Assembly (NCBI GenBank): GCA_003241645.1
Contig: QFOX01000009.1
Coordinates: forward strand, 2,534-66,533
Length of the DNA: 64,000 bases
DNA from: Azospirillum brasilense
Lineage (GTDB): Bacteria > Pseudomonadota > Alphaproteobacteria > Rickettsiales > UBA3002
Direction: 5' to 3'
In this document: one piece after another, positions 1 to 64,000 of the stretch
Layout of the letters: every line of letters begins with the position of its first letter
Numbering within the stretch: position 1 is the stretch's first letter
The notes under the pieces: generated by a model
Databases searched by the model: none
What the model was told of the DNA's origin: nothing
Seen by the model: only the letters and a program-made list of their open reading frames with translations
Position numbers and translations under genes: made by a program

Positions 1-40
1 TTCTGTCGCCATGCTTTTCGGATTCGACTATAGTGGCAGC

Positions 41-811
41 ATGAAACAGACTGCATTTTCGCTCGTTGAGCTTTCGATCGTTCTTGTCATTCTCGGCCTG
101 CTCACCGGCGGTATCCTGAGCGGACAGGCACTTATTACTTCCGCCCAATTGCGCGGCACCACTACCGAATACAGCAAGTGGGTCACCGTGGTGCAGACCT
201 TCCGCGACAAATATTTCGCCCTGCCCGGCGACATGGCGAATGCGCAAAGCTTCTGGGGCGTGGCGCATGCCACCCCGGCCACCTGCGTGACCACCGCCAG
301 CACCAGCCCGCTGACCTGCAATGGAGACGGTAACGGGCAGATCAATGTCAGCACCGGCTCCAACGAATCGTTCCGTTTCTGGCAACATCTGGCGAACGCA
401 GGGCTGATCGAAGGCACCTATACCGGGGTCGCGGCCACCGCCACGACCTGGGCACGCAGCACCGCCAATTCCCCCTCGGGCAAATTCTCGCCAAGCCTGT
501 GGTATACCAGCTATTGGGGTACGCGCGGGGCGGCCAGCAGCTACCCGCCCGCCACGTATGATAACGCCCTGTTCTTCGGGCTCTCGACAGGGGGCGATGA
601 GGGCGGCGATAAAGTTTACACGCCCGAGCAGGCATGGAACCTCGACACCAAGATGGATGACGGCATGGCCCTGACCGGCAAGATCATGCCGCGTTACTAC
701 CGCGACTGCACCACCGCCACCACCAGCGGCGCCACCGCCGACAAGACCAACACCTACGTGCTAAGCAAGACCACCGTGGAATGTGCGCCGGTCTTCATGC
801 AGGCGTTCTAA
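41..811 (+). CDS. Prepilin-like protein with type IV pilin/pseudopilin N-terminal cleavage-methylation motif (paralog 1 of 5)
   Basis: ORF 11..811. The internal ATG at 41 gives a short leader MKQTA followed by FSLVELSIVLVILGLLTGGIL (F+1, E+5, hydrophobic helix). It shares blocks FRDKYFALPGDM, C-x13-C-NGDGNG, WQHLANAGLIEGTYTG, EQAWNLDTKMDDG and a C-terminal Cys pair with 41697..42482, 46292..47062, 47096..47842 and 47893..48687. Confidence 0.8.
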   Translation: MKQTAFSLVELSIVLVILGLLTGGILSGQALITSAQLRGTTTEYSKWVTVVQTFRDKYFALPGDMANAQSFWGVAHATPATCVTTASTSPLTCNGDGNGQINVSTGSNESFRFWQHLANAGLIEGTYTGVAATATTWARSTANSPSGKFSPSLWYTSYWGTRGAASSYPPATYDNALFFGLSTGGDEGGDKVYTPEQAWNLDTKMDDGMALTGKIMPRYYRDCTTATTSGATADKTNTYVLSKTTVECAPVFMQAF

Positions 812-812
812 C

Positions 813-842
813 AAAAAAGGGCACCCCGAGGGGTGCCCTTTT
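813..842. terminator. Bidirectional Rho-independent terminator between the prepilin-like gene (+) and ndk (-)
   Basis: aaaaaa-gggcacc-ccgag-ggtgccc-tttt. A GC stem is flanked by an A-run on one side and a T-run on the other, between convergent stop codons. Confidence 0.6.
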
Positions 843-862
843 GCATTGCGTCGGATGACTGC

Positions 863-1285
863 TTACGCAGCGATTTCCTGCTCGCTGAAGAAGAAATCGA
901 TCTCGATCTTCGCGTTCTCAAGGCTGTCGGAGCCATGCACCGAGTTGCGCTCGATCGACTCGGCGAACATTTTGCGGATGGTGCCTTCGGCAGCGTTGGC
1001 CGGGTTGGTGGCGCCCATCAGGTCGCGGTTCTTGGCAACGGCGTTCTCGCCTTCGAGCACCTGCACCACAACCGGGCCGCTGATCATGTAGTCCACCAGC
1101 TCGCCGTAGAAGGGGCGATCCTTGTGCACGATGTAGAACTGCTCAGCCTGCTGGCGCGAAAGGCGCAGGCGGCGCTGGCCCACGATGCGCAGGCCGTTCT
1201 TTTCGAATACGGCGTTGATCGCACCGGTCAGGTTACGCTCGGTCGCGTCGGGCTTCAGGATGGAAAGGGTGCGTTCAATCGCCAT
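863..1285 (-). CDS. ndk: Nucleoside diphosphate kinase
   Basis: [43 protein letters not shown]...[20 protein letters not shown] is a typical NDK sequence. I chose the start at the internal ATG (cat at 1283-1285), which gives a ~140-aa protein. Confidence 0.93.
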
Positions 1286-1448
1286 TGGGATACTCCTTGA
1301 TATGACATAAAAATTGGCGCCGCTATAGGCCATGGGCCGGCCAAGGGCAAGGAAATTATGCGGGGAAAACGCATCCAAACCATTTGTCAGGGCGGTGGCG
1401 GGGGGCTATCCCTATGCATAATAAAAACAACATCAGGATTTCGGCACG

Positions 1449-2282
1449 ATGCGTGGATTCGTCACTGCGTTGCTTTCCCTTTTGGCCCTGACCGCCTGCG
1501 ACTCCACCGCGTCGCTGCAGGAATTGCGGCATGCGCAGCCCAGCGCCGACCCCTACCAGGCCGCGCTCGCCAGCCGTTATCAGGAGTTCGCCGAGGAGAA
1601 GGTCGCCGCCTATGATTGGTGGACCAGCAAATATTTCGCCGATAAGGGCCTGATGGCCGCCTATGGGCGCGACGTGCGCGCCGAGGACCCGGCCCAATGG
1701 TCCATTCCCACCACCATGCAGGACGAATTCGCCGAAGCCCGCAACCAGCTGATGCAGGCGGTGGAAGCCAGCCGCGACGAACAGCCCGCCGAAGCGGCGC
1801 AGGCCGTGGTGGCGTATGACCGCTGGGTGGAACTGCAGGACGACCAGTGGAACGAGCCGCGCATTGCCGATGCGCGCGACGATTTCTTCGCCGCGCTGGG
1901 TAGCCTGAAATCCACCGCCGCGCCGAAGGCGACCGGTAGCACACCGGTAGAGACCACCTCGACCGTGCTGTATTTCCCGTTCGATTCCACCGCACTGGAT
2001 GATCGCGCCAAGGCCGCCATCGGCGAGCTGGTGGGCTACCTGAAAGATGCGGGCAATGTCAGCATCAACATCAATGGCCATGCCGACCGCGCCGGGGCGG
2101 ATGCCTACAACCTCAGCCTGTCCGAACACCGGGCCAAACTGGTGATGGACGCGCTGGTGGCCGCCGGGGTGAATGCCGAGATCCTGCATTATTTCGCCTT
2201 CGGCGAGAGCGATCCCAAAACCCCGACCGACGATGGCGTGCGCGAGCCGTTGAACCGCCGCGTCGAGATCTTCATCGAGTAG
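1449..2282 (+). CDS. OmpA-family lipoprotein (C-terminal OmpA/MotB peptidoglycan-binding domain)
   Basis: Lipobox LLALTAC near the N-terminus. The C-terminus NINGHADRAGADAYNLSLSEHRAKLVMDALVAAGV...NRRVEIFIE is the OmpA-like domain signature. Confidence 0.8.
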   Translation: MRGFVTALLSLLALTACDSTASLQELRHAQPSADPYQAALASRYQEFAEEKVAAYDWWTSKYFADKGLMAAYGRDVRAEDPAQWSIPTTMQDEFAEARNQLMQAVEASRDEQPAEAAQAVVAYDRWVELQDDQWNEPRIADARDDFFAALGSLKSTAAPKATGSTPVETTSTVLYFPFDSTALDDRAKAAIGELVGYLKDAGNVSININGHADRAGADAYNLSLSEHRAKLVMDALVAAGVNAEILHYFAFGESDPKTPTDDGVREPLNRRVEIFIE

Positions 2283-2286
2283 CGGC

Positions 2287-3222
2287 GTGGAGCAGGCAGG
2301 CACCAGCGTGTTCGCGTTGTTCGCCGCCCGCATGGACGTTGCCACGCTGGCGCTCTGGGCCGCACTGCTGATCGGCTATTTCATTGGCCAGTTCCTGCCC
2401 GTGTTCCTGCTGGTGGAACAGGCGGGCAAACTCGCCGCCTATTTCGGGCGCAAGCTCAACCGCCACTCGCGCGACGTGGCGACGCGTGCATGGCGCGGCG
2501 TGGTGGTGCTGGGTTTCTTCGTGGTGCCCGCCATGCTGCTTGGGCTGCTGCTGGGCCGCGCCCTGCCCCACTGGGCCGAAGGCCTGCTGGTAGCGCTGCT
2601 GTTCACCAGCGCGCTGCGCAGCCACCGTATGCTGGCGCTGTGGCAGCAAGCACGTGCTAAGCAGCTGACCCTGCAAGCCAAAGGCCGCAAGCACCTGTTC
2701 AAGGACACGCACGGCGTGCTGCGTTTTGAAATTCTGGACCATGCCAATCACTTCGCCATTGGCATTCTGGGGGCGTGGCTATGGTACCTGCTGGGGGGGT
2801 TATGCCTGATGTTCGGCTACCTTGCGCTGGCCTTTGCATCCGCCGCCTACGCCACCGAGCATGAGGAGAACCGCGCCTTCGGCGGCGTCGCACGCAGCCT
2901 GTTCGCCATGCTGGATGCCGGGCCGCGCCTGCTGGCGGCCGGCCTGCTGCTGGTGGCCAGCCTGTTCGTGCCCGGCTGCAAGGCCGCCACTGCGGCGAAA
3001 TACTGGCCGCACGCGGCCGTGAAGTGGCACGCGTTCCTCGCGGCGCTGCTCAATATCTCCCTCGGCGGGCCCATGCCGCTCGCCCGCCGCACCCACCACA
3101 GCGAATGGGTGGGCGAAGGCAGCGCCCAGCTCACCAGCGCCGACCTGACCCGCTGGGTGCTGCTGTGGATGGTGGGGCTGCTGATCCTCGGCCTGACCGG
3201 GCTGGGCTGGATGATTCTTTAG
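2287..3222 (+). CDS. CobD/CbiB-family-like integral membrane protein
   Basis: Multi-TM protein. Its layout and C-terminal block NISLGGPMPLARRTHHSEWVGEG resemble the LGGPxxYxGxxxxxPxxG block of CobD/CbiB. This rests on motif-level resemblance only. Confidence 0.45.
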   Translation: MEQAGTSVFALFAARMDVATLALWAALLIGYFIGQFLPVFLLVEQAGKLAAYFGRKLNRHSRDVATRAWRGVVVLGFFVVPAMLLGLLLGRALPHWAEGLLVALLFTSALRSHRMLALWQQARAKQLTLQAKGRKHLFKDTHGVLRFEILDHANHFAIGILGAWLWYLLGGLCLMFGYLALAFASAAYATEHEENRAFGGVARSLFAMLDAGPRLLAAGLLLVASLFVPGCKAATAAKYWPHAAVKWHAFLAALLNISLGGPMPLARRTHHSEWVGEGSAQLTSADLTRWVLLWMVGLLILGLTGLGWMIL

Positions 3223-3337
3223 TAAGTCATTGATATTCATCGATTGCAAGGTCTGCGCGTGGCGCATGGCTCACGGACGGTGCCATGATGCTGTCACGCA
3301 ATCTTCACGGGTGGAAATGACGCATTTCCCGTAGGAT

Positions 3338-4717
3338 GTGAGCATGGAATTGCCCACACAGCCCGTGCGCGACGATCAAACCGCGCCCAGCACGCCTGCC
3401 ATGCCGCCGCATGCGCAGCCCATGGGCGCGCCCAGCGCCGCGGGCCCGTTCGAGCAGTCGGTGGGGCGCGCACTGAGCGCATCCGCCCCGCCCATCGTGC
3501 CGCACACGCAGACCGAATCCACACTGGCCCCCACGGCGGAATTCACCCGCATCTTCCTGCTGGCATGGATCATTCGCTACATCTTCCGCGGCGGTGCCGG
3601 TGCTACGTTCGAGAAAACGCTGGAGCAAGGCGGCGTGCGCGCCAAGATCCTCAACGCGCTCAGCGTGCCGGGTCGCGCCATCGAAAAATGGATCGGCGGC
3701 GGCACCCCGAAAGTGGGCTGGCAGCTGCCCGAGCTTGAGGCCGCGGCCTACAGCACGGCGATCGGCGTCGGCTCCGGCGCGCTCAGCTGGCAATATAGCC
3801 GCATGGTAAAACGCGACATCCAGAACCTGTTCAGCGAAAGCGTGGCCGAAGAAAAAGGCATTCCGCAGGCGCAAGTCACGTTCGATGATATCAGCACCAG
3901 CGATAACAAGATCATCCAGCGCACGGTCGAGAATTACAGCAAAAAGAAATGGAGTCGCCTTGGCTCCGATGCGCTTTTCCTTGTGGCGGCCCCGCTGCGC
4001 TCCGGCCACGTCACCGACCTACTGCTGGGCGTCAAAGGCATCGAGATCTTCGCCGATACATGGAAACGTAAGACCACCATGTTCGAAGATTTGGTGACCT
4101 TCGTGAACAACAAGATCAACCCGCGCAACGGGCTTGGCCAGCCGGTCAGCCAGGGCGAGATCTTCGACCTGTACCAGCATTATGCGGAAGCGTTCGCGCC
4201 GCAGAAAATGTTTAACAACGTGCTGAGCAAGAACGCCAGCGGGCGGTGGGCGCAGAGCCAGCCCATCTTCCAGCGCATCACCGACCTGATGAACGAAACC
4301 TATGCGTACAAGCACACCACCCCGGCCGATTACAACGCCGCAAAACGCAGCGGCTCAGATTTCCCACTGCCGAAGCTGATCTACATGCTCGGCCACGACA
4401 TGATCGATGCCGACCGCCCCGAGCGCACGCTAGCGCTGGTCGAGATCATGAATGCCAAGGGCGGTGCTGCCGTGCGGCAGGCATTGGCACAGCTCGACGC
4501 GGGCGCCGACCCCAAAACCGTGCTCAACGACTATGGGCTAAGCCTGCAGGCGCCGAAGCAACCCGAAAAACTCGATAATCCGAACGGGGTGCTGCCCAAA
4601 GGCTCGACCATGCAGCTGGAGCGCACCGAAGCGGCCCTTCCCAGCACGCAGGTGGATGCGTCCAGCATTTCACAAGCGCAGGCGCTCACCGGCCGCCACC
4701 AGCAGGCGCTGGTCTAG
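3338..4717 (+). CDS. Hypothetical protein (459 aa), with a Pro/Ala-rich N-terminus and no recognisable domain
   Basis: Long ORF with coding-like composition. It is convergent with the Tad-like cassette (stops 3 nt apart). I recognise no family motif. Confidence 0.6.
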   Translation: MSMELPTQPVRDDQTAPSTPAMPPHAQPMGAPSAAGPFEQSVGRALSASAPPIVPHTQTESTLAPTAEFTRIFLLAWIIRYIFRGGAGATFEKTLEQGGVRAKILNALSVPGRAIEKWIGGGTPKVGWQLPELEAAAYSTAIGVGSGALSWQYSRMVKRDIQNLFSESVAEEKGIPQAQVTFDDISTSDNKIIQRTVENYSKKKWSRLGSDALFLVAAPLRSGHVTDLLLGVKGIEIFADTWKRKTTMFEDLVTFVNNKINPRNGLGQPVSQGEIFDLYQHYAEAFAPQKMFNNVLSKNASGRWAQSQPIFQRITDLMNETYAYKHTTPADYNAAKRSGSDFPLPKLIYMLGHDMIDADRPERTLALVEIMNAKGGAAVRQALAQLDAGADPKTVLNDYGLSLQAPKQPEKLDNPNGVLPKGSTMQLERTEAALPSTQVDASSISQAQALTGRHQQALV

Positions 4718-4720
4718 CCG

Positions 4721-5770
4721 CTACTCGGCGATACGCACTTTCTTGATGCCCGCCACGATGGTCTGGAACACGTGCTGCAAATCATCTTCGGTGTAGGCAC
4801 GGAAGAAGTATTTTCCCTCGTTGGTCTTGGCATCACCGCTGGCACAGCCTTGCAACAGGGCGGCGGCCTTCTTGTCCTTGTTCACGTCATTGCCAAGCGC
4901 AATGGTGAACACCATGTAGACGGGCGATTGTTCTTTGAAGAACTTACAATCCGCCAGCGTCGCTTCATCGGCCTTCGCGCGGGTCGATGGCGCGGCCGGG
5001 TTGTTCGAGCCATCGGTCAGCAGCACGATCGCACGCACCGAATCGGTGCGGAATTGCGGCATCATCAGCCGCGCACGTTCGGTGCCTTTCGAGCTGTCCG
5101 TACCGCCCACGGCCTTCAGTCCGTTGATGAAGGTGGTGACGGTGGGTTTATTGTTCGTCAGGTTCTGCACGCCGATCACCTTCGTGTCCCATTTCACCAG
5201 GCCGATCTTGTTCTGCGCAGCGCCCTTACCATCCAGCAAGGCATTGTTGAAAATGGTCGCCGCACTTTTCATGGCATCCAGCCGGGTCATGCCACCGCCT
5301 GCATCGGCCACGCTCATGGAGCCGGAATTATCGAACAGCAGCAATACGTCGTTTTTGATCTCGGTCACCTGCGCGATCACACTGACCACCGACGCGCCCT
5401 CGGCATCCAGCTGGTCCACGCCAATGTTGCTCACGAAATACGACGGCACGGATGCCGTGGCCGACACGCTGATGGTCGCGCCCACTTTGATCACCGGGGT
5501 CGGGCGGGCAATGCCCAGATAGCCGTCGGGATAGTTCAGGTTGAAGTAGCGTTGCGCCGCCGCGCTGCGCTGGCTGCTGGTGGTGCCGGTGGGCAACGAG
5601 GCCGCGGCGAGTGCCGCCGCGTCGGATGCCTGCTGCACTTTGGCGCGCACCAGTTGCTGGCGCCCGAAATCCACCGCCGAGCCACCGGCCGCGAACAGCA
5701 CCAGGATACTCAGGCCGGTCATGATGAGAACGTTACCGCCCTCGTTCTTCCGGAATGTGCGCAGGAACAT
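4721..5770 (-). CDS. TadG-like pseudopilin with von Willebrand factor A domain (cassette 2)
   Basis: The N-terminus RKNEGGNVLIMTGLSILVLFAAGGSAVDFGRQQLVRAKVQQASDAAALAAA matches the TadG/TadE-like N-terminal helix. MIDAS-type DNSGS lies in LLLFDNSGSM. It is a paralog of 7210..8424. Confidence 0.8.
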   Translation of the reverse strand: MFLRTFRKNEGGNVLIMTGLSILVLFAAGGSAVDFGRQQLVRAKVQQASDAAALAAASLPTGTTSSQRSAAAQRYFNLNYPDGYLGIARPTPVIKVGATISVSATASVPSYFVSNIGVDQLDAEGASVVSVIAQVTEIKNDVLLLFDNSGSMSVADAGGGMTRLDAMKSAATIFNNALLDGKGAAQNKIGLVKWDTKVIGVQNLTNNKPTVTTFINGLKAVGGTDSSKGTERARLMMPQFRTDSVRAIVLLTDGSNNPAAPSTRAKADEATLADCKFFKEQSPVYMVFTIALGNDVNKDKKAAALLQGCASGDAKTNEGKYFFRAYTEDDLQHVFQTIVAGIKKVRIAE

Positions 5771-5782
5771 GGTCGTTCTCCG

Positions 5783-6460
5783 TTAACAGCTGGCGTCGGT
5801 GAAATTATCGGGCAGGCAGGTAAGGCTTTCGTAGCGCGGCACGAAATACATGCGGCGCGCAAGGGTGACCGGCGGAATGCTAAGCCCCTGCGGCAGGTTC
5901 GAGAGAATATCCTGCAGGAACGGCTCGTAATGGTAGAACATCTCCCCCACCACGATGTTCTCGCCCTCCATCATGCCGGCAATATCGCCCGCCACGGGGG
6001 TAAAGGTCGCGGTGGTGTTGATGACGGTCGGGTTCACCTGCGCGGGCGTGCGCCCGTTCACCACGCTGCGGCTATCACCATCGTTCAGGCTACCGCCTCC
6101 GGCGATCTGCCATTTCACGCGGTTGATACCGGATTCGCGGCGCACGGAGCTGAGAATGATCGCCTGCCGGGTTTCATCGGAATAGACGCCCATAATGCGC
6201 GAGAACTGCGGCAGCACCGCCGTGCGCAGCACCGTTTCGCTGATCTCTGCGGATTCGCGCTTCGGCGTGGCGGGCATGAACTGCGCGGTCACGTCGGTGA
6301 TGGCATAGGCCGCGCGGTCAAGCCGTTGGGCAATGAGGATGAAGCGCGTCAGCTCGGCCCCGCCGAGGAAAATGAGCAGCAGGAACGGCATCACCAACGC
6401 GAATTCCAGCAAGGCCAAACCCTGCTGGTCGCGCATGAACTGCCGGGGCATAAGCCGCAT
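5783..6460 (-). CDS. TadE/TadF-like pseudopilin (cassette 2, second gene)
   Basis: MRDQQGLALLEFALVMPFLLLIFLGGAELTRF is a TadE-like N-terminal motif. The start ATG at 6460 overlaps the upstream stop by 1 nt (TGATG). It is a paralog of 8424..9110. Confidence 0.75.
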   Translation of the reverse strand: MRLMPRQFMRDQQGLALLEFALVMPFLLLIFLGGAELTRFILIAQRLDRAAYAITDVTAQFMPATPKRESAEISETVLRTAVLPQFSRIMGVYSDETRQAIILSSVRRESGINRVKWQIAGGGSLNDGDSRSVVNGRTPAQVNPTVINTTATFTPVAGDIAGMMEGENIVVGEMFYHYEPFLQDILSNLPQGLSIPPVTLARRMYFVPRYESLTCLPDNFTDASC

Positions 6461-7065
6461 CAGAAGGGCTCGTTTCGAATGATGGTCGAAGCGGTGATCA
6501 TCGCCACGCCCGTGGTGCCACCTTTTTTGTCGTCGCTGCCAAAGAACTGGCCAATATAGGGCGTCACCAGCGCCTTCCACGGGTAGACCACGCGCACTTC
6601 CACCAGCGTGCTGGCATCGCCAAGGTCATCGGCCGCGGCCAGCCCCTCATAGGTCCCGTTGCCGTTCACATCCTCATACGAGGTGCAGGTGATGGGCTTG
6701 CTCGTATATTTGCCGCCGTCCATGCAAATGTCCGGCTCGATCGTGCCGCCCTTGGCCAGCGTGTTGATCTCGACTTCCGTGCCGCCGCCGCGCACCAGCG
6801 ATTTCGATTTATCCTTCACGTAGCATTCCATGTATTCGACGCGGGTTTTGGTGCTGGCGCAGTTGCCGCCCATGGTCTTGCCGAGGCTGGATTCGCGCGC
6901 CGCCTGCAAGGTGATGGCCTCGACCGCGATCTTGTGGAACATGAACAGGCCGAATTCCATGATGCCAAGGAAAAGCATGAAGAAAATGGGCGCAACGATG
7001 GCGAATTCGACGATGCTGGCACCGCCTTCGTCATGCAGAAATCGCTGTAGGAATGCCCGGCTCAT
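6460..7065 (-). CDS. TadE-like pseudopilin (cassette 2, first gene)
   Basis: FLHDEGGASIVEFAIVAPIFFMLFLGIMEFGLFMFHKIAVEAITLQAARESSLG. It is a paralog of 9110..9733. SD caggag lies upstream of the ATG. Confidence 0.78.
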   Translation of the reverse strand: MSRAFLQRFLHDEGGASIVEFAIVAPIFFMLFLGIMEFGLFMFHKIAVEAITLQAARESSLGKTMGGNCASTKTRVEYMECYVKDKSKSLVRGGGTEVEINTLAKGGTIEPDICMDGGKYTSKPITCTSYEDVNGNGTYEGLAAADDLGDASTLVEVRVVYPWKALVTPYIGQFFGSDDKKGGTTGVAMITASTIIRNEPF

Positions 7066-7083
7066 TCGTTCTCCTGAGCTTCC

Positions 7084-7092
7084 AGCATAGCA
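7084..7092 (-). promoter_or_regulatory. Possible extended -10 element (TGcTATGCT) upstream of cassette 2
   Basis: Minus-strand reading gaaaaagttaacacttcgctgcTATGCTgg aligns with the equivalent region upstream of cassette 1 (gaaaaagttaaaattttggTATAATgc). There is no experimental support. Confidence 0.3.
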
Positions 7093-7149
7093 GCGAAGTG
7101 TTAACTTTTTCTAAAATGCGGCGGATTCTTTTGAACGGCGCAGGGCCCT

Positions 7150-7186
7150 AAAACAAAGCGGGCCGGGCGTTTTCAGCGCCCAGCCC
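7150..7186 (-). terminator. Rho-independent terminator after the TadG-like gene of cassette 1
   Basis: Minus-strand gggctgggcg-ctgaaaa-cgcccggccc followed by gctttgtttt, about 25 nt after the stop at 7210. Confidence 0.6.
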
Positions 7187-7209
7187 GTAATGGTCACGAA
7201 AGCATCTGC

Positions 7210-8424
7210 TTATTCAGCGATGCGCACTTTGCGAATGGTCTCCGCGAACGCGGTGAGGATCTTTTTCAGCTCCGTCGCGTTGGGGGCATAGAAGTAGCGG
7301 GCGTTGCCCTTCTCATCCACCGAGGCGCATTGGCGCAGGGCAGCTTCATCCGACGGGCTGGTGGAAACGAAGTTCACGACATATAGCGTTACGCCAGCAT
7401 TTTTGATCTTGGTGCATTCCGCGTTGAAGACGGCTGCGTTGCCTGAGGATACATCGGTATACGAAGGCGAGGGATCCGGTTCACGCATGATCTGCCCATC
7501 ACCCAGCAGGATCATGTTTTTCACCGTGCTGTAGGTTCTGCCATCCGAACGTGAAGTAGCTGGTGTGCCCACGGCGTCGTTCTGTTGCGCAGCATAGTAA
7601 TTGATCTGGCGGGCCGTTTTGCTTGGGCGGCTGTAGATATAGTTGGCCCAGTTAGTCTGGTTACAGACGATTGCCGGACCGACATAGCCCGTGGTTTTCG
7701 TTCCCGTGATCATATTATAGCCTGCGGTAAGGCCCCAATGGTCGAAGTTCTGGCAACGGCCCTGCAACGCGCTCACATACCCTTTGGCGTTTGCTTTGTT
7801 GGAAGTCAGCGGGCCATGGGTGGTAATGCTGCCAGTATAGCCGATCACGCCCACACGCACATCCGCATTTGCATTAGCGGGATAGATACTCTCAAGCATC
7901 AGGTCGAGGGCTTCTTTCTCGCAGTCCATGCGCGTTCTGCCGCGCCCACAGCCACCGTCGGTCGCCAGTGTCGAGCCCGATTCATCCACCACCACAACCA
8001 CGTCATAGTCCGTTTTGGCACCGGCTTGCGTGGATACGCGCGTCCGCCCACCCGCTTCCAGTGAGGCCACGCCCACGTTGGAAATGAAGTTCGCGCCCAC
8101 ATTGCTGTTGGCCGACACCGTCACATCCGCACCGATATTGATGCTGGGCGTGGGGCGGGCAACACCAAGGTAATCCGACGGGTAATTCAGTTCGTAATAG
8201 CGGTTTGCCACCGCCGTGCGTTCGGCCACGGTTGCGCCAGCCGGCAACGATGCCGCCGCGATGGCCGCCGCATCGGTCGCCTGTTGCAGTTTCGAGCGCA
8301 CCAGTTGCTGGCGCCCGAAATCCACCGCGGCACCACCCGCCGCAAACAGGATGATGATGCCAAGGCCGGTCAGCATCAGCACGTTACCACGTTCATTCCG
8401 GAAGAAGCGATGAAGCATATGCAT
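7210..8424 (-). CDS. TadG-like pseudopilin with von Willebrand factor A domain (cassette 1)
   Basis: FFRNERGNVLMLTGLGIIILFAAGGAAVDFGRQQLVRSKLQQATDAAAIAAA. MIDAS DESGS lies in VVVVVDESGST. The C-terminus ...KILTAFAETIRKVRIAE parallels ...TIVAGIKKVRIAE of cassette 2. I chose the ATG at 8424, which overlaps the upstream stop (TAATG). A GTG at 8433 is an alternative start. Confidence 0.8.
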   Translation of the reverse strand: MHMLHRFFRNERGNVLMLTGLGIIILFAAGGAAVDFGRQQLVRSKLQQATDAAAIAAASLPAGATVAERTAVANRYYELNYPSDYLGVARPTPSINIGADVTVSANSNVGANFISNVGVASLEAGGRTRVSTQAGAKTDYDVVVVVDESGSTLATDGGCGRGRTRMDCEKEALDLMLESIYPANANADVRVGVIGYTGSITTHGPLTSNKANAKGYVSALQGRCQNFDHWGLTAGYNMITGTKTTGYVGPAIVCNQTNWANYIYSRPSKTARQINYYAAQQNDAVGTPATSRSDGRTYSTVKNMILLGDGQIMREPDPSPSYTDVSSGNAAVFNAECTKIKNAGVTLYVVNFVSTSPSDEAALRQCASVDEKGNARYFYAPNATELKKILTAFAETIRKVRIAE

Positions 8425-9110
8425 TACGGACACTCACTGTAGGTGAAAGCAGGGGGCAGGCAGATGAGCGGCTCGCCGCGGGGGCTGACGAACACGCTAC
8501 GGTAAAGCTGGGCGGCCGGAATGTTCAGGCCGAGCCCGGTCAGCACGCCCGCAAGGAACGGCTGGTAGTTGTAGAAAATTTCGCCGATGATGATGTTCTC
8601 GCCATCATACATGCCCGCGATGAGCCCGGCTTTTTCACCGCCGAACGTCACGGGGCTATTCTTCGCGGCGGGATTCGGCGGCCGGAACGGGCCGAAGCCG
8701 TTCACTTCACTGAGCACGCCGCCCAGCGACCCACCACCGCCCAGCTGCCATTTCACGCGCGTCTGCGCGCCTTCACGGCGGATGGAGGTGAGAATGCCCA
8801 CCACGCGTGGGTTCGCGGCACCACCCGTGTAGGGATCGATGATGCGCGGCACATTGGAGAAGACGTTATCGGTAAGTTCATATTCATGCAGCTCGCCCGC
8901 TTTCGGCGCAGACGTCGTCGCGCGCGGGTATTGCGCGGTCATGTTGGTGATGACGTAGGCGGCCTGCTCCAGCTTCTGGCTGATGACGATGTAACGCGCC
9001 AGTTCCGCCCCGCCGAGGAAGATCACCAGCAGGAATGGCAGCACGAAGGCGAACTCCAGCAGCGCGACGCCGCGGGTATTTCGAACGAACTGTGTAAAGA
9101 ATACGGTCAT
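8424..9110 (-). CDS. TadE/TadF-like pseudopilin (cassette 1, second gene)
   Basis: RNTRGVALLEFAFVLPFLLVIFLGGAELARYIV. The C-terminal half aligns with 5783..6460 (GENI[IV][IV]GE[IM]FY[NH]YQPFL ... ICLP). Confidence 0.75.
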   Translation of the reverse strand: MTVFFTQFVRNTRGVALLEFAFVLPFLLVIFLGGAELARYIVISQKLEQAAYVITNMTAQYPRATTSAPKAGELHEYELTDNVFSNVPRIIDPYTGGAANPRVVGILTSIRREGAQTRVKWQLGGGGSLGGVLSEVNGFGPFRPPNPAAKNSPVTFGGEKAGLIAGMYDGENIIIGEIFYNYQPFLAGVLTGLGLNIPAAQLYRSVFVSPRGEPLICLPPAFTYSECP

Positions 9111-9733
9111 TAGAAGGGCTCGTTCTTGAAGACGGTGCGGGCACTGATCATCACCACCCCGGTAGTGCCACCCTTACCGTCGGCACTCCCGAAATATTGG
9201 GCGAGGTAGGGAATCAGAACTTTCCATGGGTAGATCACGCGCACTTCCACCACGTCACCCGCGTTACCCACGGCTGCGGCGGCCGATGCGCCCTGATAGC
9301 CGGTGGCGCCATTGACTTCCTCGAACGGGCCCACATTGCCGGGGCCGCACACGGCCGGAGCAGAGCTAGGCTTTTGCGGATCGAACAAGCAAATATCCGG
9401 CAGGAAGGTGCCGCCATTGGCCAGCGTGTTGATCTGCACGATCGTATCGTCGCCACGAATGAGCGATTTGGATTTCTGCTGCACCACGCAGCGCATGTAG
9501 GACGCGCGGTCGGCCGTGCCGGCGCACGGGCCCGCGCTGTTGGACTTGCCAAGGCTGGATTCGCGCGCCGCCTGCATGGTGATCGCCTCCACCGCAATGC
9601 GGTGGAACATGTACAGCCCGAATTCAAGAATACCGAGGAACAGCAGGAAGAACACAGGGGCAACGAACGCGAACTCAATAATGTTCGCGCCGCGCTCATC
9701 GTTCAGAAAGCGTTGGAAGAATTGCTTGCTCAC
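9110..9733 (-). CDS. TadE-like pseudopilin (cassette 1, first gene)
   Basis: FFQRFLNDERGANIIEFAFVAPVFFLLFLGILEFGLYMFHRIAVEAITMQAARESSLG. I chose the GTG start at 9733, which is preceded by the SD aagaggaa. The longer ORF to 9868 would overlap rodA. Confidence 0.75.
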   Translation of the reverse strand: MSKQFFQRFLNDERGANIIEFAFVAPVFFLLFLGILEFGLYMFHRIAVEAITMQAARESSLGKSNSAGPCAGTADRASYMRCVVQQKSKSLIRGDDTIVQINTLANGGTFLPDICLFDPQKPSSAPAVCGPGNVGPFEEVNGATGYQGASAAAAVGNAGDVVEVRVIYPWKVLIPYLAQYFGSADGKGGTTGVVMISARTVFKNEPF

Positions 9734-9751
9734 CGGTTCCTCTTTCGTAGC

Positions 9752-9760
9752 ATTATACCA
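9752..9760 (-). promoter_or_regulatory. Possible extended -10 promoter element (TGgTATAAT) in the rodA-tadE spacer
   Basis: Minus-strand ...aaattttggTATAATgctacgaaagaggaaccGTG. A perfect TATAAT with an upstream TG lies ~20 nt before the GTG start. Confidence 0.4.
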
Positions 9761-9801
9761 AAATTTTAACTTTTTCCCACCTGTTTTTGCCCTTTTTTCG
9801 G

Positions 9802-10932
9802 CTAGATGCCGAATCGGCGGGGCATCACCAGTTCGCGGTTGATATACACATGCATCAATAGCCCGCACGCCATCAGCGTGGCCAGCATGAACGAGCCGCC
9901 GTAGGACAGGAACGGCAGCGGCACGCCCACCACCGGGATCATGCCCATGACCATGGCCATGTTAATGAAAATATGGACAAAAAGCATGGCGGCCACGCCC
10001 GCGGCAATGAGCCGGCCGAACTGGTGGCGGCAGCGCACCGCCAGCATCAGCGCGAACATCAGCAGCGCGCCATACAGGGTCAGCAGCACCGCCGAGCCGA
10101 GGAACCCAAGTTCCTCCGCCAGCATGGTAAAAATGAAATCCGTCTGTTTTTCCGGCAGAAAATCCAGCTGGCCCTGGCTGCCCTGCAGCAGGCCTTTGCC
10201 CGTGAGCCCGCCCGAGCCAATGGCGATCTTGGATTGAATGATGTTGTAGCCCGCACCCAGCGGGTCCGAATCGGGGTCGAGGAAGGTGCGCACCCGGCGT
10301 TTCTGGTAATCATGCAGGAAATGGTAGGCCACCGGCACCGCCGCCGCCACCCCGCCGATCGCCACCGCGAAATACTGCCAGCGAATGCCCGCCATGAAGC
10401 ACAGCGAAAACGCGATGAAGCTGACAATGGTGGCCGTGCCGAGGTTCGGCTGTTTCAGGATGAGCCCCACCGGCAACAGCGTCAGCATCAGCGGCACCAG
10501 CAGCAGGATGTAATGGCGCGTGCTGTCCATCGGTGCGCTGTGGAAGTAGCGCGCCAGTGCGAGGATGATGCCGAGCTTCATGAGCTCCGAGGGCTGGATG
10601 TTGAACGCCCCCACCCCGATCCAGCGTTGCGCGCCCATGCCGATGATGCCCATCACCTCCACGATCACCAGCATCACCACGCAGGCGGCGTAGAAGAAAT
10701 AGGCGCTGCGCATCAATAGTGGCGTGGGCGTAACGGCGATCACCAACATCATCGCCAGCCCCAGCACCATGCTCACCGATTGCTTCAGGGCGAACACGCG
10801 GAACTCACCGCCCGCGGCGGAATATTGCATGGCCAGCCCCAGCAGGCACAGCAGCATGATGACCAGCAGCATGCCGCCATGCATGGATTGTGCGCGGCCC
10901 TTCCAGCGTTTGATGTGCGTGCGGCTGATCAT
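9802..10932 (-). CDS. rodA: Rod shape-determining protein RodA (SEDS family peptidoglycan glycosyltransferase)
   Basis: Polytopic membrane protein with a FtsW/RodA-like C-terminus (...GVPLPFLSYGGSFMLATLMACGLLMHV). The start at 10932 forms an ATGA overlap with the mrdA stop. The N-terminal extension in the ORF track is not coding-like. Confidence 0.9.
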   Translation of the reverse strand: MISRTHIKRWKGRAQSMHGGMLLVIMLLCLLGLAMQYSAAGGEFRVFALKQSVSMVLGLAMMLVIAVTPTPLLMRSAYFFYAACVVMLVIVEVMGIIGMGAQRWIGVGAFNIQPSELMKLGIILALARYFHSAPMDSTRHYILLLVPLMLTLLPVGLILKQPNLGTATIVSFIAFSLCFMAGIRWQYFAVAIGGVAAAVPVAYHFLHDYQKRRVRTFLDPDSDPLGAGYNIIQSKIAIGSGGLTGKGLLQGSQGQLDFLPEKQTDFIFTMLAEELGFLGSAVLLTLYGALLMFALMLAVRCRHQFGRLIAAGVAAMLFVHIFINMAMVMGMIPVVGVPLPFLSYGGSFMLATLMACGLLMHVYINRELVMPRRFGI

Positions 10933-12755
10933 GCGTCGTCCTTCACCGGTAGCAGCGGCCGGGGCGCTGCACCCTGCAGCAATTCCTGCAATTTCTGCAT
11001 CACGTCGCGCGCCACGGGCGCAGCCGCTGAAGCACCGCCGCCGCCATGCTCGATCAGCACCGAGCAGCAATATTCGGGTTTTTCCGCCGGGGCGAAGCCA
11101 ACGAACAGGCCATGGTGGCGGAACTTCCACGGAATGCTGTTCTGGTCCTGCCCGCGCACGGTGATGCGGCGCACCTGCGCCGTGCCGGTCTTACCGCCGA
11201 AGCTCATGCCCTCGGCCTTGATGGTGCTGCCATAAGCCGTGCCACGCGGCGAGTTGGTCACCATGTTCATGCCCTCGAGCGCCACCTGCAGATGCTTCGC
11301 GTCGATGTCGATGAAGCCATCGTCGCGGCTTTCCTCATCCAGCAGCAGGCGCGGGTAGATCTTCTTGCCACCGTTCACCATGCGCGCCGTCATGATCGCC
11401 AGCTGCACCGGCGTGGTCAGCACGTCGCCCTGCCCGATGGCCGTATTGATGGTTTCGCCGGGGTTCCATGGCAGGCCGCGCGCCTGCTTTTTCCAGTCCG
11501 GCGAAGGCACAATGCCTGCGCGCTCACCGCGCAGCCCAAGGCCCGAGGGCGCACCCAGCCCGAATTCTTTGGCCATCTCGGCCACCGCGTCGATGCCCGC
11601 TTCACGGCCCACCGTGTAGAAATATGTATCGCACGACACCGCAAGCGCTTCGGCAAAATTCACCGCGCCGTGGCCTTCGGGCTTCCAGCAGTTCCAGCGG
11701 TTGCTGCCAAGGTAGAAATGGCCCGGGCAATAGACCTTGCGCTCCGGGCTGACCTTGCCGGATTTCAGCGCCGCAAGGCCGGTGACCATTTTGAACGTCG
11801 ATCCCGGCGGGTATTGCCCGGCGATGGCCTTGTTCAGCAACGGCACTTTCTCGTTCGCGTTGAGTGCATTCCAATAGCCCTGTTTGATGCCCTTGCTGAA
11901 TTCGTTGGGGTCGTACGACGGCACCGAGGCCAGCGCCAGCACCTCGCCGGTGTGCACATGCATCACCACCACCGCGCCGGACTGGTCAGCAAGCCGCTCG
12001 ACCACGTATTCCTGCAGGCGCGTATCGATGGTCAGGTTCAGGGTGGGGCCGGCCTTGGCTTCCTTCTTGGCCAGTTCGCGCACCGGCGAGCCCACCACGT
12101 TCACCTCGAGCTGGCGGGTGCCGGGAATGCCCCGCAGTTTCGCTTCGTACAGCGCCTCGATACCATTTTTGCCAATGCGCATGTCCGGCTGCTTCAACAG
12201 CGGATCGTCCTCTTTCACCTCGTTGGGCGCGACCTTACCGACATAACCGATCAGGTGGCTCGCATGGTCCGAGAACGGGTAATGCCGCCACTGCCCTTCT
12301 TCGATGAAGGCGGTCGGCAGGTTCGGCAGGTGGAATTCCACGCGTGCCATTTCCTCCCAGCTCAAATGCTCGCGCACCAGCACGGGGAATCCGCGCTTGG
12401 CGCGCTTGATATCCACGCGGCGCTCCTCCAGCTCCGCCGGGCGCAACTGCAGCAGGCTGCCGAGCTGCTCGAGCGTTTCCGCCGCAATATCCTTGCGTTC
12501 GGATTCCAGCATCAGCCGGTAATTCACGTGGTTCATGGCCATGGCCACGCCATAGCGATCGGCGATGACGCCGCGCGGCGGCACCAGCATCTGCACCTTG
12601 ATGCGGTTGCCTTCTGCCTCGGTCACGTATTCTTCGCCGCGCACGAATTGCAGGTAATAGAGCCGCGTCAGCAACGAGGTGCAGGCGAACGCCTGCAGCC
12701 CACCAAAAACAAAGGCGCGGCGCTGGATCATTCGTTGCAGGTCGATGGGACGCAT
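10929..12755 (-). CDS. mrdA: Penicillin-binding protein 2 (elongasome transpeptidase)
   Basis: PBP dimerisation plus transpeptidase domains (STFK in PPGSTFKMVTGLAAL, SCDTYFY, KTGTAQ). It lies between mreD and rodA. Confidence 0.93.
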   Translation of the reverse strand: MRPIDLQRMIQRRAFVFGGLQAFACTSLLTRLYYLQFVRGEEYVTEAEGNRIKVQMLVPPRGVIADRYGVAMAMNHVNYRLMLESERKDIAAETLEQLGSLLQLRPAELEERRVDIKRAKRGFPVLVREHLSWEEMARVEFHLPNLPTAFIEEGQWRHYPFSDHASHLIGYVGKVAPNEVKEDDPLLKQPDMRIGKNGIEALYEAKLRGIPGTRQLEVNVVGSPVRELAKKEAKAGPTLNLTIDTRLQEYVVERLADQSGAVVVMHVHTGEVLALASVPSYDPNEFSKGIKQGYWNALNANEKVPLLNKAIAGQYPPGSTFKMVTGLAALKSGKVSPERKVYCPGHFYLGSNRWNCWKPEGHGAVNFAEALAVSCDTYFYTVGREAGIDAVAEMAKEFGLGAPSGLGLRGERAGIVPSPDWKKQARGLPWNPGETINTAIGQGDVLTTPVQLAIMTARMVNGGKKIYPRLLLDEESRDDGFIDIDAKHLQVALEGMNMVTNSPRGTAYGSTIKAEGMSFGGKTGTAQVRRITVRGQDQNSIPWKFRHHGLFVGFAPAEKPEYCCSVLIEHGGGGASAAAPVARDVMQKLQELLQGAAPRPLLPVKDDA

Positions 12756-12771
12756 GGCGTCACCCTACACG

Positions 12772-13275
12772 CTAGGTTCGTGCTGGCAATAGCTTCACCA
12801 GCTCGCGTGCGCCGAAATAAAAAATCGGGAACCAGCCGATGCTCACGCCTGCACCAATGAGCACGCCGCGCAGCGGTGGCCGTTCGGGCATGATGAAGCC
12901 CACCAGCGCCCACAGCATCAGGTACAGCACCAGCAGCACCATGGCGGCCTCGGCCCAGCGTAGCGTGAACAGCTGGTGGCTGGTGCGGCGCGTCTGGTTC
13001 TGCACATACAGCGTCAGGAACAGGCTGAGCAATGCCTGCGCCCCCAGCGGTGTGCCAAAGATCAGGTCGCTGACCAGGCCCAGCACAAATGCCACCGTCA
13101 CCGGCCAGCTGGCAGGCGCCAGCGCGCCGATGGTCAGCGCCGCCAGCCACACCACATGCGGCGTGAGCGGGCCATATTGCCAGCTGATGGGCAGCGCGCA
13201 CAGCACCAGCAGCAACGCGATGAGCACGCTGGGCAGCGCAAGGATCACGCGATCATATACGGTGGGCGAAGCCAT
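12772..13275 (-). CDS. mreD: Rod shape-determining protein MreD
   Basis: Small polytopic membrane protein directly downstream of mreC and upstream of mrdA. Position and size are typical. Confidence 0.75.
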   Translation of the reverse strand: MASPTVYDRVILALPSVLIALLLVLCALPISWQYGPLTPHVVWLAALTIGALAPASWPVTVAFVLGLVSDLIFGTPLGAQALLSLFLTLYVQNQTRRTSHQLFTLRWAEAAMVLLVLYLMLWALVGFIMPERPPLRGVLIGAGVSIGWFPIFYFGARELVKLLPART

Positions 13276-14210
13276 TAGCGCACGGGAATGGTGGCCGATA
13301 GCGGCACGGGCGGTTGTTCGGCCTGCGCCGGGCTGGCAGGCTTTTGCGTGCTGATGACCACGCGCAGGTATTCCGCCTGCGCCAGCGGGCGCAACGGCTT
13401 GATGAGATAGCCCGCCGCGTCTTTTTTGAAGACCTGCCCCACCGCGATGCCGCCGGGGATGAGGTCACCCTCCTGCGTGGTGACGACCGGCTCGCCGAGG
13501 TTCAGCGCCGCGTTCTCGGTATGCATGAACGACAGGCGCAGCAATTCGTTGCCATTGCCCGTGAGAATCGCGCGCTGGCGCGTGGTGCCCATCACCACCG
13601 GCACGCGGCTTGCCGCGTCGTTCAGCAGCATCACGCGGGTGGTGTGCTCGGCCACTTCCAGCGTGCGGCCGACCAGCCCATACGCATCCGTCACCGGCTG
13701 CAGCGGCTTGATGCCTTCGGCACTGCCCGCGTTGATGGTGATGTACTGGCCGAAGCTCGCCGGGCTCTGCCCGATCACCCGGGCGGTCACGTAACTCGCA
13801 TGCTCCACCGGCTGGTATGCCATGAGTTTTCGCAGCGCCGTGTTCTCGGCCTTCATGGCCTGCGCCACGGATTGCCAGTGGCGCAATGTTTCGTTCTCGG
13901 CGCGCAGGCGGCGGTTCTCCTCCGCCGCGTCCAGCACTTCCCCGGTCGAGGCAGCGAGCTTGCGCGTCGCCGTTACGGGTTGGCTGGCCACCTGCATGGC
14001 GGGGCGCAGCATTTCCAGCATCTGCAGGCGCACCTGCACCACGGATGGATGCTGCGCGCGCGACAGCGCCAGCAAGGTGAGCCCGGTCAGGATAAGGAGG
14101 GTCACCACCGCACGCTGCGTGGCAGGGCGGGCGGTCGTTCGGCTGGTGGCGTAATGGTAGCGTTCGCGCGACATGCGACCGACGATGCGATTGCGCGCCG
14201 CGAATGTCAA
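13275..14210 (-). CDS. mreC: Rod shape-determining protein MreC
   Basis: N-terminal TM segment, a coiled-coil (ENRRLRAENETLRHW) and beta-rich domains (VVMGTTRQRAILTGNG...). Position is between mreB and mreD. An alternative start lies at 14174 (MSRERY). Confidence 0.88.
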   Translation of the reverse strand: MTFAARNRIVGRMSRERYHYATSRTTARPATQRAVVTLLILTGLTLLALSRAQHPSVVQVRLQMLEMLRPAMQVASQPVTATRKLAASTGEVLDAAEENRRLRAENETLRHWQSVAQAMKAENTALRKLMAYQPVEHASYVTARVIGQSPASFGQYITINAGSAEGIKPLQPVTDAYGLVGRTLEVAEHTTRVMLLNDAASRVPVVMGTTRQRAILTGNGNELLRLSFMHTENAALNLGEPVVTTQEGDLIPGGIAVGQVFKKDAAGYLIKPLRPLAQAEYLRVVISTQKPASPAQAEQPPVPLSATIPVR

Positions 14211-14300
14211 ATTTTACTTGGGCCGCGCCCGATATGCTGCAGCATTATTTCATGCCGCAGCGCAACATGAAGCTGTAATGTTAGCGTCAATAGAGTGCCA

Positions 14301-14403
14301 TGCGTAGCGCTTTATGGCGCGAGCCGTGAGCGTCAGCGAACGGAAAGGGTAAGGAGCGCAGCGACGAAGGGATAGCAGATCCCTTCAGCCACCGAAGGTG
14401 GCC
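14301..14403 (+). repeat. Degenerate REP-like element in the mreB-mreC spacer
   Basis: gcgtagcgc..gagccgtgagcgtcagcgaa...aggagcgcagcgacg...caccgaaggtggc resembles the 27595, 36078 and 51013 elements and the gagcgcagcgacg module at 51870. Confidence 0.5.
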
Positions 14404-14425
14404 ACTTCATGCGCAGCAAAACAGC

Positions 14426-15505
<1,080 letters not shown>

Positions 15506-15634
15506 TTAGCGGCGCACCCCCCCGTGGCAAGGGGAATGTCACGTTTATCACCGCGATTTTACGACCGCCGCGTGGCGCGCCAGCTTCACACAAACTTCAT
15601 GTGCATATATACCTACTGCCGCTATGGTTGGCCC

Positions 15635-16363
15635 ATGCGCACGGACCACCCAGCCTATCGCCTATTCACCGCCGAGGAATGCACGTTCCTCGAGCGCATG
15701 TTCGTGCAGCACCCTAGAATAGGCGAGGGTTTCGACATGTTTCTGAGCATTCCCGCCGAGCAACGCCTCAGCTTTGCCCACGAAGCACTGCAAGTCATGC
15801 CACGCAACGGCTGGGTACGGCGTTTCGTGAAGCACCCCGAAACGGTTTATGAGCATCTGAAGGACGTGGCGAGGATGGCGCAGACACTTCCCTTGCCCCC
15901 TAATCTGGGTGGATTGACGGAAGATATAGCCCGCCGCAGGTTAGTGTTCATGGCCGCGCTTCATGATGTGCCAGAAGCCATCGCCACCGATTTCACGCCC
16001 CATTGTGCCATAGCGCCGGAAGATAAGGATCGACTCGAGTTGCTGGCGGGAAAAGTGATATTTGCCTCCAACTCCCTTCGCATGTGGCGGCTGCAGGAAT
16101 ATATCGAGCAGGTCACCCCGCTATCGCACACTTTGTACGATCTGGACAAACTCTCGGCCGTGCGGCAGGCGCTTGTTTACGAAGGCCAGTATCCCGAAAA
16201 ACGCGGCAAACTTTACGATGAATTCCGCAGCTATGCCCTGCCGCGCCTGAAGACGGATGAGGGGCGCCAGCTCGCCGCAGCGATCGATGCGCAGGCCGAG
16301 GCCATTCGCGAAGAAGGGCGGCAAAAATCCCTGAAAGAGAAGTTTGGCGGCTGGGCGCGCTAG
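15635..16363 (+). CDS. HD-domain phosphohydrolase (YfbR-like 5'-nucleotidase family)
   Basis: VYEHLKDVARMAQ...MAALHDVPEAIATDFTP contains the H...HD...D metal-binding pattern. I chose the start at MRTDH, which leaves a 160-nt divergent promoter region with mreB. The ORF track start at 15494 is possible. Confidence 0.55.
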   Translation: MRTDHPAYRLFTAEECTFLERMFVQHPRIGEGFDMFLSIPAEQRLSFAHEALQVMPRNGWVRRFVKHPETVYEHLKDVARMAQTLPLPPNLGGLTEDIARRRLVFMAALHDVPEAIATDFTPHCAIAPEDKDRLELLAGKVIFASNSLRMWRLQEYIEQVTPLSHTLYDLDKLSAVRQALVYEGQYPEKRGKLYDEFRSYALPRLKTDEGRQLAAAIDAQAEAIREEGRQKSLKEKFGGWAR

Positions 16364-17934
16364 CTGGCGGCTTTCGCGGGCGCTTTCTCGGCGTCGTCCT
16401 GATCGGTGAGCAGCAGCTTGCGCTGGAAGCGCTCCAGCTTGTTCAGCGCGTTGATGTAGGCCTTGGCTGAGGCCACCAGCGTATCCACATCGGCGCCATG
16501 GCCGGTGACCAGCTTGCCGTCGCGCTCAAGGCGCACCATTACTTCCGCCTGCGCGTCGGTGCCCGCGGTGATCGCCTGCACCTGATACAGCTTCAGCTCG
16601 GCCTCGCCGGCATCCAGTACCAGCGAGCGGATGGCTTTGAACATTGCATCCACCGGGCCGTTGCCCTCTTTCTTGGTGGTGCGCAGCTGCCCGTCGATGT
16701 TCAGGCCAAGGCGTGCCATTTGCGGGCCTTCGGAGCCGCATTCGATCTGCAGGCTGGCAAAGCTGAAACGGTCTTCGGCCGATTCACCATCCACCAGCGC
16801 GAGGATATCCTCGTCGAACACTTCTTTCTTTTTGTCGGCCAGCGTTTTGAAGCGCACAAATGCATCTTCCAGCTGGTTGTCGCCCAGCGAAATGCCCATC
16901 TCGGCCAGCTTATCCTTGAACGCGGCACGGCCGGAATGCTTGCCCATCACGAGGTTGGTCTTGGTCACGCCGACCGATTCGGGGGTCATGATCTCGTAGG
17001 TGTCGCGGTTCTTCAGCATGCCGTCCTGGTGAATGCCGGATTCGTGCGCGAAGGCGTTGGCCCCCACGATCGCCTTGTTCACCTGCACGCCGTGGCCGGT
17101 CACCTGCGTGACAAGGCGCGACGCGCGCATGATGTGCTCGGTCTTGATGCCGCATTCCACGCCGTACTGGTCGCGGCGGGTCTTCAGCGCCATCACCACT
17201 TCTTCGAGCGCGGTGTTACCGGCGCGCTCACCAATGCCGTTGATGGTGCATTCGATCTGGCGGGCACCGGCTTTCACCGCCGCCAGCGAGTTCGCGGTGG
17301 CAAGACCCAGATCGTTCTGGCCGTGGAAGCTGAAGATGGCCTTGTCGGCATCCGGCACGCGGGCCATCACTTCGCGGAACATCTCGGTGATCGTCTCCGG
17401 CGTGCCATAGCCCACCGTATCCGGCAGGTTGATGGTGGTCGCGCCGGCCTTGATCGCCACTTCCACCGCGCGGCACAGGTAGGAAAGCTCGGTGCGGGTC
17501 GCGTCCATCGCGCTCCACTCCACGTCGTCGGTGAAGCGGCGGGCCAGCGTGACCGCGTCGCGGATCACGTCCAGCGCCTGTTCCTGGCTCATGCGGAACT
17601 GGTGCGTCAGGTGAATTTCCGACGTGCTCATGAAGGTGTGGATGCGCGGGCGCTTCGCGGGTTTCACCGCTTCACCGGCGCGGCGAATGTCGGCTTCTTT
17701 GGCGCGCGCGAGCGAGCAGATCACGGCATTCTTCGCCTGCTGTGCAATGGCGTGCACGGATTCAAAATCGCCGTCGGAGGCCATGGCGAAACCTGCCTCG
17801 ATCACATCGACGCCCATCCCGTCCAGCAGTTCGGCCACCAGTAGTTTTTCCTCGCGCGTCATGCTCATGCCGGGCGACTGCTCGCCATCGCGCAAGGTGG
17901 TGTCGAAAATGATGATACGGTTATCGCTTGCCAT
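16360..17934 (-). CDS. leuA: 2-isopropylmalate synthase
   Basis: IIIFDTTLRDGEQSPGMSMTREEKL...HAHNDLG-like FHGQNDLGLATANSLAAVKAGARQIECTINGIGERAGN, plus a C-terminal LeuA dimerisation domain. Confidence 0.95.
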   Translation of the reverse strand: MASDNRIIIFDTTLRDGEQSPGMSMTREEKLLVAELLDGMGVDVIEAGFAMASDGDFESVHAIAQQAKNAVICSLARAKEADIRRAGEAVKPAKRPRIHTFMSTSEIHLTHQFRMSQEQALDVIRDAVTLARRFTDDVEWSAMDATRTELSYLCRAVEVAIKAGATTINLPDTVGYGTPETITEMFREVMARVPDADKAIFSFHGQNDLGLATANSLAAVKAGARQIECTINGIGERAGNTALEEVVMALKTRRDQYGVECGIKTEHIMRASRLVTQVTGHGVQVNKAIVGANAFAHESGIHQDGMLKNRDTYEIMTPESVGVTKTNLVMGKHSGRAAFKDKLAEMGISLGDNQLEDAFVRFKTLADKKKEVFDEDILALVDGESAEDRFSFASLQIECGSEGPQMARLGLNIDGQLRTTKKEGNGPVDAMFKAIRSLVLDAGEAELKLYQVQAITAGTDAQAEVMVRLERDGKLVTGHGADVDTLVASAKAYINALNKLERFQRKLLLTDQDDAEKAPAKAAS

Positions 17935-17935
17935 A

Positions 17936-17976
17936 AAAACCTCGGGTTTGGGCGGGCTTTATAGCCCCGAACCCGC
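17936..17976 (-). terminator. Imperfect hairpin plus T-run between the ferritin-like gene and leuA (possible terminator or translational element)
   Basis: Minus-strand gcgggttcggggc-tataa-agcccgcccaaacccg-aggtttttATG. The 3' arm abuts the GAGG SD of leuA. Confidence 0.3.
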
Positions 17977-18002
17977 GCTCCGGCAAGGATTTTAGCGGGG
18001 TG

Positions 18003-18473
18003 TTATGCTTTCACCGGCGGGGCGAAGGCTTCGATGGCACCCGGCTTGCGCAGCATTTTGTCCACTTCGCCGATATGCGTTTCTTCTTCCATGATGAGCC
18101 CGCGCGCGTATTCTTCCAGCATCACGGACTTGCCTTCCACCATCTTCAGCAGTTCATGGTAGAGCAGCAAGGTCGCCTGCTCATGCGCCAGCGATTCGCG
18201 CAGGATGTCGCCGATGTCGTGGTTGTGGGTTTCCAGCAATTTACCGATGCCAAGGCTGGGGTGACCGCCCAGCTGCGTGATGTATTCGCCCGCCTGCTGC
18301 GCATGCGTCATGGATTCGGTGGCCTGCTCGCGCAGCCACGACACGATGGGAATGCGGTTATAGCCGAACACCATCAGCGCGTAGTGGTTGTAGCGCACGA
18401 TGCCGGCAAGCTCCGCTTCCATGATCTTGTTGAGCGTGTCGATGACGGGTTTGGTGTCGAAATTGTAGGCCAT
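18003..18473 (-). CDS. Bacterioferritin/ferritin-like (Dps-ferritin superfamily) protein
   Basis: VIDTLNKIMEAELAGIVRYNHYALMVFG...ESMTHAQQAGEYITQLGG...LAHEQATLLLYHELL...EEETHIGEVDKML is a four-helix-bundle di-iron pattern (E, ExxH repeated). I chose the start at MAYNFD. Confidence 0.6.
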   Translation of the reverse strand: MAYNFDTKPVIDTLNKIMEAELAGIVRYNHYALMVFGYNRIPIVSWLREQATESMTHAQQAGEYITQLGGHPSLGIGKLLETHNHDIGDILRESLAHEQATLLLYHELLKMVEGKSVMLEEYARGLIMEEETHIGEVDKMLRKPGAIEAFAPPVKA

Positions 18474-18495
18474 GGGCATCTCCTTCGTTGTCATG

Positions 18496-18548
18496 TTGAG
18501 CACAGCGAAACATCTTCTTGCGAGATCCTTCGCTACGCTCAGGATGAC
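18496..18548 (-). repeat. GTCAT-type REP module
   Basis: The reverse complement reads gtcatcctgagcgtagcgaaggatctcgcaag.... It is the same module type as 51862..51945 and 52570..52612. Confidence 0.5.
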
Positions 18549-18660
18549 AAAGATCTAGCGCAACGCACCGCGCAGCAAAAGCGCGAACGACTCGCACGAG
18601 TGTCGCAAACCACAATCGAGAAACTGTCATGCCGGTCAAACGCGCGCCGCGCGTGCTGCA

Positions 18661-18739
18661 CCGGCATCCATGCGAACTATGCCGAAGGCATACAATACCC
18701 TAGCAAAGATGGATCCCGGGACAGGCCCGGGATAACAGG
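18661..18739 (+). repeat. Composite intergenic repeat (copy 1)
   Basis: ccggcatccatgcgaactatgccgaaggcat...gatggatcccgggacaggcccgggataac aligns with the reverse complement of 52511..52577. Confidence 0.6.
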
Positions 18740-18772
18740 TGCGTAAGGCGCGAAGCGCCTAACTCCCACCCG

Positions 18773-20739
<1,967 letters not shown>

Positions 20740-20781
20740 GCCGCGCAGTATAGCGCAAAGCAGGGGCGGAAAAAAGCGGTG

Positions 20782-21330
20782 TTAGATGCCCTTTTTGCCG
20801 CGCGCGACCGAGGCCACGCCGGTGCGGCAGATTTCCACCAGCCCAAGCGGGCGCATCAGTTCGATGAAAGTGTTCACCTTGTCGGTCGTGCCGGTGATCT
20901 CGAACACGAAGCTCTCGATGGTGGTATCGACCGGGTGGGCGCGGAAGATCTCGGCGATGCGCAGCGCTTCCACGCGATGGTCGCCCGTGCCCAGCACTTT
21001 CACCAGCGCCAGCTCACGCTCCACGAAGGGGCTTTCCACGGTGAGGTCATGCACTTTGTGCACCGGCACCATGCGCTCCAGCAGCGCGATGATGTGCTTG
21101 ATCTTGCTGGCCGAACCGCGGGTGACGACGGTGATGCGCGACAGGTGCTTCTTGCCGTCCACCTCGGCCACGGTGAGCGATTCGATGTTGTAGCCGCGTG
21201 CGCTGAACAGCCCGGTCACGCGGTTGAGCACGCCGAATTCGTTATCCACCAGCACGGCGAGGATGTGGCGCTCTTCCAGCGCGACCTCGTCGGGGATGTC
21301 GTAGACGATATCGAGTGTTTCGGTGCTCAT
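20782..21330 (-). CDS. ilvH: Acetolactate synthase small (regulatory) subunit
   Basis: ILAVLVDNEFGVLNRVTGLFSARGYNIESLTVA is the ACT domain typical of IlvH/IlvN, followed by the C-terminal domain. Confidence 0.93.
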   Translation of the reverse strand: MSTETLDIVYDIPDEVALEERHILAVLVDNEFGVLNRVTGLFSARGYNIESLTVAEVDGKKHLSRITVVTRGSASKIKHIIALLERMVPVHKVHDLTVESPFVERELALVKVLGTGDHRVEALRIAEIFRAHPVDTTIESFVFEITGTTDKVNTFIELMRPLGLVEICRTGVASVARGKKGI

Positions 21331-21331
21331 G

Positions 21332-21835
21332 TCAGCGTTCCTCCATCAGGCGCAGGCGGGTCTGGTCGGCGCTGCGGTGCATCATGTAATGGATCGCGAG
21401 GTACGCGATGATGATATGGAACAGCAGCCACGCGATGGGCTGGTGGTACAGCGGCTCAAGGAACTGCGCGCCAATGGTCACGAAGGCGAGGATCACCATG
21501 GGCCCCAGCCAGTACGGGAGAATGGCCGAGAAGTTGGTGTAGAGCCCCCCGTCGCGCAGCAGGGCGAAACGGTAACGCGGCACACCGAGATGGGTGAGCA
21601 GCACCGCCGCGCCCACGCGGGCGGCCAGCTCGCTGCAGAATTTCAGCCAGGTGCGACCTTCGGTGGCGGTGCTGGCGCCATAATCGCCCATGCGCGCCGA
21701 GCCGAGCACCAGCTCGATGATGGTCATGCCGTTGAGGAAACAGACCACGAAATAGAGCAGCGCATAGAATACGAGGAAGCACAGCGTTACGCGCAGTACC
21801 AGATCCCAGCTCGGCTTGGTGAGGGTGTTGTTCAT
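21332..21835 (-). CDS. Hypothetical small integral membrane protein inserted between ilvI and ilvH
   Basis: 167-aa ORF with 3-4 hydrophobic helices. There are 17 nt after the ilvI stop, and its own stop is 1 nt before the ilvH ATG. Confidence 0.55.
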   Translation of the reverse strand: MNNTLTKPSWDLVLRVTLCFLVFYALLYFVVCFLNGMTIIELVLGSARMGDYGASTATEGRTWLKFCSELAARVGAAVLLTHLGVPRYRFALLRDGGLYTNFSAILPYWLGPMVILAFVTIGAQFLEPLYHQPIAWLLFHIIIAYLAIHYMMHRSADQTRLRLMEER

Positions 21836-21852
21836 GCCGTATCCGTCTAGCC

Positions 21853-23604
21853 TTATACTTGGTTCTTATCAAGCTCGCGCTTGCCGTCGGCCGGGCTGAG
21901 CACAAGTTCGTGGTGGGCCGCACCTGCGGGGATCATCGGGTACACGTTCTCGTTGGGGTCCACCCAGCAATCCAGCAGCACCGGACCGGGATGGGCCAGC
22001 GCGTCCTTGATCGCCTCGTCGAGCTTCGCGGGGTCTTTCACGCGAATGCCGCGCATGCCGAAGCTTTCGGCCAGCTTCACGAAGTCGGGCAGGCTATCCA
22101 TGTAGGATTCCGAATAGCGGCTGGAATAGAACATTTCCTGCCACTGGCGCACCATGCCCATGTACTGGTTGTTGAGGATGAAGATCTTCACCGGCAGGCG
22201 GTACTGCACGGCGGTGCTCATTTCCTGGATATTCATGAGGAAGCTGGATTCGCCCGTCACGCACACGACCGGGTTCTTCGGGTGCGCGATCTGCACGCCG
22301 ATGGCGGCGGGGAACCCATAGCCCATGGTGCCGAGGCCGCCGCTGGTCATCCAGCGGTTGGGCTTGTCGTAGAGGATATGCTGCGCGGCCCACATCTGGT
22401 GCTGCCCCACGTCGGTGGTGATGTAGAAGTCTTTCTTGGCCAGATGGTGGTTCATGCGGCGCAGCGCGTGCTGCGGCTTGATGGTTCGGCCCGTCTGCTT
22501 ATAGCCGAAGCTATCCTTGGCGCGCCAGCCATCCACCTGTTTCCACCATTTCGCGAGCGCTTCCTTTTGCGGCTGCAGTTTCTTCTTGCGCCACAGCGCG
22601 ATCATCATGTCGAGCACTTCGCCCGCATCGCCCACGATCGGCACATCGACGGCCACGATCTTGTTGATGGAACTGGCATCGAGATCGACATGAATCTTCT
22701 TCGATTTGGTGCTGAACGCATCCAGCCGCCCGGTCACGCGGTCATCGAAGCGCGCGCCGATATTGATCATCACGTCGCACTCGCTCATGCACATGTTCGC
22801 CTCCAGCGAACCATGCATGCCGAGCATGCCGAGGAATTGCTTGTCGGTGCCGGGGAATGCGCCAAGGCCCATCAGCGTGGTCGTCACCGGGAAGCCGGTC
22901 ATGCGCGCGAATTTCACCAGCGCTTCGCTGGCCGCGGGGCCGGCATTCACCACGCCGCCGCCCACGTAGAACACGGGCTTCTTGGCTTTGGCCATCAGAT
23001 CCACCGCGCGCTCGATCCAGCGTGCATCGGGCTTTTTCACGGGCTTGTAGCTCTGGCGGCGCGGCTCTTCCTTGCCTTTGTACAGGCCGGTGGCGTTGAG
23101 CACGTCCTTCGGGATATCGACCAGCACCGGGCCGGGGCGACCCGTTTGCGCCACATGGAACGCCTCGTTGAGGATGCGGCCAAGGTCGTTCACGTTCTTC
23201 ACGAGGTAATTGTGCTTGGTGGCGCTGCGGGTGATGCCGACCACGTCGGCCTCCTGGAACGCGTCCGAGCCGATGAGGTGCGTGGGCACCTGGCCCGTAA
23301 TGCACACCAGCGGAATGGAATCCATCAGCGCGTCGGCCAGCGCCGTCACGGTGTTGGTGGCGCCGGGGCCGGAGGTCACCATCAGCACGCCGACCTTGCC
23401 GGTGGAACGCGCATAGCCCTCGGCCGCATGGCCCGCGCCCTGTTCGTGGCGCACAAGGATGTGGCGCAGCTTGTTCTGTTTGAACAGCGCATCGTACACG
23501 GGCAGCACCGCCCCGCCCGGATAGCCGAACACCACGTCGGTGCCGTTATCCAGCATGGCTTGGATGACGATCTCTGCCCCGGTCAATTCACGCGCTTCAG
23601 TCAT
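21853..23604 (-). CDS. ilvI: Acetolactate synthase large (catalytic) subunit
   Basis: TGAEIVIQAMLDNGTDVVFGYPGGAVLPVYDAL...GLGTMGYGFPAAIGVQIA...GESSFLMNIQE are ThDP-binding AHAS motifs. Confidence 0.96.
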   Translation of the reverse strand: MTEARELTGAEIVIQAMLDNGTDVVFGYPGGAVLPVYDALFKQNKLRHILVRHEQGAGHAAEGYARSTGKVGVLMVTSGPGATNTVTALADALMDSIPLVCITGQVPTHLIGSDAFQEADVVGITRSATKHNYLVKNVNDLGRILNEAFHVAQTGRPGPVLVDIPKDVLNATGLYKGKEEPRRQSYKPVKKPDARWIERAVDLMAKAKKPVFYVGGGVVNAGPAASEALVKFARMTGFPVTTTLMGLGAFPGTDKQFLGMLGMHGSLEANMCMSECDVMINIGARFDDRVTGRLDAFSTKSKKIHVDLDASSINKIVAVDVPIVGDAGEVLDMMIALWRKKKLQPQKEALAKWWKQVDGWRAKDSFGYKQTGRTIKPQHALRRMNHHLAKKDFYITTDVGQHQMWAAQHILYDKPNRWMTSGGLGTMGYGFPAAIGVQIAHPKNPVVCVTGESSFLMNIQEMSTAVQYRLPVKIFILNNQYMGMVRQWQEMFYSSRYSESYMDSLPDFVKLAESFGMRGIRVKDPAKLDEAIKDALAHPGPVLLDCWVDPNENVYPMIPAGAAHHELVLSPADGKRELDKNQV

Positions 23605-23676
23605 GGTTACCCCTTGATTTCAAGGGGCCTTTGATAGCAGACCCGGCAAAAACTGCAAATGGTTCGGGCGCGGGGC

Positions 23677-25761
23677 CTAATTTGCCCGGCTGCGGCCCGG
23701 GGCCTCGGCGAAGAACTGCAGGCATTCCGCCAATCCTTCGGCGTTGAATTGCGGATCGCGCCACTGCGCGTTCTTTTTGCCCGCCTGCGGTTCTTTCTCA
23801 GGAATCTCGCCGCCGGGGAACATGGCCACGGTATTATCGAGCAACCCAAGCGCACGGCCGGTGACTTCTGCGTTCAACTCAATATCCTCGTTCAGCAGGC
23901 GTTTTGCGGCGCGCTTGCCAAGCTTATCGCTATGCGAAACTTTATCGGAGAAGCGCGGGCCCATCGCTTTGGGGTCATGCACAAAATTGCGTGCCGTATG
24001 CTGACGTGAATAATCACGTGCCGCATATTCGATGCATTGCTCATACAGCCCGGGAATGAACGGGTTATCCGCTAGATCGGCCGGGATGCCGTGGTTTGCA
24101 GCCACGTTACGCATCATGTCGGCCGCCAGGCGGGGAATACCGGCCTTCTGCTCCTCGGTCAACTGGTTGTAGTGGCGCCCGGCATGGTTACCGACGGACA
24201 TCATCGCATAAAGGCCGAAATCGTCATACGCGCCATCGGTCATCTCCAGGCACCAGTCGGAAGCCGTCTGGTACGAGGCATAGGCAAAATCCAGCTTCTT
24301 CTCCAGCGCGGCGAACCCTTCGCGCGTTTCCTTGCTGTTGAAGCCTGCATTGCGCTGCATGGCCACCATGGATTGGCCAAGATCATGCACGTAATCGCGC
24401 ATGAGCAACAAGGTTACCGGCTCGTCGCAGGCATACATGACCTGAAAGGCCTCATGGCTGATCGCGACATCCAGCTTATCCAGCATTTGCTCCATGGAAT
24501 GGCAGCCTTCGACCTTGGCGCGCCATTGCTTGGTGCGGTCGTGGAATATCTTCTCGGCACGCTCCATGCTGCCGATCTGCAGTGCCATCAGGTCGCTGAA
24601 GTTCCGCCCGTCGGACCAGTTCAGCTTCGCCTCGCGCTCCCATGCATGAAAACGCCGCGGCAACCCGGCGCGCGTGGTGCTGGCCGCATGCGCCGTTGCC
24701 TGCTCGATCTGCTCGGCGACGTCGTTGGGCACACCGCAGGCCTGATTGATTTCGGCGGCAAGCCAGTCCAGCACATCCGGCAAGGCGGCCTGATAGGGTG
24801 CGTCCTTCACCATGCCCGCCACATGCTGCATCACGTCGCGGTAATGGTCGCTCGTGGTCTGGGTCAGCAGTGCGTCATCCACCTCGTCCTGATGGCGGAA
24901 TGCGTTGAAACTGCGGCGCGTCGCCAGCGTTTCGGCCAGCACGCCCACCTGCCACATCACCGGGTGGGGAAACTTGTCCTCGGCATAGGTCATGCCGAAG
25001 CGGTGGTTGAGGAATTCGCGGAACAGCACCTGGCCCTGCTGGATGATCTCATCACCGGTCATCTCAACCTTGAAGCGCTGCTTTTTGTGCGCACCGTTGA
25101 GGTGGCTGAACAGCGCATCACTGCGCGCCGCGCGTTCGTGGTGATCCTGCGGCACGCCTTCTTCACGGGGGTGTGCGCCTGCAGCTTTTTCTTCCATTTC
25201 GGCCACGCGCTGTTCACGCAGGGTTTCTTCGGCCCAGTCCACCAGGTTGCCGGTGCTTCCGGCGGTCTGCAGCAGGATGGAGCTTTTGAGGTTCCCCGCC
25301 GTCACAAAGCTTGCATCATACACATCAATCAGGCGGCGCATGTCTTTCTGCTGCTCGGCGCTCATCAGGCCCTTTTCACCGAGGATGCCGGTGACGGCGA
25401 TCACAAACTGATCGGCCAGTTCGCGCTTCATCTGCGCAGCGCGGAAATCATTGTTCGAGAAAAACAGCTCTTCTACTTTGCTGCGAATGTAGCGGTCGAA
25501 ATGCGTCAACATTTCCTGCGCCGTGTCCGATTGATCGGCAATGGTGTTGAGATGGGCTTTTTCTTCCTCCAGCTCCTCCAGCACTTCTTGAATATCAAAA
25601 TAGGTATGGTCGGGGAACTCACCCACCACCGCCGCGCGCAGTTTTGCGTTCCTTGGCTCAATCAGCGTTTTCGCCAAATGAATATCGTAGCTTTCCGCGG
25701 CCATATCCACCGCCGTACTCACCAAGCCTTTGATCGGTCCGAATTGCATGCCATTCCCCAT
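23677..25761 (-). CDS. Hypothetical protein (694 aa), predicted mostly helical, no recognisable domain
   Basis: Long ORF between miaA and ilvI on the same strand. It has no signal peptide, no TM segment and no motif I recognise. Confidence 0.6.
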   Translation of the reverse strand: MGNGMQFGPIKGLVSTAVDMAAESYDIHLAKTLIEPRNAKLRAAVVGEFPDHTYFDIQEVLEELEEEKAHLNTIADQSDTAQEMLTHFDRYIRSKVEELFFSNNDFRAAQMKRELADQFVIAVTGILGEKGLMSAEQQKDMRRLIDVYDASFVTAGNLKSSILLQTAGSTGNLVDWAEETLREQRVAEMEEKAAGAHPREEGVPQDHHERAARSDALFSHLNGAHKKQRFKVEMTGDEIIQQGQVLFREFLNHRFGMTYAEDKFPHPVMWQVGVLAETLATRRSFNAFRHQDEVDDALLTQTTSDHYRDVMQHVAGMVKDAPYQAALPDVLDWLAAEINQACGVPNDVAEQIEQATAHAASTTRAGLPRRFHAWEREAKLNWSDGRNFSDLMALQIGSMERAEKIFHDRTKQWRAKVEGCHSMEQMLDKLDVAISHEAFQVMYACDEPVTLLLMRDYVHDLGQSMVAMQRNAGFNSKETREGFAALEKKLDFAYASYQTASDWCLEMTDGAYDDFGLYAMMSVGNHAGRHYNQLTEEQKAGIPRLAADMMRNVAANHGIPADLADNPFIPGLYEQCIEYAARDYSRQHTARNFVHDPKAMGPRFSDKVSHSDKLGKRAAKRLLNEDIELNAEVTGRALGLLDNTVAMFPGGEIPEKEPQAGKKNAQWRDPQFNAEGLAECLQFFAEAPGRSRAN

Positions 25762-25808
25762 TATTTTTGGGGCGAGATTAGCGCGGCGATGCGCAGGGTG
25801 TGTGACAG

Positions 25809-26696
25809 TTACAAGAAGATTGCCGGGTGGTCCGTAGGGCTTAAGGCTTGCGCATCCGCCGCCTGGTGGCGCAGCCAGGTCATCTGCCGTTTGGCGTAGT
25901 TGCGCGTGTTCTGCTGGGCCTTGGCCACGGCGTCCTCGCGCGTCATGCTGCCCTGCAGGTAGGCGGCCAGTTCCGGTGCACCATGGGCGCGCAGCACGGG
26001 CGTATCGGCCGGTAGCTCCAGCGCCATCAGGGCGCGCACTTCGTCCAGCGCGCCCTGCAGCATCATCTGTTCAAAGCGCGCATCCAGCCGTGCATAGAGC
26101 ACCGCGCGCGGCAGGTTGAGATACGCCACATGGAAGGTCGCCTGCGGAAAAAGCGGTGCCGTGCGCTGCGCCTGCCAGTGCTGCAGGGTCTGCCCCGTGG
26201 CGCGCCAGACCTCCAGCGCGCGCGCCAGCCGCTGGGTGTCGCCGGGCTTGTAATGCGCGGCACTTTCCGGCGCTTCCGCCTGCAACGCGGCATACAGCGC
26301 GGCACTGTCCATGGCCCGCACCTGCGCGCGCACATGCTCGGGCACGGGCGGCATATCCGCCAGCCCATGGCGCAGCGCGTTGATGTACATGCCCGTGCCA
26401 CCCACCAGCAGCGGGTATTGCCCCTCGGCCCATGCCTGCGCAATCACCGGGCGCACCAGTGCCAGCCAGCGCGCCACCGAGGTGGGCTCCGCCGCCGGGA
26501 GTACACCATACAGCGCATGCGGGGCTTGCGCTTCTTCCTGCACCGTGGGGCGCGCGGTCAGCACGCGCAGCTCGGCCACCATCTGCATCGCGTCGGCATT
26601 GATGATGACAGTCGGCCGCTGTTGCGCTACACGAAGCGCCATTGCCGACTTGCCCGTGCCGGTCGGCCCCATCAACACCCCGATCGTCTGATTCAT
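25809..26696 (-). CDS. miaA: tRNA dimethylallyltransferase
   Basis: MNQTIGVLMGPTGTGKSAMALRVAQ... (P-loop), ...HALYGV..., ...AKRQMTWLRH. The ORF-track extension to 27638 is antisense to serB and is not part of the gene. Confidence 0.9.
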   Translation of the reverse strand: MNQTIGVLMGPTGTGKSAMALRVAQQRPTVIINADAMQMVAELRVLTARPTVQEEAQAPHALYGVLPAAEPTSVARWLALVRPVIAQAWAEGQYPLLVGGTGMYINALRHGLADMPPVPEHVRAQVRAMDSAALYAALQAEAPESAAHYKPGDTQRLARALEVWRATGQTLQHWQAQRTAPLFPQATFHVAYLNLPRAVLYARLDARFEQMMLQGALDEVRALMALELPADTPVLRAHGAPELAAYLQGSMTREDAVAKAQQNTRNYAKRQMTWLRHQAADAQALSPTDHPAIFL

Positions 26697-27575
26697 ATGC
26701 GCCACGTTGTTACCCTGATTTCCTCGCCCGGCACCGTACTGGAGCTTGCGCCGTTTGTCACCCTGCTCGGCCAGCATGACCAATGCGTGTGGCTGGAGGA
26801 AGGCCACGCCGCCGACCTGTATTACACCCTGCCGATCGCGCCGATGCTGCGCAGCATGCTGCAGCATATCTGCAGCAATCTGGGGGTGGATTGCATCGTC
26901 CAGCGACGCGAGGGGCGCGAGAAGAAACTGCTCATCTCCGACATGGACTCGACCATGATCGCGCAGGAATGCATCGACGAGCTGGCCGATAAAGTGGGCT
27001 TGCGCGCCCATGTATCTGCCATTACCGAGCGCGCCATGCGCGGCGAGCTGGATTTCAAGGCCGCCCTGCGCGAACGCGTGGCCCTGCTGAAGGACCTGCC
27101 CGCCGCCGCGCTGGAGGAAGTCTATGCCACGCGCATCACGCTCATGCCCGGCGCGCGCGCACTGGTGCAAACCATGCGCCAGCGTGGGGCGCATTGCGTG
27201 CTGGTCTCCGGCGGGTTCACGTTCTTCACGCAGCGCGTGGCCAAGGCCATCGGCTTCCATGCGGATGAGGCGAACCGGCTGGTGCTGCGCGACGGGCTGC
27301 TCACCGGCGAGGTGGAAGAACCAATCCTTGATAAAGAGAGCAAACGCGAAAGCCTGCTGCGCCATGCCACCGCCAAAGGCGTGCCGCTGGCGCGCAGCAT
27401 GGCGGTGGGCGACGGGGCGAATGACCTGCCCATGCTGCAAACGGCGGGGCTGGGCGTGGCGTTCCATGCGAAGCCGATCGTGGCGGAAGTGGCGCATGCG
27501 AGCATTCGCTTCAACGACCTGACCGCGCTGCTGTTCGCGCAAGGCATTCCCAAGCACGATTGGGTACTCAACTAA
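26697..27575 (+). CDS. serB: Phosphoserine phosphatase (HAD family)
   Basis: LLISDMDSTMIAQECIDELA (DxDxT), VSGGFTFF, AVGDGANDLPML. The start ATG at 26697 directly abuts the miaA start codon on the other strand. Confidence 0.88.
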   Translation: MRHVVTLISSPGTVLELAPFVTLLGQHDQCVWLEEGHAADLYYTLPIAPMLRSMLQHICSNLGVDCIVQRREGREKKLLISDMDSTMIAQECIDELADKVGLRAHVSAITERAMRGELDFKAALRERVALLKDLPAAALEEVYATRITLMPGARALVQTMRQRGAHCVLVSGGFTFFTQRVAKAIGFHADEANRLVLRDGLLTGEVEEPILDKESKRESLLRHATAKGVPLARSMAVGDGANDLPMLQTAGLGVAFHAKPIVAEVAHASIRFNDLTALLFAQGIPKHDWVLN

Positions 27576-27594
27576 TCCTCGTATAAAAGGGCAC

Positions 27595-27671
27595 GGCGCG
27601 TAGGCGCAAGCCGAGCCGCGAAGCGAGGGGGTCAGCACCGAAGGTGCGAAGGGCGGCGGAACGCCCCCTTC
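27595..27671 (+). repeat. REP-like intergenic repeat, copy R1
   Basis: ggcgcgtaggcgcaagccgagccgcgaagcgagggggtcagc...gaagggcggcggaacgcccccttc. It is near-identical in core to 36078..36163 and to the reverse complement of 51013..51092. Confidence 0.75.
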
Positions 27672-27739
27672 TCTTTACTCGTCACCTCCGCCTGCGCGGG
27701 GATGACGGGTTCGTAAGCGCGCGCGCTAACTCAAACCCG

Positions 27740-29185
<1,446 letters not shown>

Positions 29186-29256
29186 ACCATCCTCATTGCA
29201 ATCATTGGTCGGGTGCACGCGCGGCTGATACGGCGCAGCGCGCGTGGTCCCTGCGG

Positions 29257-30177
29257 CTAGGGGTTCAGCTCTTTCAGGAATTCTCCGTCGGGGCTGAGCA
29301 CCATGGTGGTGTCGCCCTGCTTCAGCGTGCGCTTATAGGCCTGCATGGAGCGGTAGAATTTGAAGAATTCCGGATCGCGGCCATAAGCGCTGGCGTAGAT
29401 CTTCGCGGCTTCGCCGTCGCCTTCCCCGCGAATGGTCTCCGCCTTGCGGCGTGCTTCGGCGACGATCTCGGTGCGCTCACGCTCCGCGCCGGAGCGAATG
29501 GCCAGCGCCTTCTCTTCCCCTTCCGCGCGGAAGCGCTGGGCTTCCTTGGTGAAGTCCTTGCGCATGCGTTCGTACGTCGATTGCGAAATGTCGCTGGGCA
29601 GGTCGGCACGCATGATGCGCACATCCACCACCTCGATACCGAAACCGCTGACGCGGCGCGCCGCGGGTGTGTCGCCGGTTGCTTCGCGGGCTTCGGCGGC
29701 GCGGGCCTGCGCGTTCACGTTGTACTGGATCTGGTCCATGATCTGCGAACGCTTGTCGGAAAGCAGGTCGGAGAGTGAATGGTTCGCCAGCACCCGGCGC
29801 ATGCTGGACAGCACGATCGAGTTCAGGCGGTTATTCAGGTTCGCCTCGTTCTTCACGGCTTTGTAGAATTGCGCCGGATCGGTGATGCGGTAGCGCACGA
29901 ACGCATCGATCACCACGCGTTCTTCCACGTCGGTCTGGCGGTTCTTGGTGATGAATTCCGCGGGCTGCGCCTTGAAATCAAGGATGCGCTTATCGAAGAA
30001 CAGCACGTTCTGCACGAACGGCAGTTTGAAGTTCAGGCCCGGCTCTTTCACCACGCGCTTGATGTCACCGAACTGCAGCACGAGTGCTTGCTGCGTTTGC
30101 GGCACGATGAACATGGAGCCGGACAGAAGTACCAGCACCAGCAGGGCAGCAAGGCCAAATTTGATCAGCAGGTTCAT
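29257..30177 (-). CDS. hflC: Protease modulator HflC (SPFH/band 7)
   Basis: N-terminal TM segment plus an SPFH domain. It lies directly downstream of hflK and upstream of degP, a common alphaproteobacterial arrangement. Confidence 0.88.
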   Translation of the reverse strand: MNLLIKFGLAALLVLVLLSGSMFIVPQTQQALVLQFGDIKRVVKEPGLNFKLPFVQNVLFFDKRILDFKAQPAEFITKNRQTDVEERVVIDAFVRYRITDPAQFYKAVKNEANLNNRLNSIVLSSMRRVLANHSLSDLLSDKRSQIMDQIQYNVNAQARAAEAREATGDTPAARRVSGFGIEVVDVRIMRADLPSDISQSTYERMRKDFTKEAQRFRAEGEEKALAIRSGAERERTEIVAEARRKAETIRGEGDGEAAKIYASAYGRDPEFFKFYRSMQAYKRTLKQGDTTMVLSPDGEFLKELNP

Positions 30178-30186
30178 GGGTTGCTC

Positions 30187-31386
30187 CTATTGGGCGGCCG
30201 GGGTGGTGGAGATCGGGCGGGCGCTGGGCGCAGCCGCGGCGGGCGTGGGCATGGGCAGCATCTGCACCATGCCGCCATTGCCACGGGCGGCGGGGTCCAC
30301 GATCACCTTGGGCATGCCCTGCATCACCTCTTCCATCGTTTCCAGATAGAGGCGCTTCTTGGTCACGTCCTTAGCGAGGCTGTATTCCGCATAAATCTTG
30401 CTGAAACGCGCCACGTCCCCTTCCGCATCGGCGATCACGCGGGCTTTGTAGGCCAGCGCTTCCTGTTCCATTTGGGCTGCTTCCCCTTTGGCTTTGGGCA
30501 GCAGTTCGTTGCGGTAACCTTCCGCCACGGATTCGGCCGTTTCCTTGTTCTGCTCGGCACGCTTCACGTCCTGGAACTCATCGATCACCGGTTGCGGCAC
30601 GTCGGGGCGGCTCAGGTTCACCGCGATGATCTCGATGCCCGCATCGTACTCATCGAAGATGTTCTGCATGATGGTCTTGGTATCTTCCGCGATCTGCGAT
30701 TGCGCGGTGGTCAGCACATCGTCCAGCTTGTTGCGGCCGATCACCTCACGCATGGCCGATTCTGCCACGGGCTTGATGCTGCTTTCCGCATCGCGGATGT
30801 TGAACAGGAACTTCTCCGGCGCGGCGGCATCGATCTTCCACTGCACCTCGAAATCAATATCCACGATGTTGCGATCTTCGGTGAGCATCAGTCCTTCGCG
30901 GTTCTGCGGCAGGCCCGCGCCCATCACCGCATCGGCCGACAGGCGGGCGGTGCGCACCGTGGGGTTCTCGGCCGCACTGCCGCGATAGCCGATCTCGACC
31001 TTGTTCACCGAGGTCACGCTGGGGATGATGACCTGCTCCACCGGATACGGCAGGTGGTAATTCAGGCCGGGATTGGTGGTGCGCTCGTATTCACCGAAAC
31101 GCAGCACGATACCGAGCTCATCCGAATTCACGCGGTAGATGCCCGAGGCCAGCCATAGCACGAAAATGCCGAGGATGACCGCGAACGCGATGCGCTTTTC
31201 ATTGCCGTCATTCGGCGCGCCGTTGCCCAGCATGCCATGCATGCGTGCACGGCTTTGGCGCAACAGCTGGTCCAAATCCGGTTTCTGGCCGGGGCCTTGC
31301 GGGCGCTGGTTGTCGTTGCTGCCGGAACCGGTGGGACGCCCGCCGGGCAAGGGTTTTTTGCCCCAGGGGTTCGGTTGTTTGGTCAT
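30187..31386 (-). CDS. hflK: Protease modulator HflK (SPFH/band 7)
   Basis: Gly/Pro-rich N-terminus, a TM segment and an SPFH domain (GIVLRFGEY...NPGLNYHLPYPVE). Confidence 0.88.
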   Translation of the reverse strand: MTKQPNPWGKKPLPGGRPTGSGSNDNQRPQGPGQKPDLDQLLRQSRARMHGMLGNGAPNDGNEKRIAFAVILGIFVLWLASGIYRVNSDELGIVLRFGEYERTTNPGLNYHLPYPVEQVIIPSVTSVNKVEIGYRGSAAENPTVRTARLSADAVMGAGLPQNREGLMLTEDRNIVDIDFEVQWKIDAAAPEKFLFNIRDAESSIKPVAESAMREVIGRNKLDDVLTTAQSQIAEDTKTIMQNIFDEYDAGIEIIAVNLSRPDVPQPVIDEFQDVKRAEQNKETAESVAEGYRNELLPKAKGEAAQMEQEALAYKARVIADAEGDVARFSKIYAEYSLAKDVTKKRLYLETMEEVMQGMPKVIVDPAARGNGGMVQMLPMPTPAAAAPSARPISTTPAAQ

Positions 31387-31475
31387 GCGCTATCCTGTGC
31401 GGTCGGAATGGTTTTTCTTGCTGAAGCGTATCAGCCGCTTACATATAGAGGCATCAACGCCCCGCTTCAAGCAAC

Positions 31476-32285
31476 ATGGAACAGCCCGTGAACGACCCCC
31501 GCGCCAAAGCCGTCTGGAACACCAACCGCCTGCCCCATGTGGGCCGGGTCATCGCCATTGCCTCGGGCAAGGGCGGCGTCGGCAAATCCACCACCACGGT
31601 GAACCTTGCGCTGGCCTTGCTGCAGCAGGGCATGCGCGTGGGCGTGCTGGATGCCGATATTTACGGCCCCTCGATTCCCAGCATGCTGGGCCTGCGCAGC
31701 CACCCCCACCCCGACGTGAAGGACGGGCAGATGCTGCCGCTCGTTGGCATGGGCGTGCGCACCATGTCGATGGGGTTCATCGTCAAGAATCAGGCCGCCG
31801 TGCTGCGGGGGCCCATGATCAGCAAAACGCTGCAGCAATTCCTGCGCGGCGTGGCGTGGGGCACGAAAGCTTCGCCGCTGGATGTGCTGCTGATCGACCT
31901 GCCGCCCGGCACGGGTGATGTGCCGATCTCGCTGGCGCAGGCCGTGCCGCTGGATGGCGCCATCATCGTCACCACGCCGCAGGAACTCGCCGTGCTGGAT
32001 GCCGACAAAGCCGCGCAGATGTTCCGTAAGTTAGAGGTGCCCATTCTTGGGGTCATCGAGAATATGAGTTACTTCCTCGACCCGCAGGGGCAGGCGCACC
32101 ATTTGTTCGGCACGGGCGGCGGCGAAGGGCTCGCCAAGCAATACGCGGTGCCGTTCCTTGGTGAATTGCCGCTGGAGCCCGCCCTGGGTGCGGCGGCCGA
32201 TAAGGGAACGAATTATTTAAGCGACCACCCGAAGAGCGATACCACGCAAGCCTTCTGGCGCATCGCGGCGCGGCTACTTAGCTAG
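31476..32285 (+). CDS. Mrp/ApbC/NBP35-family Fe-S cluster carrier ATPase
   Basis: [24 protein letters not shown] (deviant Walker A), DLPPGTGD, and ENMSYF downstream. Confidence 0.88.
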
Positions 32286-33214
32286 TTGCTCAGGCTGGTC
32301 TGAAGCTCGTCCCACTCGCGTTTGGTGAGGCCGGATGTTTCCTGCGTCACCTTCTCGCCGGCGATCATGCGCTTGACCACGCCCATGCCGCTGCGCGACA
32401 GGCGCGTGCCATGCAAGCGGTGTTCTTCGAACGCTTCGTGCGCGAACGGCACCCATTTCTTCACCACGTCGATCATCGCGTCGGCATAGGCGCGGATCTC
32501 GTATTGCGCGTGGCTGTCGGCGCGCAGCATCAGGAAATGCATGAGGTTGTGCAGGTCGATCTTCCAGTACCACTGGGTGTAGTAGTTCATGGTCAGGTTC
32601 ATGCGCGCCAGCTCACGCGCGATGCCGGAGCGCTCCACGTCAATGACGTTGCCATCGTTGGTGGCGTTCATCAGCTCTTCGTAATGGCCATAGACGCGTT
32701 CGGAATCGCCTTTGAGAATTTCCAGCACGCGGGCGGATTCTTCCGGCGAGAGCGCGGTGCCCTCAGCGCGGCCCTGATGGTTCTTCTTGCTTTGCGGCGA
32801 CAGCATCTCGGGCGTGGGAATGTAGAATTCCTTGTCCATGATCGAGTAGCGCGCGCTGTATTCGTTCACGTTCGCGGTGCGGTGGCGGATCCACTGGCGG
32901 GCCACGAAAATGGGCAGCTTCACGTGGAATTTGATCTCGCACATTTCGAACGGGGTGCTGTGCCAGTGGCGCATCAGGTAGTTGATGAGGCCCTTGTCCT
33001 GGCTCACCTGCTTGGTGCCGCGGCCATACGAAACGCGGGCCGCCTGCACGATGGCGGCATCGTCGCCCATGTAGTCCACCACGCGGATGAAGCCATGGTC
33101 CAGCACCGGAATGGGATCATACAGGATTTCTTCAAGCGCAGGGCTGGTGGCGCGTTTCGTGCTGAACAATTCGTCCTGCAGGGGTTTTTCATCCATTTTT
33201 TCCACCGCGCCCAT
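32282..33214 (-). CDS. thyX: FAD-dependent thymidylate synthase ThyX
   Basis: The ThyX signature [14 protein letters not shown] (RHRxxSxxxxSxRY-type motif). The stop codon overlaps the mrp stop. Confidence 0.92.
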
Positions 33215-33315
33215 CCTTAAGCTCCATCGTTTTTTGGCATGCTAGCGCTCGGCACATAGAATGCAATGCACATCCTACGTTCTATTCACAATCCTGTAGC
33301 CATCATGGCTAGTGG

Positions 33316-33403
33316 GCGAGGTCAGCAGACCGCGCGAGCCATCAGCCCGCGAATGCGGCGCGCAGGCATCGCACAGTATGTGCGATCTGCCGGAGCATTA
33401 TAA
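33316..33403 (+). repeat. Three-hairpin structured repeat, copy A
   Basis: gcgagGGTCagcaGACCgcgcgagccatcagccCGCgaatGCGgcgcgcaGGCAtcgcacagtatgtgcgatcTGCCggagcattataa. It aligns along its length with 52695..52784 and partly with 36358..36399. Confidence 0.7.
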
Positions 33404-33432
33404 AAAGAAAACACCCGCCACGTGGGCGGGTG
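33402..33432 (-). terminator. Rho-independent terminator of the 786-aa ORF
   Basis: Minus-strand cacccgcc-cacgt-ggcgggtg followed by ttttcttttt, ~35 nt after the stop at 33466. Confidence 0.75.
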
Positions 33433-33465
33433 TGGGTAATTAGGTTAGTAGGTTGATTCGCCGCG

Positions 33466-35826
33466 TTATGCGTTGCTGCGCGCGCCGATCTCCTGCCCGT
33501 TGGCACCGAAGCGCAGCGACTGCAGCGAGCCGTCTTCGTTGCGCAGCACGGCACCCTGCATCACGTTGCCGCTGCGGAAGGCGAGCGCAGCGTTGGCCGC
33601 AGCTTCGCGGGCACGCTGGGTCTGCTCCACGGCGGCCACTTGCAGGCCACGGTCGGCCCGGCCAGCGGCACCGTCGGTCGCCGCCACCTGCGTGGCTTGC
33701 GGATGGGCGCGGTCGTAGCGGCGCTCGGCCCACATGCCGCTGAAGATGCTGACGATGCCACCCACAATGGTGCCACCGATGGCACCTGCCGGCACGGTCA
33801 GCGGGGCGAACGGGCCGCCGCACAGGCCGAGGCCCGCACCACCAGCCGCAAACGTGCCAATGGTGGCCAGCTGCACGCCGGCGCGGTTCTGGGTGCGCTC
33901 ATCGTCACGGGCAATGGCCACGCCCAGCTCACCGGTGTGGTAGACCGGCGCAATGAAGGCACCGGCACGCATTACACCGATTTTCAGGGCACTGAGCGAG
34001 GTAGCGGTCAATGCGGTGGTGTTGGCAGCGCTGACACCGCGCACAAGCGTGTTCTCGGCGGTCGCGGTTTCCACGGCGGCGGTCGCCGGCGTTGCAACCA
34101 AGCCCGCCACGCCAAGGAAGCCAAGCGCGCCGCCAATGCCGGCAAGGCCACGGCCAACATACGGAACGCTGCGCAGTTTGCCGAGGCTGCTGGAAAGGCG
34201 GCCCAGCATGCCGGTGCGGCTGGCGGCCTGCGCCACATCGGCGGTCGCATCGACCGTTTCTGCCGCCGCCGCCGCAGCGGCCGGTGCAGCACCGTTGCCA
34301 CGCAGGTTATTGAAGGCTTCGCGCGCGTTGCGCACATCGTTCCCGGCGCTTTCGACCACGCGGCTGGCGACCGGCTCGGTCACGAAACCGAACGCGTTGC
34401 CAATGCCACGGCCCGCCATACGCGGCCAGTTGAACGGGTTTTTCCAGCTGAGCGATTCACCGGCCTGATCGGCCACGGCACCCACGGCACGCACAGTGGC
34501 GTGCGAGCTGCCGCGCAGGTTGCCCACGCGCTCTTCGGGTGCACCGAAGCGATCGGCGCGGGTCTGCGCGTGTTCATAACGCTGCTGCGCGCGTTCCAGT
34601 TCGCTGCGCACGGCTTCGGCGCTTTCCGGGCGGCGGAAGAACGAGCGGCGCTCGCCAGCTTCGGCACGCGCCAGGCGCGCTTCAAGATCATCCACGCGTT
34701 GGGCGGCACTGGAAGCGGCACCTTGCGCACGTTCGGAGGGTTTCACCACATGGCGGCGGGTCAGCGATTCGGTCGCGCCACGGGCGACCTGCACCGTACC
34801 CACGGCACCGAGGCCAGCACCCACGACTTCTTCCGGCGTATCGATGCCGCTCAGGCGCTCGCCCATGCGCTGGGTGAAGCCGTTGCCTGCACGGCGCACT
34901 GCGTCGGCGGCGGTGCCGGTCACGCTTGCATCCGCACCGATGGGGTTGCCGTTCGCATCCGTCTGCGCGCCGGGCGCGTTCGGGGTGGGGTTCTCGCTGC
35001 TGGGGGCCGCGATGTTCATGTTGTTGCCGGCTGCGTCCTGCGCGACACCCCCGCGGCTGAGGAACTCACCAAGGCGTGCACCATTGATGCCGCCAATTTC
35101 CGGCACTTTGGCGAATTCGTCGCGCACGATGCCCATGTCGGTATCGACCAGCGCGCGTTGCAGGTGCTCATCGAAGCTGCGGGCGGGGGCTTGCCCATCG
35201 AAATACTGGCCGACCCACGGCAGCTGGGCCAGCAGCGGGCGCACGAAATCCCATGCGGTGGCGAAGGCCGCGCGGGTGTAGGCCCACACATTGCCAAAAC
35301 TCGAGAACATGCCGCCACGGTTTTCCGACTGCGCCTGCAGCACGCTGCCATAGGCCGCACCGATCTCGCGGGCCTGCGCCTCGCTGAGCTGGCTATTGAA
35401 GCCTTCATTGATCACATCGCTGCCAAAGCCCAGAATGCCTTTGGCGAAATCCACCGGAAGCATCAGCCCGTTGCCGACGGCACCGGCCACGCGCACGGTA
35501 CCGGTCACGGCACCGGCCACACCGCTGGCGGCATCCATGCCCACGCCGAGGCCAAGGGCACGCGCCGCGTCGGCCAGCGGGCCGGTCACGGTGCTGAGTT
35601 GTTCACGGGTGGGGGCGGTGCCCGATACCCAGCTTTTCAGTTGGTCCAGCGCGCCCTGGCGTTGCGCCGGGTCCTGGATCGCGAGAATATCACCGTAGGC
35701 CTTCATGAGCGCCGACACCTGATCCGCGTAGCCTTTGTAGGGTGCGCGCAGCTCATCGTAGCTGTAGCGCAGCGCCAGGCTTTCCTGCGGGGTGGTGGTG
35801 GGTGCGGGGGTCTGTTCGTTACTCAT
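33466..35826 (-). CDS. Hypothetical Ala/Gly-rich protein (786 aa) with C-terminal glycine-zipper-like hydrophobic segments
   Basis: Long ORF with no N-terminal signal peptide. C-terminal segments GLAGIGGALGFLGVAGLVATPA and ATIGTFAAGGAGLGLCGGPFAPLTVPAGAIGGTIVGGIVSIFSGMW look like small-xxx-small membrane hairpins. The middle region is coiled-coil-like (DDLEARLARAEAGERR...ELERAQQRYEHAQ). Confidence 0.6.
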   Translation of the reverse strand: MSNEQTPAPTTTPQESLALRYSYDELRAPYKGYADQVSALMKAYGDILAIQDPAQRQGALDQLKSWVSGTAPTREQLSTVTGPLADAARALGLGVGMDAASGVAGAVTGTVRVAGAVGNGLMLPVDFAKGILGFGSDVINEGFNSQLSEAQAREIGAAYGSVLQAQSENRGGMFSSFGNVWAYTRAAFATAWDFVRPLLAQLPWVGQYFDGQAPARSFDEHLQRALVDTDMGIVRDEFAKVPEIGGINGARLGEFLSRGGVAQDAAGNNMNIAAPSSENPTPNAPGAQTDANGNPIGADASVTGTAADAVRRAGNGFTQRMGERLSGIDTPEEVVGAGLGAVGTVQVARGATESLTRRHVVKPSERAQGAASSAAQRVDDLEARLARAEAGERRSFFRRPESAEAVRSELERAQQRYEHAQTRADRFGAPEERVGNLRGSSHATVRAVGAVADQAGESLSWKNPFNWPRMAGRGIGNAFGFVTEPVASRVVESAGNDVRNAREAFNNLRGNGAAPAAAAAAAETVDATADVAQAASRTGMLGRLSSSLGKLRSVPYVGRGLAGIGGALGFLGVAGLVATPATAAVETATAENTLVRGVSAANTTALTATSLSALKIGVMRAGAFIAPVYHTGELGVAIARDDERTQNRAGVQLATIGTFAAGGAGLGLCGGPFAPLTVPAGAIGGTIVGGIVSIFSGMWAERRYDRAHPQATQVAATDGAAGRADRGLQVAAVEQTQRAREAAANAALAFRSGNVMQGAVLRNEDGSLQSLRFGANGQEIGARSNA

Positions 35827-35935
35827 GTTAGTCTCCTACAAGCTCGACACTATCAAAGGTCTGTGACGGTTTCATGACGGTTTGGCGTCAGGGGCGTGAA
35901 AACACGCCGTATTTCTTTGCGCGCAAGCACGCGCG

Positions 35936-36053
35936 AAAGGGGTTGCGTCCCCTTCGTTCGCTACGCTCACTGACCCATTGGCTCCTTTACAGTCGCCTCT
36001 CTTCGCCAACGCTTCGAGTCCGCTACGCGGCTCGCCCTTCGGGCTACGCACGC
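35936..36053 (-). repeat. Degenerate, inverted REP-like copy adjacent to R2
   Basis: gaaaggggttgcgtccccttcgttcgctacgctcactgaccc...cgcttcgag..gctcgcc..gggctacgcacgc resembles the reverse complement of the R1/R2 core. It forms an inverted pair with 36078..36163. Confidence 0.4.
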
Positions 36054-36077
36054 ACTGCATCAACGTTGGGTGGATAC

Positions 36078-36163
36078 GGCGCGTAGGCGCACGCCGAGCC
36101 ACGAGCGAAGCGACGTGCGGGGGTCAGCGGCAACGCCGCGAAGGGCGGCGGAACGCCCCCTTC
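36078..36163 (+). repeat. REP-like intergenic repeat, copy R2
   Basis: ggcgcgtaggcgcacgccgagccacgagcgaagcg..gggggtcagc...gaagggcggcggaacgcccccttc, immediately upstream of the tmRNA promoter region. Confidence 0.75.
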
Positions 36164-36210
36164 AGGGCCGCAGGGCTAATGCTCCAAGACAAGAAGAAGC
36201 AGGGCAGCAC

Positions 36211-36239
36211 TTGCGTATCGCACGGTAATCGCCTATATT
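36211..36239 (+). promoter_or_regulatory. Putative sigma-70-type promoter of ssrA (TTGCGT-N17-TATATT)
   Basis: Hexamers at 36211-36216 and 36234-36239 with a 17-nt spacer. A start ~36245 would give an acceptor piece of ~80 nt ending at the CCA at 36325. Confidence 0.4.
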
Positions 36240-36357
36240 TGACCTGCTTCTTCGGAAGCTATGGTGATAAACGCGACGTGGAATAGTCGGATTGGACCCG
36301 GGGGCAGTACCCGGCAGGTCCACCAGAATTTGAATGCTTCTCGATAAGCCGGGCAGC

Positions 36358-36399
36358 AAGGTCAGCAGACCTTGCCAGCCATGAGCCCGCGAAGCGGCA
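36358..36399 (+). repeat. Partial copy (C) of the three-hairpin repeat inside the tmRNA intervening segment
   Basis: aagGGTCagcaGACCttgccagccatgagccCGCgaaGCGgc matches hairpins 1 and 2 of copies A and B, then diverges. Confidence 0.6.
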
Positions 36400-36528
36400 T
36401 TCCATGGTGAATCCAGCAGGATGAGCCGGGAATGAACAAAGTTTGGGCCTGAAGTAGGATCGACAACCGCAATAAAGGCTTCGCTTTTGCCCGGGATGAT
36501 TCCGCCGTTATCGGGTTGTTTTTTAAGT

Positions 36529-36597
36529 GCAAACGACAACGTAGCACTCGTTGCAGCTAACGACAACAACGTCGTAGCAGCCCGTCTCGCCGCTTAG
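36529..36597 (+). other. tmRNA tag reading frame: ANDNVALVAANDNNVVAARLAA-stop
   Basis: The resume codon GCA is preceded by the U/A-rich uuuuuaagu. There is no in-frame stop until TAG at 36595. The frame ends in LAA, as expected for ClpXP degrons. Confidence 0.7.
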
Positions 36598-36704
36598 TGT
36601 GGCCTGACGAGTTCTAGCTCGTAAACGCGGCCCGAGGGGAGCCGGGCAACAGAATCCCCTCACTGATATTTCGCAGAACCCATGACACCATCGACTATCC
36701 CGGT

Positions 36705-37202
36705 ATGATCGACTCCGCCATGCGCAACGTGGTGCGCGAGGCGCTCATCCATGTCGATAAATTCGGGCTGCCCGGCGACCATCATTTCTTCATCTCATTC
36801 CAGACGAACTATCCGGGCGTGAGCATCTCGCCGCAGCTGAAAAGCCGCTACCCGGAAGAGATCACCATCGTGGTACAGCACCAGTTCTGGGACCTGAAGA
36901 TCACCGATAAGCTGTTCAGCATCATGCTGAGCTTCAACAATATTCCCGAGAAACTCGTGGTGCCGTTCGACGCGCTGACGGCGTTCGCCGACCCCAGCAT
37001 CAAGTTCGGCCTGCAGTTCCACGGCAAAAAGCCGGCCAAATCGTCGAATGACGGTGAAGAAGCCGTCGCCTGCCCCGTGACCGGCAAGAACGGGCACGAA
37101 AAACCGCCCATGGCCGCCTTCGAAGAAGAAGAGCCGACCGACGAGACCGAAGCCGCGAACGACACGAAAGTGATTTCGCTGGAAAGCTTCCGTAAGCGCT
37201 AG
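36705..37202 (+). CDS. sspB: Alpha-type SspB (ClpXP adaptor for ssrA-tagged proteins)
   Basis: VVREALIHVDKFGLPGDHHFFISFQTNYPGVSISPQLKSRYPEEITIVVQHQFWDLKITDKLFSIMLSFNNIPEKLVVPFDALTAFADPSIKFGLQF matches the alphaproteobacterial SspB family as I remember it. An acidic/flexible tail follows. The true start may be a non-ATG codon upstream. Confidence 0.8.
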   Translation: MIDSAMRNVVREALIHVDKFGLPGDHHFFISFQTNYPGVSISPQLKSRYPEEITIVVQHQFWDLKITDKLFSIMLSFNNIPEKLVVPFDALTAFADPSIKFGLQFHGKKPAKSSNDGEEAVACPVTGKNGHEKPPMAAFEEEEPTDETEAANDTKVISLESFRKR

Positions 37203-37205
37203 CCC

Positions 37206-37637
37206 ATGCAATCCCTGATCGCCCTTGCCCGCACCGCCGCCGAACGCGGCGAAGTGCCCATTGCGGCCGCCATCGTCGCGGGTGATGGCACCGTGCTGGC
37301 GCAGGCACATAACCTTGTGGAAACGCATCAGGACGCGACGCAACATGCCGAATTGATCGTGCTGCGCGAGGCCATGCGCGTACGCGGTTCCAAATACCTT
37401 CAGGACTGCACGCTCATGGTCACGCTGGAGCCCTGCGCCATGTGCGCGCAGGCAGCCTCGCTGGCGAAGGTGAAGAAGATCATTTTCGGCGCGTATGACC
37501 CCAAAGGCGGCGGGGTGGAACATGGCGCGCGGGTGTTCAGCCAGCCCACGTGCCACCATGCGCCGGAAGTGGTGGGCGGCGTGATGGAAGCCGAATGTGG
37601 CCAGCTACTGAGTGATTTTTTTGCGCGCAAGCGCTAG
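37206..37637 (+). CDS. tadA: tRNA-specific adenosine deaminase
   Basis: Zinc-binding CDA motifs HAELIVLREA and LEPCAMCAQA. The size is ~143 aa. Confidence 0.9.
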   Translation: MQSLIALARTAAERGEVPIAAAIVAGDGTVLAQAHNLVETHQDATQHAELIVLREAMRVRGSKYLQDCTLMVTLEPCAMCAQAASLAKVKKIIFGAYDPKGGGVEHGARVFSQPTCHHAPEVVGGVMEAECGQLLSDFFARKR

Positions 37638-37640
37638 CCG

Positions 37641-38111
37641 CTAAATACGGCGGATGCCGCCTTGCTGTTCCTGCTCGGCTACCACGGCGGCCTCCAGCGC
37701 ATTCTGCAGCACGGCCGGATAGAATTCGCAGATATAGTTGCGCGTACGCGGCGCGAGTTCTTTGTGCTCCATCAGCGCGTTGCGCAACACGGGCTCGCTC
37801 TCGCGGAAACGCTCCTGCAGGTCGCTGATGCGCTCGGGCAGTTCCCAGCCGGCATGTTTCTCAAGCCCATAAGCCGCCATGGCACCGGCATGTTCGGTGG
37901 TCAGCAGGCGCCGCGTGGCGGTCGCCATGGCCTGCTCCAGCAGGTCGTGATGCTGGTTCACTTCCTCGCGCACGGTATCGTGCACGTTCTCGTATTCCAG
38001 AATGCCCGAGAGGAACCCCGTGGCCGAGGCATCGGCCTGCGCCACCAGCGTGTTCAGCAACCGCGCCGTGACCGGCAGGTTGCCGCCGCGCTCGCGTTGG
38101 GCAAAACTCAT
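37641..38111 (-). CDS. Hypothetical protein (156 aa)
   Basis: The ORF is translationally coupled (4-nt overlap) to 38108..38623. Helical composition, no recognised motif. Confidence 0.5.
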   Translation of the reverse strand: MSFAQRERGGNLPVTARLLNTLVAQADASATGFLSGILEYENVHDTVREEVNQHHDLLEQAMATATRRLLTTEHAGAMAAYGLEKHAGWELPERISDLQERFRESEPVLRNALMEHKELAPRTRNYICEFYPAVLQNALEAAVVAEQEQQGGIRRI

Positions 38112-38623
38112 CGCCCCTGCCCCTGTGCCTGCGGCGGCAGCGTCGCCCCGAAAAGGGCATGCACCGTCTGCGCGATCACGTGCGGGTAGGCGTCGCGCAG
38201 CACGCTGTGCGCCTGCCGGCGCGAGGCGCTCCAGCTGTCGCCCTGCAAGCCTTCGCGGGCCAGCATGGCACCGAACGTGTCCTGCCCGTCGCGCAGGCGG
38301 CCGATCAGCTCGACCACATCCTGCGCCGGGCGGTTCTCGGGCGGGCGACCAGCCGGGTGGCTGGCGCTGCGGGGTTGCGCACGCGCATGCGCGGCCAAAT
38401 GATCGATGGTCTTGCTGAGCGCCGCATGGGCGCGGGCATGGGTGCGCTCGGTCACATCGGCGCCCTGACTATCCTTCACCTGCGGCAATTGCTGCTGCAG
38501 CACCACATCAAGGTAATCGGCCGCGGCCATGCTGCAGTTGCCGAGCACCTGCTCGTTCACCGGCCCATTCTTCGGCACCGATGGTGGCGCGGGCTGCACG
38601 CGCGACTGAAAGCTTTGGTCCAT
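38108..38623 (-). CDS. Hypothetical protein (171 aa)
   Basis: The ORF is divergent from ettA and overlaps the downstream ORF start. No recognised motif. Confidence 0.5.
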
Positions 38624-38706
38624 GGGTTGCTCCTGCCTTGTGTTTTTGCAAACCTACCGTTAGTTATACGACCCATCGATTAAGTTTTCATGAAGGTTGG
38701 CGCGCC

Positions 38707-40362
<1,656 letters not shown>

Positions 40363-40404
40363 TTTCTTCACTGATCCGTAACCCATTGGCGTTACCATAG
40401 GCGC

Positions 40405-41670
40405 ATGATCGCCCCGACACATGCTGCACGCCGTTTCTCCGACGACGAACCCGTTGCGTTGGCAAAACACGCGATCGTGCTGCTGGAACAGCATCTGGCG
40501 CAGCGCTATGGCGTGTATTGGGAAGGCGGCGCTGAAGTGGAATTCACGGCCCGCGTGCGCCCCGGGCTTGACCACGCGCGCATGCGCTTTGGCACCCGCG
40601 ACAGCGCAGCCGTCAAGCAACATGGCACCGGGGCATCGGCCAGCAAGCACCCGTTCCACAAAGACGCATGGTTCCCCGACAGCCGTTATGTCACCTACGG
40701 TTACCGCGAATATGGCGGGTACGGACCGCACGCCATGCTGGAAGCCGTGCTCACCCACGAGCCTGCCGGGGCCGATGGCACGCCCCTGCCCCATCACGGC
40801 ATGCAGCTCGCCCGCAATATCGAGGCACTGCGCTACCAGCTGCGCAGCCCGGCACCGGGCTACAAGAACACGCCGGTGCAGGCCCCCAACCCGGTGCAGT
40901 ACCACCTGACGGAAGCCACCCGCCAGGCGCAGGCTTTGTGGCACACCCTGCTGCCGACCGCGGGCGCACCCCCGGCCGAGAACCCCCATCGCGCGGGGCG
41001 CTGGCAGGCATTCCACCGCACCCGGCTGGCCGAGGTGGCGTTCGGCACCTTCCTGCCCGAGCACGAAGCGCACGAAGCCATGACGCTTGGCCTGCACATC
41101 AACAGCAGCCTGAAAGACATAGAAACCGGCGAAAGCGTGCACCCCACCCGCGAACACACGGCCAACCTGTTGCACGCCACCCAGCGCATGATGCATGCGG
41201 GCGGCTACCTGCTCAACCCCACCGACGATAACTGGCAGCGCTGGTCGCACCGCACCGCCGACGCGCCGTTCAGCCGCTACCAAGGTGAGCGCAATGCGCG
41301 CGAGGTGAAGGTGGTGGATGGTGCCGGCGGCTTCTACATGGAAAACAAATTACCCCCGGCCAATTGCAACCCCTACTACGCCCTGATGCTGCAATTCATG
41401 GCGTTCGAGGTCGCCTTGCGCGAGCAGCATTTCCAGCGCACGGCCGAGGGCTACAGCCTGCAGAGCGCCCCCACGGGGCCGGTCATTCCCGCCGCATCGC
41501 CCGCGCAGCAGAAGCAGCAATTCTTCGATGGCGCGCTACAGGGGGAACTGAACCGGCTGGAGGATGGCCTCGGCGATCGATTCCTTGCCGCCATTGCCCA
41601 TATGCCGCCCGGCACCGAGAAGACCGCCATGGATAAACGCCACGCCGAAAAAGGCGAGCATCTGCGCTGA
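40405..41670 (+). CDS. Divergent glutamine synthetase / glutamate-cysteine ligase superfamily (carboxylate-amine ligase-like) protein, paralog 1
   Basis: The ordered motifs are GAEVEF, EAVLTHEP, GLHINSSL and ENKLPPANCNPYYALML. They parallel the GS blocks ExEF, HHE, GxHxHxSL and ExRxPxxxxNPYLA. It aligns block by block with 42574..43797. Confidence 0.55.
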   Translation: MIAPTHAARRFSDDEPVALAKHAIVLLEQHLAQRYGVYWEGGAEVEFTARVRPGLDHARMRFGTRDSAAVKQHGTGASASKHPFHKDAWFPDSRYVTYGYREYGGYGPHAMLEAVLTHEPAGADGTPLPHHGMQLARNIEALRYQLRSPAPGYKNTPVQAPNPVQYHLTEATRQAQALWHTLLPTAGAPPAENPHRAGRWQAFHRTRLAEVAFGTFLPEHEAHEAMTLGLHINSSLKDIETGESVHPTREHTANLLHATQRMMHAGGYLLNPTDDNWQRWSHRTADAPFSRYQGERNAREVKVVDGAGGFYMENKLPPANCNPYYALMLQFMAFEVALREQHFQRTAEGYSLQSAPTGPVIPAASPAQQKQQFFDGALQGELNRLEDGLGDRFLAAIAHMPPGTEKTAMDKRHAEKGEHLR

Positions 41671-41696
41671 ACGGGCGCAGGCCGTGGCATGCCGCC

Positions 41697-42482
41697 TTAG
41701 AAGTTCGCGAAAAAGATCATCGTGCAGGCATTGGCGCTGCTGTTGGTCAACTGGTAGTCGGACCCCGTATCGCTGCTGGACGCGGCCGTGGTGCAGCTGG
41801 TAATGCGCCCGCCATGCACTTTGCCGCGGCCGGGCTTGCCGTCATCCATTTTGGTGTCGAGGTTCCAGGCTTCCTCGGCTTTGAGGATAGGGTTGGTCGT
41901 GGGTTCGAGGGTACGCTGCGCGCCAAGGAAATACACGTTCGCGGGATAGTTCAACCCATCGAAGAACGACCCGCCACTGATCACGATATCGCCGCGGATC
42001 AGTGTCCAGCCTGCATTGCTGATTTTTGAGCGCGGTATGTTGACGCCGATCGTCGACGTATCCGCATCGCCGCCATTCGCCCCGGTATAGGTGCCCTCCA
42101 CCAGTCCGGCGAGCGCCAGTTGCTGCCAGTGGCGGAACACCTCGCCTGTCGCCCCGGCGGTGCTGGAGCCCACTTCCATGTTGCCGTCCCCATCGCCATT
42201 GCAGGTGCCGGGCGTGGCGGCCGTACCGCTATCGCCACTGCAAAGCGTGTTGTCCTTGCCCCAGAAGGCGGTGGCATTGGTCATGTCGCCGGGAAGGGCG
42301 AAATATTTGTCGCGGAACGTTTGCGTGGCGGTGACCCAGCGCTGGTATTCGGTGCTGGCGGCCCGCAGTTCGGCCGCGCGGATCAGCGCCTGTCCACCAA
42401 GGATGCCCCCCGTAAGCAAGCCAAGAATCACGAGAACAATAGAGAGCTCGACAAGCGAGAACGCATGCTGATTTTCCGACAT
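41697..42482 (-). CDS. Prepilin-like protein (paralog 2 of 5)
   Basis: MSENQHA-FSLVELSIVLVILGLLTGGILGGQALIRAAELR, FRDKYFALPGDM, C-x12-C-NGDGDG, WQQLALAGLVEGTYTG, EEAWNLDTKMDDG, and a C-terminal Cys pair. Confidence 0.8.
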   Translation of the reverse strand: MSENQHAFSLVELSIVLVILGLLTGGILGGQALIRAAELRAASTEYQRWVTATQTFRDKYFALPGDMTNATAFWGKDNTLCSGDSGTAATPGTCNGDGDGNMEVGSSTAGATGEVFRHWQQLALAGLVEGTYTGANGGDADTSTIGVNIPRSKISNAGWTLIRGDIVISGGSFFDGLNYPANVYFLGAQRTLEPTTNPILKAEEAWNLDTKMDDGKPGRGKVHGGRITSCTTAASSSDTGSDYQLTNSSANACTMIFFANF

Positions 42483-42573
42483 GGGTGAAGCATAGCATTA
42501 TTTCCCCCGGGGGGCATGCATATTTCTGGAAACAGTCATGAAACCTTAAACATTCTGCTTTACAATCAGCAGC

Positions 42574-43797
42574 ATGACGGAACACACGGACAAGCTTTCC
42601 TCCCGCGCTTCCCTACGCGACGACCCGCCCGTGGCGCTGGCGAAGCGCGCCATCAAGCTGCTGGAAGCGAAGATCCGGCAGGAATTCGACCTAGAATTGC
42701 CGCTTGGCGTGGAGCTGGAATTCGGCGTGCTCTCCAACCAGCGCCAGCATAAGGCCTCGCCCGCCGAACAGTATGGCGTGCCGGATGCGCTGGGCAAGAT
42801 CAGCAACCACACCGCCTCGGCCTACCGCCACCCCAAGAACCGCGATGCGTGGTTCCCCGAGAGCCGCCGCGTGGCGTACAGCTACCGCGAAGAAAGCAAC
42901 GACGACCGCTGGGACATGATGGAAGTGGTGCTGACGCATGAGCCCCGCGGGCAGGACGGCACGCGCCTGCCGATCGATGCGCTGGCCACCGCCCGCGCCG
43001 TGGAAGCGCTGCGCCACCAGCTGCACCAGCCCTCCAGCGGTTACATGCCGCGCAAGCATGGCGCTGGTATCCCTACGGCGCAGCTGGGCGTACGCTACTG
43101 GCAGCAGCAACGCCGCGACACCATCGATATGCTCGTCACCGAGGCCGTGGTGCCCGGCACCTTCAACAGCCATGGCATGCACCTGAACATGAGCCTGGTG
43201 GATGCCTCCACGCAGGAGAACGTCATGCTGCGCTCAGGCCTGAGCGCGGAGACGGTCACCAACATGCTGCGCCAGGGCATCGGGGCGGTGCAGATGGAAA
43301 ATTTATGGCTGGTCTGCCCGCATCGCCGTTCCATGGAGCGGCAATCCATGCGCATGGGCCCGATCAGCGACGTGATGGGCCGGGTGAAGAACAAGCGCGG
43401 CCAGAAAGATTATGTGGAAAATTCGCTGCCGGGGGCCGACTGCAACCCCTATTACGCCATCATGCTGCAACTGGCGGGCACCTATCTGGCGCTGAAAGAG
43501 GCGCAGTTCGGCTATGATTACACGACGCAGCAGCATGTGCTGGGCAACCCCGATTACGCGCAGGACCTCAAGGCACCGCAGCCCGGCGAGAAGCAGGTGA
43601 ATGCGCTGACACTGAACGATTTGCAGGCAAATTTCCGTGCGGGGTCGCACCTGCGTGACGCGCTGGATGCCTGCGAGCCCGGGCTGGGCGATGCGTTCCA
43701 TCACGCCATCGAGCAGACCCCACCGGGCTACGAGAAAAGCGGCATGGACAAACTTCAGAAAACGCGGCGCACACTAGCGCCGCAGCGCGATCGTTAG
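42574..43797 (+). CDS. Divergent glutamine synthetase / glutamate-cysteine ligase superfamily (carboxylate-amine ligase-like) protein, paralog 2
   Basis: GVELEF, MEVVLTHEP, GMHLNMSL and ENSLPGADCNPYYAIML occur in the same order as in 40405..41670. The N-terminal (DDPPVALAKRAIKLLE) and C-terminal (PPGYEKSGMDK) blocks are also shared. Confidence 0.55.
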   Translation: MTEHTDKLSSRASLRDDPPVALAKRAIKLLEAKIRQEFDLELPLGVELEFGVLSNQRQHKASPAEQYGVPDALGKISNHTASAYRHPKNRDAWFPESRRVAYSYREESNDDRWDMMEVVLTHEPRGQDGTRLPIDALATARAVEALRHQLHQPSSGYMPRKHGAGIPTAQLGVRYWQQQRRDTIDMLVTEAVVPGTFNSHGMHLNMSLVDASTQENVMLRSGLSAETVTNMLRQGIGAVQMENLWLVCPHRRSMERQSMRMGPISDVMGRVKNKRGQKDYVENSLPGADCNPYYAIMLQLAGTYLALKEAQFGYDYTTQQHVLGNPDYAQDLKAPQPGEKQVNALTLNDLQANFRAGSHLRDALDACEPGLGDAFHHAIEQTPPGYEKSGMDKLQKTRRTLAPQRDR

Positions 43798-44381
43798 GCC
43801 TTGCGGGCCGCCTGCTTCTGCAGGGCGCCGATCAGGTAATCCAGCCCTTTGGAACTGACGATGGAGTTGAACTCCGAACGCTGGGTCGCGCGCAGCGAAA
43901 CACCTTCCACGGCAATGTCCACCACCTTGTAGCTCTTGGCGTCCTCGCGCAGCGTGTAATCCACGTAGATCGGCGCGCTACCGGCATCGATGATCTCCAT
44001 GGTCACCTGATAGGTGCCATCGTCGCCGCGGGCGTTCTTCAGGTTGTATTTCTGGCCGCTATATTTGGTCAGGCGGCCCGCATAGTTCTTGATCACGAAC
44101 GGCTGGTAGGCGGCAAGGTAATCGTTCTGCTGCTGCTCGGTGGCGGTGCGCCAGTGGCGGCCCAGCACGTATTTGCCTACGTACGGAATATCCACCGCGC
44201 CGGAGAAAACATCTTCCAGCTTGCTGAGCTTGCTGGCCTTGCTTTCATCGGTCTTGATGATGGAGAGCACGTCGCCCGCCACCCCGTCGATGAATTTCTG
44301 CGCATCGGCCGGGCTGCCCGCAAGCGCCGGCTGTGCAGCAACGCTGCAGGCCAGCACGAGCGATAGGAAAAAACGCTTCAT
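43794..44381 (-). CDS. mlaC: MlaC/Ttg2D-family phospholipid-binding periplasmic protein
   Basis: Signal peptide, then FIDGVAGDVLSIIK...VDIPYVGKYVLGRHWRTATEQQQNDYLAAYQPFVIKNYAGRL, typical of the toluene-tolerance Ttg2D/MlaC family. It is adjacent to mlaA. Confidence 0.75.
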   Translation of the reverse strand: MKRFFLSLVLACSVAAQPALAGSPADAQKFIDGVAGDVLSIIKTDESKASKLSKLEDVFSGAVDIPYVGKYVLGRHWRTATEQQQNDYLAAYQPFVIKNYAGRLTKYSGQKYNLKNARGDDGTYQVTMEIIDAGSAPIYVDYTLREDAKSYKVVDIAVEGVSLRATQRSEFNSIVSSKGLDYLIGALQKQAARKA

Positions 44382-44392
44382 GCTTCTCCCGC

Positions 44393-45127
44393 TTACTTCG
44401 CTTCGTATTCGGCGGGGGTCGCGTTGCTCTTATCGAAATCGTTGTGGCGATTTGCGATCTGGGCATCACGGCGCTGGCTGTAGATGCTGCGGAAGGTCAC
44501 GTACGAATCCAGCGAGGTTTCGTAGATGTCGTCGATCGGATCGATCAGGCGCTCACGCTCGACCAGTGCCTGGCCCGCCGCCATGTAGATGCGGTCATCC
44601 TGCTCGAGGTAGTAGCTGAACGGATCGGTGAACCAGTCCACCACCATGCCAACCGCGTCGCGGCCATTGCTCGGCCCGATCAGCGGCAGCACAACGTACG
44701 GACCCGAACCCACGCCCCAGACCGCGAGGGTCTGGCCGAAATCTTCGCGGCGCTCTTTCAGGCCAGCGGTGGTGGCCACATCGTTCAGACCCGCGATACC
44801 CACGGTGCTGTTCAGCGCAAAGCGCCAGAAGCTGGTCAGGCCCTGCTCCATGTCGCCCTGCAGGAAGGCGTTGAGCATGTTCACCGGCTCACGCAGGTTG
44901 TCCGAGAAGTTGCCGATGCGCTCACGCACGGGGTCCGGCGTGATGTAGCGGTAACCCTTGGCCACCGGGGCGAAGGCATACTGGTCAACCACTTCGTTGA
45001 AGGATTGCACCCCACGGTTCATGCCCTCGAGCGGATCTTCGTCCGGGTTCGAGGCGCAGGCGGTGAGGGAAAGCGCGCTGAGCAGCAGCGCCGCGAGGAT
45101 CGTGTGTTTCTTAGCCGAAGAGGTCAT
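44393..45127 (-). CDS. mlaA: Outer-membrane lipoprotein MlaA/VacJ
   Basis: Lipobox LSLTAC, then DPLEGMNRGVQSFNEVVDQYAFAPVAKGYRYITPDPVRERIGNFSDNLREPVNMLNAFLQG... is the VacJ family signature. The start is at 45127. Confidence 0.88.
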   Translation of the reverse strand: MTSSAKKHTILAALLLSALSLTACASNPDEDPLEGMNRGVQSFNEVVDQYAFAPVAKGYRYITPDPVRERIGNFSDNLREPVNMLNAFLQGDMEQGLTSFWRFALNSTVGIAGLNDVATTAGLKERREDFGQTLAVWGVGSGPYVVLPLIGPSNGRDAVGMVVDWFTDPFSYYLEQDDRIYMAAGQALVERERLIDPIDDIYETSLDSYVTFRSIYSQRRDAQIANRHNDFDKSNATPAEYEAK

Positions 45128-45341
45128 AATGGTCCCGTGGTTCAATGCACTGTTATGTAACGCGCATGATGGCGCGCTCAAGCTTCTTTTTAGCGCGTTT
45201 GTGTAAACAATTCGTTGCCACATATGCAAGCCCCCTGTGAAGAAGGTTGACAGGCCGTCATTTTTTCCCTTTGTTTTCCACGATTTTAGCCATTTCCGGG
45301 GTTTGTCGAGTGCCAGCGCTTTCTTTGCATTTGTTGCAGTT

Positions 45342-46286
45342 ATGTCACAGGGGTTGCCGATGAGCATCGCGGCCCACCAGCGCGCCTTGCTTTCCGCCGC
45401 CCAGATGGGGCAGCTGCAGGCCCTGCGTGAGCTCTATGGCGCGGCTGCGCCGCATGTGTCGTTCGAATTCTTCCCCCCCAAAACGCCCGAGGCCGAGGAA
45501 AAGCTCTGGGGCGTGATCGGCACGCTGGCGCCGCTGAAGCCGCGCTTTGTTTCCGTGACCTACGGCGCGGGTGGCTCCACGCGCGAGCGCACGCACAGCA
45601 CGGTGGCCCGCATTCGCCGTGAAACCGAACTGACGCCGGCCGCCCACCTCACCTGCGTCAACGCCACGCGCGAGCAGATCCGCGAAGTGGCCCAAAGCTA
45701 TTGGGATGCAGGCGTCAAACACATCGTCGCGCTGCGCGGCGACATGCCCGATGGCGGCGGCTACGTGCCCACGCGGGGCGGTTATGAATACGCCGACAGC
45801 CTCGTCGCCGGGCTGAAAGACGTGGCGGATTTTGATATTTCGGTGGCCGCTTACCCCGAAATGCACCCCCACGCGCTCAGCGCACAGGCTGACATCGACC
45901 ACCTGAAACGCAAGTTCGATGCCGGGGCGAACCGCGCCATCACCCAGTTCTTCTTTGATGTGGACGTGTATCTGCGCTTCATGGACCGCGTGCGCGCCGC
46001 CGGCATCGAGGCGGAGATCGTGCCCGGCATCCTCCCCGTCACGAACGTGGCGCAGCTCAAGCGCTTTGCGGCCTTCAGCGGCACCAGCGTGCCGGCATGG
46101 CTGGGCACGCTGTTCGAAGGGCTGGACGAAAAGCCCGAGCTGCGCAACCTTGTGGCCGCCATGGTCACGGCCGAACAATGCCGCATGCTCATGCTCAACG
46201 GCATCGACCATTTCCATTTCTACACACTGAATCGCGCCGAATTGACGCAGGCAATTTGCCATGTGCTCGGTGTTCGTGTAAGCTAA
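45342..46286 (+). CDS. metF: 5,10-methylenetetrahydrofolate reductase
   Basis: VSFEFFPPKTPEAEEKLW...FVSVTYGAGGSTRERT...HLTCV...NRAITQFFFD are MetF motifs. The start is ambiguous between 45342 and 45360. Confidence 0.92.
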   Translation: MSQGLPMSIAAHQRALLSAAQMGQLQALRELYGAAAPHVSFEFFPPKTPEAEEKLWGVIGTLAPLKPRFVSVTYGAGGSTRERTHSTVARIRRETELTPAAHLTCVNATREQIREVAQSYWDAGVKHIVALRGDMPDGGGYVPTRGGYEYADSLVAGLKDVADFDISVAAYPEMHPHALSAQADIDHLKRKFDAGANRAITQFFFDVDVYLRFMDRVRAAGIEAEIVPGILPVTNVAQLKRFAAFSGTSVPAWLGTLFEGLDEKPELRNLVAAMVTAEQCRMLMLNGIDHFHFYTLNRAELTQAICHVLGVRVS

Positions 46287-46291
46287 AGCGC

Positions 46292-47062
46292 ATGAGAAAC
46301 GCTTTCTCCCTCGTTGAACTCTCGATCGTGCTGGTCATCCTTGGCCTGCTGACGGGCGGCATCCTTGGCGGGCAGTCACTCATCCGCGCGGCGCAGATCC
46401 GCGCCGTGACCACGGAAATGAACCGCTTTGCGACGGCGACGATGACCTTCCGTGACAAGTATTTTGCGGTGCCCGGCGATATGAGCAATGCGATCAGCTT
46501 CTGGGGGAAAGCCGCCGGAACCGGCACCGATTCCACCTGCGCCGATTTCGCCAGCACAAGCCCGGCAACGTGCAACGGGAACGGGGATGGTCGCATCGGC
46601 ACTGCGCCGGAAGTGTATGAAGAGATGCGCTATTGGCAACATCTGGCGAATGCGGGACTCATCGAAGGCAGTTACACAGGCACTTACACGTCGGGCGTAG
46701 GGTACGCATTCGGCGTCAATACGCCGCAAAGCAAGCTGTCGCCCGCCACATGGTATCCATGGCATTTCGGCAACCTCGCGGCCACGACCAGTGATTTCGG
46801 CGGCAGTTTTGGGAATGTGCTGGAGATAGGCGCATGGGATGGCGGCTCCACAACACCCCCTGTTCTGCGCCCCGACGAAGCGTGGAACATCGACGTTAAA
46901 ACCGATGACGGGGCCCCCGCAAGCGGCAAGGCCATTGCAGGCAAAGGCACCACTGCGCGGCCCTGCACCTCGAATGCCAATAACATATCGGATGCAAATG
47001 CCACCTATAACCTGACCAACACCGGTGTTATCTGCTACTTGCGCTTTACAAATGCGTTCTAG
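46292..47062 (+). CDS. Prepilin-like protein (paralog 3 of 5; first of tandem array)
   Basis: MRNA-FSLVELSIVLVILGLLTGGILGGQSLIRAAQIR, FRDKYFAVPGDM, C-x10-C-NGNGDG, WQHLANAGLIEGSYTG, DEAWNIDVKTDDG. The ATG lies 5 nt after the metF stop. Confidence 0.82.
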   Translation: MRNAFSLVELSIVLVILGLLTGGILGGQSLIRAAQIRAVTTEMNRFATATMTFRDKYFAVPGDMSNAISFWGKAAGTGTDSTCADFASTSPATCNGNGDGRIGTAPEVYEEMRYWQHLANAGLIEGSYTGTYTSGVGYAFGVNTPQSKLSPATWYPWHFGNLAATTSDFGGSFGNVLEIGAWDGGSTTPPVLRPDEAWNIDVKTDDGAPASGKAIAGKGTTARPCTSNANNISDANATYNLTNTGVICYLRFTNAF

Positions 47063-47095
47063 CACGATGCATGCATATCAAGGGTTCGCAATCTC

Positions 47096-47842
47096 ATGAA
47101 ACAGGCTTTCTCCCTCGTTGAACTCTCGATCGTGCTGGTCATCCTTGGCCTGCTGACGGGCGGCATCCTTGGCGGGCAGTCGCTCATCCGCGCGGCGGAG
47201 CTGCGCAGCATCCCGGTCGAGTACAACAAATACATGACCGCCATGCAGACCTTCCGCGACAAGTATTTCGCCCTGCCCGGCGACATGAGCAACGCCACCA
47301 AATTCTGGACGGCGGCGGCCAGCTGCCCCGGTGATTCCACCACGCCCGCGACCGGCCCGGCCACCTGCGATGGCGACGGCAATGGGATCCTCGGCGTGGT
47401 CGAGCGCTACCGCGTCTGGCACCATCTGGCGAACGCGGCGCTGATCGAGGGCACCTACACCGGCGTTCCGGCCACCGCCACCCCGGCACATCTGAGCGTG
47501 GGCAGCAACGTGCCGCGCTCCAAGCTCAGCAATAGCGGCGTGCAGATCTCCAAACTCTCCGACACCAGCAGCGGCATTCTCTACAACGCAGGCGATTCGC
47601 GCCACTCGCTTATGTTCCTCGGCACCGCGACCATTCAGGTTTCCAACCCTTCGGCCATCCTGCTGCCGGAAGAAGCATGGAACATCGACACGAAAATGGA
47701 TGACGGCGCGCCGGGCACGGGCAACGTCCTGAATTACAACACCGCCAGCACCACGGTGGGCACCTGCACCACCAGCGCCAGCGCCTATGCGCTCACGCTC
47801 ACCAGCAAGGCCTGCGCGCCCTATATTATGTTTAATTTTTAA
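47096..47842 (+). CDS. Prepilin-like protein (paralog 4 of 5)
   Basis: MKQA-FSLVELSIVLVILGLLTGGILGGQSLIRAAELR, FRDKYFALPGDM, C-x13-C-DGDGNG, WHHLANAALIEGTYTG, EEAWNIDTKMDDG. Confidence 0.82.
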   Translation: MKQAFSLVELSIVLVILGLLTGGILGGQSLIRAAELRSIPVEYNKYMTAMQTFRDKYFALPGDMSNATKFWTAAASCPGDSTTPATGPATCDGDGNGILGVVERYRVWHHLANAALIEGTYTGVPATATPAHLSVGSNVPRSKLSNSGVQISKLSDTSSGILYNAGDSRHSLMFLGTATIQVSNPSAILLPEEAWNIDTKMDDGAPGTGNVLNYNTASTTVGTCTTSASAYALTLTSKACAPYIMFNF

Positions 47843-47892
47843 CGCGCACCGGTTACACTGCACGTATCCACCGCCCAACGGATCGCGCCCTT

Positions 47893-48687
47893 ATGAAAAA
47901 ACAGGCTTTCTCGCTCGTTGAACTGTCCATCGTCCTCGTCATCCTTGGGCTGCTCACCGGCGGTATCCTCGGCGGGCAGTCGCTCATCCGGGCCGCGGAG
48001 CTGCGCTCCATTACGGCGGATTTCAGCCGCTACAACGCCGCCTTCCGCACCTTCCAGGATAAATATTTCGCCTTCCCCGGCGACATGCGCAACGCCACCG
48101 CCTTCTGGGGGTTTGCGGCCGGCACCGCGGGCAACGACGCCACCTGTTTCAACGCCACCCAGACCGGAGCGGGCACCTGCAATGGCGACGGCAACGGCGA
48201 CCTGATCAGCCCGCCCACCGCTTCGGCCACTAACCCGCAAGGCGAAACATTCCATGCATGGAAGCAGATGGCCAATGCCGGGTTGGTCGAAGGCACCTAC
48301 ACGGGCTATCGCGGCACCGGCGGGGCCTATAACACCACGCCGGGCGTGAATGTACCGCGTGGGCGCATCAGCAATGCCGGGTTCTCCCTGTGGTCGAACG
48401 CCGCATCGCATATCGATGCGAACTGGTTCCCCACCAAATCCGGCCCGTTGCTGATGTTCGGCACCTCGACCACCGGCATCACCGAATCGCCCGCCATCAA
48501 ACCCGAGGAAGCATGGAACCTCGACACCAAACTGGACGATGGGCGGCCCGGCTTAGGCAATGTGCGCACGCACAAACAGGGCAGTTCGTTCACGCCGAAT
48601 TGCACCGATACGACCGATCCGAACACCGCGGCTTATGTGCTGAGCAGCAACGGCGTGCTGTGCAACATCTACATGTTCATGCTGTAA
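47893..48687 (+). CDS. Prepilin-like protein (paralog 5 of 5)
   Basis: MKKQA-FSLVELSIVLVILGLLTGGILGGQSLIRAAELR, FQDKYFAFPGDM, C-x10-C-NGDGNG, WKQMANAGLVEGTYTG, EEAWNLDTKLDDG. Confidence 0.82.
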   Translation: MKKQAFSLVELSIVLVILGLLTGGILGGQSLIRAAELRSITADFSRYNAAFRTFQDKYFAFPGDMRNATAFWGFAAGTAGNDATCFNATQTGAGTCNGDGNGDLISPPTASATNPQGETFHAWKQMANAGLVEGTYTGYRGTGGAYNTTPGVNVPRGRISNAGFSLWSNAASHIDANWFPTKSGPLLMFGTSTTGITESPAIKPEEAWNLDTKLDDGRPGLGNVRTHKQGSSFTPNCTDTTDPNTAAYVLSSNGVLCNIYMFML

Positions 48688-48694
48688 GCGCCGT

Positions 48695-49372
48695 TTAAAC
48701 GTCGGCCTTGCGCAGCTTAATGACCACGCGGCGGTTGATCTCCTGATTCGCGGGGATCGGGTTGCCGGTATTGTCGCGGTTGGGCGCTTTCGGCTGGGTC
48801 GAGCCCACGCCAATGGCGCGCAGCTTGTTCTCGGGGAAACCCTGCGCCGCAAAAAAACGCACCACGTTGCTGGCGCGCGCGCTGGAAAGCTCCCAGTTGC
48901 TGGGGAACTGCGCGGTGGCAATCGGCGTATCGTCGGTATGGCCTTCCACCTCGATGACCACATCCTTACTAGCGAACGTCATCAGTTGCTTGGAGAGCGC
49001 CTTCAGCATCGGCAACGCCTGTTTGCTGAATTTGTTGCTGCCACGCTCGAAGAAGGAACTGCTGGCCAGCTCCATGCTCACCGCGTCGTCCTGCTCGGAA
49101 ATGGCAATGAACTGGTCATAGCCACTCGCACCCAGCGCCAGCGACAGATCCTTCTGCAACGCTTCGAACGGGTCGGTGATGACCTTTTCATCCTGATAGA
49201 ACCCCTCCATGCGCAGCGATTCGGCCATCTTCTCCATCAGCTCGCCATTCGGCGTGGACATGGAGAACATAATGACGAAGAAGCACAGCAGCAGCGTCAC
49301 CATGTCGGCATAGGTGATGAGCCACGCGTCGGTATCTTCGTCCTCTTTGCGGGGGGGGCGCTTGGGCAGCAT
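48695..49372 (-). CDS. motB: MotB-like stator protein (OmpA/MotB C-terminal domain)
   Basis: WLITYADMVTLLLCFFVIMFSMS (the MotB plug/TM with the conserved Asp) and a C-terminal HTDDTPI...SNWELSSARASNVVRFF...NRRVVIKL. Confidence 0.8.
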   Translation of the reverse strand: MLPKRPPRKEDEDTDAWLITYADMVTLLLCFFVIMFSMSTPNGELMEKMAESLRMEGFYQDEKVITDPFEALQKDLSLALGASGYDQFIAISEQDDAVSMELASSSFFERGSNKFSKQALPMLKALSKQLMTFASKDVVIEVEGHTDDTPIATAQFPSNWELSSARASNVVRFFAAQGFPENKLRAIGVGSTQPKAPNRDNTGNPIPANQEINRRVVIKLRKADV

Positions 49373-49378
49373 GGCGTG

Positions 49379-50200
49379 CTATGCCCCCGTCGGAATGCGC
49401 AATTGCCGGTCGATATCGAAATGCTGCGCAGGCTCGAGGTATGAGTTCAGGCGGTCCTGCATGAAGCGCGGGGTCTTCTTCTCGGCCAGCATGCACAGCC
49501 CTTCCACCACCATCAGGTTGCGGAAACGTTCGGTCTCTTCCTTCTGCAGCAATTTGTTCGCCGCGGGCAGGAACACCATGCGCGCCAGCACCACGCCATA
49601 CAGCGTGGCCACCAGCGCCAGCGACATGCCGATGCCGATGGTGGCGACCATGTTCTTCGGGCCCTGGCCCATCTGTTCCAGCATGGCCACCATGCCCACC
49701 AGCGTACCGATCATCCCGAAGGCGGGGGCGCTGGAGCCCATGTTGCGCAGCACCTGCACGGGGGCGGTGCGGGCTTCGAATTCGCTTTCCACGGCGGTGG
49801 TCATCATGGCGCGCAGGTCGGCCGGGTTGTGGTTGGTCACCACCAGCTCGATGCAGTATTTGATGACCGGGTCGTTCACCGCCACGGATTTGATCTCGTT
49901 CTCCAGCGCATTCACGCCGCGCTGCTGTACAAGGTAGCCCCATTTAATGAGGCGGCCGATCTCGGTGTTCAGCCCCTCGCGGGTGGATTTGGGCTTTTTC
50001 ACCATCCAGCCGATGGCGCTGAACGCGGTCAGCACATCGCGGCTATGGTAGCCCATGAACGCCGCGGCGATGGAGCCGCCGAGCACGATCAGCAGCGCCG
50101 GCAGGTCAAGGTAAATGAAGGGATTATTGGTAGCCAGGGTCACGGCAACGCCGATCATGAGCAGGCCGAAAATGACCCCGAGCAGGGAAGGAAGCGACAT
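49379..50200 (-). CDS. motA: MotA/PomA-like stator protein (MotA/TolQ/ExbB proton channel family)
   Basis: Four-TM layout with APAFGMIGTLVGMV...MSLALVATLYGVVLARMVFLPAANKL. The start is at 50200. It lies immediately upstream of the motB-like gene. Confidence 0.78.
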   Translation of the reverse strand: MSLPSLLGVIFGLLMIGVAVTLATNNPFIYLDLPALLIVLGGSIAAAFMGYHSRDVLTAFSAIGWMVKKPKSTREGLNTEIGRLIKWGYLVQQRGVNALENEIKSVAVNDPVIKYCIELVVTNHNPADLRAMMTTAVESEFEARTAPVQVLRNMGSSAPAFGMIGTLVGMVAMLEQMGQGPKNMVATIGIGMSLALVATLYGVVLARMVFLPAANKLLQKEETERFRNLMVVEGLCMLAEKKTPRFMQDRLNSYLEPAQHFDIDRQLRIPTGA

Positions 50201-50276
50201 AGCAGCGCACCGTTTGCGTTTATGGTTCACCGGCGATACTATGCGATTGTTCCACCCCGCACAAGTCACGAGAATC

Positions 50277-51014
50277 ATGGCCCAAATTCCCCCGCGCATC
50301 GGCATCACACTGGACTCAGAGCCCGCTGGCGGCTGGTCGAAATACCCGTGGTATGCGCTGCGCGAAAATTATTGCGGCATCATCGCCCGCCATGGTGGCG
50401 TGCCGCTGGCGCTGCCGCACGAGCCCGAACTGGCCGAGGCGTATCTTGATACCATCAGCGGGTTGGTCATCACCGGCGGTAATTTCGACGTGCCGCCCGA
50501 GATGTACGGCGAAGCCACCACCAGCGAAAAGGTCACCACCAAACCCCGGCGCAGCCAGTTCGAATGGGCCATTACGCAAGGCGCGGTGAAGCGCAACATG
50601 CCGATTCTGGGTATTTGCGGCGGGCAGCAATTGCTCAACGTCATCCTCGGCGGCACGCTGATCCAGCACATCCCCGACGCAGTGCAGAACGCGCTGGCGC
50701 ACGAGCAGCCCAACCCCCGCCACGAGGCCGGGCACGAAGTGGCCATCGTGCATGGCACGTTGCTTTCGGATATCGTCGGCAAACCGCGCATCGCGGTCAA
50801 CTCGGCGCACCATCAGGCCGTGGCCAAACCCGCCCCCGGGGCCATCGTGAATGCGCGTGCGGAAGATGGCGTCATCGAAGGCATCGAATACCCCTCGCAC
50901 CCGTTCTGCCTTGGCGTGCAGTGGCACCCGGAATTCTCCATTACCAGCGCCGATGATAAGATCATCACGGCGTTTATCGCGGCGGCGACGCATTATGCGC
51001 GCGATGCGCGCTGA
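50277..51014 (+). CDS. Class I glutamine amidotransferase-like, peptidase C26 / PuuD (gamma-glutamyl-GABA hydrolase) family
   Basis: PILGICGGQQLLNVILGG (nucleophile Cys), NSAHHQAV, VIEGIE, GVQWHPEF. Confidence 0.8.
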   Translation: MAQIPPRIGITLDSEPAGGWSKYPWYALRENYCGIIARHGGVPLALPHEPELAEAYLDTISGLVITGGNFDVPPEMYGEATTSEKVTTKPRRSQFEWAITQGAVKRNMPILGICGGQQLLNVILGGTLIQHIPDAVQNALAHEQPNPRHEAGHEVAIVHGTLLSDIVGKPRIAVNSAHHQAVAKPAPGAIVNARAEDGVIEGIEYPSHPFCLGVQWHPEFSITSADDKIITAFIAAATHYARDAR

Positions 51015-51092
51015 AGGGGGCATTAGGATGCCGCCCTTCGCTTCACTTCGTTTCGCTGACCCCCTCGCTTTGCGGCTCGGCTTCGCCTACGC
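51013..51092 (-). repeat. REP-like intergenic repeat, copy R3 (inverted orientation)
   Basis: The reverse complement reads gcgtaggcgaagccgagccgcaaagcgagggggtcagc...gaagggcggcatcctaatgcccccttc. Confidence 0.75.
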
Positions 51093-51116
51093 ACCGTACC
51101 CACGAAAGGTGATGCC

Positions 51117-51911
51117 ATGACCGAAAAGGGCGAACGCATCGCCAAGGTCATGGCGGCGGCGGGCATCTGCTCGCGGCGCGATGCCGAGCGCATGATCGAA
51201 CAGGGGCGCGTGCGCGTGAATGGCAATACGCTGCGCTCGCCCGCGCTCACCGTCACGCCCGACGATACGATCGAGGTGGACGGCACCCTGCTGAAAAAAC
51301 GCAAGGCCGCCACACTGCCGCGCCTGTGGCGCTACCACAAACCGGCGGGTCTCATCACCAGCCACCATGACCCCGAAGGCCGCCCGACCGTGTTCGAATA
51401 TTTGCCGCCGCATTTGCCGCGCGTCATTTCCGTGGGGCGGCTCGACCTCGACAGTGAAGGATTGTTGCTGCTGACCGATTCGGGCGAGTTGAGCCGCGCG
51501 CTGGAGCTGCCGCGCAATGCCATGGATCGCACTTACCGCGTGCGCGTGAACGGGCAGATCAGCGAGAAACACATCCACATGCTATCGCGCGGCGTGGTGG
51601 TGGACGAGGTGAAGTACCGCCCCATCACCGTGGTGCCGGATACCGACAAGACCACCGGCCGCAACCGCTGGCTGACCGTGACGCTGCGCGAAGGCAAGAA
51701 CCGCGAGATCCGCCGCCTGTTCGATTATTACGGCTACCCGGTCAGCCGTTTGATCCGGGTGGGTTACGCGGGTCTGGAACTAGGCGACCTGGCCGAGAAC
51801 GCCGTGGCCGAAGTGCCGGCGCATACGGTAGAAAAGCTCTATGCCAGCATCACAGCAGAAACGTCATTGCGAGGAGCGCAGCGACGTGGCAATCCATCTA
51901 AGAAACGCTGA
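51117..51911 (+). CDS. rluB: 23S rRNA pseudouridine synthase, RluB/RsuA family
   Basis: S4 domain (RIAKVMAAAGICSRRDAERMIEQGRVRVNG) and the catalytic GRLDLDSEGLLLLTDSGEL. The last ~16 codons lie inside a palindromic repeat. Confidence 0.88.
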   Translation: MTEKGERIAKVMAAAGICSRRDAERMIEQGRVRVNGNTLRSPALTVTPDDTIEVDGTLLKKRKAATLPRLWRYHKPAGLITSHHDPEGRPTVFEYLPPHLPRVISVGRLDLDSEGLLLLTDSGELSRALELPRNAMDRTYRVRVNGQISEKHIHMLSRGVVVDEVKYRPITVVPDTDKTTGRNRWLTVTLREGKNREIRRLFDYYGYPVSRLIRVGYAGLELGDLAENAVAEVPAHTVEKLYASITAETSLRGAQRRGNPSKKR

Positions 51912-51945
51912 ATGCTGGATTGCTTCGCATTCGCTCGCAATGACG
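51862..51945. repeat. ~84-nt palindromic GTCAT-type REP element
   Basis: cgtcattgcgaggagcgcagcgacgtggcaatcca...tggattgcttcgcattcgctcgcaatgacg. Long inverted arms span the rluB stop codon and end 8 nt before the rsmD ATG. Confidence 0.8.
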
Positions 51946-51952
51946 GAGACCT

Positions 51953-52507
51953 ATGAGAATCATCGCCGGTAACCTGAAAGGCCGCAAACTGGCCACCCCG
52001 CAGAACGACGCGATCCGCCCCACGGCCGACCGCATGCGCGAGGCGGTGTTCAACCTGCTCATGCATGGCAGCTATGGCGGCCAGCATATCCGCGAACAGC
52101 GGGTGATGGATTTGTGCTCCGGCACCGGCGCGGTGGGTCTGGAAGCCATCTCACGTGGTGCGGCGCACTGCACCTTCGTGGATCAGGACAAGACCGCGCT
52201 GGCACTGGCCAAAGAGAACGCCGTACATTGCAAGGTGGATGGCCAATGCCAGTTCCTGCTTACCGACGCGACCAAACTTCCCAGCGCTCCACAACCCGTG
52301 GCACTGGCCTTCATGGATGCGCCCTACGCCACGCCGCTGACCCTGCCGGTCTATACCGGATTGCGGCGGCATGGCTGGCTTCAGCCGGAAAGCCTGTTCG
52401 TGGTGGAGCAGCCGCGCAGCGCGGCCGTGGAGACGCTGGAAGGCGCCGAATGCCTTGACCAGCGCGACTACGGCAAAGCGCGGTTGATTATTTATCATAT
52501 CATATAG
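51953..52507 (+). CDS. rsmD: 16S rRNA (guanine966-N2)-methyltransferase
   Basis: MRIIAGNLKGRKLATP...RPTADRMREAVFNLL...DLCSGTGAVGLEAISRGA...MDAPY is the RsmD signature. Confidence 0.88.
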   Translation: MRIIAGNLKGRKLATPQNDAIRPTADRMREAVFNLLMHGSYGGQHIREQRVMDLCSGTGAVGLEAISRGAAHCTFVDQDKTALALAKENAVHCKVDGQCQFLLTDATKLPSAPQPVALAFMDAPYATPLTLPVYTGLRRHGWLQPESLFVVEQPRSAAVETLEGAECLDQRDYGKARLIIYHII

Positions 52508-52510
52508 CAT

Positions 52511-52612
52511 CGTCATTCCAGCGAACGCTGGAATCCATCGTCTTGCATGCTTTCAGCATAGTTCGCATGGATCCCGGCGCTTCATGCGCGTGGCGCATTC
52601 GTCCGGGATGAC
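52511..52612 (-). repeat. Composite intergenic repeat (copy 2) plus adjacent GTCAT-type hairpin
   Basis: The reverse complement of 52511..52577 aligns with 18661..18739 (ccggGatccatgcgaactatgcTgaaAgcat...gatggattcc...ggaatgac). 52570..52612 is a ggatcccgg...ccgggatgac hairpin. Confidence 0.6.
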
Positions 52613-52694
52613 AGAAAAATGTTTCGTACTAATTCCTACACGCCGCAGCTCAAAACGGGGTGCATGGTAGGAGCGTGCGTTGAATGGTGATGCC

Positions 52695-52784
52695 GCGAGG
52701 ACAGCATTGTCCGAGCCAGCCATGAGCCCGCGGGAGCGGCGCGAAGGCATCGCACAGCACGTGCGATCTGCCGAAGCAGCATAA
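52695..52784 (+). repeat. Three-hairpin structured repeat, copy B
   Basis: gcgagGGACAgcatTGTCCgagccagccatgagccCGCgggaGCGgcgcgaaGGCAtcgcacagcacgtgcgatcTGCCgaagcagcataa. Hairpin 1 carries a compensatory T-A to A-T change relative to copy A. Confidence 0.7.
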
Positions 52785-53645
52785 TTAATTGCGGCCCTGC
52801 CCGCGACCCTGGCCACGGCCCGCCTGCTGCATGGCATTCTCCAGGAATTTGCCCGCAAGGTTCAACCCCTGGGCGGCGAGTTTCTTCACCGTGTCCTTCG
52901 CGTCTTCATACACGGCGAGCTGGCCGGTAGCATAGGTCAGGTGCGACTGTTCCACGCGCTTCTTCTCGCTGTCCAGCCCGCGTTCGATCTGCGCCAGCAT
53001 GGCCAGCGCTTCCTGCTTTTCGCGGGCGGAAAGCACTTTGCGCGCCAGCATCGCCTGAATGCGTTCGCGCAGGTCGTCGCGCTCCACATGGTTCATCTCG
53101 GCCATGGCCTGCGCGTTACTCATTTTACCGGCGATGAGCTGCGACAGGATCTGCTCCACCAGCCCAACATCGGCCACGCTGGCATCCACCGCATCGACGC
53201 GGCTTTTGAAATTGCGATCGGCCACGGGGGCGAACAGCGCCGCAAAGAAGACCGTATAATCCCTGTACAGCGCGGTGATTTCGGCGCGCACGCCCTGCGG
53301 CGGCATTTTGTTGAATCCCGCACCCGCCTCGTTCTGCCGCACCAGCGCGGTGGAGAAGGATTTCTCCGTGGTGCGGTTAATATAGCCGGTCGGACGGTCA
53401 GGAATGCTGCGCAGCACCGAGAGGTCATAGGCAAGATTCTCGACCGACAGGCGGCTATTCTTGGCGTAAATATCGGCGGTGCCGGAGGTCAGCGCGCGCA
53501 CGGCATCATGGAAATGTTCGATGCGCGGGCGCATGTCGCCCTCGCTCAGGCGAATGCCCCATTCCGCCTCGATGCGCAGCAGCTGCTCGTATTTGCCATG
53601 CATCAGCGCGATGATGGCGCCTTGTTCTTCACTGGCTACGGCCAT
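52785..53645 (-). CDS. Hypothetical helical protein (286 aa) with a C-terminal GRGQGRGQGRN tail
   Basis: Long ORF divergent from hemW with only 14 nt between the start codons. No recognised motif. Confidence 0.55.
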   Translation of the reverse strand: MAVASEEQGAIIALMHGKYEQLLRIEAEWGIRLSEGDMRPRIEHFHDAVRALTSGTADIYAKNSRLSVENLAYDLSVLRSIPDRPTGYINRTTEKSFSTALVRQNEAGAGFNKMPPQGVRAEITALYRDYTVFFAALFAPVADRNFKSRVDAVDASVADVGLVEQILSQLIAGKMSNAQAMAEMNHVERDDLRERIQAMLARKVLSAREKQEALAMLAQIERGLDSEKKRVEQSHLTYATGQLAVYEDAKDTVKKLAAQGLNLAGKFLENAMQQAGRGQGRGQGRN

Positions 53646-53659
53646 ATACTCCCTCGTTC

Positions 53660-54826
53660 ATGGAACCTGTTAGCACACTCAAACCGCTTGCGCTATATGT
53701 GCACTGGCCCTTCTGCCGGAAAAAATGCCCCTATTGCGATTTCAATTCGCATGTGCGCGACGGCGTGGACCACGCCGCATGGCGCGACGCATTGCTACGC
53801 GAGATGGGCTGTTGGCACGCGCGCATGGCGGGCAGTGGCCACCAGCTCAGCAGTATTTTCTTCGGCGGCGGCACCCCCAGCCTGATGCAGCCGGAAACGG
53901 TCGCTGCCATCATCGAGAAAGCACGCACGCTCTGGCCCGCAAGCCCCGACATCGAGATCACGCTGGAGGCAAATCCCACCTCGGTCGAAGCGGCGAATTT
54001 CGCTGCGCTGGCGCAGGCGGGGGTCAACCGCGTGTCGCTCGGCGTGCAGTCACTGCGCGCGGAGTCGCTCGCTTTTCTGGGTCGCGAACATTCCGCCCAT
54101 GAAGCGCTGGATGCGGTGGCGCTGGCCGCCAAACATTTCCCGCGTTATTCGTTCGACCTGATCTATGCGCTGCCCGGCCAGAGTGAGCAGGCATGGGAGG
54201 CGGAACTGCGCGAAGCGCTGCAGCATGCACGCGGCCACCTGTCGCTCTACCAGCTGACCATTGAGCCCAACACCGCCTTCCACCACCAGTACCATGTGCA
54301 GAAAGCGTTCGCCCTGCCCGCGGATGACAACGCCGCCGCGCTGTACGCACGCACGCAGGCCGTGATGCAGGAGGCTGGCATGCCCGCCTATGAGGTGTCG
54401 AACCACGCGGCAGCGGGGCAGGAAAGCCGCCACAACCTTAGCTACTGGCGCAGCGAATGCTACCTTGGCATTGGGCCCGGCGCGCATGGGCGCGTGGATC
54501 TGGGTGCGCAGCGCTACGCGACGCACACGCTGAAATCGCCCGAGCGCTGGCTGGAATCGGTGCAGCGCATGGGGCATGGGCTGGAAGAAGAAACGCTGCT
54601 AAGCGCGGAAGAGCGCAGCGAAGAATACGTGCTGATGGGGTTGCGCCTGCCGCGCGAAGGCATTGACCTGAACCGGGTGGACGCGACCACCCGCGCCAGC
54701 ATGCAACAGGCACTGCCCATGCTGCAGCAGGAAGGCCTTGTGCAGTGCAGCAATTCCCTGCTTCAGGTCACCCCCAAGGGCGTGCCCGTGCTGAACGCGG
54801 TTATCGGGTCGCTGCTGCGCTCGTAA
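53660..54826 (+). CDS. hemW: Radical SAM heme chaperone HemW (HemN-like, oxygen-independent coproporphyrinogen oxidase family)
   Basis: LYVHWPFCRKKCPYCDFNS (CxxxCxxC radical SAM), SIFFGGGTPSL, and a HemN C-terminal domain. Confidence 0.9.
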   Translation: MEPVSTLKPLALYVHWPFCRKKCPYCDFNSHVRDGVDHAAWRDALLREMGCWHARMAGSGHQLSSIFFGGGTPSLMQPETVAAIIEKARTLWPASPDIEITLEANPTSVEAANFAALAQAGVNRVSLGVQSLRAESLAFLGREHSAHEALDAVALAAKHFPRYSFDLIYALPGQSEQAWEAELREALQHARGHLSLYQLTIEPNTAFHHQYHVQKAFALPADDNAAALYARTQAVMQEAGMPAYEVSNHAAAGQESRHNLSYWRSECYLGIGPGAHGRVDLGAQRYATHTLKSPERWLESVQRMGHGLEEETLLSAEERSEEYVLMGLRLPREGIDLNRVDATTRASMQQALPMLQQEGLVQCSNSLLQVTPKGVPVLNAVIGSLLRS

Positions 54827-56087
54827 AGCCCTGCGGCGCGGCTTCGATGACCACGAGGTTCGCCCCGTCCACCCGCAACACGGCAAGGCCGCGCTCGACC
54901 GTGCCGTTGGCACGCAGGCGGAACACGCCATTCGCCGGGCCGCTATAGCCCGCGCTTTGCGTCAGGTTCTGGGCGTTGAGCTCACGGTTCGAAGTGGCGA
55001 GCGTCACCGCCAGTGCCACCGCATCATACGCCAGGCTGGAGATGCGCTGCGGCGCATAGCCATAGGTCGCAAGGAAGCGCTGTTCGAACTGCGCGGTGGA
55101 TTGCGGCGGGCTCGAAGCCAGCCACGCCCCCTGCAGGTTCACGCGGCGCAGCAGGGTGGGCTCGTCCCAGAAACCGGTGCCCAGCAGCTGCACGTTCTGG
55201 CTGGTCACACCACGGCTGGCGAGCGAACGCAGAATGGTGGTAATGGCAGGCCCACCCTCGGGCAGCAGCAGCGCGTCGAAATTCGGCACCGTGCCTTCGG
55301 GCACGAGCTTCTCCAGCGCAGCATCAATGCCCGTGCCTTGCGGCGGGTATTTGGCTTCGGCCACCAGCACCATGCCGGTTTTCGCCAGCGCTTCGCGCGC
55401 GCCTTTCAACACCACCTCGCCGGTCGCACCTTCCGGCACCAGCGCGGCGATGCGGGTCTTACCCTGCTTCACGGCATAGCCCACCACGCGGGCGGCCTGC
55501 TCTTCCGGCAGGAAGCCGAACGTGTACACGCCCGGGCGGCCGAGTGCCGCGTTGTTGGTGAAGCTGACCACGCTGATGGATTTTGCCTGTGCCAGCGGCC
55601 CGGCGGCTTCGGTGGCGTTGCCGAACAACGGCCCGATGATGAGCTCGGCCCCATCCTCGAGCGCTTCGTTCATGGCCTGTTGCGCCTGCTCCGGCGTGTC
55701 GCCGGTATCCTTCGGCAACAGCTCCACGCGGATATGCTGTTGCGCGGTGGAGAGGCGGGCATATTTGTCGAACAGGGCGATGGTCGCCGCATCCTGCAGG
55801 TTCTTGCCCAGCGCGGCGCTGCGGCCGGTCAGTGGCAGCAGCAGGCCCACGCGCACGGTGCGGGTCGGCATGGCGCTCGCGCCTGCAGCTTCCGCCTGCG
55901 CACCGTCCTGCGGCACGGCGATGATGGAGCCATCGCGCGTCGGCGTCAGGTTCACCGGGCCACGGTTGGGGGCCGCGTGAATGCCGCGTGGCGGCTGGGG
56001 CGCCATGGGTGCGGGTTGCTGGCACGCGGCAAGCAGGCCGAGGGCGATCAGGGCGCCGAGCGTGGGCATACGAAAGCGGTGGCACTT
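54801..56087 (-). CDS. Periplasmic-binding-protein-fold lipoprotein, LpoA-like penicillin-binding protein activator
   Basis: Lipobox LLAAC. The VGLLLPLTGRSAALGKNLQDAATIAL type I PBP fold is present. It is divergent from rsmI, as lpoA (yraM) is in E. coli. Confidence 0.6.
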   Translation of the reverse strand, partial: KCHRFRMPTLGALIALGLLAACQQPAPMAPQPPRGIHAAPNRGPVNLTPTRDGSIIAVPQDGAQAEAAGASAMPTRTVRVGLLLPLTGRSAALGKNLQDAATIALFDKYARLSTAQQHIRVELLPKDTGDTPEQAQQAMNEALEDGAELIIGPLFGNATEAAGPLAQAKSISVVSFTNNAALGRPGVYTFGFLPEEQAARVVGYAVKQGKTRIAALVPEGATGEVVLKGAREALAKTGMVLVAEAKYPPQGTGIDAALEKLVPEGTVPNFDALLLPEGGPAITTILRSLASRGVTSQNVQLLGTGFWDEPTLLRRVNLQGAWLASSPPQSTAQFEQRFLATYGYAPQRISSLAYDAVALAVTLATSNRELNAQNLTQSAGYSGPANGVFRLRANGTVERGLAVLRVDGANLVVIEAAPQGFTSAAATR

Positions 56088-56115
56088 CATGGGAAGCCTC
56101 ATTATGGTGTGCATC

Positions 56116-57000
56116 ATGGCTCCGGCTCATAGCAACAAACATATCAAAAGCCAAGAATCCTTGCAGGCGGGGGGCGCGGGCGAGCTGTTCGTGGTCGCCA
56201 CCCCCATCGGCAATCTGGGCGATATCACCCTGCGCGCGCTGGAAACCCTCAAATCAGTCGATGCGATCGCTTGCGAGGATACCCGCACCAGCGCGGCGTT
56301 GCTGTCGCATTACGGCATCAGCACGCGCACGCTTTCCTACCACGACCATAACGAAGCCAGCATGACGCCGAAGCTGGTGGAACAATTGCAGCAGGGCATG
56401 AAACTCGCGCTTGTTTCCGATGCGGGCACCCCGCTGGTGTCCGACCCCGGGGCGCGGCTGGTCGCGGCGGCGGCACAGGCCGGCATCCGCGTGACGCCGC
56501 TGCCCGGCGCCAGCGCGTTGCTTGCGGGCCTGACCATGGCCGCCCTGCCGACGGATGCGTTCTATTTCGGCGGGTTCCTGCCGCAAAAGAAACAGGCACT
56601 GGCCGAGGCATTGCTGGCGCTGAAGACCCTGCCCGCCACGCTGGCCTTCTACGAAGCGCCGCACCGGCTGGTGGATACGCTGCAGGCGCTGCATGCGCAT
56701 CTCGGTGACCGAAGCGCCGCGGTGGCGCGCGAGATCACCAAACTGTACGAGGAATGCCCGCGCGGCACGCTCTTGCAATTGCTGGCACACTTCACGGCGC
56801 ACCCGCCCCGCGGCGAATGCGTGGTGCTGGTGCAAGGAATGCAGGCGCAGGACGCCATGGATGATGCCGCCATCGACCACGCATTGACCGAGGCGATGGC
56901 GCGGCTGTCGCTGAAGGAAGCGGTGGCCGAAGTGACCGCCGTGAGCGGCCGCCCCAAGCGCGACATCTACCAACGCGCGCTTAGCCTTGCAGGCAAGTGA
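56116..57000 (+). CDS. rsmI: 16S rRNA (cytidine1402-2'-O)-methyltransferase
   Basis: LFVVATPIGNLGDITLRALETLKSVDAIACEDTRTSAALLSHYGI... is the tetrapyrrole-methylase-fold RsmI signature. Confidence 0.92.
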   Translation: MAPAHSNKHIKSQESLQAGGAGELFVVATPIGNLGDITLRALETLKSVDAIACEDTRTSAALLSHYGISTRTLSYHDHNEASMTPKLVEQLQQGMKLALVSDAGTPLVSDPGARLVAAAAQAGIRVTPLPGASALLAGLTMAALPTDAFYFGGFLPQKKQALAEALLALKTLPATLAFYEAPHRLVDTLQALHAHLGDRSAAVAREITKLYEECPRGTLLQLLAHFTAHPPRGECVVLVQGMQAQDAMDDAAIDHALTEAMARLSLKEAVAEVTAVSGRPKRDIYQRALSLAGK

Positions 57001-57371
57001 TGGACCGCCGCCGCCAGCGCCAGCAGCGCGAACGCGCAGGCCAGCGCGCCGAGATGCTGGCCGCATGGTGGCTTCAGGCCAAGGGCTACCGCGTGCTGGC
57101 ACGGCGCTACAAAACCCCCGTCGGTGAGATCGACCTGGTGGTCAAACGCGGTGGGCAGCTTGCGTTCGTGGAGGTGAAACTGCGCCGCCATGCGCGCGAC
57201 GCGGCCGAAGCCGTGCATATCCGTAACCAGCAACGTGTGGTGCGCGCAGCACAATGGTGGCTGCAGCATCACCCGGAATATGCAAGCAGCACGGTAAGGT
57301 TCGACGCGTGCCTTCTTGCATGGTACCGCTGGCCGAACCATATACCCCACGCATTTTCTGCGTCGCACTGA
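57000..57371 (+). CDS. yraN: YraN-family (UPF0102) endonuclease-like protein
   Basis: GQRAEMLAAWWLQAKGYRVLARRYKTPVGEIDLVVKRGGQLAFVEVKLR. The ATG overlaps the rsmI stop (TGATG). Confidence 0.85.
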   Translation: MDRRRQRQQRERAGQRAEMLAAWWLQAKGYRVLARRYKTPVGEIDLVVKRGGQLAFVEVKLRRHARDAAEAVHIRNQQRVVRAAQWWLQHHPEYASSTVRFDACLLAWYRWPNHIPHAFSASH

Positions 57372-57388
57372 ATCACTACGGAGCTGTT

Positions 57389-58180
57389 ATGAAACCCGCG
57401 AAGCTCTTGCTTGCCCTTTCCCCCATGCTGCTCACCGGCTGCGTTGCCGCCGCGGTGGGGGCCGGCACCGAAGCGGGCGTGTCGCTTGCTGAAGAGCGCT
57501 CCGTCGGCCGCAAGGTGGATGACATCACGATCTATACCGACATCAACCGCCTGTTCATCAAGGAAGGCACGAACGAGCTGTTCGCCGACGTGACCATCGA
57601 CGTGCGGCATGCCCGCGTGCTGCTCACCGGTAACGTGAAGAGCGACGGTGCCGCCCAGCGTGCGGTCGAGCTGGCGTGGAAAGCCCGCGGCGTGGAAGAG
57701 GTCATCAACGAACTGGTGGTGGGCACCAACGCCAGCTGGGGCGACGCCGCGCAGGATGCCGTGGTGAAGAAGAATCTCGAAGCGCGCCTGCTGGTGACCA
57801 AGCATGTATGGGTCATCAACTACTCGATCAACGTGGTCAACGGCACCACCTACCTGCTGGGCCGCGTGGCCGATCAGGCCGAGCTGAACCGCGTACTGAA
57901 CGTCACGCGCACCACCCGCGGCGTGAAGCGCGTGGTGAACTACCTGCAGATCCGCCCGCAGGATGATGCGGCCGTGCCCGCCAACACCGGCAGCTACGCC
58001 ACCCCGTCTTCCAGCAGCAGCTACTCGGCCCCGGCCAGCAGCGCCAGCAGCTACAGCGCCCCCGCAGCTGCGCCCGCGCCAGTAGCCAGCCCCGCCCCCA
58101 TCAGCAGCGGCGGCATGGGTAGCGACGGCTACGCCGCGCCGGAACTCATCCAGTCCAGCCCGCTGCCGGCAGCACAGTAA
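57389..58180 (+). CDS. BON-domain lipoprotein (OsmY/DolP-like) with a Ser/Ala/Pro-rich C-terminal tail
   Basis: Lipobox LLTGC. There are two BON-like segments (DVTIDVRHARVLLTGNV..., INVVNGTTYLLGRV...). The tail is SSSSYSAPASSASSYSAPAAAPAPVASPAP. Confidence 0.75.
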   Translation: MKPAKLLLALSPMLLTGCVAAAVGAGTEAGVSLAEERSVGRKVDDITIYTDINRLFIKEGTNELFADVTIDVRHARVLLTGNVKSDGAAQRAVELAWKARGVEEVINELVVGTNASWGDAAQDAVVKKNLEARLLVTKHVWVINYSINVVNGTTYLLGRVADQAELNRVLNVTRTTRGVKRVVNYLQIRPQDDAAVPANTGSYATPSSSSSYSAPASSASSYSAPAAAPAPVASPAPISSGGMGSDGYAAPELIQSSPLPAAQ

Positions 58181-59100
58181 TGAAGGTCGCCTTCCAGATG
58201 GACCATCCATCGCGGCTGAACCTGCCGATGGATACGACCATCATGCTTATCGAAGAAGCGCAGAAGCGCGGCATGCAATGTTACATGTACGAGCCGCACC
58301 AGCTCAGCTGGCGCGCAGGCGTTGCGCTGGCACGCATGCAGCCGCTGCAACTGGCCTACGAGGACGGGCAGCTGCGCTGCACGCTGGGTGAGGCGAGCCT
58401 GCAACCGCTGGCCAGCATGCATGCGGTGTGGATGCGGCAGGACCCGCCCTTCGACATGCACTACATCACCGCCACGCATTTGCTGGAGCATGCGGGCACG
58501 CGCGTGTTCAACGACCCCGTCGGCGTGCGCAACGCGCCGGAGAAACTCGCCGCCCTGCATTTGCAGGATTGCATGCCCCCCACGCTGGTGAGCAACGACG
58601 TGGACATGGTGCATGATTTTGCCGCGCAGCATGGGCAGGTCGTGGCCAAGCCGCTGCACGGCTATGGCGGGCGCAGCGTGTATAAATTCCGCGCGGGCGA
58701 CGCCAACATCGACACGCTGCTGGAGCAGAACCGCGAAGCCGGTGGGCAGGCGCTGATGTGGCAGGCCTTCCTGCCCGAGGTCGCCACCGGCGACGTGCGC
58801 ATCCTGCTGGTGGAGGGCGAGATCGCCGCCATTTTCCAGCGCGAGCCGCAGGGCGAATCCATCCGTGCGAACATGCGCGTCGGCGGCATCGCCAAACCCA
58901 TCGAGGTGAATGACCGCCACCGCGCCATCTGCGCGCGCATTGCCCCCATGCTGAAAGCGCAGGGCTTAATGCTGGTAGGGCTTGATATGATCGGCGACTA
59001 CCTGACCGAGATCAACGTGACGTCACCCACCGGGCTACGTGCGGCGCAGCAGCTTTATGGCCTCAACATTGCGGCCGACATCTGGGATCGGATCGGCTGA
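58180..59100 (+). CDS. gshB: Glutathione synthetase (ATP-grasp)
   Basis: MKVAFQMDHPSRLNLPMDTTIMLIEEAQKRG...KPLHGYGGRSVYK...GDVRILLVEGE...NVTSPTG are prokaryotic GshB motifs. The ATG overlaps the upstream stop (TAATG). Confidence 0.92.
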   Translation: MKVAFQMDHPSRLNLPMDTTIMLIEEAQKRGMQCYMYEPHQLSWRAGVALARMQPLQLAYEDGQLRCTLGEASLQPLASMHAVWMRQDPPFDMHYITATHLLEHAGTRVFNDPVGVRNAPEKLAALHLQDCMPPTLVSNDVDMVHDFAAQHGQVVAKPLHGYGGRSVYKFRAGDANIDTLLEQNREAGGQALMWQAFLPEVATGDVRILLVEGEIAAIFQREPQGESIRANMRVGGIAKPIEVNDRHRAICARIAPMLKAQGLMLVGLDMIGDYLTEINVTSPTGLRAAQQLYGLNIAADIWDRIG

Positions 59101-59179
59101 TTCCATGCCGCGCTGCACAAGCTTTTTTTCTTTCACTTTCATGCGGGCTGGCTAAACAGGCTGCAGGAGAACATGCATC

Positions 59180-62100
59180 ATGAACGCGAAATCCACCACG
59201 GCTTATTCCACCCTGCACCAATCGCTGATCGATGCCATCCTCGGCACCGCAAAAGCGAAGAAGCTCAGCGCTTCGCAACGGGGGTTCGCCCAGCAGTTCT
59301 ATGCCCTCACCACCGTGAGCGACCTTGAAGAGATCGAGCCCGCTTCGGCCGCGAACATCGCCATCAATTACGAAGCCTTTGCCAGCGTGCGCAAAGCCGG
59401 TGCGCCGAAGCTTTCGGTCACCGTTGGCAAATCGCCGTTCAGCGGGCGGCTGCGCACGGTCATCATGGCCGTGAACGACGACATGCCCTTCCTGGTGGAT
59501 TCGCTCTCGGGCCTGATCAACGCGCAGGGCCTGACCATCTACCGCGTGCTGCACCCCATCCTTGCCGTGAAGCGCGATGCTAAAGGCAAGCTCACCGGCT
59601 TCGAGCGCCCCGACACCGCGCCCGCCAGCTGGGCGCGCGAATCGATGATCTACATCGAATGCTCGCCACTGCCGGTGAACCTGACGCCGGATGACCTGAT
59701 GGAGCATATGCAGAGCGCGTTCCAGCACGTGGCCTACGCCGTGGCCGACTGGAAGCCCATGCAGGCGCGCATGCAGCATTTGATCGGCGACTATGCCAGC
59801 GCCAGCAAAGGCAACAGCGCCGCCGACACGCGTGAGATCCACGACCTGCTCAGCTGGCTGGCCAGCAACCATTTCATCTTCCTCGGCCTTGCCGAATACG
59901 CACCGGACAGCAAAGGCACGCTGACACAGAAAAAAGGTGGCGCGCTGGGCGTCTATCGCCTGCCTGCCGAGCAGGACGATGCCATTGAATACGCCAACAC
60001 CCCCACCACGACGGATGCGATCAGCGTGCTGAAAGCCTCGCAGCTGAGCCGCGTGCACCGCCGCGTGCCAATGGATTACATCGTGCTCAAACGCACCGAC
60101 AGCAAAGGCAAACCTGCCGGGGAAACCCGCATCCTCGGCCTTTTCACCTCGACCGTTTACTACCGCGAGACCGACCAGATCCCGTTCATTCGCCGCAAGG
60201 CCGCCCGCGTCATGGCGCGTGCCGGGTTCAGCCCCAGCAGCCATTCCGGCAAAGCGCTGAAGACCACGCTGGAATTCCTGCCCCGCGACGAACTGTTCCA
60301 GATGGACGAGGAATCGCTGTTCCGCATGGCGATGCGCATCGTGTCGCTGGAAGCCAAGCCGCAGGTGCGCATCTTCATTCGCCGCGACGCGTTCGAACGC
60401 TTCATCAGCGCCATGGTCTATGTGCCGCGCGAGCAATTCTCCACCGCCGTGCGCGAAGAGATCGTGCGCGTGCTGGAAACCACGTATGCGGGCAAGTTCA
60501 CCGCCTTCTACACGCAGGTGACCGATTCGCCGCTGGCGCGCGTGACCATTCAAATTGAAACCACCCCCGGTGCCATTCCGCAGGTGGACGAGGACGCGCT
60601 GGAGCTCAAGATCATCGCGCTGGCCAGCCGCTGGAGCGACGCACTGCGCGACGCCATCATCCACCGCCTTGGCCACGATCAGGGCGAACAGCTGGCGCAG
60701 TCCTACGCGAACGCGTTCCCGCCCGCCTACATCAACACGCACAGCGCGCAGGCCGCCGCGTTCGATATTCGCCGCGTGCAGGAATGCGCCACCGGCGACG
60801 GGCTGGCGCTGGAGCTGTTCCGCGCCAAGGGCGACGCGGCCGACCAGCTGCACCTGAAATGCTACTCGCGCGATCTGAAGCTTGAGCTGTCGAACATCAT
60901 TCCGCTGCTCGAAAACATGGGCTGCACCGTGGTGGATGCGACGCCCTACATCGTCACCCCGCTGGCACCGCTGCCGCCGGTGCTGCTGCGCGACTTTACG
61001 CTGCGCGTGCCCAGCGCCGTGGAGATGGATATCGACGCGGCCAAAGCCCGCATCGAAGACGCGATCGAGCGCATCTGGCGTGCGCAGACCGATAACGACA
61101 CGCTGAACACCCTTATCTTCTCGGCCGGGCTTTCCGCGCGCGACGTGGAGATCCTGCGTGCCTATAGCCGCTACCTGCAGCAGCTGAACTTCCCCTACAG
61201 CCAGCCCTTCATTGCGCAGGCACTGGGCCAGCATGCCAGCATCGCACGCCAGCTGGTGCAGCTGTTCCATGCGCGCTTCAACCCCGCCACCAAGAAGCGC
61301 GACGAGCTGCAGCAATCGCTGAAGAACGACATTGAAACCGCGCTGGAGGCGGTGACCAACCTTGCCGAAGACCGCGTGATCCGCCGCATGCTGGCGCTCA
61401 TGTTCGCCAGCCTGCGCACCAACTTCTACCAGACCGACGCGGCGGGTAACGCCAAGCCGTACCTCTCCATCAAGATCCGCTCGCGCGAAGTGCCGGACAT
61501 GCCGTTGCCCGTGCCCTACGCCGAGATCTTCGTAACCTCGATGCGCATGGAAGGCATTCACCTGCGCGGTGGTGCGGTGGCGCGCGGCGGCCTTCGCTGG
61601 TCCGACCGGCCGGAGGATTTCCGCACCGAAGTGCTGGGGCTGGTGAAAGCACAAATGGTGAAGAACGCCGTGATCGTGCCGCAGGGCGCGAAGGGCGGTT
61701 TCATCCTGCGTCGCCCCCCGGCGGAGCGTGATGCGTTCATGGCCGAAGGCGTGGAATGCTACAAAATGTTCCTGCGCGGCCTGCTGGATATTACCGACAA
61801 CATCGTGACCGGCAAACTGGTGCCGCCCGCCAGCACCGTGCGCCATGACGGCGACGATCCCTACCTCGTGGTCGCGGCCGACAAGGGCACGGCCACTTTC
61901 TCCGACACCGCGAATGGTGTCGCCGCCGACTACCAGTTCTGGTTGGGCGACGCGTTCGCTTCCGGTGGTTCGGCGGGCTACGACCACAAAGCCATGGCCA
62001 TTACCGCGCGCGGCGGCTGGGTGTCGGTCGAGCGCCATTTCCGCGAAATGGGCAAAGACATCACGCATGAGCGCTTCACCGCCATTGGCGTGGGCGACAT

Positions 62101-63967
62101 GTCGGGCGACGTGTTCGGCAACGGCATGCTGCTTTCGAACACCATGCAGCTCGTCGCTGCCTTCAACCACCGCCATATCTTCGTGGACCCCACGCCGGAT
62201 GCGGCAAAAAGCTTTGCCGAGCGCCAGCGCCTGTTCGCGCTGCCGCGCAGCGGCTGGAACGATTACGACGCCAAGCTGATCAGCAAGGGCGGCGGCGTGT
62301 TCGAGCGCACCGCGAAATCCATTACCCTCACGCCGGAAATGCGCAGCGCGCTGGGCACCGACGCGACCAAAGCCACGCCGGACGAGCTGATGCGCATCAT
62401 CCTCAAAGCGCCGGTGGACCTGCTGTGGAATGGCGGCATCGGCACCTACGTGAAAGCCGCCAGCGAAACGCACGAGCAGGTGGGCGACCGCGCCAACAAC
62501 GCCGTGCGCGTGAACGGTGCGGAATTGCGCTGCAAGATCGTCGGCGAAGGGGGCAACCTTGGTTTCACCCAGCGCGGCCGTATCGAATACGCGCGCACCG
62601 GCGGGCGCATTAACACGGATGCGATCGATAACTCGGGCGGGGTGGATTGCTCCGACCATGAGGTGAACATCAAGATCGCCCTCAATGCCGCGCTGCAGGC
62701 GGGCAAGACCACCCGCGCCAAACGCGATGCGCTGCTGAAGAAAATGACCGACGAGGTGGCGCACCTCGTGCTCATCGACAACAAACTGCAAACGCAGGCG
62801 ATCTCGATTGCCGAGCTGCAGGGCACGGCCATTCTGGAGCCTGCCGAACAGCTCATTACCACGCTGGAGGGCACCGGCATCCTCAACCGCGAGGTCGAGT
62901 TCCTGCCGGATGCGCGCAGCTTCGGCGAGCTTCGCGCCAGCAAATCCGGCCTCACGCGCCCGGAAATCGCGGTGCTGCTGGCCTACGCCAAAATGTCGCT
63001 CTCGCTCGAGCTGAAGGAATCCACCCTGCTGGATGCACCCTATTTCGAGCAGGACCTGCTGCGCTACTTCCCCGATGCGATGGAGAAACCCTACATCGAG
63101 GATATTCGCCGCCACCGCCTGCGCCGCGAGATCGTGGCCACCATGATCACCAACTCCATCGTCAACCGCACGGGCTTCAGCTTCGCACACAGCCTGATGC
63201 GCGCGACCGGCCTTGGTGCCGGCGACATTGCACAGGCCTACGTGGCCACGCGCGATGCGTTCGCCCTGCGTGCGCTGTGGAAGGACATCGAAGCGCTGGA
63301 CGGCAAGGTGGATGCGGTGCTGCAATCGCGCCTGTTCTCCATGGTCAATGGCTTCATCGAACATAGCTGCCGCTGGTTCCTGCAGCATGTGCCGCAACCC
63401 ATGGACATGAACAAGGTCATGGGTGCGTATGCCGACGGCATCGCGCTGGTCGAGAAGAACGCCGAATCCTTCATGACCGACACGCTGCGCAAGGCCTACG
63501 ACAAAGGCACCGACCAACTGGTGATGCAGGGCGTGCCCAAAGCGGTCGCCACGCGCATCGCCAAGCTGGAGATCCTCGCCTCGGCGTGCGATATCATCGA
63601 CATCGCGCGCGAAACGAAACTGCCGATCGAACAGGTGGGCAAGCTCTACTTCGAGCTGGGCGCGGCCCTGCGCCTTGGCTGGCTACGCCGCAGCGCACAG
63701 GAACTGCAGGCCGAGAATTACTGGCAGCAACTGGCCATCAAATCGCTGGTGCAGGAGCTCTATCAGGCGCAACGCCGCTTCACGCACGAGATCATCGCGC
63801 GTTACGGCAAGCAGAAAGGCCATGCTGGCGAACATTGGGCGCAGGCGGCGGCCGGCCCCATGGCGCGCTACCAGACCTTCATCGAAGAGCTGCGCACGCA
63901 ACAAAGCCTCGATTACCCGATGCTTATTGTTGCCCTGCGTCAGGTGCAGTGGATCATCAGTCAGTAG
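59180..63967 (+). CDS. NAD-specific glutamate dehydrogenase, large (~180 kDa) class
   Basis: 1595-aa ORF with the characteristic large-GDH catalytic core (RGGLRWSDRPEDFRTEVLGLVKAQMVKNAVIVPQGAKGGF...GPDVYLVVAADKGTATFSD-like...GDMSGDVFGNGMLLS...NIDNSGGVDCSDHEVNIKI). Confidence 0.95.
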   Translation: MNAKSTTAYSTLHQSLIDAILGTAKAKKLSASQRGFAQQFYALTTVSDLEEIEPASAANIAINYEAFASVRKAGAPKLSVTVGKSPFSGRLRTVIMAVNDDMPFLVDSLSGLINAQGLTIYRVLHPILAVKRDAKGKLTGFERPDTAPASWARESMIYIECSPLPVNLTPDDLMEHMQSAFQHVAYAVADWKPMQARMQHLIGDYASASKGNSAADTREIHDLLSWLASNHFIFLGLAEYAPDSKGTLTQKKGGALGVYRLPAEQDDAIEYANTPTTTDAISVLKASQLSRVHRRVPMDYIVLKRTDSKGKPAGETRILGLFTSTVYYRETDQIPFIRRKAARVMARAGFSPSSHSGKALKTTLEFLPRDELFQMDEESLFRMAMRIVSLEAKPQVRIFIRRDAFERFISAMVYVPREQFSTAVREEIVRVLETTYAGKFTAFYTQVTDSPLARVTIQIETTPGAIPQVDEDALELKIIALASRWSDALRDAIIHRLGHDQGEQLAQSYANAFPPAYINTHSAQAAAFDIRRVQECATGDGLALELFRAKGDAADQLHLKCYSRDLKLELSNIIPLLENMGCTVVDATPYIVTPLAPLPPVLLRDFTLRVPSAVEMDIDAAKARIEDAIERIWRAQTDNDTLNTLIFSAGLSARDVEILRAYSRYLQQLNFPYSQPFIAQALGQHASIARQLVQLFHARFNPATKKRDELQQSLKNDIETALEAVTNLAEDRVIRRMLALMFASLRTNFYQTDAAGNAKPYLSIKIRSREVPDMPLPVPYAEIFVTSMRMEGIHLRGGAVARGGLRWSDRPEDFRTEVLGLVKAQMVKNAVIVPQGAKGGFILRRPPAERDAFMAEGVECYKMFLRGLLDITDNIVTGKLVPPASTVRHDGDDPYLVVAADKGTATFSDTANGVAADYQFWLGDAFASGGSAGYDHKAMAITARGGWVSVERHFREMGKDITHERFTAIGVGDMSGDVFGNGMLLSNTMQLVAAFNHRHIFVDPTPDAAKSFAERQRLFALPRSGWNDYDAKLISKGGGVFERTAKSITLTPEMRSALGTDATKATPDELMRIILKAPVDLLWNGGIGTYVKAASETHEQVGDRANNAVRVNGAELRCKIVGEGGNLGFTQRGRIEYARTGGRINTDAIDNSGGVDCSDHEVNIKIALNAALQAGKTTRAKRDALLKKMTDEVAHLVLIDNKLQTQAISIAELQGTAILEPAEQLITTLEGTGILNREVEFLPDARSFGELRASKSGLTRPEIAVLLAYAKMSLSLELKESTLLDAPYFEQDLLRYFPDAMEKPYIEDIRRHRLRREIVATMITNSIVNRTGFSFAHSLMRATGLGAGDIAQAYVATRDAFALRALWKDIEALDGKVDAVLQSRLFSMVNGFIEHSCRWFLQHVPQPMDMNKVMGAYADGIALVEKNAESFMTDTLRKAYDKGTDQLVMQGVPKAVATRIAKLEILASACDIIDIARETKLPIEQVGKLYFELGAALRLGWLRRSAQELQAENYWQQLAIKSLVQELYQAQRRFTHEIIARYGKQKGHAGEHWAQAAAGPMARYQTFIEELRTQQSLDYPMLIVALRQVQWIISQ

Positions 63968-64000
63968 CCCTGCGCTGCAGGACGATGCTTTAGATTGCTC

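Follow-up and report, generated by a model that had tools for sequence, protein, structure and literature searches.

Two TadE/TadF/TadG gene triads next to rodA probably encode minor pilins and alternative tips of a Tad pilus

Introduction

In the alphaproteobacterial Tad pilus of Caulobacter crescentus, CpaJ, CpaK and CpaL are the counterparts of TadE, TadF and TadG (PMC12607857, PMC12637624). The pilus has two small minor pilins and a protein in which a pilin module is joined to a VWA domain with a MIDAS site, and pili are missing from mutants in which cpaJ or cpaK is deleted (PMC12607857). While cpaJ and cpaK lie within the main cpa operon, cpaL is encoded apart from it, and the pilus is under cell-cycle control. 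In the Kil predation pilus of Myxococcus xanthus, several paralogous TadE/TadF/TadG-like three-gene clusters (Tip1-4, encoding KilL/KilM/KilN) are mostly unlinked to the machine, and some carry an Flp-type adapter pilin. They have been proposed, and genetically shown, to provide interchangeable tips that also prime assembly, and the pilus is abolished once all four clusters are deleted (PMC12075869). A stand-alone minor-pilin cluster that takes part in adhesion, cluster 4 (tadGEF), is described for Bradyrhizobium diazoefficiens, which also possesses two complete Tad machines along with partial clusters at other sites (Mongiardini 2016, as summarized in PMC12918737). In the canonical layout, as outlined in PMC12637624, tadE-tadF-tadG follow tadZABCD in one operon; the tadE-tadF-tadG products of Aggregatibacter actinomycetemcomitans are described there as having a TadE-type N-terminal domain and the kind of G/xxxxEF site that is processed by TadV (Tomich et al. 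2006, via PMC12637624; the slash marks the cleavage position).

We analyzed a 64-kb stretch of DNA (the window) in which two such triads follow rodA. They share with Caulobacter the two small pilins, the pilin module-VWA protein with its MIDAS site and the detachment from the machine locus, but here the entire triad is detached, rather than cpaL alone, and it is present in two tandem copies. Their multiplicity and lack of linkage to a machine recall the Kil tips, a likeness confined to gene content and to VWA divergence (34 % overall identity between the large proteins); the variable domain of KilN is not a VWA domain, unlike that of our large proteins (PMC12075869), and a search for flp detected no Flp-type adapter pilin beside the rodA-proximal triads. 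Bradyrhizobium cluster 4 likewise stands alone, but in the summary in PMC12918737 it has the order G-E-F and is a single copy away from rodA. With Aggregatibacter, the triads share the N-terminal domain, the kind of processing site and the order E-F-G. The arrangement had been called unfamiliar in a preliminary description of this DNA, which does not hold in view of the published stand-alone clusters in Bradyrhizobium (cluster 4, PMC12918737) and Myxococcus (Tip1-3, PMC12075869). The feature is real, and its kind has already been described in other bacteria; only the position after rodA is particular to the present case.

Results

ORF and Pfam analysis places two minus-strand triads of identical order (TadE, TadE/TadF, TadG with a VWA domain) at positions 9733-7210 and 7065-4721. 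Triad 1 consists of the TadE-like minor pilin T1A (9110..9733, 207 aa), the TadE/TadF-like minor pilin T1B (8424..9110, 228 aa) and the TadG/CpaL-like modular minor pilin T1C (7210..8424, 404 aa). Their counterparts in triad 2 are T2A (6460..7065, 201 aa), T2B (5783..6460, 225 aa) and T2C (4721..5770, 349 aa). All four small proteins exceed the curated cut-off of the TadE profile PF07811 (22.9 bits), with 46.1 bits for T1A, 35.2 for T1B, 48.5 for T2A and 32.7 for T2B, and T1B and T2B in addition match TadF weakly. T1C and T2C score above the cut-offs for both PF13400 (Tad; 39.1 and 37.1 bits) and VWA/VWA_2 (52.7 bits for VWA_2 in T2C). In the translations, the small proteins all contain a glycine, four residues and Glu-Phe, followed by a hydrophobic helix (T1A ERG/ANIIEF, T2A EGG/ASIVEF, T1B TRG/VALLEF, T2B QQG/LALLEF), and these motifs resemble the G/ATAIEY of the Flp pilins encoded in the same genome. 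Processing of the TadG-like proteins is uncertain because they have neither Glu nor Phe at position +5 (G/NVLML, G/NVLIM). T1B overlaps both of its neighbors by TAATG, and T2A and T2B overlap by TGATG, whereas a gap of 12 nt separates T2B from T2C, where GGAG precedes the ATG.

These data bear out several points of the preliminary description, namely the two minus-strand triads with their order and domains, the intact MIDAS motifs (DESGS in T1C, DNSGS in T2C), the common C-terminal KVRIAE of the TadG-like proteins and the alignment of corresponding members. The 1-nt overlaps reported for the internal junctions apply to three of the four, the T2B-T2C gap being the exception, and a 44-residue string said to be common to both first genes is exact in T2A only, T1A differing at several positions. 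The proteins of the two triads are 61 % (A), 48 % (B) and 34 % (C) identical, and the N-terminal 135 residues of T1C and T2C are far more alike than their VWA domains, the part in which the triad copies diverge fastest. Their DNA is 71-76 % identical in register at an offset of ~2650 nt. The duplication had been described as including the 5' leader, and indeed a 28-nt leader piece is duplicated (7084-7111 and 9749-9776, 75 % identical), but the distance from GAAAAAGTTAA to the -10-like hexamer is not the same in the two leaders (8 nt for triad 1, 11 nt for triad 2). Judged from these comparisons, the duplication is old, and neither a chance match nor a recent gene conversion.

AlphaFold2 models of T1C and T2C (mean pLDDT 81 and 84.5, respectively) show a long N-terminal helix (residues 10-57), a small beta module (strands at 93-130) and a VWA fold. 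The VWA domain of T2C, with its DNSGS motif, is compact; that of T1C carries an insertion of ~60 aa (241-300) modeled with low confidence. In CpaL, the VWA domain is interrupted by two additional beta-rich domains, which are absent from T2C; the only insertion in T1C is the short, poorly modeled one. A Foldseek search with the T2C model returned PilB of S. sanguinis (7b7p), a minor pilin that carries a VWA domain, as the best PDB match, followed by SpaC and Mfa5, with integrin I-domain and adhesin VWA folds also among the matches. The same PDB fold matches (PilB, SpaC, Mfa5) have been reported for Caulobacter CpaL (PMC12607857). Across 28 homologues, the MIDAS residues Asp-147, Ser-149, Ser-151 and Asp-253 and a cysteine pair are invariant or nearly so.

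The upstream neighbor, which lies outside the pilus module, is rodA (9802..10935, minus strand; PF01098 FTSW_RODA_SPOVE, E 1.9e-103), the last gene of mreB-mreC-mreD-mrdA-rodA; the mre genes and mrdA were confirmed by the same profile search. The stop-to-start gap between rodA and T1A is 68 nt, as previously stated. This spacer (9734..9801, minus strand) is A-rich and unstructured, with neither a terminator nor a hairpin found in it (fold z-score +0.43). It contains the leader piece GAAAAAGTTAA shared by both triads, and the sequence described as an extended -10 is present as TGGTATAAT at 9760-9752; AGAGGAA forms a ribosome-binding site ahead of the GTG start of T1A at 9733. The leader of triad 2 (7066..7148, minus strand) contains TTTAGAAAAAGTTAAC, which agrees with the CtrA box TTAA-N7-TTAAC at all but one position, then TATGCT 11 nt downstream and a GGAG ribosome-binding site. 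A -10-like hexamer (TATAAT/TATAGT) is found again in the rodA-triad spacer of relatives, where this promoter-like element often adjoins a CtrA box; the CtrA box ahead of the triads in the present genome is degenerate. The frequency of CtrA boxes before the triads of the family parallels the cell-cycle control of the Caulobacter pilus. The clean terminator claimed between the triads is likewise there (7149..7187, minus strand), with an 11-bp stem (hairpin at 7187-7159) of which 10 pairs are G-C and then the T run CTTTGTTTT (fold -36.3 kcal/mol, z -2.8). Beyond triad 2, a convergent 459-aa ORF on the plus strand (3338..4717), outside the module, has no match in Pfam or NCBIfam.

The triads had been described as being without Flp pilin or Tad machinery. 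This is correct for the 64-kb window, where no flp, tadV or Tad machine gene was found, but not for the genome, which encodes all Tad (type IVc) parts: CpaF/TadA, TadB/C, the CpaC secretin, CpaB, CpaE, Flp and peptidase. There are two cpaB-C-D-E-F-tadB-C loci, both on contig C60, three flp genes on contig C94 and two Peptidase_A24 (prepilin peptidase) genes (C114:5196-5780 and C9:11235-12107). Machine 2 is a minimal locus between guaA and uvrB (C60:55-63 kb) and has no minor pilins. Machine 1, an accessory locus (C60:91-102 kb), has its own tadD-tadE-tadE-tadG, so that a complete tad locus with its own tadEFG, which the preliminary description had named as speaking against its reading, does exist elsewhere. 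The genome thus holds three paralogous TadE/F/G-like triads, of which only that of machine 1 (T3) is linked to a machine, in the canonical tad/cpa layout; triads 1 and 2 (T1 and T2) lie on another contig (C3). T3 is only ~28-30 % identical to T1 and T2, and it shares a TadE N-terminal segment with their A and B proteins.

Each of the 40 family genomes has a secretin of the machine-2 type, and 20 of them also have one of the machine-1 type. Machine 2 lies between guaA and uvrB without tadEFG in the present genome and in G005, G023 and G033. Of the 20 family genomes without machine 1, 19 still carry a TadE-A gene, i.e. a stand-alone triad, and in three near-complete ones (G023, G025 and G033) the TadE-A genes are rodA-proximal only. 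Machine 1 is always accompanied by its own T3-type triad, located within ~8 kb of its secretin, and these triads form a separate clade. At least 24 genomes, from four genera, have retained the adjacency of rodA and the triad, although identity among their TadE proteins has fallen to 34-54 %. The arrangement is therefore common within the family as far as presence is concerned, which the preliminary description had likewise named as speaking against its reading, and public records label the genes generically ('VWA domain-containing protein' or 'TadG-related'). Most relatives have one triad, one has four TadG-like genes, and tandem duplication has occurred independently in at least three lineages, where the duplicates persist. 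In more distant genera, the triad sits elsewhere and rodA faces the 459-aa ORF directly, with no triad between the convergent genes in G002, G014 and G004. Judged from this gene order, the position after rodA goes back to a single insertion event in this family, which separated rodA from the convergent ORF, its older neighbor. Other rodA-triad adjacencies, in different orientations, were seen in G013 and in G090, a member of another family. Outside the family, 15 genomes combine TadE with a rodA match, and 14 of these lack the adjacency.

Discussion

Our analysis suggests that the rodA-proximal triads are two paralogous Tad minor-pilin operons, which most likely serve machine 2 and provide it with alternative tips. 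Each operon would encode two small TadE/TadF-type pseudopilins and a TadG/CpaL-type pilin ending in a metal-dependent VWA adhesion domain. By analogy with described Tad pili, a CpaA/TadV-type peptidase encoded elsewhere would cut both small proteins at G/xxxxEF, and these may then associate, in the inner membrane, with the large protein's pilin module. The resulting minor-pilin complex would prime polymerization of Flp (three genes on C94) and finish at the tip of the fiber, displaying the VWA domain; the tip location, too, is proposed from the analogy. As machine 2 has no tadEFG and 19 of 20 machine-2-only genomes carry a triad, we infer that its minor pilins and VWA tip come from the triads, machine 1 using its own triad. 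This pairing is based on co-occurrence, which gives little contrast because triad and machine 2 are both near-universal in the family. The two triads, which differ chiefly in their VWA domains, most likely provide two alternative tips for one pilus. Each has its own promoter-like leader, which may be active as a promoter to judge by its motifs, and triad 1 may also receive read-through from rodA.

The triads could instead be extra tips for machine 1 or be used by both machines without preference. The genome does carry both machines, a single pilus receives its tips from several unlinked clusters in Myxococcus (PMC12075869), and the TadE N-terminal segment is common to T3 and the small proteins of T1 and T2. 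We regard this as unlikely, given that stand-alone triads are kept where machine 1 is missing, that machine 1 always brings its own T3-type triad and that T3 is so distant in sequence. A tie to the elongasome is very improbable. Here the triads would be co-transcribed with mreBCD-mrdA-rodA, and either tip timing and placement or an envelope function of the VWA proteins would follow lateral wall growth. The short same-strand gap, the missing terminator after rodA, an adjacency that has outlasted extensive TadE divergence across four genera and the two further adjacencies in other orientations speak for such a tie. Against it stand the single insertion implied by the distant genera, the -10-like element in the spacer with a CtrA box in many relatives, the strong terminator that insulates triad 2 and the near absence of the adjacency outside the family.

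It is more improbable still that one triad is a redundant copy being lost, or that the proteins make up a VWA complex that is anchored in the membrane and independent of pili. A single triad suffices for most relatives, the canonical +5 residue is missing from the TadG-like proteins, and outside pili, too, there are VWA proteins that have a membrane helix at the N terminus, e.g. BatB, which is among the fold matches. Yet all six ORFs are intact at 34-61 % identity, with processing motifs, MIDAS and translational coupling kept, a pilin-VWA fusion rather than a Bat protein ranks first among the fold matches, and duplicates have been maintained in three independent lineages.

A wider scenario extends the assignment of the triads to machine 2 as alternative tips, and we consider it possible but rather doubtful. 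In this small-genome, uncultured alphaproteobacterial family, the tip genes of a housekeeping Tad pilus may have passed to a detached locus of variable copy number, which would provide interchangeable, surface-specific tips, and a CtrA-type promoter placed after the elongasome genes would time the tips to the cell cycle.

For annotation, the names Tad minor pilin and tip adhesin would suit the genes better than the generic 'VWA domain-containing protein', and adjacency to the elongasome operon should not be taken to mean that the operons are fused before transcript data are at hand. If the proposed pairing is true, an apparent orphan is resolved: the minimal Tad locus of every family genome is without minor pilins, and the rodA-proximal triads would be its missing parts. 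The family would then offer a non-predatory alphaproteobacterial case of Tad pili customized via exchangeable TadEFG tip complexes, with tip loci able to expand repeatedly at one chromosomal site.

Results

Six minus-strand open reading frames occupy positions 9733-4721, forming two triads. Triad 1 comprises T1A (9733-9110, 207 aa, with a GTG start), T1B (9110-8424, 228 aa), and T1C (8424-7210, 404 aa), and triad 2 comprises T2A (7065-6460, 201 aa), T2B (6460-5783, 225 aa), and T2C (5770-4721, 349 aa). In Pfam, TadE (PF07811) scores above the curated cut-off in T1A, T1B, T2A, and T2B, the TadF match is weak in both T1B and T2B, and T1C and T2C each contain a Tad domain (PF13400) and VWA/VWA_2; NCBIfam holds a specific family for none of the six proteins, and a search for contigs encoding T2C gave no exact record. 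ORFs, Pfam domains, and paralogue identity together confirm the tandem TadE-TadE-TadG(VWA) arrangement reported in the preliminary description. One-nucleotide overlaps, previously assigned to the internal junctions in general, are found at three of four (TAATG, TAATG, and TGATG), but T2B and T2C are separated by a 12-nt gap. Upstream of triad 1, mreB, mreC, mreD, mrdA, and rodA lie on the same strand, and T1A starts 68 nt past the rodA stop codon, as described.

AlphaFold2 models of the TadG-like subunits T2C and T1C (pLDDT 84.5 and 81.1, respectively) consist of a 48-residue N-terminal helix, a small β module, and a classical VWA fold. Foldseek ranks PilB (7b7p), a VWA-bearing minor pilin from Streptococcus sanguinis, first, followed by the pilus-tip adhesins SpaC and Mfa5 and then by integrin I domains. 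Caulobacter CpaL is reported to have identical fold neighbours (PilB, SpaC, Mfa5; PMC12607857). Divergence is concentrated in the VWA domain, but the MIDAS residues and a cysteine pair are invariant or nearly so among 28 homologues. The two cysteines, C275 and C309 (T2C numbering, alignment A2), are invariant in the VWA domain of the 28 homologues and may form a disulfide of the force-sensing-linked kind, as in PilY1 (discussed in PMC12607857).

We located the Tad machinery elsewhere in the genome assembly (2.16 Mb, 121 contigs, ~96% complete, 61% G+C), of which the window is C3:2534-66533. It encodes six TadE domains, four in the window and one pair on contig C60. The pair on C60 is part of a complete tad/cpa locus (machine 1, C60:91-102 kb) with the gene order cpaB, cpaC, cpaD, cpaE, cpaF, tadB, tadC, TPR tadD, tadE, tadE, tadG, the last three genes of which represent a third triad, T3. 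A second locus on the same contig (machine 2, C60:55.2-62.9 kb), located between guaA and uvrB, contains cpaB-C-D-E-F-tadB-C only, and pilin, peptidase, tadD, and tadEFG genes are absent from it. Three Flp pilin genes (G|ATAIEY) are found at the end of contig C94, and two A24 prepilin peptidase genes on C114 and C9. The earlier statement that Flp pilin and Tad machinery are missing thus holds for the window but not for the genome, since two machines, three flp genes, and two peptidases are encoded on other contigs. Two more genes for CpaF-like ATPases (410 and 422 aa; C12:13998-16529, L017) lie in tandem beside rpoN; they share 55-62% identity with the CpaF of machine 1 across the ATPase core, and further pilus genes are absent nearby. 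Just past uvrB, adjoining the minimal Tad locus, two neighbouring ORFs (265 and 285 aa; C60:51324-53034; L015:1324-3034) contain type IVa/T2SS-style N-methylation motifs (GFSLVELSIV); genes for a PilD-like peptidase and a secretin-like protein of 646 aa are found on C9.

We compared the locus among 40 genomes from 13 genera of the family, all 1.4-2.7 Mb in size. NCBI labels of members include 'Azospirillum sp.', 'Alphaproteobacteria bacterium', and 'Rickettsiales bacterium', and two relatives are by their public names metagenome-assembled genomes. Of the 40, 39 carry a T1A-like gene, and its position was assessed by comparing T1A-like and rodA coordinates and by mapping 20 fetched loci. In nearly every genome of the window's genus, rodA precedes A, B, and C, in that order, and a convergent 459-aa ORF (window 3338-4717, plus strand) comes next; this whole arrangement recurs in three further genera (G005-G007, G009, G012). 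Independent gene calls from public assemblies agree, listing MreC, MreD, PBP2, RodA, TadE, TadE, Tad/VWA, a convergent 449-aa ORF, and CobD. Synteny downstream of rodA is thus kept in four genera but absent from the more distant ones, where the triad is a free-standing locus with neither rodA nor a machine nearby. In one family genome (G013), the triad is convergent on rodA. In three genomes of the more distant genera (G002, G014, G004), rodA directly faces the 459-aa ORF with no triad in between. This empty site points to a single entry of the triad into the rodA/459-aa-ORF gap, where it then stayed. The 459-aa ORF, which has no known domain and is 45-76% identical within the genus, was considered as a triad partner and dismissed because it faces rodA where the triad is absent; by its synteny it is the older neighbour of rodA.

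Of 71 genomes sampled from the order, no more than 20 have TadE genes. A rodA match was found in 15 of 17 TadE-bearing genomes from other families, with rodA adjacency in one of these 15 (G090). There, rodA, which lacks an upstream mrdA, is divergent from a complete machine-1-type locus with a T3-like triad (L090, C3:564000-580000). These 15 genomes thus do not bear out a general linkage of rodA and tadE in the order, the one adjacent case being divergent and involving a whole tad locus.

T1 and T2 proteins share 61% (A), 48% (B), and 34% (C) identity. The C proteins resemble each other far more over their first ~135 residues, which span the helix and pilin module, than over the VWA domain, within which T1C has ~60 additional residues compared with T2C. 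The triad DNA is 71-76% identical in register, with the copies ~2650 nt apart, and 28 nt of leader lie in the repeat, bearing out the view that the duplication takes in the leader. Judged by these alignments, the duplication is real and old. Recent gene conversion between T1 and T2 is unlikely and was rejected, as no DNA tract exceeds about 76% identity. In maximum-likelihood trees, rodA-proximal A proteins form a single clade (support 100/98), within which T1A and T2A are sisters (99/94); T1B and T2B are likewise sisters (82/92). In G033 the tandem pairs, and in G017 the extra copies, also group most closely with one another. Such a pattern would be explained either by independent tandem duplication in at least three lineages or by concerted evolution of the copies. 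Downstream of rodA, there are four TadG-like genes in tandem in G025 (L048), two A, three B, and two C genes in G017 (L036), and an inverted T3-like pair with several C genes in G020 (L053); G016 shows another expansion of the rodA-proximal locus. Together with the tandem duplications, these expansions mark the locus after rodA as a recurrent site of copy-number change.

We searched the triad leaders for regulatory signals. A strong intrinsic terminator (7187-7149; an 11-bp stem with 10 G-C pairs and a T run) does separate the triads, as reported before. The unstructured spacer between rodA and T1A (z +0.43) has TGGTATAAT at 9760-9752; a -10-like hexamer is conserved in the rodA-A spacer of relatives. 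Of 39 TadE-A genes in the family, 12 are preceded by a full CtrA-type box (TTAA-N7-TTAA) no more than 260 nt upstream (loci L034-L064), where mononucleotide shuffles predict 0.24, the count being inflated by kinship of the genomes. These boxes vary in sequence and are found in several genera, and CtrA itself is encoded in the studied genome (C14:7246-7986; NF045991, 412 bits against a cut-off of 350). The leaders of the window's own triads (7066-7148 and 9734-9801) lack a full box; triad 2 has TTTAGAAAAAGTTAAC, a CtrA box with one mismatch, and triad 1 a half-site only, beside TGGTATAAT. The conserved hexamer, the CtrA boxes, and the encoded CtrA make it appear likely that the triads have their own promoters, which are probably linked to the cell cycle. 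With no terminator between rodA and triad 1, transcription may also read through from the one into the other.

Discussion

Which of the two machines do the stand-alone triads serve? A machine-2-type secretin, 55-77% identical to the copy in the window genome, is present in all 40 family genomes, and the guaA/cpaBCDEF-tadBC/uvrB layout without tadEFG is also found in G005, G023, and G033. The machine-1-type secretin (~40% identity) occurs in 20 of the 40, and a TadE-A gene is retained in 19 of the 20 that lack machine 1. In three of these 19 that are near-complete (G023, G025, G033), TadE-A genes are solely rodA-proximal. T3-type triads form a separate clade and, when on one contig with the machine-1 secretin, are always within about 8 kb of it. 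Caulobacter does not form Tad pili without its minor pilins (cpaJ and cpaK deletions; PMC12607857), and neither does Myxococcus (deletion of all four tips; PMC12075869). From this requirement and the co-occurrence, we infer that the stand-alone triad is the sole minor-pilin set available to the universal machine 2. In G028, a machine-2 tadC directly precedes a machine-1 tadC, tadD, and a T3-type triad (L065, C55:4000-23900). Either recombination produced this junction or it is a chimeric join in a metagenome-assembled genome; as a possible assembly chimera, it was set aside.

Detached TadEFG clusters as such are already known. Bradyrhizobium has TadGEF clusters standing alone (cluster 4; PMC12918737), Myxococcus caps one pilus with several unlinked TadE/F/G-like 'Tip' clusters (PMC12075869), and the cpa operon of Caulobacter does not include cpaL, which maps at a distance (PMC12637624). 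The earlier reading of the triads as stand-alone minor-pilin and tip-adhesin-like modules in an unfamiliar arrangement is upheld in part, and overall we regard it as partly supported. Particular to this family are the detachment of a whole triad from a universal minimal machine, its fixation after rodA in four genera, and its repeated duplication. The best explanation, which we hold to be probable, is that T1 and T2 would be two alternative operons, each encoding minor pilins and a tip adhesin for the housekeeping Tad pilus of the family.

Follow-up and report, generated by a model that had tools for sequence, protein, structure and literature searches.

Two genes in the window (the whole 64-kb stretch of DNA analyzed here) are probably anciently diverged paralogs from an undescribed family made up only of the catalytic domain of glutamine synthetase (GS), Gln-synt_C. 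Both lie on the plus strand, paralog A at positions 40405..41670 (421 amino acids) and paralog B at positions 42574..43797 (407 amino acids), and each encodes a stand-alone GS catalytic domain without the beta-grasp domain. The explanation that accounts best for the observations as a whole, namely, GS-type proteins that lack the N-terminal domain, function as active ligases and are encoded by accessory genes, is one that we favor with reasonable, though not strong, confidence.

A preliminary description of this DNA had reported both open reading frames, which are present at these coordinates, and every sequence block that it quoted was found in the translations of both A and B, among them DD[EP]PVALAK.AI.LLE, E[VL]EF, DAWFP[DE]SR.V.Y.YRE, M[LM]E[AV]VLTHEP, G[LM]H[IL]N.SL, EN[KS]LP.A[ND]CNPYYA, and PPG.EK..MDK. 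In BLASTP comparison the two proteins are 33% identical across ~95% of their length, and the E value of 1e-49, far beyond chance expectation, identifies them as true paralogs. Relative to B, paralog A carries an insert of ~30 amino acids (residues ~150-195). A six-frame HMM scan found no third copy in the 64-kb window. An ortholog of A (P0014, ~52-53% identical) occupies the same slot in locus L001. Both genes are under purifying selection, with a dN/dS of 0.30 for A and of 0.11 for B (against an ortholog ~84-85% identical to it), the latter value marking B as a real coding gene.

The GS catalytic domain and its missing N-terminal partner

Pfam Gln-synt_C (PF00120) was matched by 50 of 64 family members, the best with an E value of 8e-14; B scored 30 bits (cutoff, 24), in an alignment spanning profile positions 146-261 only, and A gave no direct match. 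In the HMM-HMM comparison that the preliminary description had proposed as a check, hhalign matched the family to nine genuine GS-length proteins (Prob 99.65, E = 3.6e-25), aligning query residues 24-364, and with them the entire family chain, with GS residues 123-433, which cover the whole GS catalytic domain. Because of this alignment, the earlier impression that everything outside the motif blocks is unfamiliar proved wrong, whereas its recognition of catalytic blocks in GS order was borne out. When the A1 profile was searched against PDB sequences (E ≤ 1), GS-type entries were returned (best E = 3e-6), the sole exception being an unrelated 71-amino-acid chain (E = 0.74), and GxHxNxS, SxxR, and ENxxPxAxxNPYYA aligned with GMHCNQS, SYKR, and EVRNPDPAANPYLA, respectively. 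Structure prediction, also suggested at the outset, led to the same fold: the AF2 models of A (pLDDT 85.6, pTM 0.87) and B (pLDDT 83.8, pTM 0.88) both retrieved GS structures with a Foldseek prob of 1.0, and the best 50 matches of each were all GS or GS-like (E ~7e-10 for A and 4e-11 for B), at modest TM-scores of 0.43-0.49 and RMSDs of 7-11 Å. The top matches of both models are all type I GS and include NpaA1 and Csal_0679.

The preliminary description had been unable to recognize an N-terminal beta-grasp domain, and rightly so, since Gln-synt_N matches none of the 64 members. By hhalign, the family chain begins at the helix that opens the GS catalytic domain. In every member where the motif was matched, GxExEF lies at residues ~31-56, and 125 full-length family matches have fewer than 45 residues ahead of the profile start. 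Judged from sequence, the ~100-residue beta-grasp domain is wholly missing from the family, which thus also lacks the Asp50'/Ser53' ammonium site that a neighboring subunit contributes in GlnA, the type I enzyme built of Gln-synt_N and Gln-synt_C. Unlike GlnA, the family has no recognizably conserved E327 flap or R339/R344 region; it has conserved segments of its own, WFPESRxVxYxYxE and a C-terminal LNxLEPxLGDRF…PPGxE; and neither A nor B reached any NCBIfam model, including GlnA (TIGR00653) and the other GS equivalogs, at E ≤ 1.

The closest full-length sequence relatives of the family are ligases of the PuuA, GmaS, PA5508, and NpaA1 type, with which it shares an E-[IV]-x-L-x-H motif and E-x-[RK]-x-x-x-A-D-x-N-P-Y spacing. 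These full-length matches reach none of the cutoffs set for the GlnA, type III, and GGputSyn models (153-231 bits, compared with a GGputSyn cutoff of 650). On the basis of the shared motifs and best matches, the family probably derives from PuuA-like "GS family" gamma-glutamyl-amine ligases through loss of the N-domain. Membership of the PuuA type itself was rejected: PuuA-type ligases all keep the N-terminal domain, which is missing here (0/64 for Gln-synt_N), neither A nor B has an NCBIfam match, and Puu-type pathway genes do not accompany the family.

GCS2/YbdK and GshA are carboxylate-amine ligases with the GS fold that resemble the family in size and in having no GS-type beta-grasp domain; they carry a GhExE signature (PMC2588565). 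The kinship with GS and glutamate-cysteine ligase proposed in the preliminary description holds for the GS catalytic domain, PF00120, but not for GCS2/YbdK: PF04107 and PF04262 matched 0 of 64 members at E ≤ 0.1, and no YbdK or GshA chain appeared in the profile search of the PDB (E ≤ 1) or among the best 50 Foldseek matches. Other GS-clan and GS-fold Pfam families were likewise matched by none of the 64, among them Amidoligase_2 (PF12224) and the Pup_ligase family of PafA and Dop (PF03136).

Active-site residues and the predicted reaction

GS residues are numbered here according to the established Salmonella typhimurium/Escherichia coli literature. Among 64 very divergent members (mean column identity, 21%), E47, E49, E117, R256, and E282 (B numbering) are invariant, and E106, H122, G201, H203, and N205 are at least 90% conserved. 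The GS residues with conserved equivalents are E129, E131, E212, E220, H269, H271, S273, R321, and E357, with H271 replaced by Asn, as in Gram-positive GS. All six ligands of the two metals (E129, E131, E212, E220, H269, and E357) are therefore invariant or nearly so, E106 being equated with E212, in a gap of the hhalign alignment, from its strand position and near-invariance; the glutamate-binding Arg (R256) is invariant. The key residues are E47, E49, E106, E117, H122, G201, H203, N205, S207, R256, and E282 in B and E44, E46, E102, E113, H118, G229, H231, N233, S235, R279, and E313 in A. The ATP/phosphate arginines of GS are traceable only in part, and the R339/R344 region aligns poorly. A basic residue occupies the position equivalent to R359 in 42 of 64 members; this position holds K315 in A and Ser284 in B, so the B sub-lineage lacks a basic residue there.

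The preliminary description had held that missing metal and ATP ligands would indicate a pseudoenzyme. The metal ligands are retained, which removes that indication, and since these residues, like the Arg that binds glutamate, show little or no variation, A and B are far more likely to be active ATP-dependent carboxylate-amine ligases than pseudoenzymes, as far as residue conservation can tell. Lengsin (PDB 2j9i), which is a divergent homolog of GS-I but has a role other than that of GS, gave a weak profile match (E = 0.63). It differs in keeping the N-domain, and a lengsin-like pseudoenzyme was rejected as a model for the family, whose catalytic residues are strictly conserved except for the R359 equivalent, lost only in the B sub-lineage.

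With ATP and two divalent metals, the enzyme would phosphorylate a carboxylate and then pass the acyl group to an amine. The likeliest substrate would be L-glutamate, or a glutamate-like moiety whose alpha-carboxylate is free, phosphorylated in either case at the gamma-carboxylate. In GS, two subunits contribute to each active site, one with its catalytic domain and the neighbor with its beta-grasp domain, which provides the ammonium pocket (residues Asp50' and Ser53') and closes the site. Absence of the beta-grasp domain would accordingly imply another mode of site closure, a quaternary structure unlike the GS rings, and an acceptor that is probably a bulkier amine rather than ammonia. With one domain lost and the metal ligands fixed despite extensive divergence, the family would extend the catalytic repertoire of the well-studied GS fold.

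Distribution and evolution of the family

At 50% identity the family falls into at least 125 clusters, all of them metagenome proteins without a name, including one in the metagenome-assembled genome (MAG) UBA6189; no family name was found in the sources, and no mention in the literature searched. UBA6189 has been placed in "Candidatus Mitibacteraceae," basal Rickettsiales. The window carries an alpha-type two-piece tmRNA and has its relative in UBA6189, and the hosts of the family are basal, free-living Rickettsiales-like Alphaproteobacteria related to that MAG.

The GS-like genes are accessory and diverge much faster than all their housekeeping neighbors. B is ~84-85% identical to its ortholog and its neighbors are 95-99% identical; for A the corresponding figure is ~52-53%, compared with 93% for the EttA-like ABC-F ATPase gene (38707..40362, plus strand, its start taken from 551-amino-acid homologs) that lies directly upstream of A across a 42-nt gap. 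This adjacency to ABC-F recurs in L001, L008, and L020. The GS-like genes have been duplicated repeatedly and independently, their slots vary in position within a conserved housekeeping block, and in L021 one is inserted between ruvB and ruvA. No conserved operon partner that would define a pathway was found across the loci examined. In being accessory, fast evolving, and multicopy, they again differ from glnA. The family represents a rapidly diversifying accessory gene family of free-living, basal Rickettsiales, which are studied for what they may reveal about the origin of host association.

Between A and B, on the minus strand, lies a prepilin-like gene (41697..42482; 261 amino acids) with the N-methylation motif and Ala at -1, as the preliminary description had stated; it is the fastest-evolving gene of the locus and one of five such genes in the window, the number given there. 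A pilin-like gene adjoins a GS-like gene in the window, in L003/L005/L014, in L009, and in L013, a same-family pilin lies 9 kb from a distant GS-like member in L010, and the two fast-evolving families share the same two variable slots. No pilin gene adjoins the GS-like gene in L001, L008, L011, L017, L018, L019, L020, or L021, and bracketing of a pilin gene by two GS-like copies was seen, among the loci compared, in this genome only. The pilin neighbor and the duplication are lineage specific. The co-occurrence of the two families, put forward earlier as a point to check, thus does not extend to conserved adjacency among these loci, and the functional tie proposed there is unsupported.

Possible substrates and rival readings

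In a more specific version of the preferred explanation, modeled on PuuA and PuuD, the GS-like enzyme would gamma-glutamylate a small amine (a polyamine, an arylamine, or similar) that a hydrolase later deglutamylates. The preliminary description had pointed to a PuuD-type gene 6.5 kb downstream, and a PuuD-like Peptidase_C26 protein, a class I glutamine amidotransferase-type hydrolase, is indeed encoded there (50277..51014, plus strand). Such a cycle agrees with the PuuA-like closest relatives, with the 1-naphthylamine GS-like enzyme among the top structural matches, with the fact that all Mitibacteraceae-like loci have the C26 gene in the conserved block that also contains the GS-like genes (with synteny across L001, L004, L007, L008, and L019), and with a different PuuD-like C26 gene that directly and divergently adjoins the GS-like gene in the distant locus L018. 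Within the window's clade, however, the C26 gene is uninformative because it belongs to a conserved housekeeping block: unrelated Mla, MTHFR, and MotAB genes separate it from the GS-like gene, which points simply to conserved synteny, and it evolves slowly (97% and 86% identity) compared with the GS-like gene (84% and 52%). Moreover, a C26 gene is absent within 10 kb in L010, L011, L017, and L021, as it is from the 2.5 kb of downstream contig in L020, there are no Puu-type oxidase, dehydrogenase, or transporter genes nearby, and both C26 proteins score far under the PuuD equivalog cutoff, the window's protein reaching 121.7 bits against 266 with its best NCBIfam match, gamma-glutamyl-GABA hydrolase. 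We regard C26 as a possible partner, with the L018 adjacency as a weak hint, and the cycle as rather unlikely.

PafA and Dop, GS-fold proteins without the GS N-domain whose open site ligates a glutamate gamma-carboxylate to protein lysine (PMC2588565), offer a mechanistic precedent for protein-directed activity; their lineage is actinobacterial, whereas the family is alphaproteobacterial. It is conceivable, though we think it quite unlikely, that loss of the beta-grasp lid created an open-site ligase that gamma-glutamylates macromolecules, either pilin-like proteins or, via rvh type IV secretion, proteins of competitors or hosts. If so, PafA-like protein tagging or an effector activity would have evolved independently within GS proper, in free-living ancestors-in-kind of Rickettsia.

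That A and B are minimal but genuine ammonia-assimilating glutamine synthetases seems improbable to us. The family does keep the metal ligands, the Arg that binds glutamate, and the ATP motif GxHxNxS, and canonical glnA is absent from the 64-kb window, but no member has the beta-grasp domain, on which GS depends for its ammonium site and for active-site closure, the expansion into paralogs and the very fast divergence are unlike a core enzyme, glnB/ntr neighbors were not found, and the NCBIfam GS models were not reached. Mitibacteraceae MAGs are also reported to encode all amino acid biosynthesis, and a canonical GlnA is therefore expected elsewhere.

Ligation specifically to the neighboring pilin-like proteins, through a PafA-style active site that loss of the lid should open, would fit the instances of adjacency and the shared slots described above; we nevertheless judge it highly improbable. 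The adjoining pilin gene is missing from the eight loci listed, and with five pilin-like genes per 64 kb, chance alone would be expected to place one near a GS-like gene. The pilins end in hydrophobic residues (…FANF, …FTNAF, …MFNF, …MFML) and lack a Pup-like terminal Glu/Gln, and no Pup, Pup-like, or proteasome genes occur in any locus examined. Mature pilin domains, moreover, are located in the periplasm or outside the cell, and the GS-like proteins carry no signal peptide.

Finally, an inactive, lengsin-like GS-fold protein, or a secreted rvh effector or toxin evolving fast through conflict, could be read from the rapid evolution of the genes, their recurrent duplication, and orphan insertions such as that at ruvB-ruvA, the loss of the R359-equivalent basic residue in B, a nearby ankyrin-repeat gene in L011, the basic C-terminal tail, and the rvh type IV secretion system that basal Rickettsiales carry and that has been proposed to target other microbes, but this is extremely unlikely given that five catalytic residues are invariant and five more nearly so across 64 members, that no conserved adjacent immunity-like gene and no PADLOC match were found, that such a protein goes unmentioned in an effector survey of these lineages, and that AF2 models the C-terminal tail as an ordered helix.

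Fold and family of A and B

The preliminary description assigned two paralogous ORFs, A (40405..41670, plus strand, 421 aa) and B (42574..43797, plus strand, 407 aa), to the glutamine synthetase (GS)/GCL superfamily. Both ORFs are present at these coordinates, their paralogy is borne out by BLASTP (33% identity over almost the whole length, E=1e-49), and every motif block quoted for them was found in A and in B. B matches Pfam Gln-synt_C with 30 bits against a cutoff of 24, covering profile positions 146-261 only, and A had no match in Pfam. Neither protein reached any NCBIfam model or matched PADLOC, and a single-sequence phmmer search of PDB sequences with B returned nothing meaningful, GS being reached by profile only. 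A 14-member profile run against 5.8 billion proteins reached ordinary-length GS proteins at E=2e-7, and the same profile run against PDB sequences returned essentially only GS-type chains (best E=3e-6), the exception being an unrelated 71-aa chain (E=0.74). In these PDB matches, GlHlNvSl of the family corresponds residue for residue to GMHCNQSL, SleR to SYKR, and iENklPpAdcNPYYA to VEVRNPDPAANPYLA. Profile-profile comparison, proposed in the preliminary description, gave an hhalign probability of 99.65% (E=3.6e-25) against nine genuine GS-length proteins, with query residues 24-364 aligned on GS 123-433, a span that represents the whole GS catalytic domain from its first helix onward. Structure prediction, also proposed there, pointed the same way: the AlphaFold2 models of A (pLDDT 85.6, pTM 0.87) and B (pLDDT 83.8, pTM 0.88) had only GS or GS-like structures among their top 50 Foldseek matches (E from 4e-11 to ~1e-8, probability 1.0), with low TM-scores of 0.41-0.49. 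When 64 family members were scanned one by one, 50 matched Gln-synt_C and none matched Gln-synt_N, GCS2, Glu_cys_ligase, Pup_ligase, or Amidoligase_2. On the evidence of the profiles, hhalign, Foldseek, and Pfam, A and B are therefore GS proper, reduced to the catalytic domain alone; the GS half of the original reading stands, and the affinity to the GCL/YbdK branch is rejected by the absence of GCS2 and Glu_cys_ligase matches and by the Foldseek results.

The defining novelty of the family is that the beta-grasp domain is wholly absent, as had been suspected from the sequence. The GxExEF motif sits at approximately residues 31-56 in every member in which it was matched, and the exhaustive search recovered 125 full-length proteins with fewer than 45 residues before the profile start, against only 9 proteins with a GS-like N-terminal extension. 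A GS active site is closed by the beta-grasp domain of the neighboring subunit, which also contributes residues that bind ammonium. From the absence of this domain we infer an acceptor that is probably not ammonia and an assembly unlike that of GS. Absence of the beta-grasp domain has precedents among GS-fold ligases, namely GCL, YbdK, and PafA; for GS, loss of the domain with the active site fully conserved is unusual, and a literature search on truncated or N-domain-less GS found nothing. Among full-length proteins, the closest relatives are “GS family” proteins scoring under the cutoffs of the GlnA, type III GS, and gamma-glutamylputrescine synthetase models. Because these relatives have in common with the family an E-[IV]-x-L-x-H motif and the spacing E-x-[RK]-x-x-x-A-D-x-NPY, such features, rather than a supported tree, suggest that the family may derive from PuuA-like ligases.

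Active site and likely activity

Residues of B were mapped onto GS through the PDB profile matches and hhalign, and conservation was counted over the 64 members, whose aligned columns average 21% identity. The GS positions follow the established S. typhimurium/E. coli numbering of the literature. Invariant in all 64 members are E47 and E49 (GS E129 and E131), E117 (E220), E282 (E357), and R256, the equivalent of the R321 that binds the alpha-carboxylate of glutamate. At least 90% of members retain H203 (H269), N205 (H271, which is Asn in Gram-positive GS), and E106, and S207 (S273) is kept in 56 of 64. E106, at the end of the strand pairing with the E117 strand, is probably the equivalent of E212, an assignment that we infer because hhalign gapped there. 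All of the mapped residues are present in A as well as in B, in agreement with the claim that the catalytic blocks are retained in both. At the position of R359, 42 of the 64 members have Arg or Lys; A has Lys there, but B and its close orthologs have Ser. No recognizable conservation was seen in the E327 flap or in the loop with R339 and R344. The preliminary description had allowed for a pseudoenzyme that had lost its metal ligands, and this reading is rejected by the conservation, invariant or at least 90% across the 64 members, of the metal-site Glu and His residues and the R321 equivalent. Such a pattern would be expected if the enzymes are active, use two metals, and phosphorylate a carboxylate in an ATP-dependent manner. 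The GhExE signature and conserved arginines seen here are the ones by which the carboxylate-amine ligase superfamily is defined (PMC2588565), and A and B are most likely ATP-dependent gamma-glutamyl-type (carboxylate-amine) ligases with a probably non-ammonia acceptor.

Genomic setting

In the clade to which the window belongs, the genes lie in a conserved block, SspB, TadA, ABC-F, slot 1, MlaC, MlaA, MTHFR, slot 2, MotB, MotA, C26, RluB, RsmD, in which slot 1 runs from ABC-F (an EttA-like ATPase gene, 38707..40362, plus strand) to MlaC and slot 2 from MTHFR to MotB. ABC-F adjacency to a GS-like gene recurs, with gaps of 42-51 nt, and cannot be separated from plain synteny. A six-frame scan of the 64-kb window with the family HMM found neither a third GS-like copy nor a canonical GS. 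Scanning 40200..44500 for promoters and terminators gave results no higher than background; a sigma-70-like match (ATGAAA-17-TACAAT, 42538..42566, plus strand), not significant at that level, stops 8 nt upstream of the ATG of B, no Shine-Dalgarno sequence is visible before B, and the B transcript may be leaderless.

The PuuD-type hydrolase gene reported near A and B is indeed PuuD-like: the best NCBIfam match of this C26 gene (50277..51014, plus strand) is gamma-glutamyl-GABA hydrolase, below cutoff (122 bits versus 266). Among the loci compared, one context alone suggests a ligase/hydrolase pair. In L018, where the order is ABC-F, C26, GS-like, MreBCD, a 321-aa PuuD-like Peptidase_C26 gene (L018:8925-9890, minus strand) is the divergent neighbor of a distant GS-like family member (L018:10001-11167, plus strand); it is a different paralog, 30% identical to the C26 of the window. 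This neighborhood hints, weakly but really, at a gamma-glutamylation/deglutamylation pair, and the link of C26 to GS-like genes is a weak lead.

The preliminary description also tied the ligases, speculatively, to the pilin-like genes. A minus-strand prepilin-like gene does lie between A and B (pilin-1, 41697..42482, 261 aa, carrying a prepilin N-methylation motif whose -1 residue is Ala), and the window contains the five such genes claimed, the others, all on the plus strand, being at 41..811, 46283..47062, 47096..47842, and 47893..48687. They belong to a multicopy family of 250-265 aa with Ala or Gly at -1, N_methyl as the sole Pfam match, and a nearly identical N terminus (FSLVELSIVLVILGLLTGGILGG, then conserved F(R/Q)DKYFALPGD). 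Members also occur in L004, L007, L008, L009, and L010 (20231-20929), one being in a 40% GC genome with a distant GS-like gene. Prepilin-like and GS-like genes occupy the same two variable slots, and the contents of the slots speak against an obligate link. Slot 1 holds A, a pilin, and B in the window, with three pilins in slot 2; the corresponding contents are a pilin and a B-type gene with two pilins (L003/L004), an A-type gene only with an empty slot 2 (L001), a GS-like gene with one pilin (L008), a GS-like gene and a pilin with slot 2 outside the covered stretch (L009), and an empty slot 1 with a GS-like gene in slot 2 (L019). Elsewhere the order is ABC-F, GS-like, toxin-antitoxin pair, RimK-like (L020), the neighbors are unrelated housekeeping genes (L010, L011, L017), or the GS-like gene sits between ruvB and ruvA and on the strand opposite to theirs (L021:139-3040), breaking the usual ruvCAB order and resembling an orphan insertion. 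Among the loci compared, a pilin gene with a GS-like copy on either side is thus found in this genome only, pilin adjacency is not conserved, and the obligate link is rejected. A parallel with Klebsiella fimbria modification was set aside, since the enzyme there is ATP-grasp, not GS-fold.

Between tadA and ABC-F the window has two minus-strand ORFs, 37641..38111 (156 aa), with no counterpart detected in any related locus, and 38108..38623 (171 aa), with a counterpart in the closest relative only; in L001, L003, and L019 the same gap contains ORFs of different lengths without annotation, which makes it a further variable spot of the block. Next to PBP2 are TadG-like (Tad + VWA) and probable TadE genes (7210..9868 and 10929..12755, both minus strand), and in L018 the same Mre/PBP2/RodA/TadE/TadG cluster directly follows the GS-like gene. 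Glutamate metabolism is represented 15 kb from A and B by a large NAD-specific glutamate dehydrogenase of 1595 aa (59180..63967, plus strand; Bac_GDH_CD plus ACT and helical domains), with no evidence of a link.

Evolution and distribution of the family

Against the closest relative, the housekeeping neighbors are 95-99% identical (RluB 87%), B is 84% identical, and pilin-1, the fastest-evolving gene at the locus (dN/dS 0.16), is 73% identical. Against L001, ABC-F and C26 are 93% and 86% identical and A is 52% identical; against L019, the values are 89% for ABC-F and 27-28% for the GS-like gene. The dN/dS ratios of B (0.11) and A (0.30) are low, so both genes are under purifying selection, but compared with its housekeeping neighbors B has a dN that is for the most part 4 to 19 times as high. 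In a rough neighbor-joining tree without support values, A and the L001 protein group together and the B group lies elsewhere; the split between A and B is therefore older than these species, with differential loss afterwards. The same-slot GS-like gene of the metagenome-assembled genome (MAG) UBA6189 falls in a distant subclade, and the two L010 copies, 7 kb apart in a 40% GC genome (L010:1392-2669, minus strand, and L010:10001-11263, plus strand), cluster together, which in this rough tree indicates an independent duplication. The family behaves as accessory, diversifying genes and not as a core nitrogen-assimilation enzyme.

Word-indexed homolog searches returned just 12 and 5 proteins, understating the family, and an exhaustive profile search was used instead. 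Among 1.84 billion cluster representatives it gave 61 matches at E<=1e-30 and 142 at E<=1e-10; members are named only “hypothetical protein” in all sources, and no description of the family was found in the libraries and literature searched. Two giant proteins from the exhaustive search are unusual and were judged irrelevant to the A/B family. P0116 (2757 aa) has three tandem complete GS units (Gln-synt_N plus Gln-synt_C) and a hexapeptide-repeat region, and P0070 (4424 aa) has six family-profile matches at ~550-aa spacing; toxin fusions were rejected because P0116 is tandem ordinary two-domain GS and P0070 has the same repeat pattern.

A metagenome locus scan with a 24-sequence alignment gave just 3 loci, and 1 of 185,579 species-representative genomes matched, the MAG Alphaproteobacteria bacterium UBA6189. 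This genome has been assigned to Ca. Mitibacteraceae, a family that branches deepest in Rickettsiales, is apparently free-living, and has high GC, type IV pili, an rvh T4SS, and the full set of amino acid biosyntheses (Schön et al., bioRxiv 10.1101/2021.08.31.458344). The window fits that description in its GC content (62%), its two-piece (permuted) alphaproteobacterial tmRNA just upstream of sspB (36207..36664, plus strand, 229 bits), its LeuA, IlvB, large NAD-GDH, and Tad genes, and the 52-78% identity of its neighbor proteins to UBA6189 over most of their length.

Follow-up and report, generated by a model that had tools for sequence, protein, structure and literature searches.

Paralogous prepilin-like proteins of an alphaproteobacterial locus belong to a very large pilin-like family with glycine or alanine before the predicted cleavage site

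The window considered here (the whole stretch of 64,000 nucleotides that was analysed) contains five similar genes for large proteins resembling prepilins, which raises the question of what such proteins are for and how unusual they are. The initial annotation had presented them as a family of five members, set apart by Ala instead of Gly before the cleavage site and by the lack of assembly machinery in their surroundings. Our analysis confirms the observation and supports its interpretation in part.

Five genes with a prepilin signal

All five ORFs were recovered where they had been reported. Copy 1 (41..811, plus strand) encodes 256 amino acids, with the leader MKQTA followed by FSLVELS..., and scores 18.7 bits against TIGR02532 (cutoff 16.3) and 307 bits against an HMM of the family. 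Copy 2 (41697..42482; 261 amino acids, leader MSENQHA) reaches 25.1 bits with PF07963 (gathering score 21.2), 21.9 bits with TIGR02532 and 313 bits with the family HMM; its position had been given correctly, without mention of the orientation, which is the minus strand. It lies between two paralogous glutamine-synthetase-like genes. The other three genes, all on the plus strand, form an array directly downstream of metF (methylenetetrahydrofolate reductase; 45237..46286, same strand; PF02219, E 1.2e-96). Copy 3 (46292..47062; 256 amino acids, leader MRNA) and copy 4 (47096..47842; 248 amino acids, leader MKQA) were identified by ORF, alignment, TIGR02532 and family HMM, and copy 5 (47893..48687; 264 amino acids, leader MKKQA), the one chosen for structural modelling, by ORF, alignment and TIGR02532. 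The spacings noted earlier hold: copy 3 starts 5 nt past the metF stop at 46286, and the next two genes follow after 33 and 50 nt. Mechanically called ORFs are longer upstream in two cases, running to 11 for copy 1 and to 46097 for copy 3, and the N-termini of the family support the shorter predicted starts. The protein of copy 5 is identical to an NCBI record entitled 'MAG: hypothetical protein DI582_03220'.

Pairwise identity to copy 1 is 44-50% and the five-copy alignment has 79 invariant columns, so that the likeness of the five ORFs goes far beyond chance. As first described, each leader (4-7 amino acids) ends in Ala and is followed by an identical stretch, FSLVELSIVLVILGLLTGGIL, with an invariant Phe at +1. 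In copy 5 the predicted leader (47893..47907) would be cleaved immediately after Ala5, and the hydrophobic alpha1-N segment with Phe+1 and Glu+5 follows (47908..47970), unchanged in five of five copies. The profile check proposed earlier gave a clear outcome for TIGR02532, which all five proteins pass (18.7-21.9 bits against 16.3), while two of the five pass PF07963 (19.5-25.1 bits against a gathering score of 21.2). By these profiles, the signal that the five proteins bear is a genuine class III (prepilin) signal.

The conserved blocks FRDKYFAxPGDM, C[ND]G[DN]G[DN]G, WxxxAxAxLxEGxYTG and AWN[LI]D[TV]KxDDG were found again, as were the two conserved Cys pairs; the [ED]EAWN form given for the last block stands overall, but copy 1 reads EQAWN, not EEAWN. 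In copy 5, the C-N-G-D-G-N-G loop (residues 96-102; 48178..48198) lies 3' of the first Cys pair and is a candidate DxDxDG/EF-hand-like site, possibly binding Ca2+, and the EEAWNLDTKLDDG block (residues 205-217; 48505..48543) falls in the best-conserved stretch of the head, on a modelled helix (204-214). The mature parts are indeed large, with a predicted 244-259 amino acids, well above usual pilins. As for the lack of an obvious Shine-Dalgarno sequence, the absence is real but does not distinguish these genes, many neighbouring genes being likewise without a strong one: among 52 window genes, for many of which the start codon is uncertain, duplex energies range from +1.8 to -4.3 kcal/mol in the family and are weak for many others too. 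A search of the window for sigma-54 promoters returned a single match, at 18035, and none upstream of a family gene. GC3 of the family genes, 0.77-0.84, is in the range of expressed genes. Copies 3 and 4 are identical, synonymous sites included, over about 77 nt 3' of the Ala codon; in the other window copies synonymous sites differ within the conserved region, which indicates that alpha1-N is kept by selection on the protein.

The structure prediction that had been recommended points to a pilin architecture. The AlphaFold2 model of copy 5 (pLDDT 95.5, pTM 0.88) consists of an N-terminal helix of 51 residues (8-58), within which alpha1-N is placed, and a globular head with strands at 162-169, 184-191 and 259-262, i.e. 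the pilin "lollipop". Of the features that define the type IV pilin superfamily, two are seen here, the class III signal and, in the model, an extended helix of about 50 residues with a globular head. Fold matches are weak (best E-value 8.5e-3; sequence identity 8-13%): the best is 9iuf_A (CofA), with a probability of 0.97 and TM-scores of 0.51 (target-normalised) and 0.41 (query-normalised), and 6t8s and 3s0t come next. Those with a probability above 0.5 are type IV pilins only, CofA and C. difficile PilA1. The head domain has no match in Pfam, NCBIfam or PDB sequences, and the best hit of the five-copy profile among PDB sequences, the EF-hand loop of mitrocomin (E 1.4), is at chance level. 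With the head unmatched and the fold matches weak, the earlier failure to place these proteins in a described pilin subfamily is borne out.

Family size and the residue before the cleavage site

The family is much larger than five members. It comprises at least 6,313 clusters at 50% identity, and the window holds a local sample of it. Genomes hold copies by the tens (at least 27 were counted in UBA3002 and at least 22 in JBBKVX), and the longest tandem arrays comprise 12 copies within 10.7 kb; most copies lie among housekeeping genes. Judged by their sequences, the five genes are paralogues of a huge, uncharacterised and uncurated pilin-like family of uncultured Alphaproteobacteria. Its leaders have 3-12 residues, the median predicted mature length is 254 amino acids, and alpha1-N, with a hydrophobic segment of 21 residues, is nearly invariant. 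Position 22 is Gly or Ala, inside a GGILxGQ motif, and Pro22 is absent. The head has a conserved core (FRDKYFxxPGDM, LANAGLxEGxYTG and PEEAWNxDxKxDDG, the last being at least 80% conserved in the longer form PEEAWNxDxKxDDGxP), and TCNGxGxG is conserved family-wide. In copy 5 numbering, mean entropy is 0.73 bits at residues 211-220 and 1.14 at 201-210, the variable segments of the head are residues about 141-200 and 221-264, and a nearly invariant C237 and an invariant C257 make a candidate D-region-like Cys pair.

Seen across the family, Ala at -1 loses its character of an anomaly. In 141 distinct copies, drawn from 25 sources (24 related genomes and this window), the residue is only ever Gly (84) or Ala (57), a ratio of roughly 60:40; in the aligned set, 121 of the 124 sequences divide into 63 with Gly and 58 with Ala. 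Both residues coexist inside single genomes, and even in one tandem array. Ala is thus a normal alternative to Gly in this family, and a genuine cleavage site would be expected to impose such a restriction to two residues. The literature already allows either of them at this position (PMC7212644, PMC3244431), and Ala has been documented for ComG pilins (PMC7212644).

Pilus genes in related genomes

The window, as had been observed, is devoid of assembly ATPase, platform protein, secretin and prepilin peptidase (about 50 ORFs were scanned). This is no evidence for an orphan system. Related genomes hold a conserved type IVa pilus cluster, which family copies adjoin in one of them. The cluster has the order TPR-PilT-PilU and ABC-x-x-x-PilC-PilB(MshEN), and the combination of a PilB carrying MshEN with PilT and PilU indicates a retractile type IVa pilus. 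Five family copies of UBA3002 border this cluster or lie within it: on contig L067 a PilU-like ATPase gene is followed 29 nt downstream by a family copy and then by ABC-x-x-x-PilC, and contig L003 has four family copies, pyrD, TPR and, at the contig end, PilT. UBA3002 is the only genome in which the family was seen directly next to type IVa pilus genes. The cluster also occurs in four further genomes (L082-L085), one of which, UBA6178 (L083), carries family copies; since neither a family copy nor an N_methyl match was found within 10 kb of these four clusters, their pilins must be encoded at other sites of these genomes. No Peptidase_A24 or secretin was seen in any locus retrieved from the relatives, and a motif search for GxGD-type peptidases, covering every ORF of the window and of 78 loci, gave one spurious match only.

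Other neighbours were less telling. Over the 78 loci, the commonest are an OmpR-type response regulator and PAS histidine kinases, but their spacing and orientation vary, so that a functional link was rejected in favour of synteny or coincidence. In three genomes virB8-9-10-11-virD4 is followed by a family copy; these loci share their downstream housekeeping genes, for which reason the adjacency was judged to be conserved chromosomal synteny and a role in type IV secretion was discarded. One locus (L030) has rpoN, a gene for a CpaF/TadA-like ATPase (best NCBIfam match TIGR03819, 311 bits) and three family copies, in this order and in the same orientation. The window itself contains six TadE/TadG-like pseudopilin genes at 4721..9868, the TadE-like ones at 5783..9868.

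A counterpart of the relatives' cluster exists in Micavibrio, where GMV_1534-1544 comprise the same PilT, PilT/U, TPR, ABC, three hypotheticals, T2SS-F and T2SS-E; this architecture suggests an affiliation with the Micavibrionales, while a homology search with PBP2 brought up no cultured relative among the best 120 matches. Near the cluster, M. aeruginosavorus ARL-13 has a gene for one of its eight prepilin-type proteins, GMV_1530 (247 amino acids), with expression values of 34.5 for the attack phase and 196.5 for the attachment phase (supplementary file 4 of PMC3189940). By size, GMV_1530 would be the one candidate member of the family in Micavibrio; the MAGs have many copies.

Possible roles and their significance

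With type IVa major pilins (PilA/PilE), above all the large PilA of Myxococcus xanthus, the family shares a short leader, Phe+1, Glu+5, a hydrophobic alpha1-N of 21 residues, a helix some 50 residues long that bears a head, and a C-terminal Cys pair that may correspond to the D-region; a leader under about 10 amino acids together with Phe+1, the mark of type IVa pilins, is found in all five window copies. The relatives' machinery comprises PilB, PilC, PilT and PilU, with an ABC ATPase in the cluster; M. xanthus, too, has ABC components, PilGHI, in its pil locus. The differences from type IVa pilins lie in the missing Pro22, the head unmatched in Pfam, NCBIfam and PDB sequences, the Gly/Ala alternation and the tens of paralogues that a genome carries, most of them at a distance from the pil cluster. 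They also lie in size: structurally characterised major pilins are below 165 amino acids, and the PilA of M. xanthus, called unusually large, has 208 residues (PMC11046646), against the predicted 244-259 here. The best fold matches of the family come from type IVb pilins (CofA, TcpA) and C. difficile PilA1, whose globular head is likewise large. Type IVb membership was rejected, the weak likeness to CofA being the sole link: leaders are short (3-12 residues as opposed to 15-30), position +1 is Phe and not Met, Leu or Val, type IVb mature proteins have about 180-200 amino acids, and retraction ATPases accompany the clusters of the relatives. Streptococcal ComG pilins share the leader ending in Ala and a canonical hydrophobic tract with Glu5 (PMC7212644), but they are small proteins of monoderms, encoded in a single comG operon, and their heads have no sequence similarity to those of the family.

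We consider it rather likely that the family consists of prepilin-peptidase substrates that serve as alternative subunits, each with a different surface, in a type IVa pilus of the Micavibrio type. Sequence features and fold are observed, and from them we infer every step of the mechanism. The prepilin would enter the inner membrane through its hydrophobic alpha1-N; a PilD-type peptidase tolerating Gly or Ala at -1 would then cut off the leader of 3-12 residues and bare Phe+1, which might subsequently be N-methylated. A type IVa machine with the parts found in related genomes (extension ATPase PilB, platform PilC, retraction ATPases PilT and PilU) would move the subunit from the membrane into the filament. 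The invariant alpha1, the conserved head core, two disulfides and perhaps a Ca2+ loop, CNGDGNG, would make all paralogues fit one machine, while the variable head segments would give each of them a distinct surface. With a shared core and variable surfaces, the many copies would form a repertoire of alternative subunits, shifting adhesion specificity or antigenicity, which would be useful for bacteria that, like the related predator Micavibrio, attach themselves to other cells. This role is supported by the TIGR02532 and PF07963 scores, by the modelled helix and head, by fold matches that above a probability of 0.5 are limited to type IV pilins, by the restriction of -1 to Gly or Ala and by the invariance of alpha1-N at the protein level, as well as by the pilus cluster of the relatives with its Micavibrio counterpart and by the copy number and variable segments of the family. 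Counting against it are the window without machinery, the retrieved loci without a Peptidase_A24 or secretin gene, the adjacency to pilus genes seen in UBA3002 alone and the position of most copies beside housekeeping genes, as well as a number of paralogues far above known major-pilin repertoires, a mature size of about 250 amino acids, which exceeds that of the largest structurally characterised type IVa major pilin, and the L030 copies that follow a CpaF/TadA-like, not a PilB-like, ATPase.

In another explanation, the proteins would be processed by the peptidase but form no filament; anchored in the inner membrane, or displayed on a pseudopilus of very small length, they would bind ligands in the periplasm or at the surface, a different one for each paralogue. 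Very high copy numbers (at least 27 and 22 in the two genomes above, and arrays of 12 copies in 10.7 kb), a position amid housekeeping genes with no machinery nearby and a large head with its own fold and variable loops all agree with it. Prepilin-tagged DUF1559/H-X9-DG proteins of Planctomycetes and Verrucomicrobia likewise combine a class III signal with a large head and are greatly expanded in genomes, and we know of no proof that those of Planctomycetes have a filament role. They belong to another phylum and the family block is E-X9-DG, not H-X9-DG; membership was rejected, as neither PF07596 nor TIGR04294, nor any solute-binding family, gave a match at E <= 1. The archaeal bindosome, whose proteins have been described with class III signals (PMC4471445), offers a comparable case. 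Yet a plain membrane anchor would not need an alpha1-N, the filament interface, that is nearly invariant, the fold matches with a probability above 0.5 are all filament-forming pilins, and the type IVa pilus cluster of UBA3002 has family copies in its midst; we regard such a binding function as unlikely. Lower still is our estimate for minor or tip pilins (adhesins), or for subunits of a second filament driven by the CpaF/TadA-like ATPase. The co-oriented L030 arrangement of rpoN, this ATPase (311 bits with TIGR03819) and three copies speaks for them, and so do the six TadE/TadG-like genes of the window and the existence of large modular minor pilins, such as S. sanguinis PilB (PMC8179133). 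But that arrangement was seen in one genome only, minor pilins normally come as several families per operon and here there is one, and the signal is (G/A)FxxxE with Phe+1 and not the G/xxxxEY of Flp and TadE; the five proteins match neither PF07811 nor PF04964, and Flp/TadE/TadF (type IVc) membership was rejected on that ground.

An identity as pseudopilins of type II secretion, similar to GspG or GspH, appears very improbable. The idea draws on weak matches to TIGR01710 (GspG) and TIGR01708 (GspH), on one homologue named 'type II secretion system protein' at NCBI and on the Micavibrio paper, which reports that GspC, G, H and K are absent from the annotated type II system and suggests pilins as substitutes. 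Against this, the matches amount to 12-19 bits where the equivalog cutoffs are 80-89 and involve N-terminal residues only, no gsp operon context was seen in any locus, GspG is about half as large, and the ATPases beside family copies are of the PilT/PilU type, in clusters with PilB(MshEN), PilT and PilU; GspG/GspH membership was therefore rejected. We give the least credence to the notion that most copies are silent or rarely expressed cassettes, donating sequence by gene conversion to one expressed locus in a pilE/pilS-like antigenic variation. In its favour are the many tandem copies, window copies preceded by neither a strong Shine-Dalgarno sequence nor a sigma-54 motif, and the identity of copies 3 and 4 over about 77 nt, which suggests conversion or very recent duplication. 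But none of the copies is truncated, each ORF having its own start codon and leader and all conserved blocks intact, whereas neisserial pilS cassettes lack the 5' end; GC3 is like that of expressed genes, and synonymous sites differ in the conserved region, copies 3 and 4 excepted.

Taken to its furthest, the reading as variable pilus subunits would mean that uncultured Alphaproteobacteria, probably attaching to other cells or preying on them, assemble a retractile type IVa pilus from interchangeable subunits of about 250 amino acids, the largest major pilins known, with tens of paralogues per genome and more than 6,000 clusters at 50% identity. Its programmable adhesin surface would set which prey or host is recognised, its peptidase would be naturally relaxed towards Gly or Ala at -1, and mobile elements would carry copies into unrelated Alphaproteobacteria, Sphingobium and Ancylobacter among them. 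We hold this extended version to be doubtful and may only speculate about it at this point.

Whatever their role, the proteins mark a gap in annotation, since more than 6,000 diverse clusters have a head without a curated model and their members are mostly labelled hypothetical or by the N-terminal motif only. The alternation of Gly and Ala within genomes suggests that pilin predictors should not require Gly at -1. If the proteins are filament subunits, the size range of type IVa major pilins would be extended well beyond PilA of M. xanthus. The diversification would then be of an unusual kind, with dozens of full paralogues that share an unvarying assembly helix and differ in their surfaces; in Neisseria, variation relies on silent cassettes and a single expressed gene. 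Recognition of partners by Micavibrio-like bacteria could be explained by the family, Micavibrio being an epibiotic predator that is studied as a candidate "living antibiotic".

The five window copies

All five ORFs on which the initial annotation had based a prepilin-like family are present in the window: copy 1 (41..811), copy 3 (46292..47062), copy 4 (47096..47842) and copy 5 (47893..48687) on the plus strand, and copy 2 (41697..42482) on the minus strand, a detail which that annotation did not give. Two of the mechanically predicted ORFs extend 5′ of the chosen starts, as far as 11 and 46097, and the choice of the shorter starts is supported by the N-termini of the family. The GC3 of the five copies (0.77-0.84) resembles that of the surrounding genes, and they are genuine coding sequences. 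The tandem arrangement of three of them behind metF (PF02219, E 1e-96) is also real, with gaps of 5, 33 and 50 nt counted from the metF stop. Copy 2 is flanked by two paralogous proteins of ~410 aa, encoded at 40405..41670 (+) and 42574..43797 (+) (identity 33%, E 1e-49); the former has no match in NCBIfam, and the latter has a weak partial match to the glutamine synthetase catalytic domain.

The leaders (MKQTA, MSENQHA, MRNA, MKQA and MKKQA for copies 1 to 5) precede predicted mature proteins of 244-259 aa. The copies are 44-50% identical to the first one, and their alignment, with 79 invariant columns, displays both the shared blocks and the two Cys pairs described initially: every column is invariant in AFSLVELSIVLVILGLLTGGIL, as are parts of FRDKYFAxPGDM, C[ND]G[DN]G[DN]G, WxxxAxAxLxEGxYTG and AWN[LI]D[TV]KxDDG. 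Since many third-codon positions differ in the DNA encoding the invariant N-terminus, it is selection at the protein level that keeps this segment. In copies 3 and 4, ~77 nt after the Ala codon are identical, synonymous sites included (46301..46377 and 47105..47181), suggesting that gene conversion took place locally or that the duplication is very recent. Family-wide, entropy is near zero at residues 6-40 (α1-N and the start of α1-C), low at 54-73, 95-102, 118-138 and 204-219, and high at 103-117, 141-150, 161-200 and 221-264. The motif N-G-D-G-N-G-x-[IL] fits positions 1, 3, 5, 6 and 8 of a DxDxDG/EF-hand-type loop and is a plausible candidate Ca2+ site; the sole computed hint of such a loop was a non-significant alignment with mitrocomin.

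Processing signal and predicted fold

All five copies exceed the TIGR02532 cutoff, and two of them also pass the Pfam N_methyl gathering score. GspG, GspH and PpdD models gave 12-19 bits, against cutoffs of 80-138, and aligned with the N-terminus alone, while the TadE, Flp and DUF1559 / H-X9-DG models and the sequences of the PDB returned no match to any copy. The AlphaFold2 model of copy 5, computed from an alignment of 124 family members, has very high confidence (pLDDT 95.5, pTM 0.88) and shows one unbroken helix spanning residues 8-58, which leads into a globular alpha/beta head, a predicted shape which is that of the pilin "lollipop". A Foldseek search of the PDB with this model found nothing at E ≤ 1e-3, and the only matches with a probability above 0.5 were type IV pilins, namely CofA, the type IVb pilin of ETEC (9iuf_A; probability 0.97, TM-scores 0.41 and 0.51), and PilA1 of C. 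difficile. From the fold and these matches, the model has pilin architecture and a head that resembles no solved structure. By sequence and fold the family falls within the type IV pilin superfamily, and the tests applied place it outside GspG, GspH, type IVb, Flp/TadE and DUF1559.

Ala at position -1, the residue before the predicted cleavage site, had been presented as an anomaly. It does occur in all five copies, but Gly and Ala alternate throughout the family, even within one array. When the five copies were aligned with their 119 best homologues, 121 of the 124 sequences allowed the residue to be identified, and 63 of these have Gly and 58 Ala. A set of 141 distinct genomic copies, drawn from 24 genomes and the window (25 sources), has 84 with Gly, 57 with Ala and none with any other residue. 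Such confinement to two tiny residues is the pattern that a true cleavage site predicts. The mixture is found inside single genomes (14 Gly and 13 Ala in UBA3002, 14 and 7 in JBBKVX, 3 and 12 in CAZOFC), and a UBA3002 tandem array (L003) has the leaders MRQG, ...RRG, MRHA and MRHA. One peptidase per genome must therefore take both residues. Strom and Lory are said to have found in 1991 that Ala is the -1 substitution tolerated by PilD of P. aeruginosa. Opinions in the literature disagree: Berry and Pelicic place Gly "invariably" at the end of the leader in bacteria (PMC4471445), while Imam et al. have PilD cleaving at Gly or Ala, with [GAS]x4[DE] as the PilFind pattern (PMC3244431). Because the two residues alternate in the family and acceptance of both has been published, the all-Ala window copies are a lineage sample of a normal polymorphism and not a novel type of signal.

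Family spread and pilus machinery

The description of a five-member family holds for the window only, since at least 27 deduplicated copies are found in UBA3002, at least 22 in JBBKVX, 15 or more in CAZOFC and 13 or more in JBIISI, all lower bounds because the genomes were fetched in part. A homology search returned 5,043 proteins, with an exact match encoded on a 73-kb contig, and a full HMM search of 1.84 billion cluster representatives at 50% identity gave 15,487 matches at E ≤ 1e-3, 12,994 at E ≤ 1e-10 and 6,313 at E ≤ 1e-30. Relatives are encoded in 488 stretches (contigs, one genome per species). The 78 loci retained, in which a re-scan with the family HMM gave 155 matches including the five window copies, come nearly all from uncultured Alphaproteobacteria labelled "Rickettsiales bacterium", "uncultured Azospirillum", UBA3002, UBA6178 or UBA6189. 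The largest arrays hold 12 copies (L002, a contig of 10.7 kb) and 9 (L005, within 20 kb). The 120 best matches of the window PBP2 are likewise all uncultured (identity 59-98%).

Single copies in three unrelated Alphaproteobacteria, Ancylobacter sonchi VKM B-3145 (L011), Sphingobium sp. AN641 (L038) and a Hyphomicrobiaceae MAG (L020), adjoin ORFs that, read by eye, resemble MobA-like relaxase and tyrosine-recombinase/integrase genes, with further neighbours resembling mobile-element genes; the relaxase-like and integrase-like neighbours suggest horizontally transferred mobile-element cargo. In three genomes (L017, L040 and L041) a virB8-virB9-virB10-virB11-virD4 type IV secretion cluster is directly followed by one family copy and downstream by housekeeping genes common to all three, an adjacency that we read as conserved synteny. 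At least six genomes (L012, L026, L054, L056, L025, L051) have an OmpR-type response regulator 1-2 genes from a family copy, with PAS histidine kinases recurrent nearby, which could reflect regulation or plain synteny.

Among the ~50 window ORFs scanned, no pilus machinery was found, as the initial annotation had it. Most are housekeeping genes (ndk, mreBCD-pbp2-rodA, ilv, leuA, degP, hflKC, thyX, mlaAC, metF, motAB, gshB and an NAD-dependent glutamate dehydrogenase gene), and a few are without any family match. The long ORFs 23677..25761 (-), 33466..35826 (-), 3338..4717 (+) and 52785..53645 (-), of 694, 786, 459 and 286 aa, have no match in NCBIfam, and the three of them also scanned with Pfam (the first, third and fourth) have none there either. 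The reading frame of the second is uncertain, since its GC content by codon position is atypical (GC2 0.56) and the other strand has an ORF of the same length.

Type IVa pilus genes are present in carriers of the family and physically adjacent to it in one genome. On the UBA3002 contig with the mixed array, four family copies are followed by pyrD, a TPR protein gene and, at the contig end, PilT; on another (L067), a family copy lies 29 nt downstream of a PilU-like ATPase gene whose homologues are common in MAGs of the same kind, with an ABC ATPase, three unknown genes and PilC (T2SSF) on the opposite strand. In four further genomes (L082-L085), one of which, UBA6178 (L083), is itself a carrier, PilU belongs to the same conserved cluster: pyrD, M23 peptidase, TPR, PilT and PilU, and on the opposite strand ABC, three unknown genes, PilC and PilB (MshEN + T2SSE, 612-781 aa). 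No family copy and no N_methyl-matching gene was found within 10 kb of these four clusters, so that the pilin genes must lie at other sites in the genome, in keeping with a dispersed family. Peptidase_A24 and secretin genes were found in none of the fetched loci. The three genes between PilU and PilC, beside the ABC ATPase, have no Pfam match (~320-430, 215-235 and 566-576 aa in the four genomes; 340, 225 and 639 aa in L067) and may be unrecognised PilM/N/O/P/Q-like alignment components.

The same pilus components appear in the gene table of Micavibrio aeruginosavorus ARL-13: a secretin (GMV_1534), two PilT-type ATPases (GMV_1535 and 1536), a leader peptidase (GMV_1537), a TPR protein (GMV_1538), an ABC ATPase (GMV_1539), three hypothetical proteins (GMV_1540-1542), T2SS-F (GMV_1543) and T2SS-E (GMV_1544) (PMC3189940). 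Four genes from this cluster, the prepilin-type gene GMV_1530 (744 nt) has expression values of 34.5 (attack phase) and 196.5 (attachment phase) (PMC3189940); as a possible family member it is a lead only.

Proposed role

The best-supported reading is that the family consists of PilD-type peptidase substrates serving as alternative subunits of a retractile type IVa pilus. A peptidase tolerating Gly and Ala would process the prepilins, which would be cleaved and methylated; the pilus machine would then take up the products and polymerise them, perhaps as major subunits, with the assembly helix and head core common to all and the surfaces different. These subunits may also help the cell to adhere to prey or host.

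The main rival is that these proteins, in the manner of those of the bindosome or of DUF1559, carry a prepilin tag and form no filament. This reading is favoured by the extreme copy number and by the scatter of copies in housekeeping contexts. Less likely, the copies would be minor or tip pilins, type II secretion pseudopilins or silent cassettes. Subunits of a CpaF-driven filament are a similarly less likely reading. In two loci, L030 (7457..11581) and L052 (3038..5653), lptB and rpoN precede one or two ATPases of CpaF/TadA type, for which TIGR03819 is the best model, and in L030 three family copies come next in the same orientation. The window itself has, as an exception to its housekeeping content, six consecutive Tad-type pseudopilin genes at 4721..9868 (-), two TadG-like with VWA domains (4721..5770 and 7210..8433) and four TadE-like (5783..6580, 6460..7065, 8424..9110 and 9110..9868); they are of a filament class other than the family's, and CpaF, TadB/C, RcpA and TadV are absent from the window.

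In signal type and in the companion machinery of relatives, the family resembles type IVa pilins. As alternative type IVa subunits, these proteins would be unusual. At ~250 aa, they compare with fewer than 165 for structurally characterised pilins and 208 for the "unusually large" PilA of M. xanthus (PMC11046646), and unlike known type IVa pilins they have a Gly-rich GGILxGQ motif without Pro22, an unmatched head fold and dispersed paralogues that number in the tens in a genome. Having Ala in place of Gly is ordinary; it is the scale of the family and the size of its members that are of interest.
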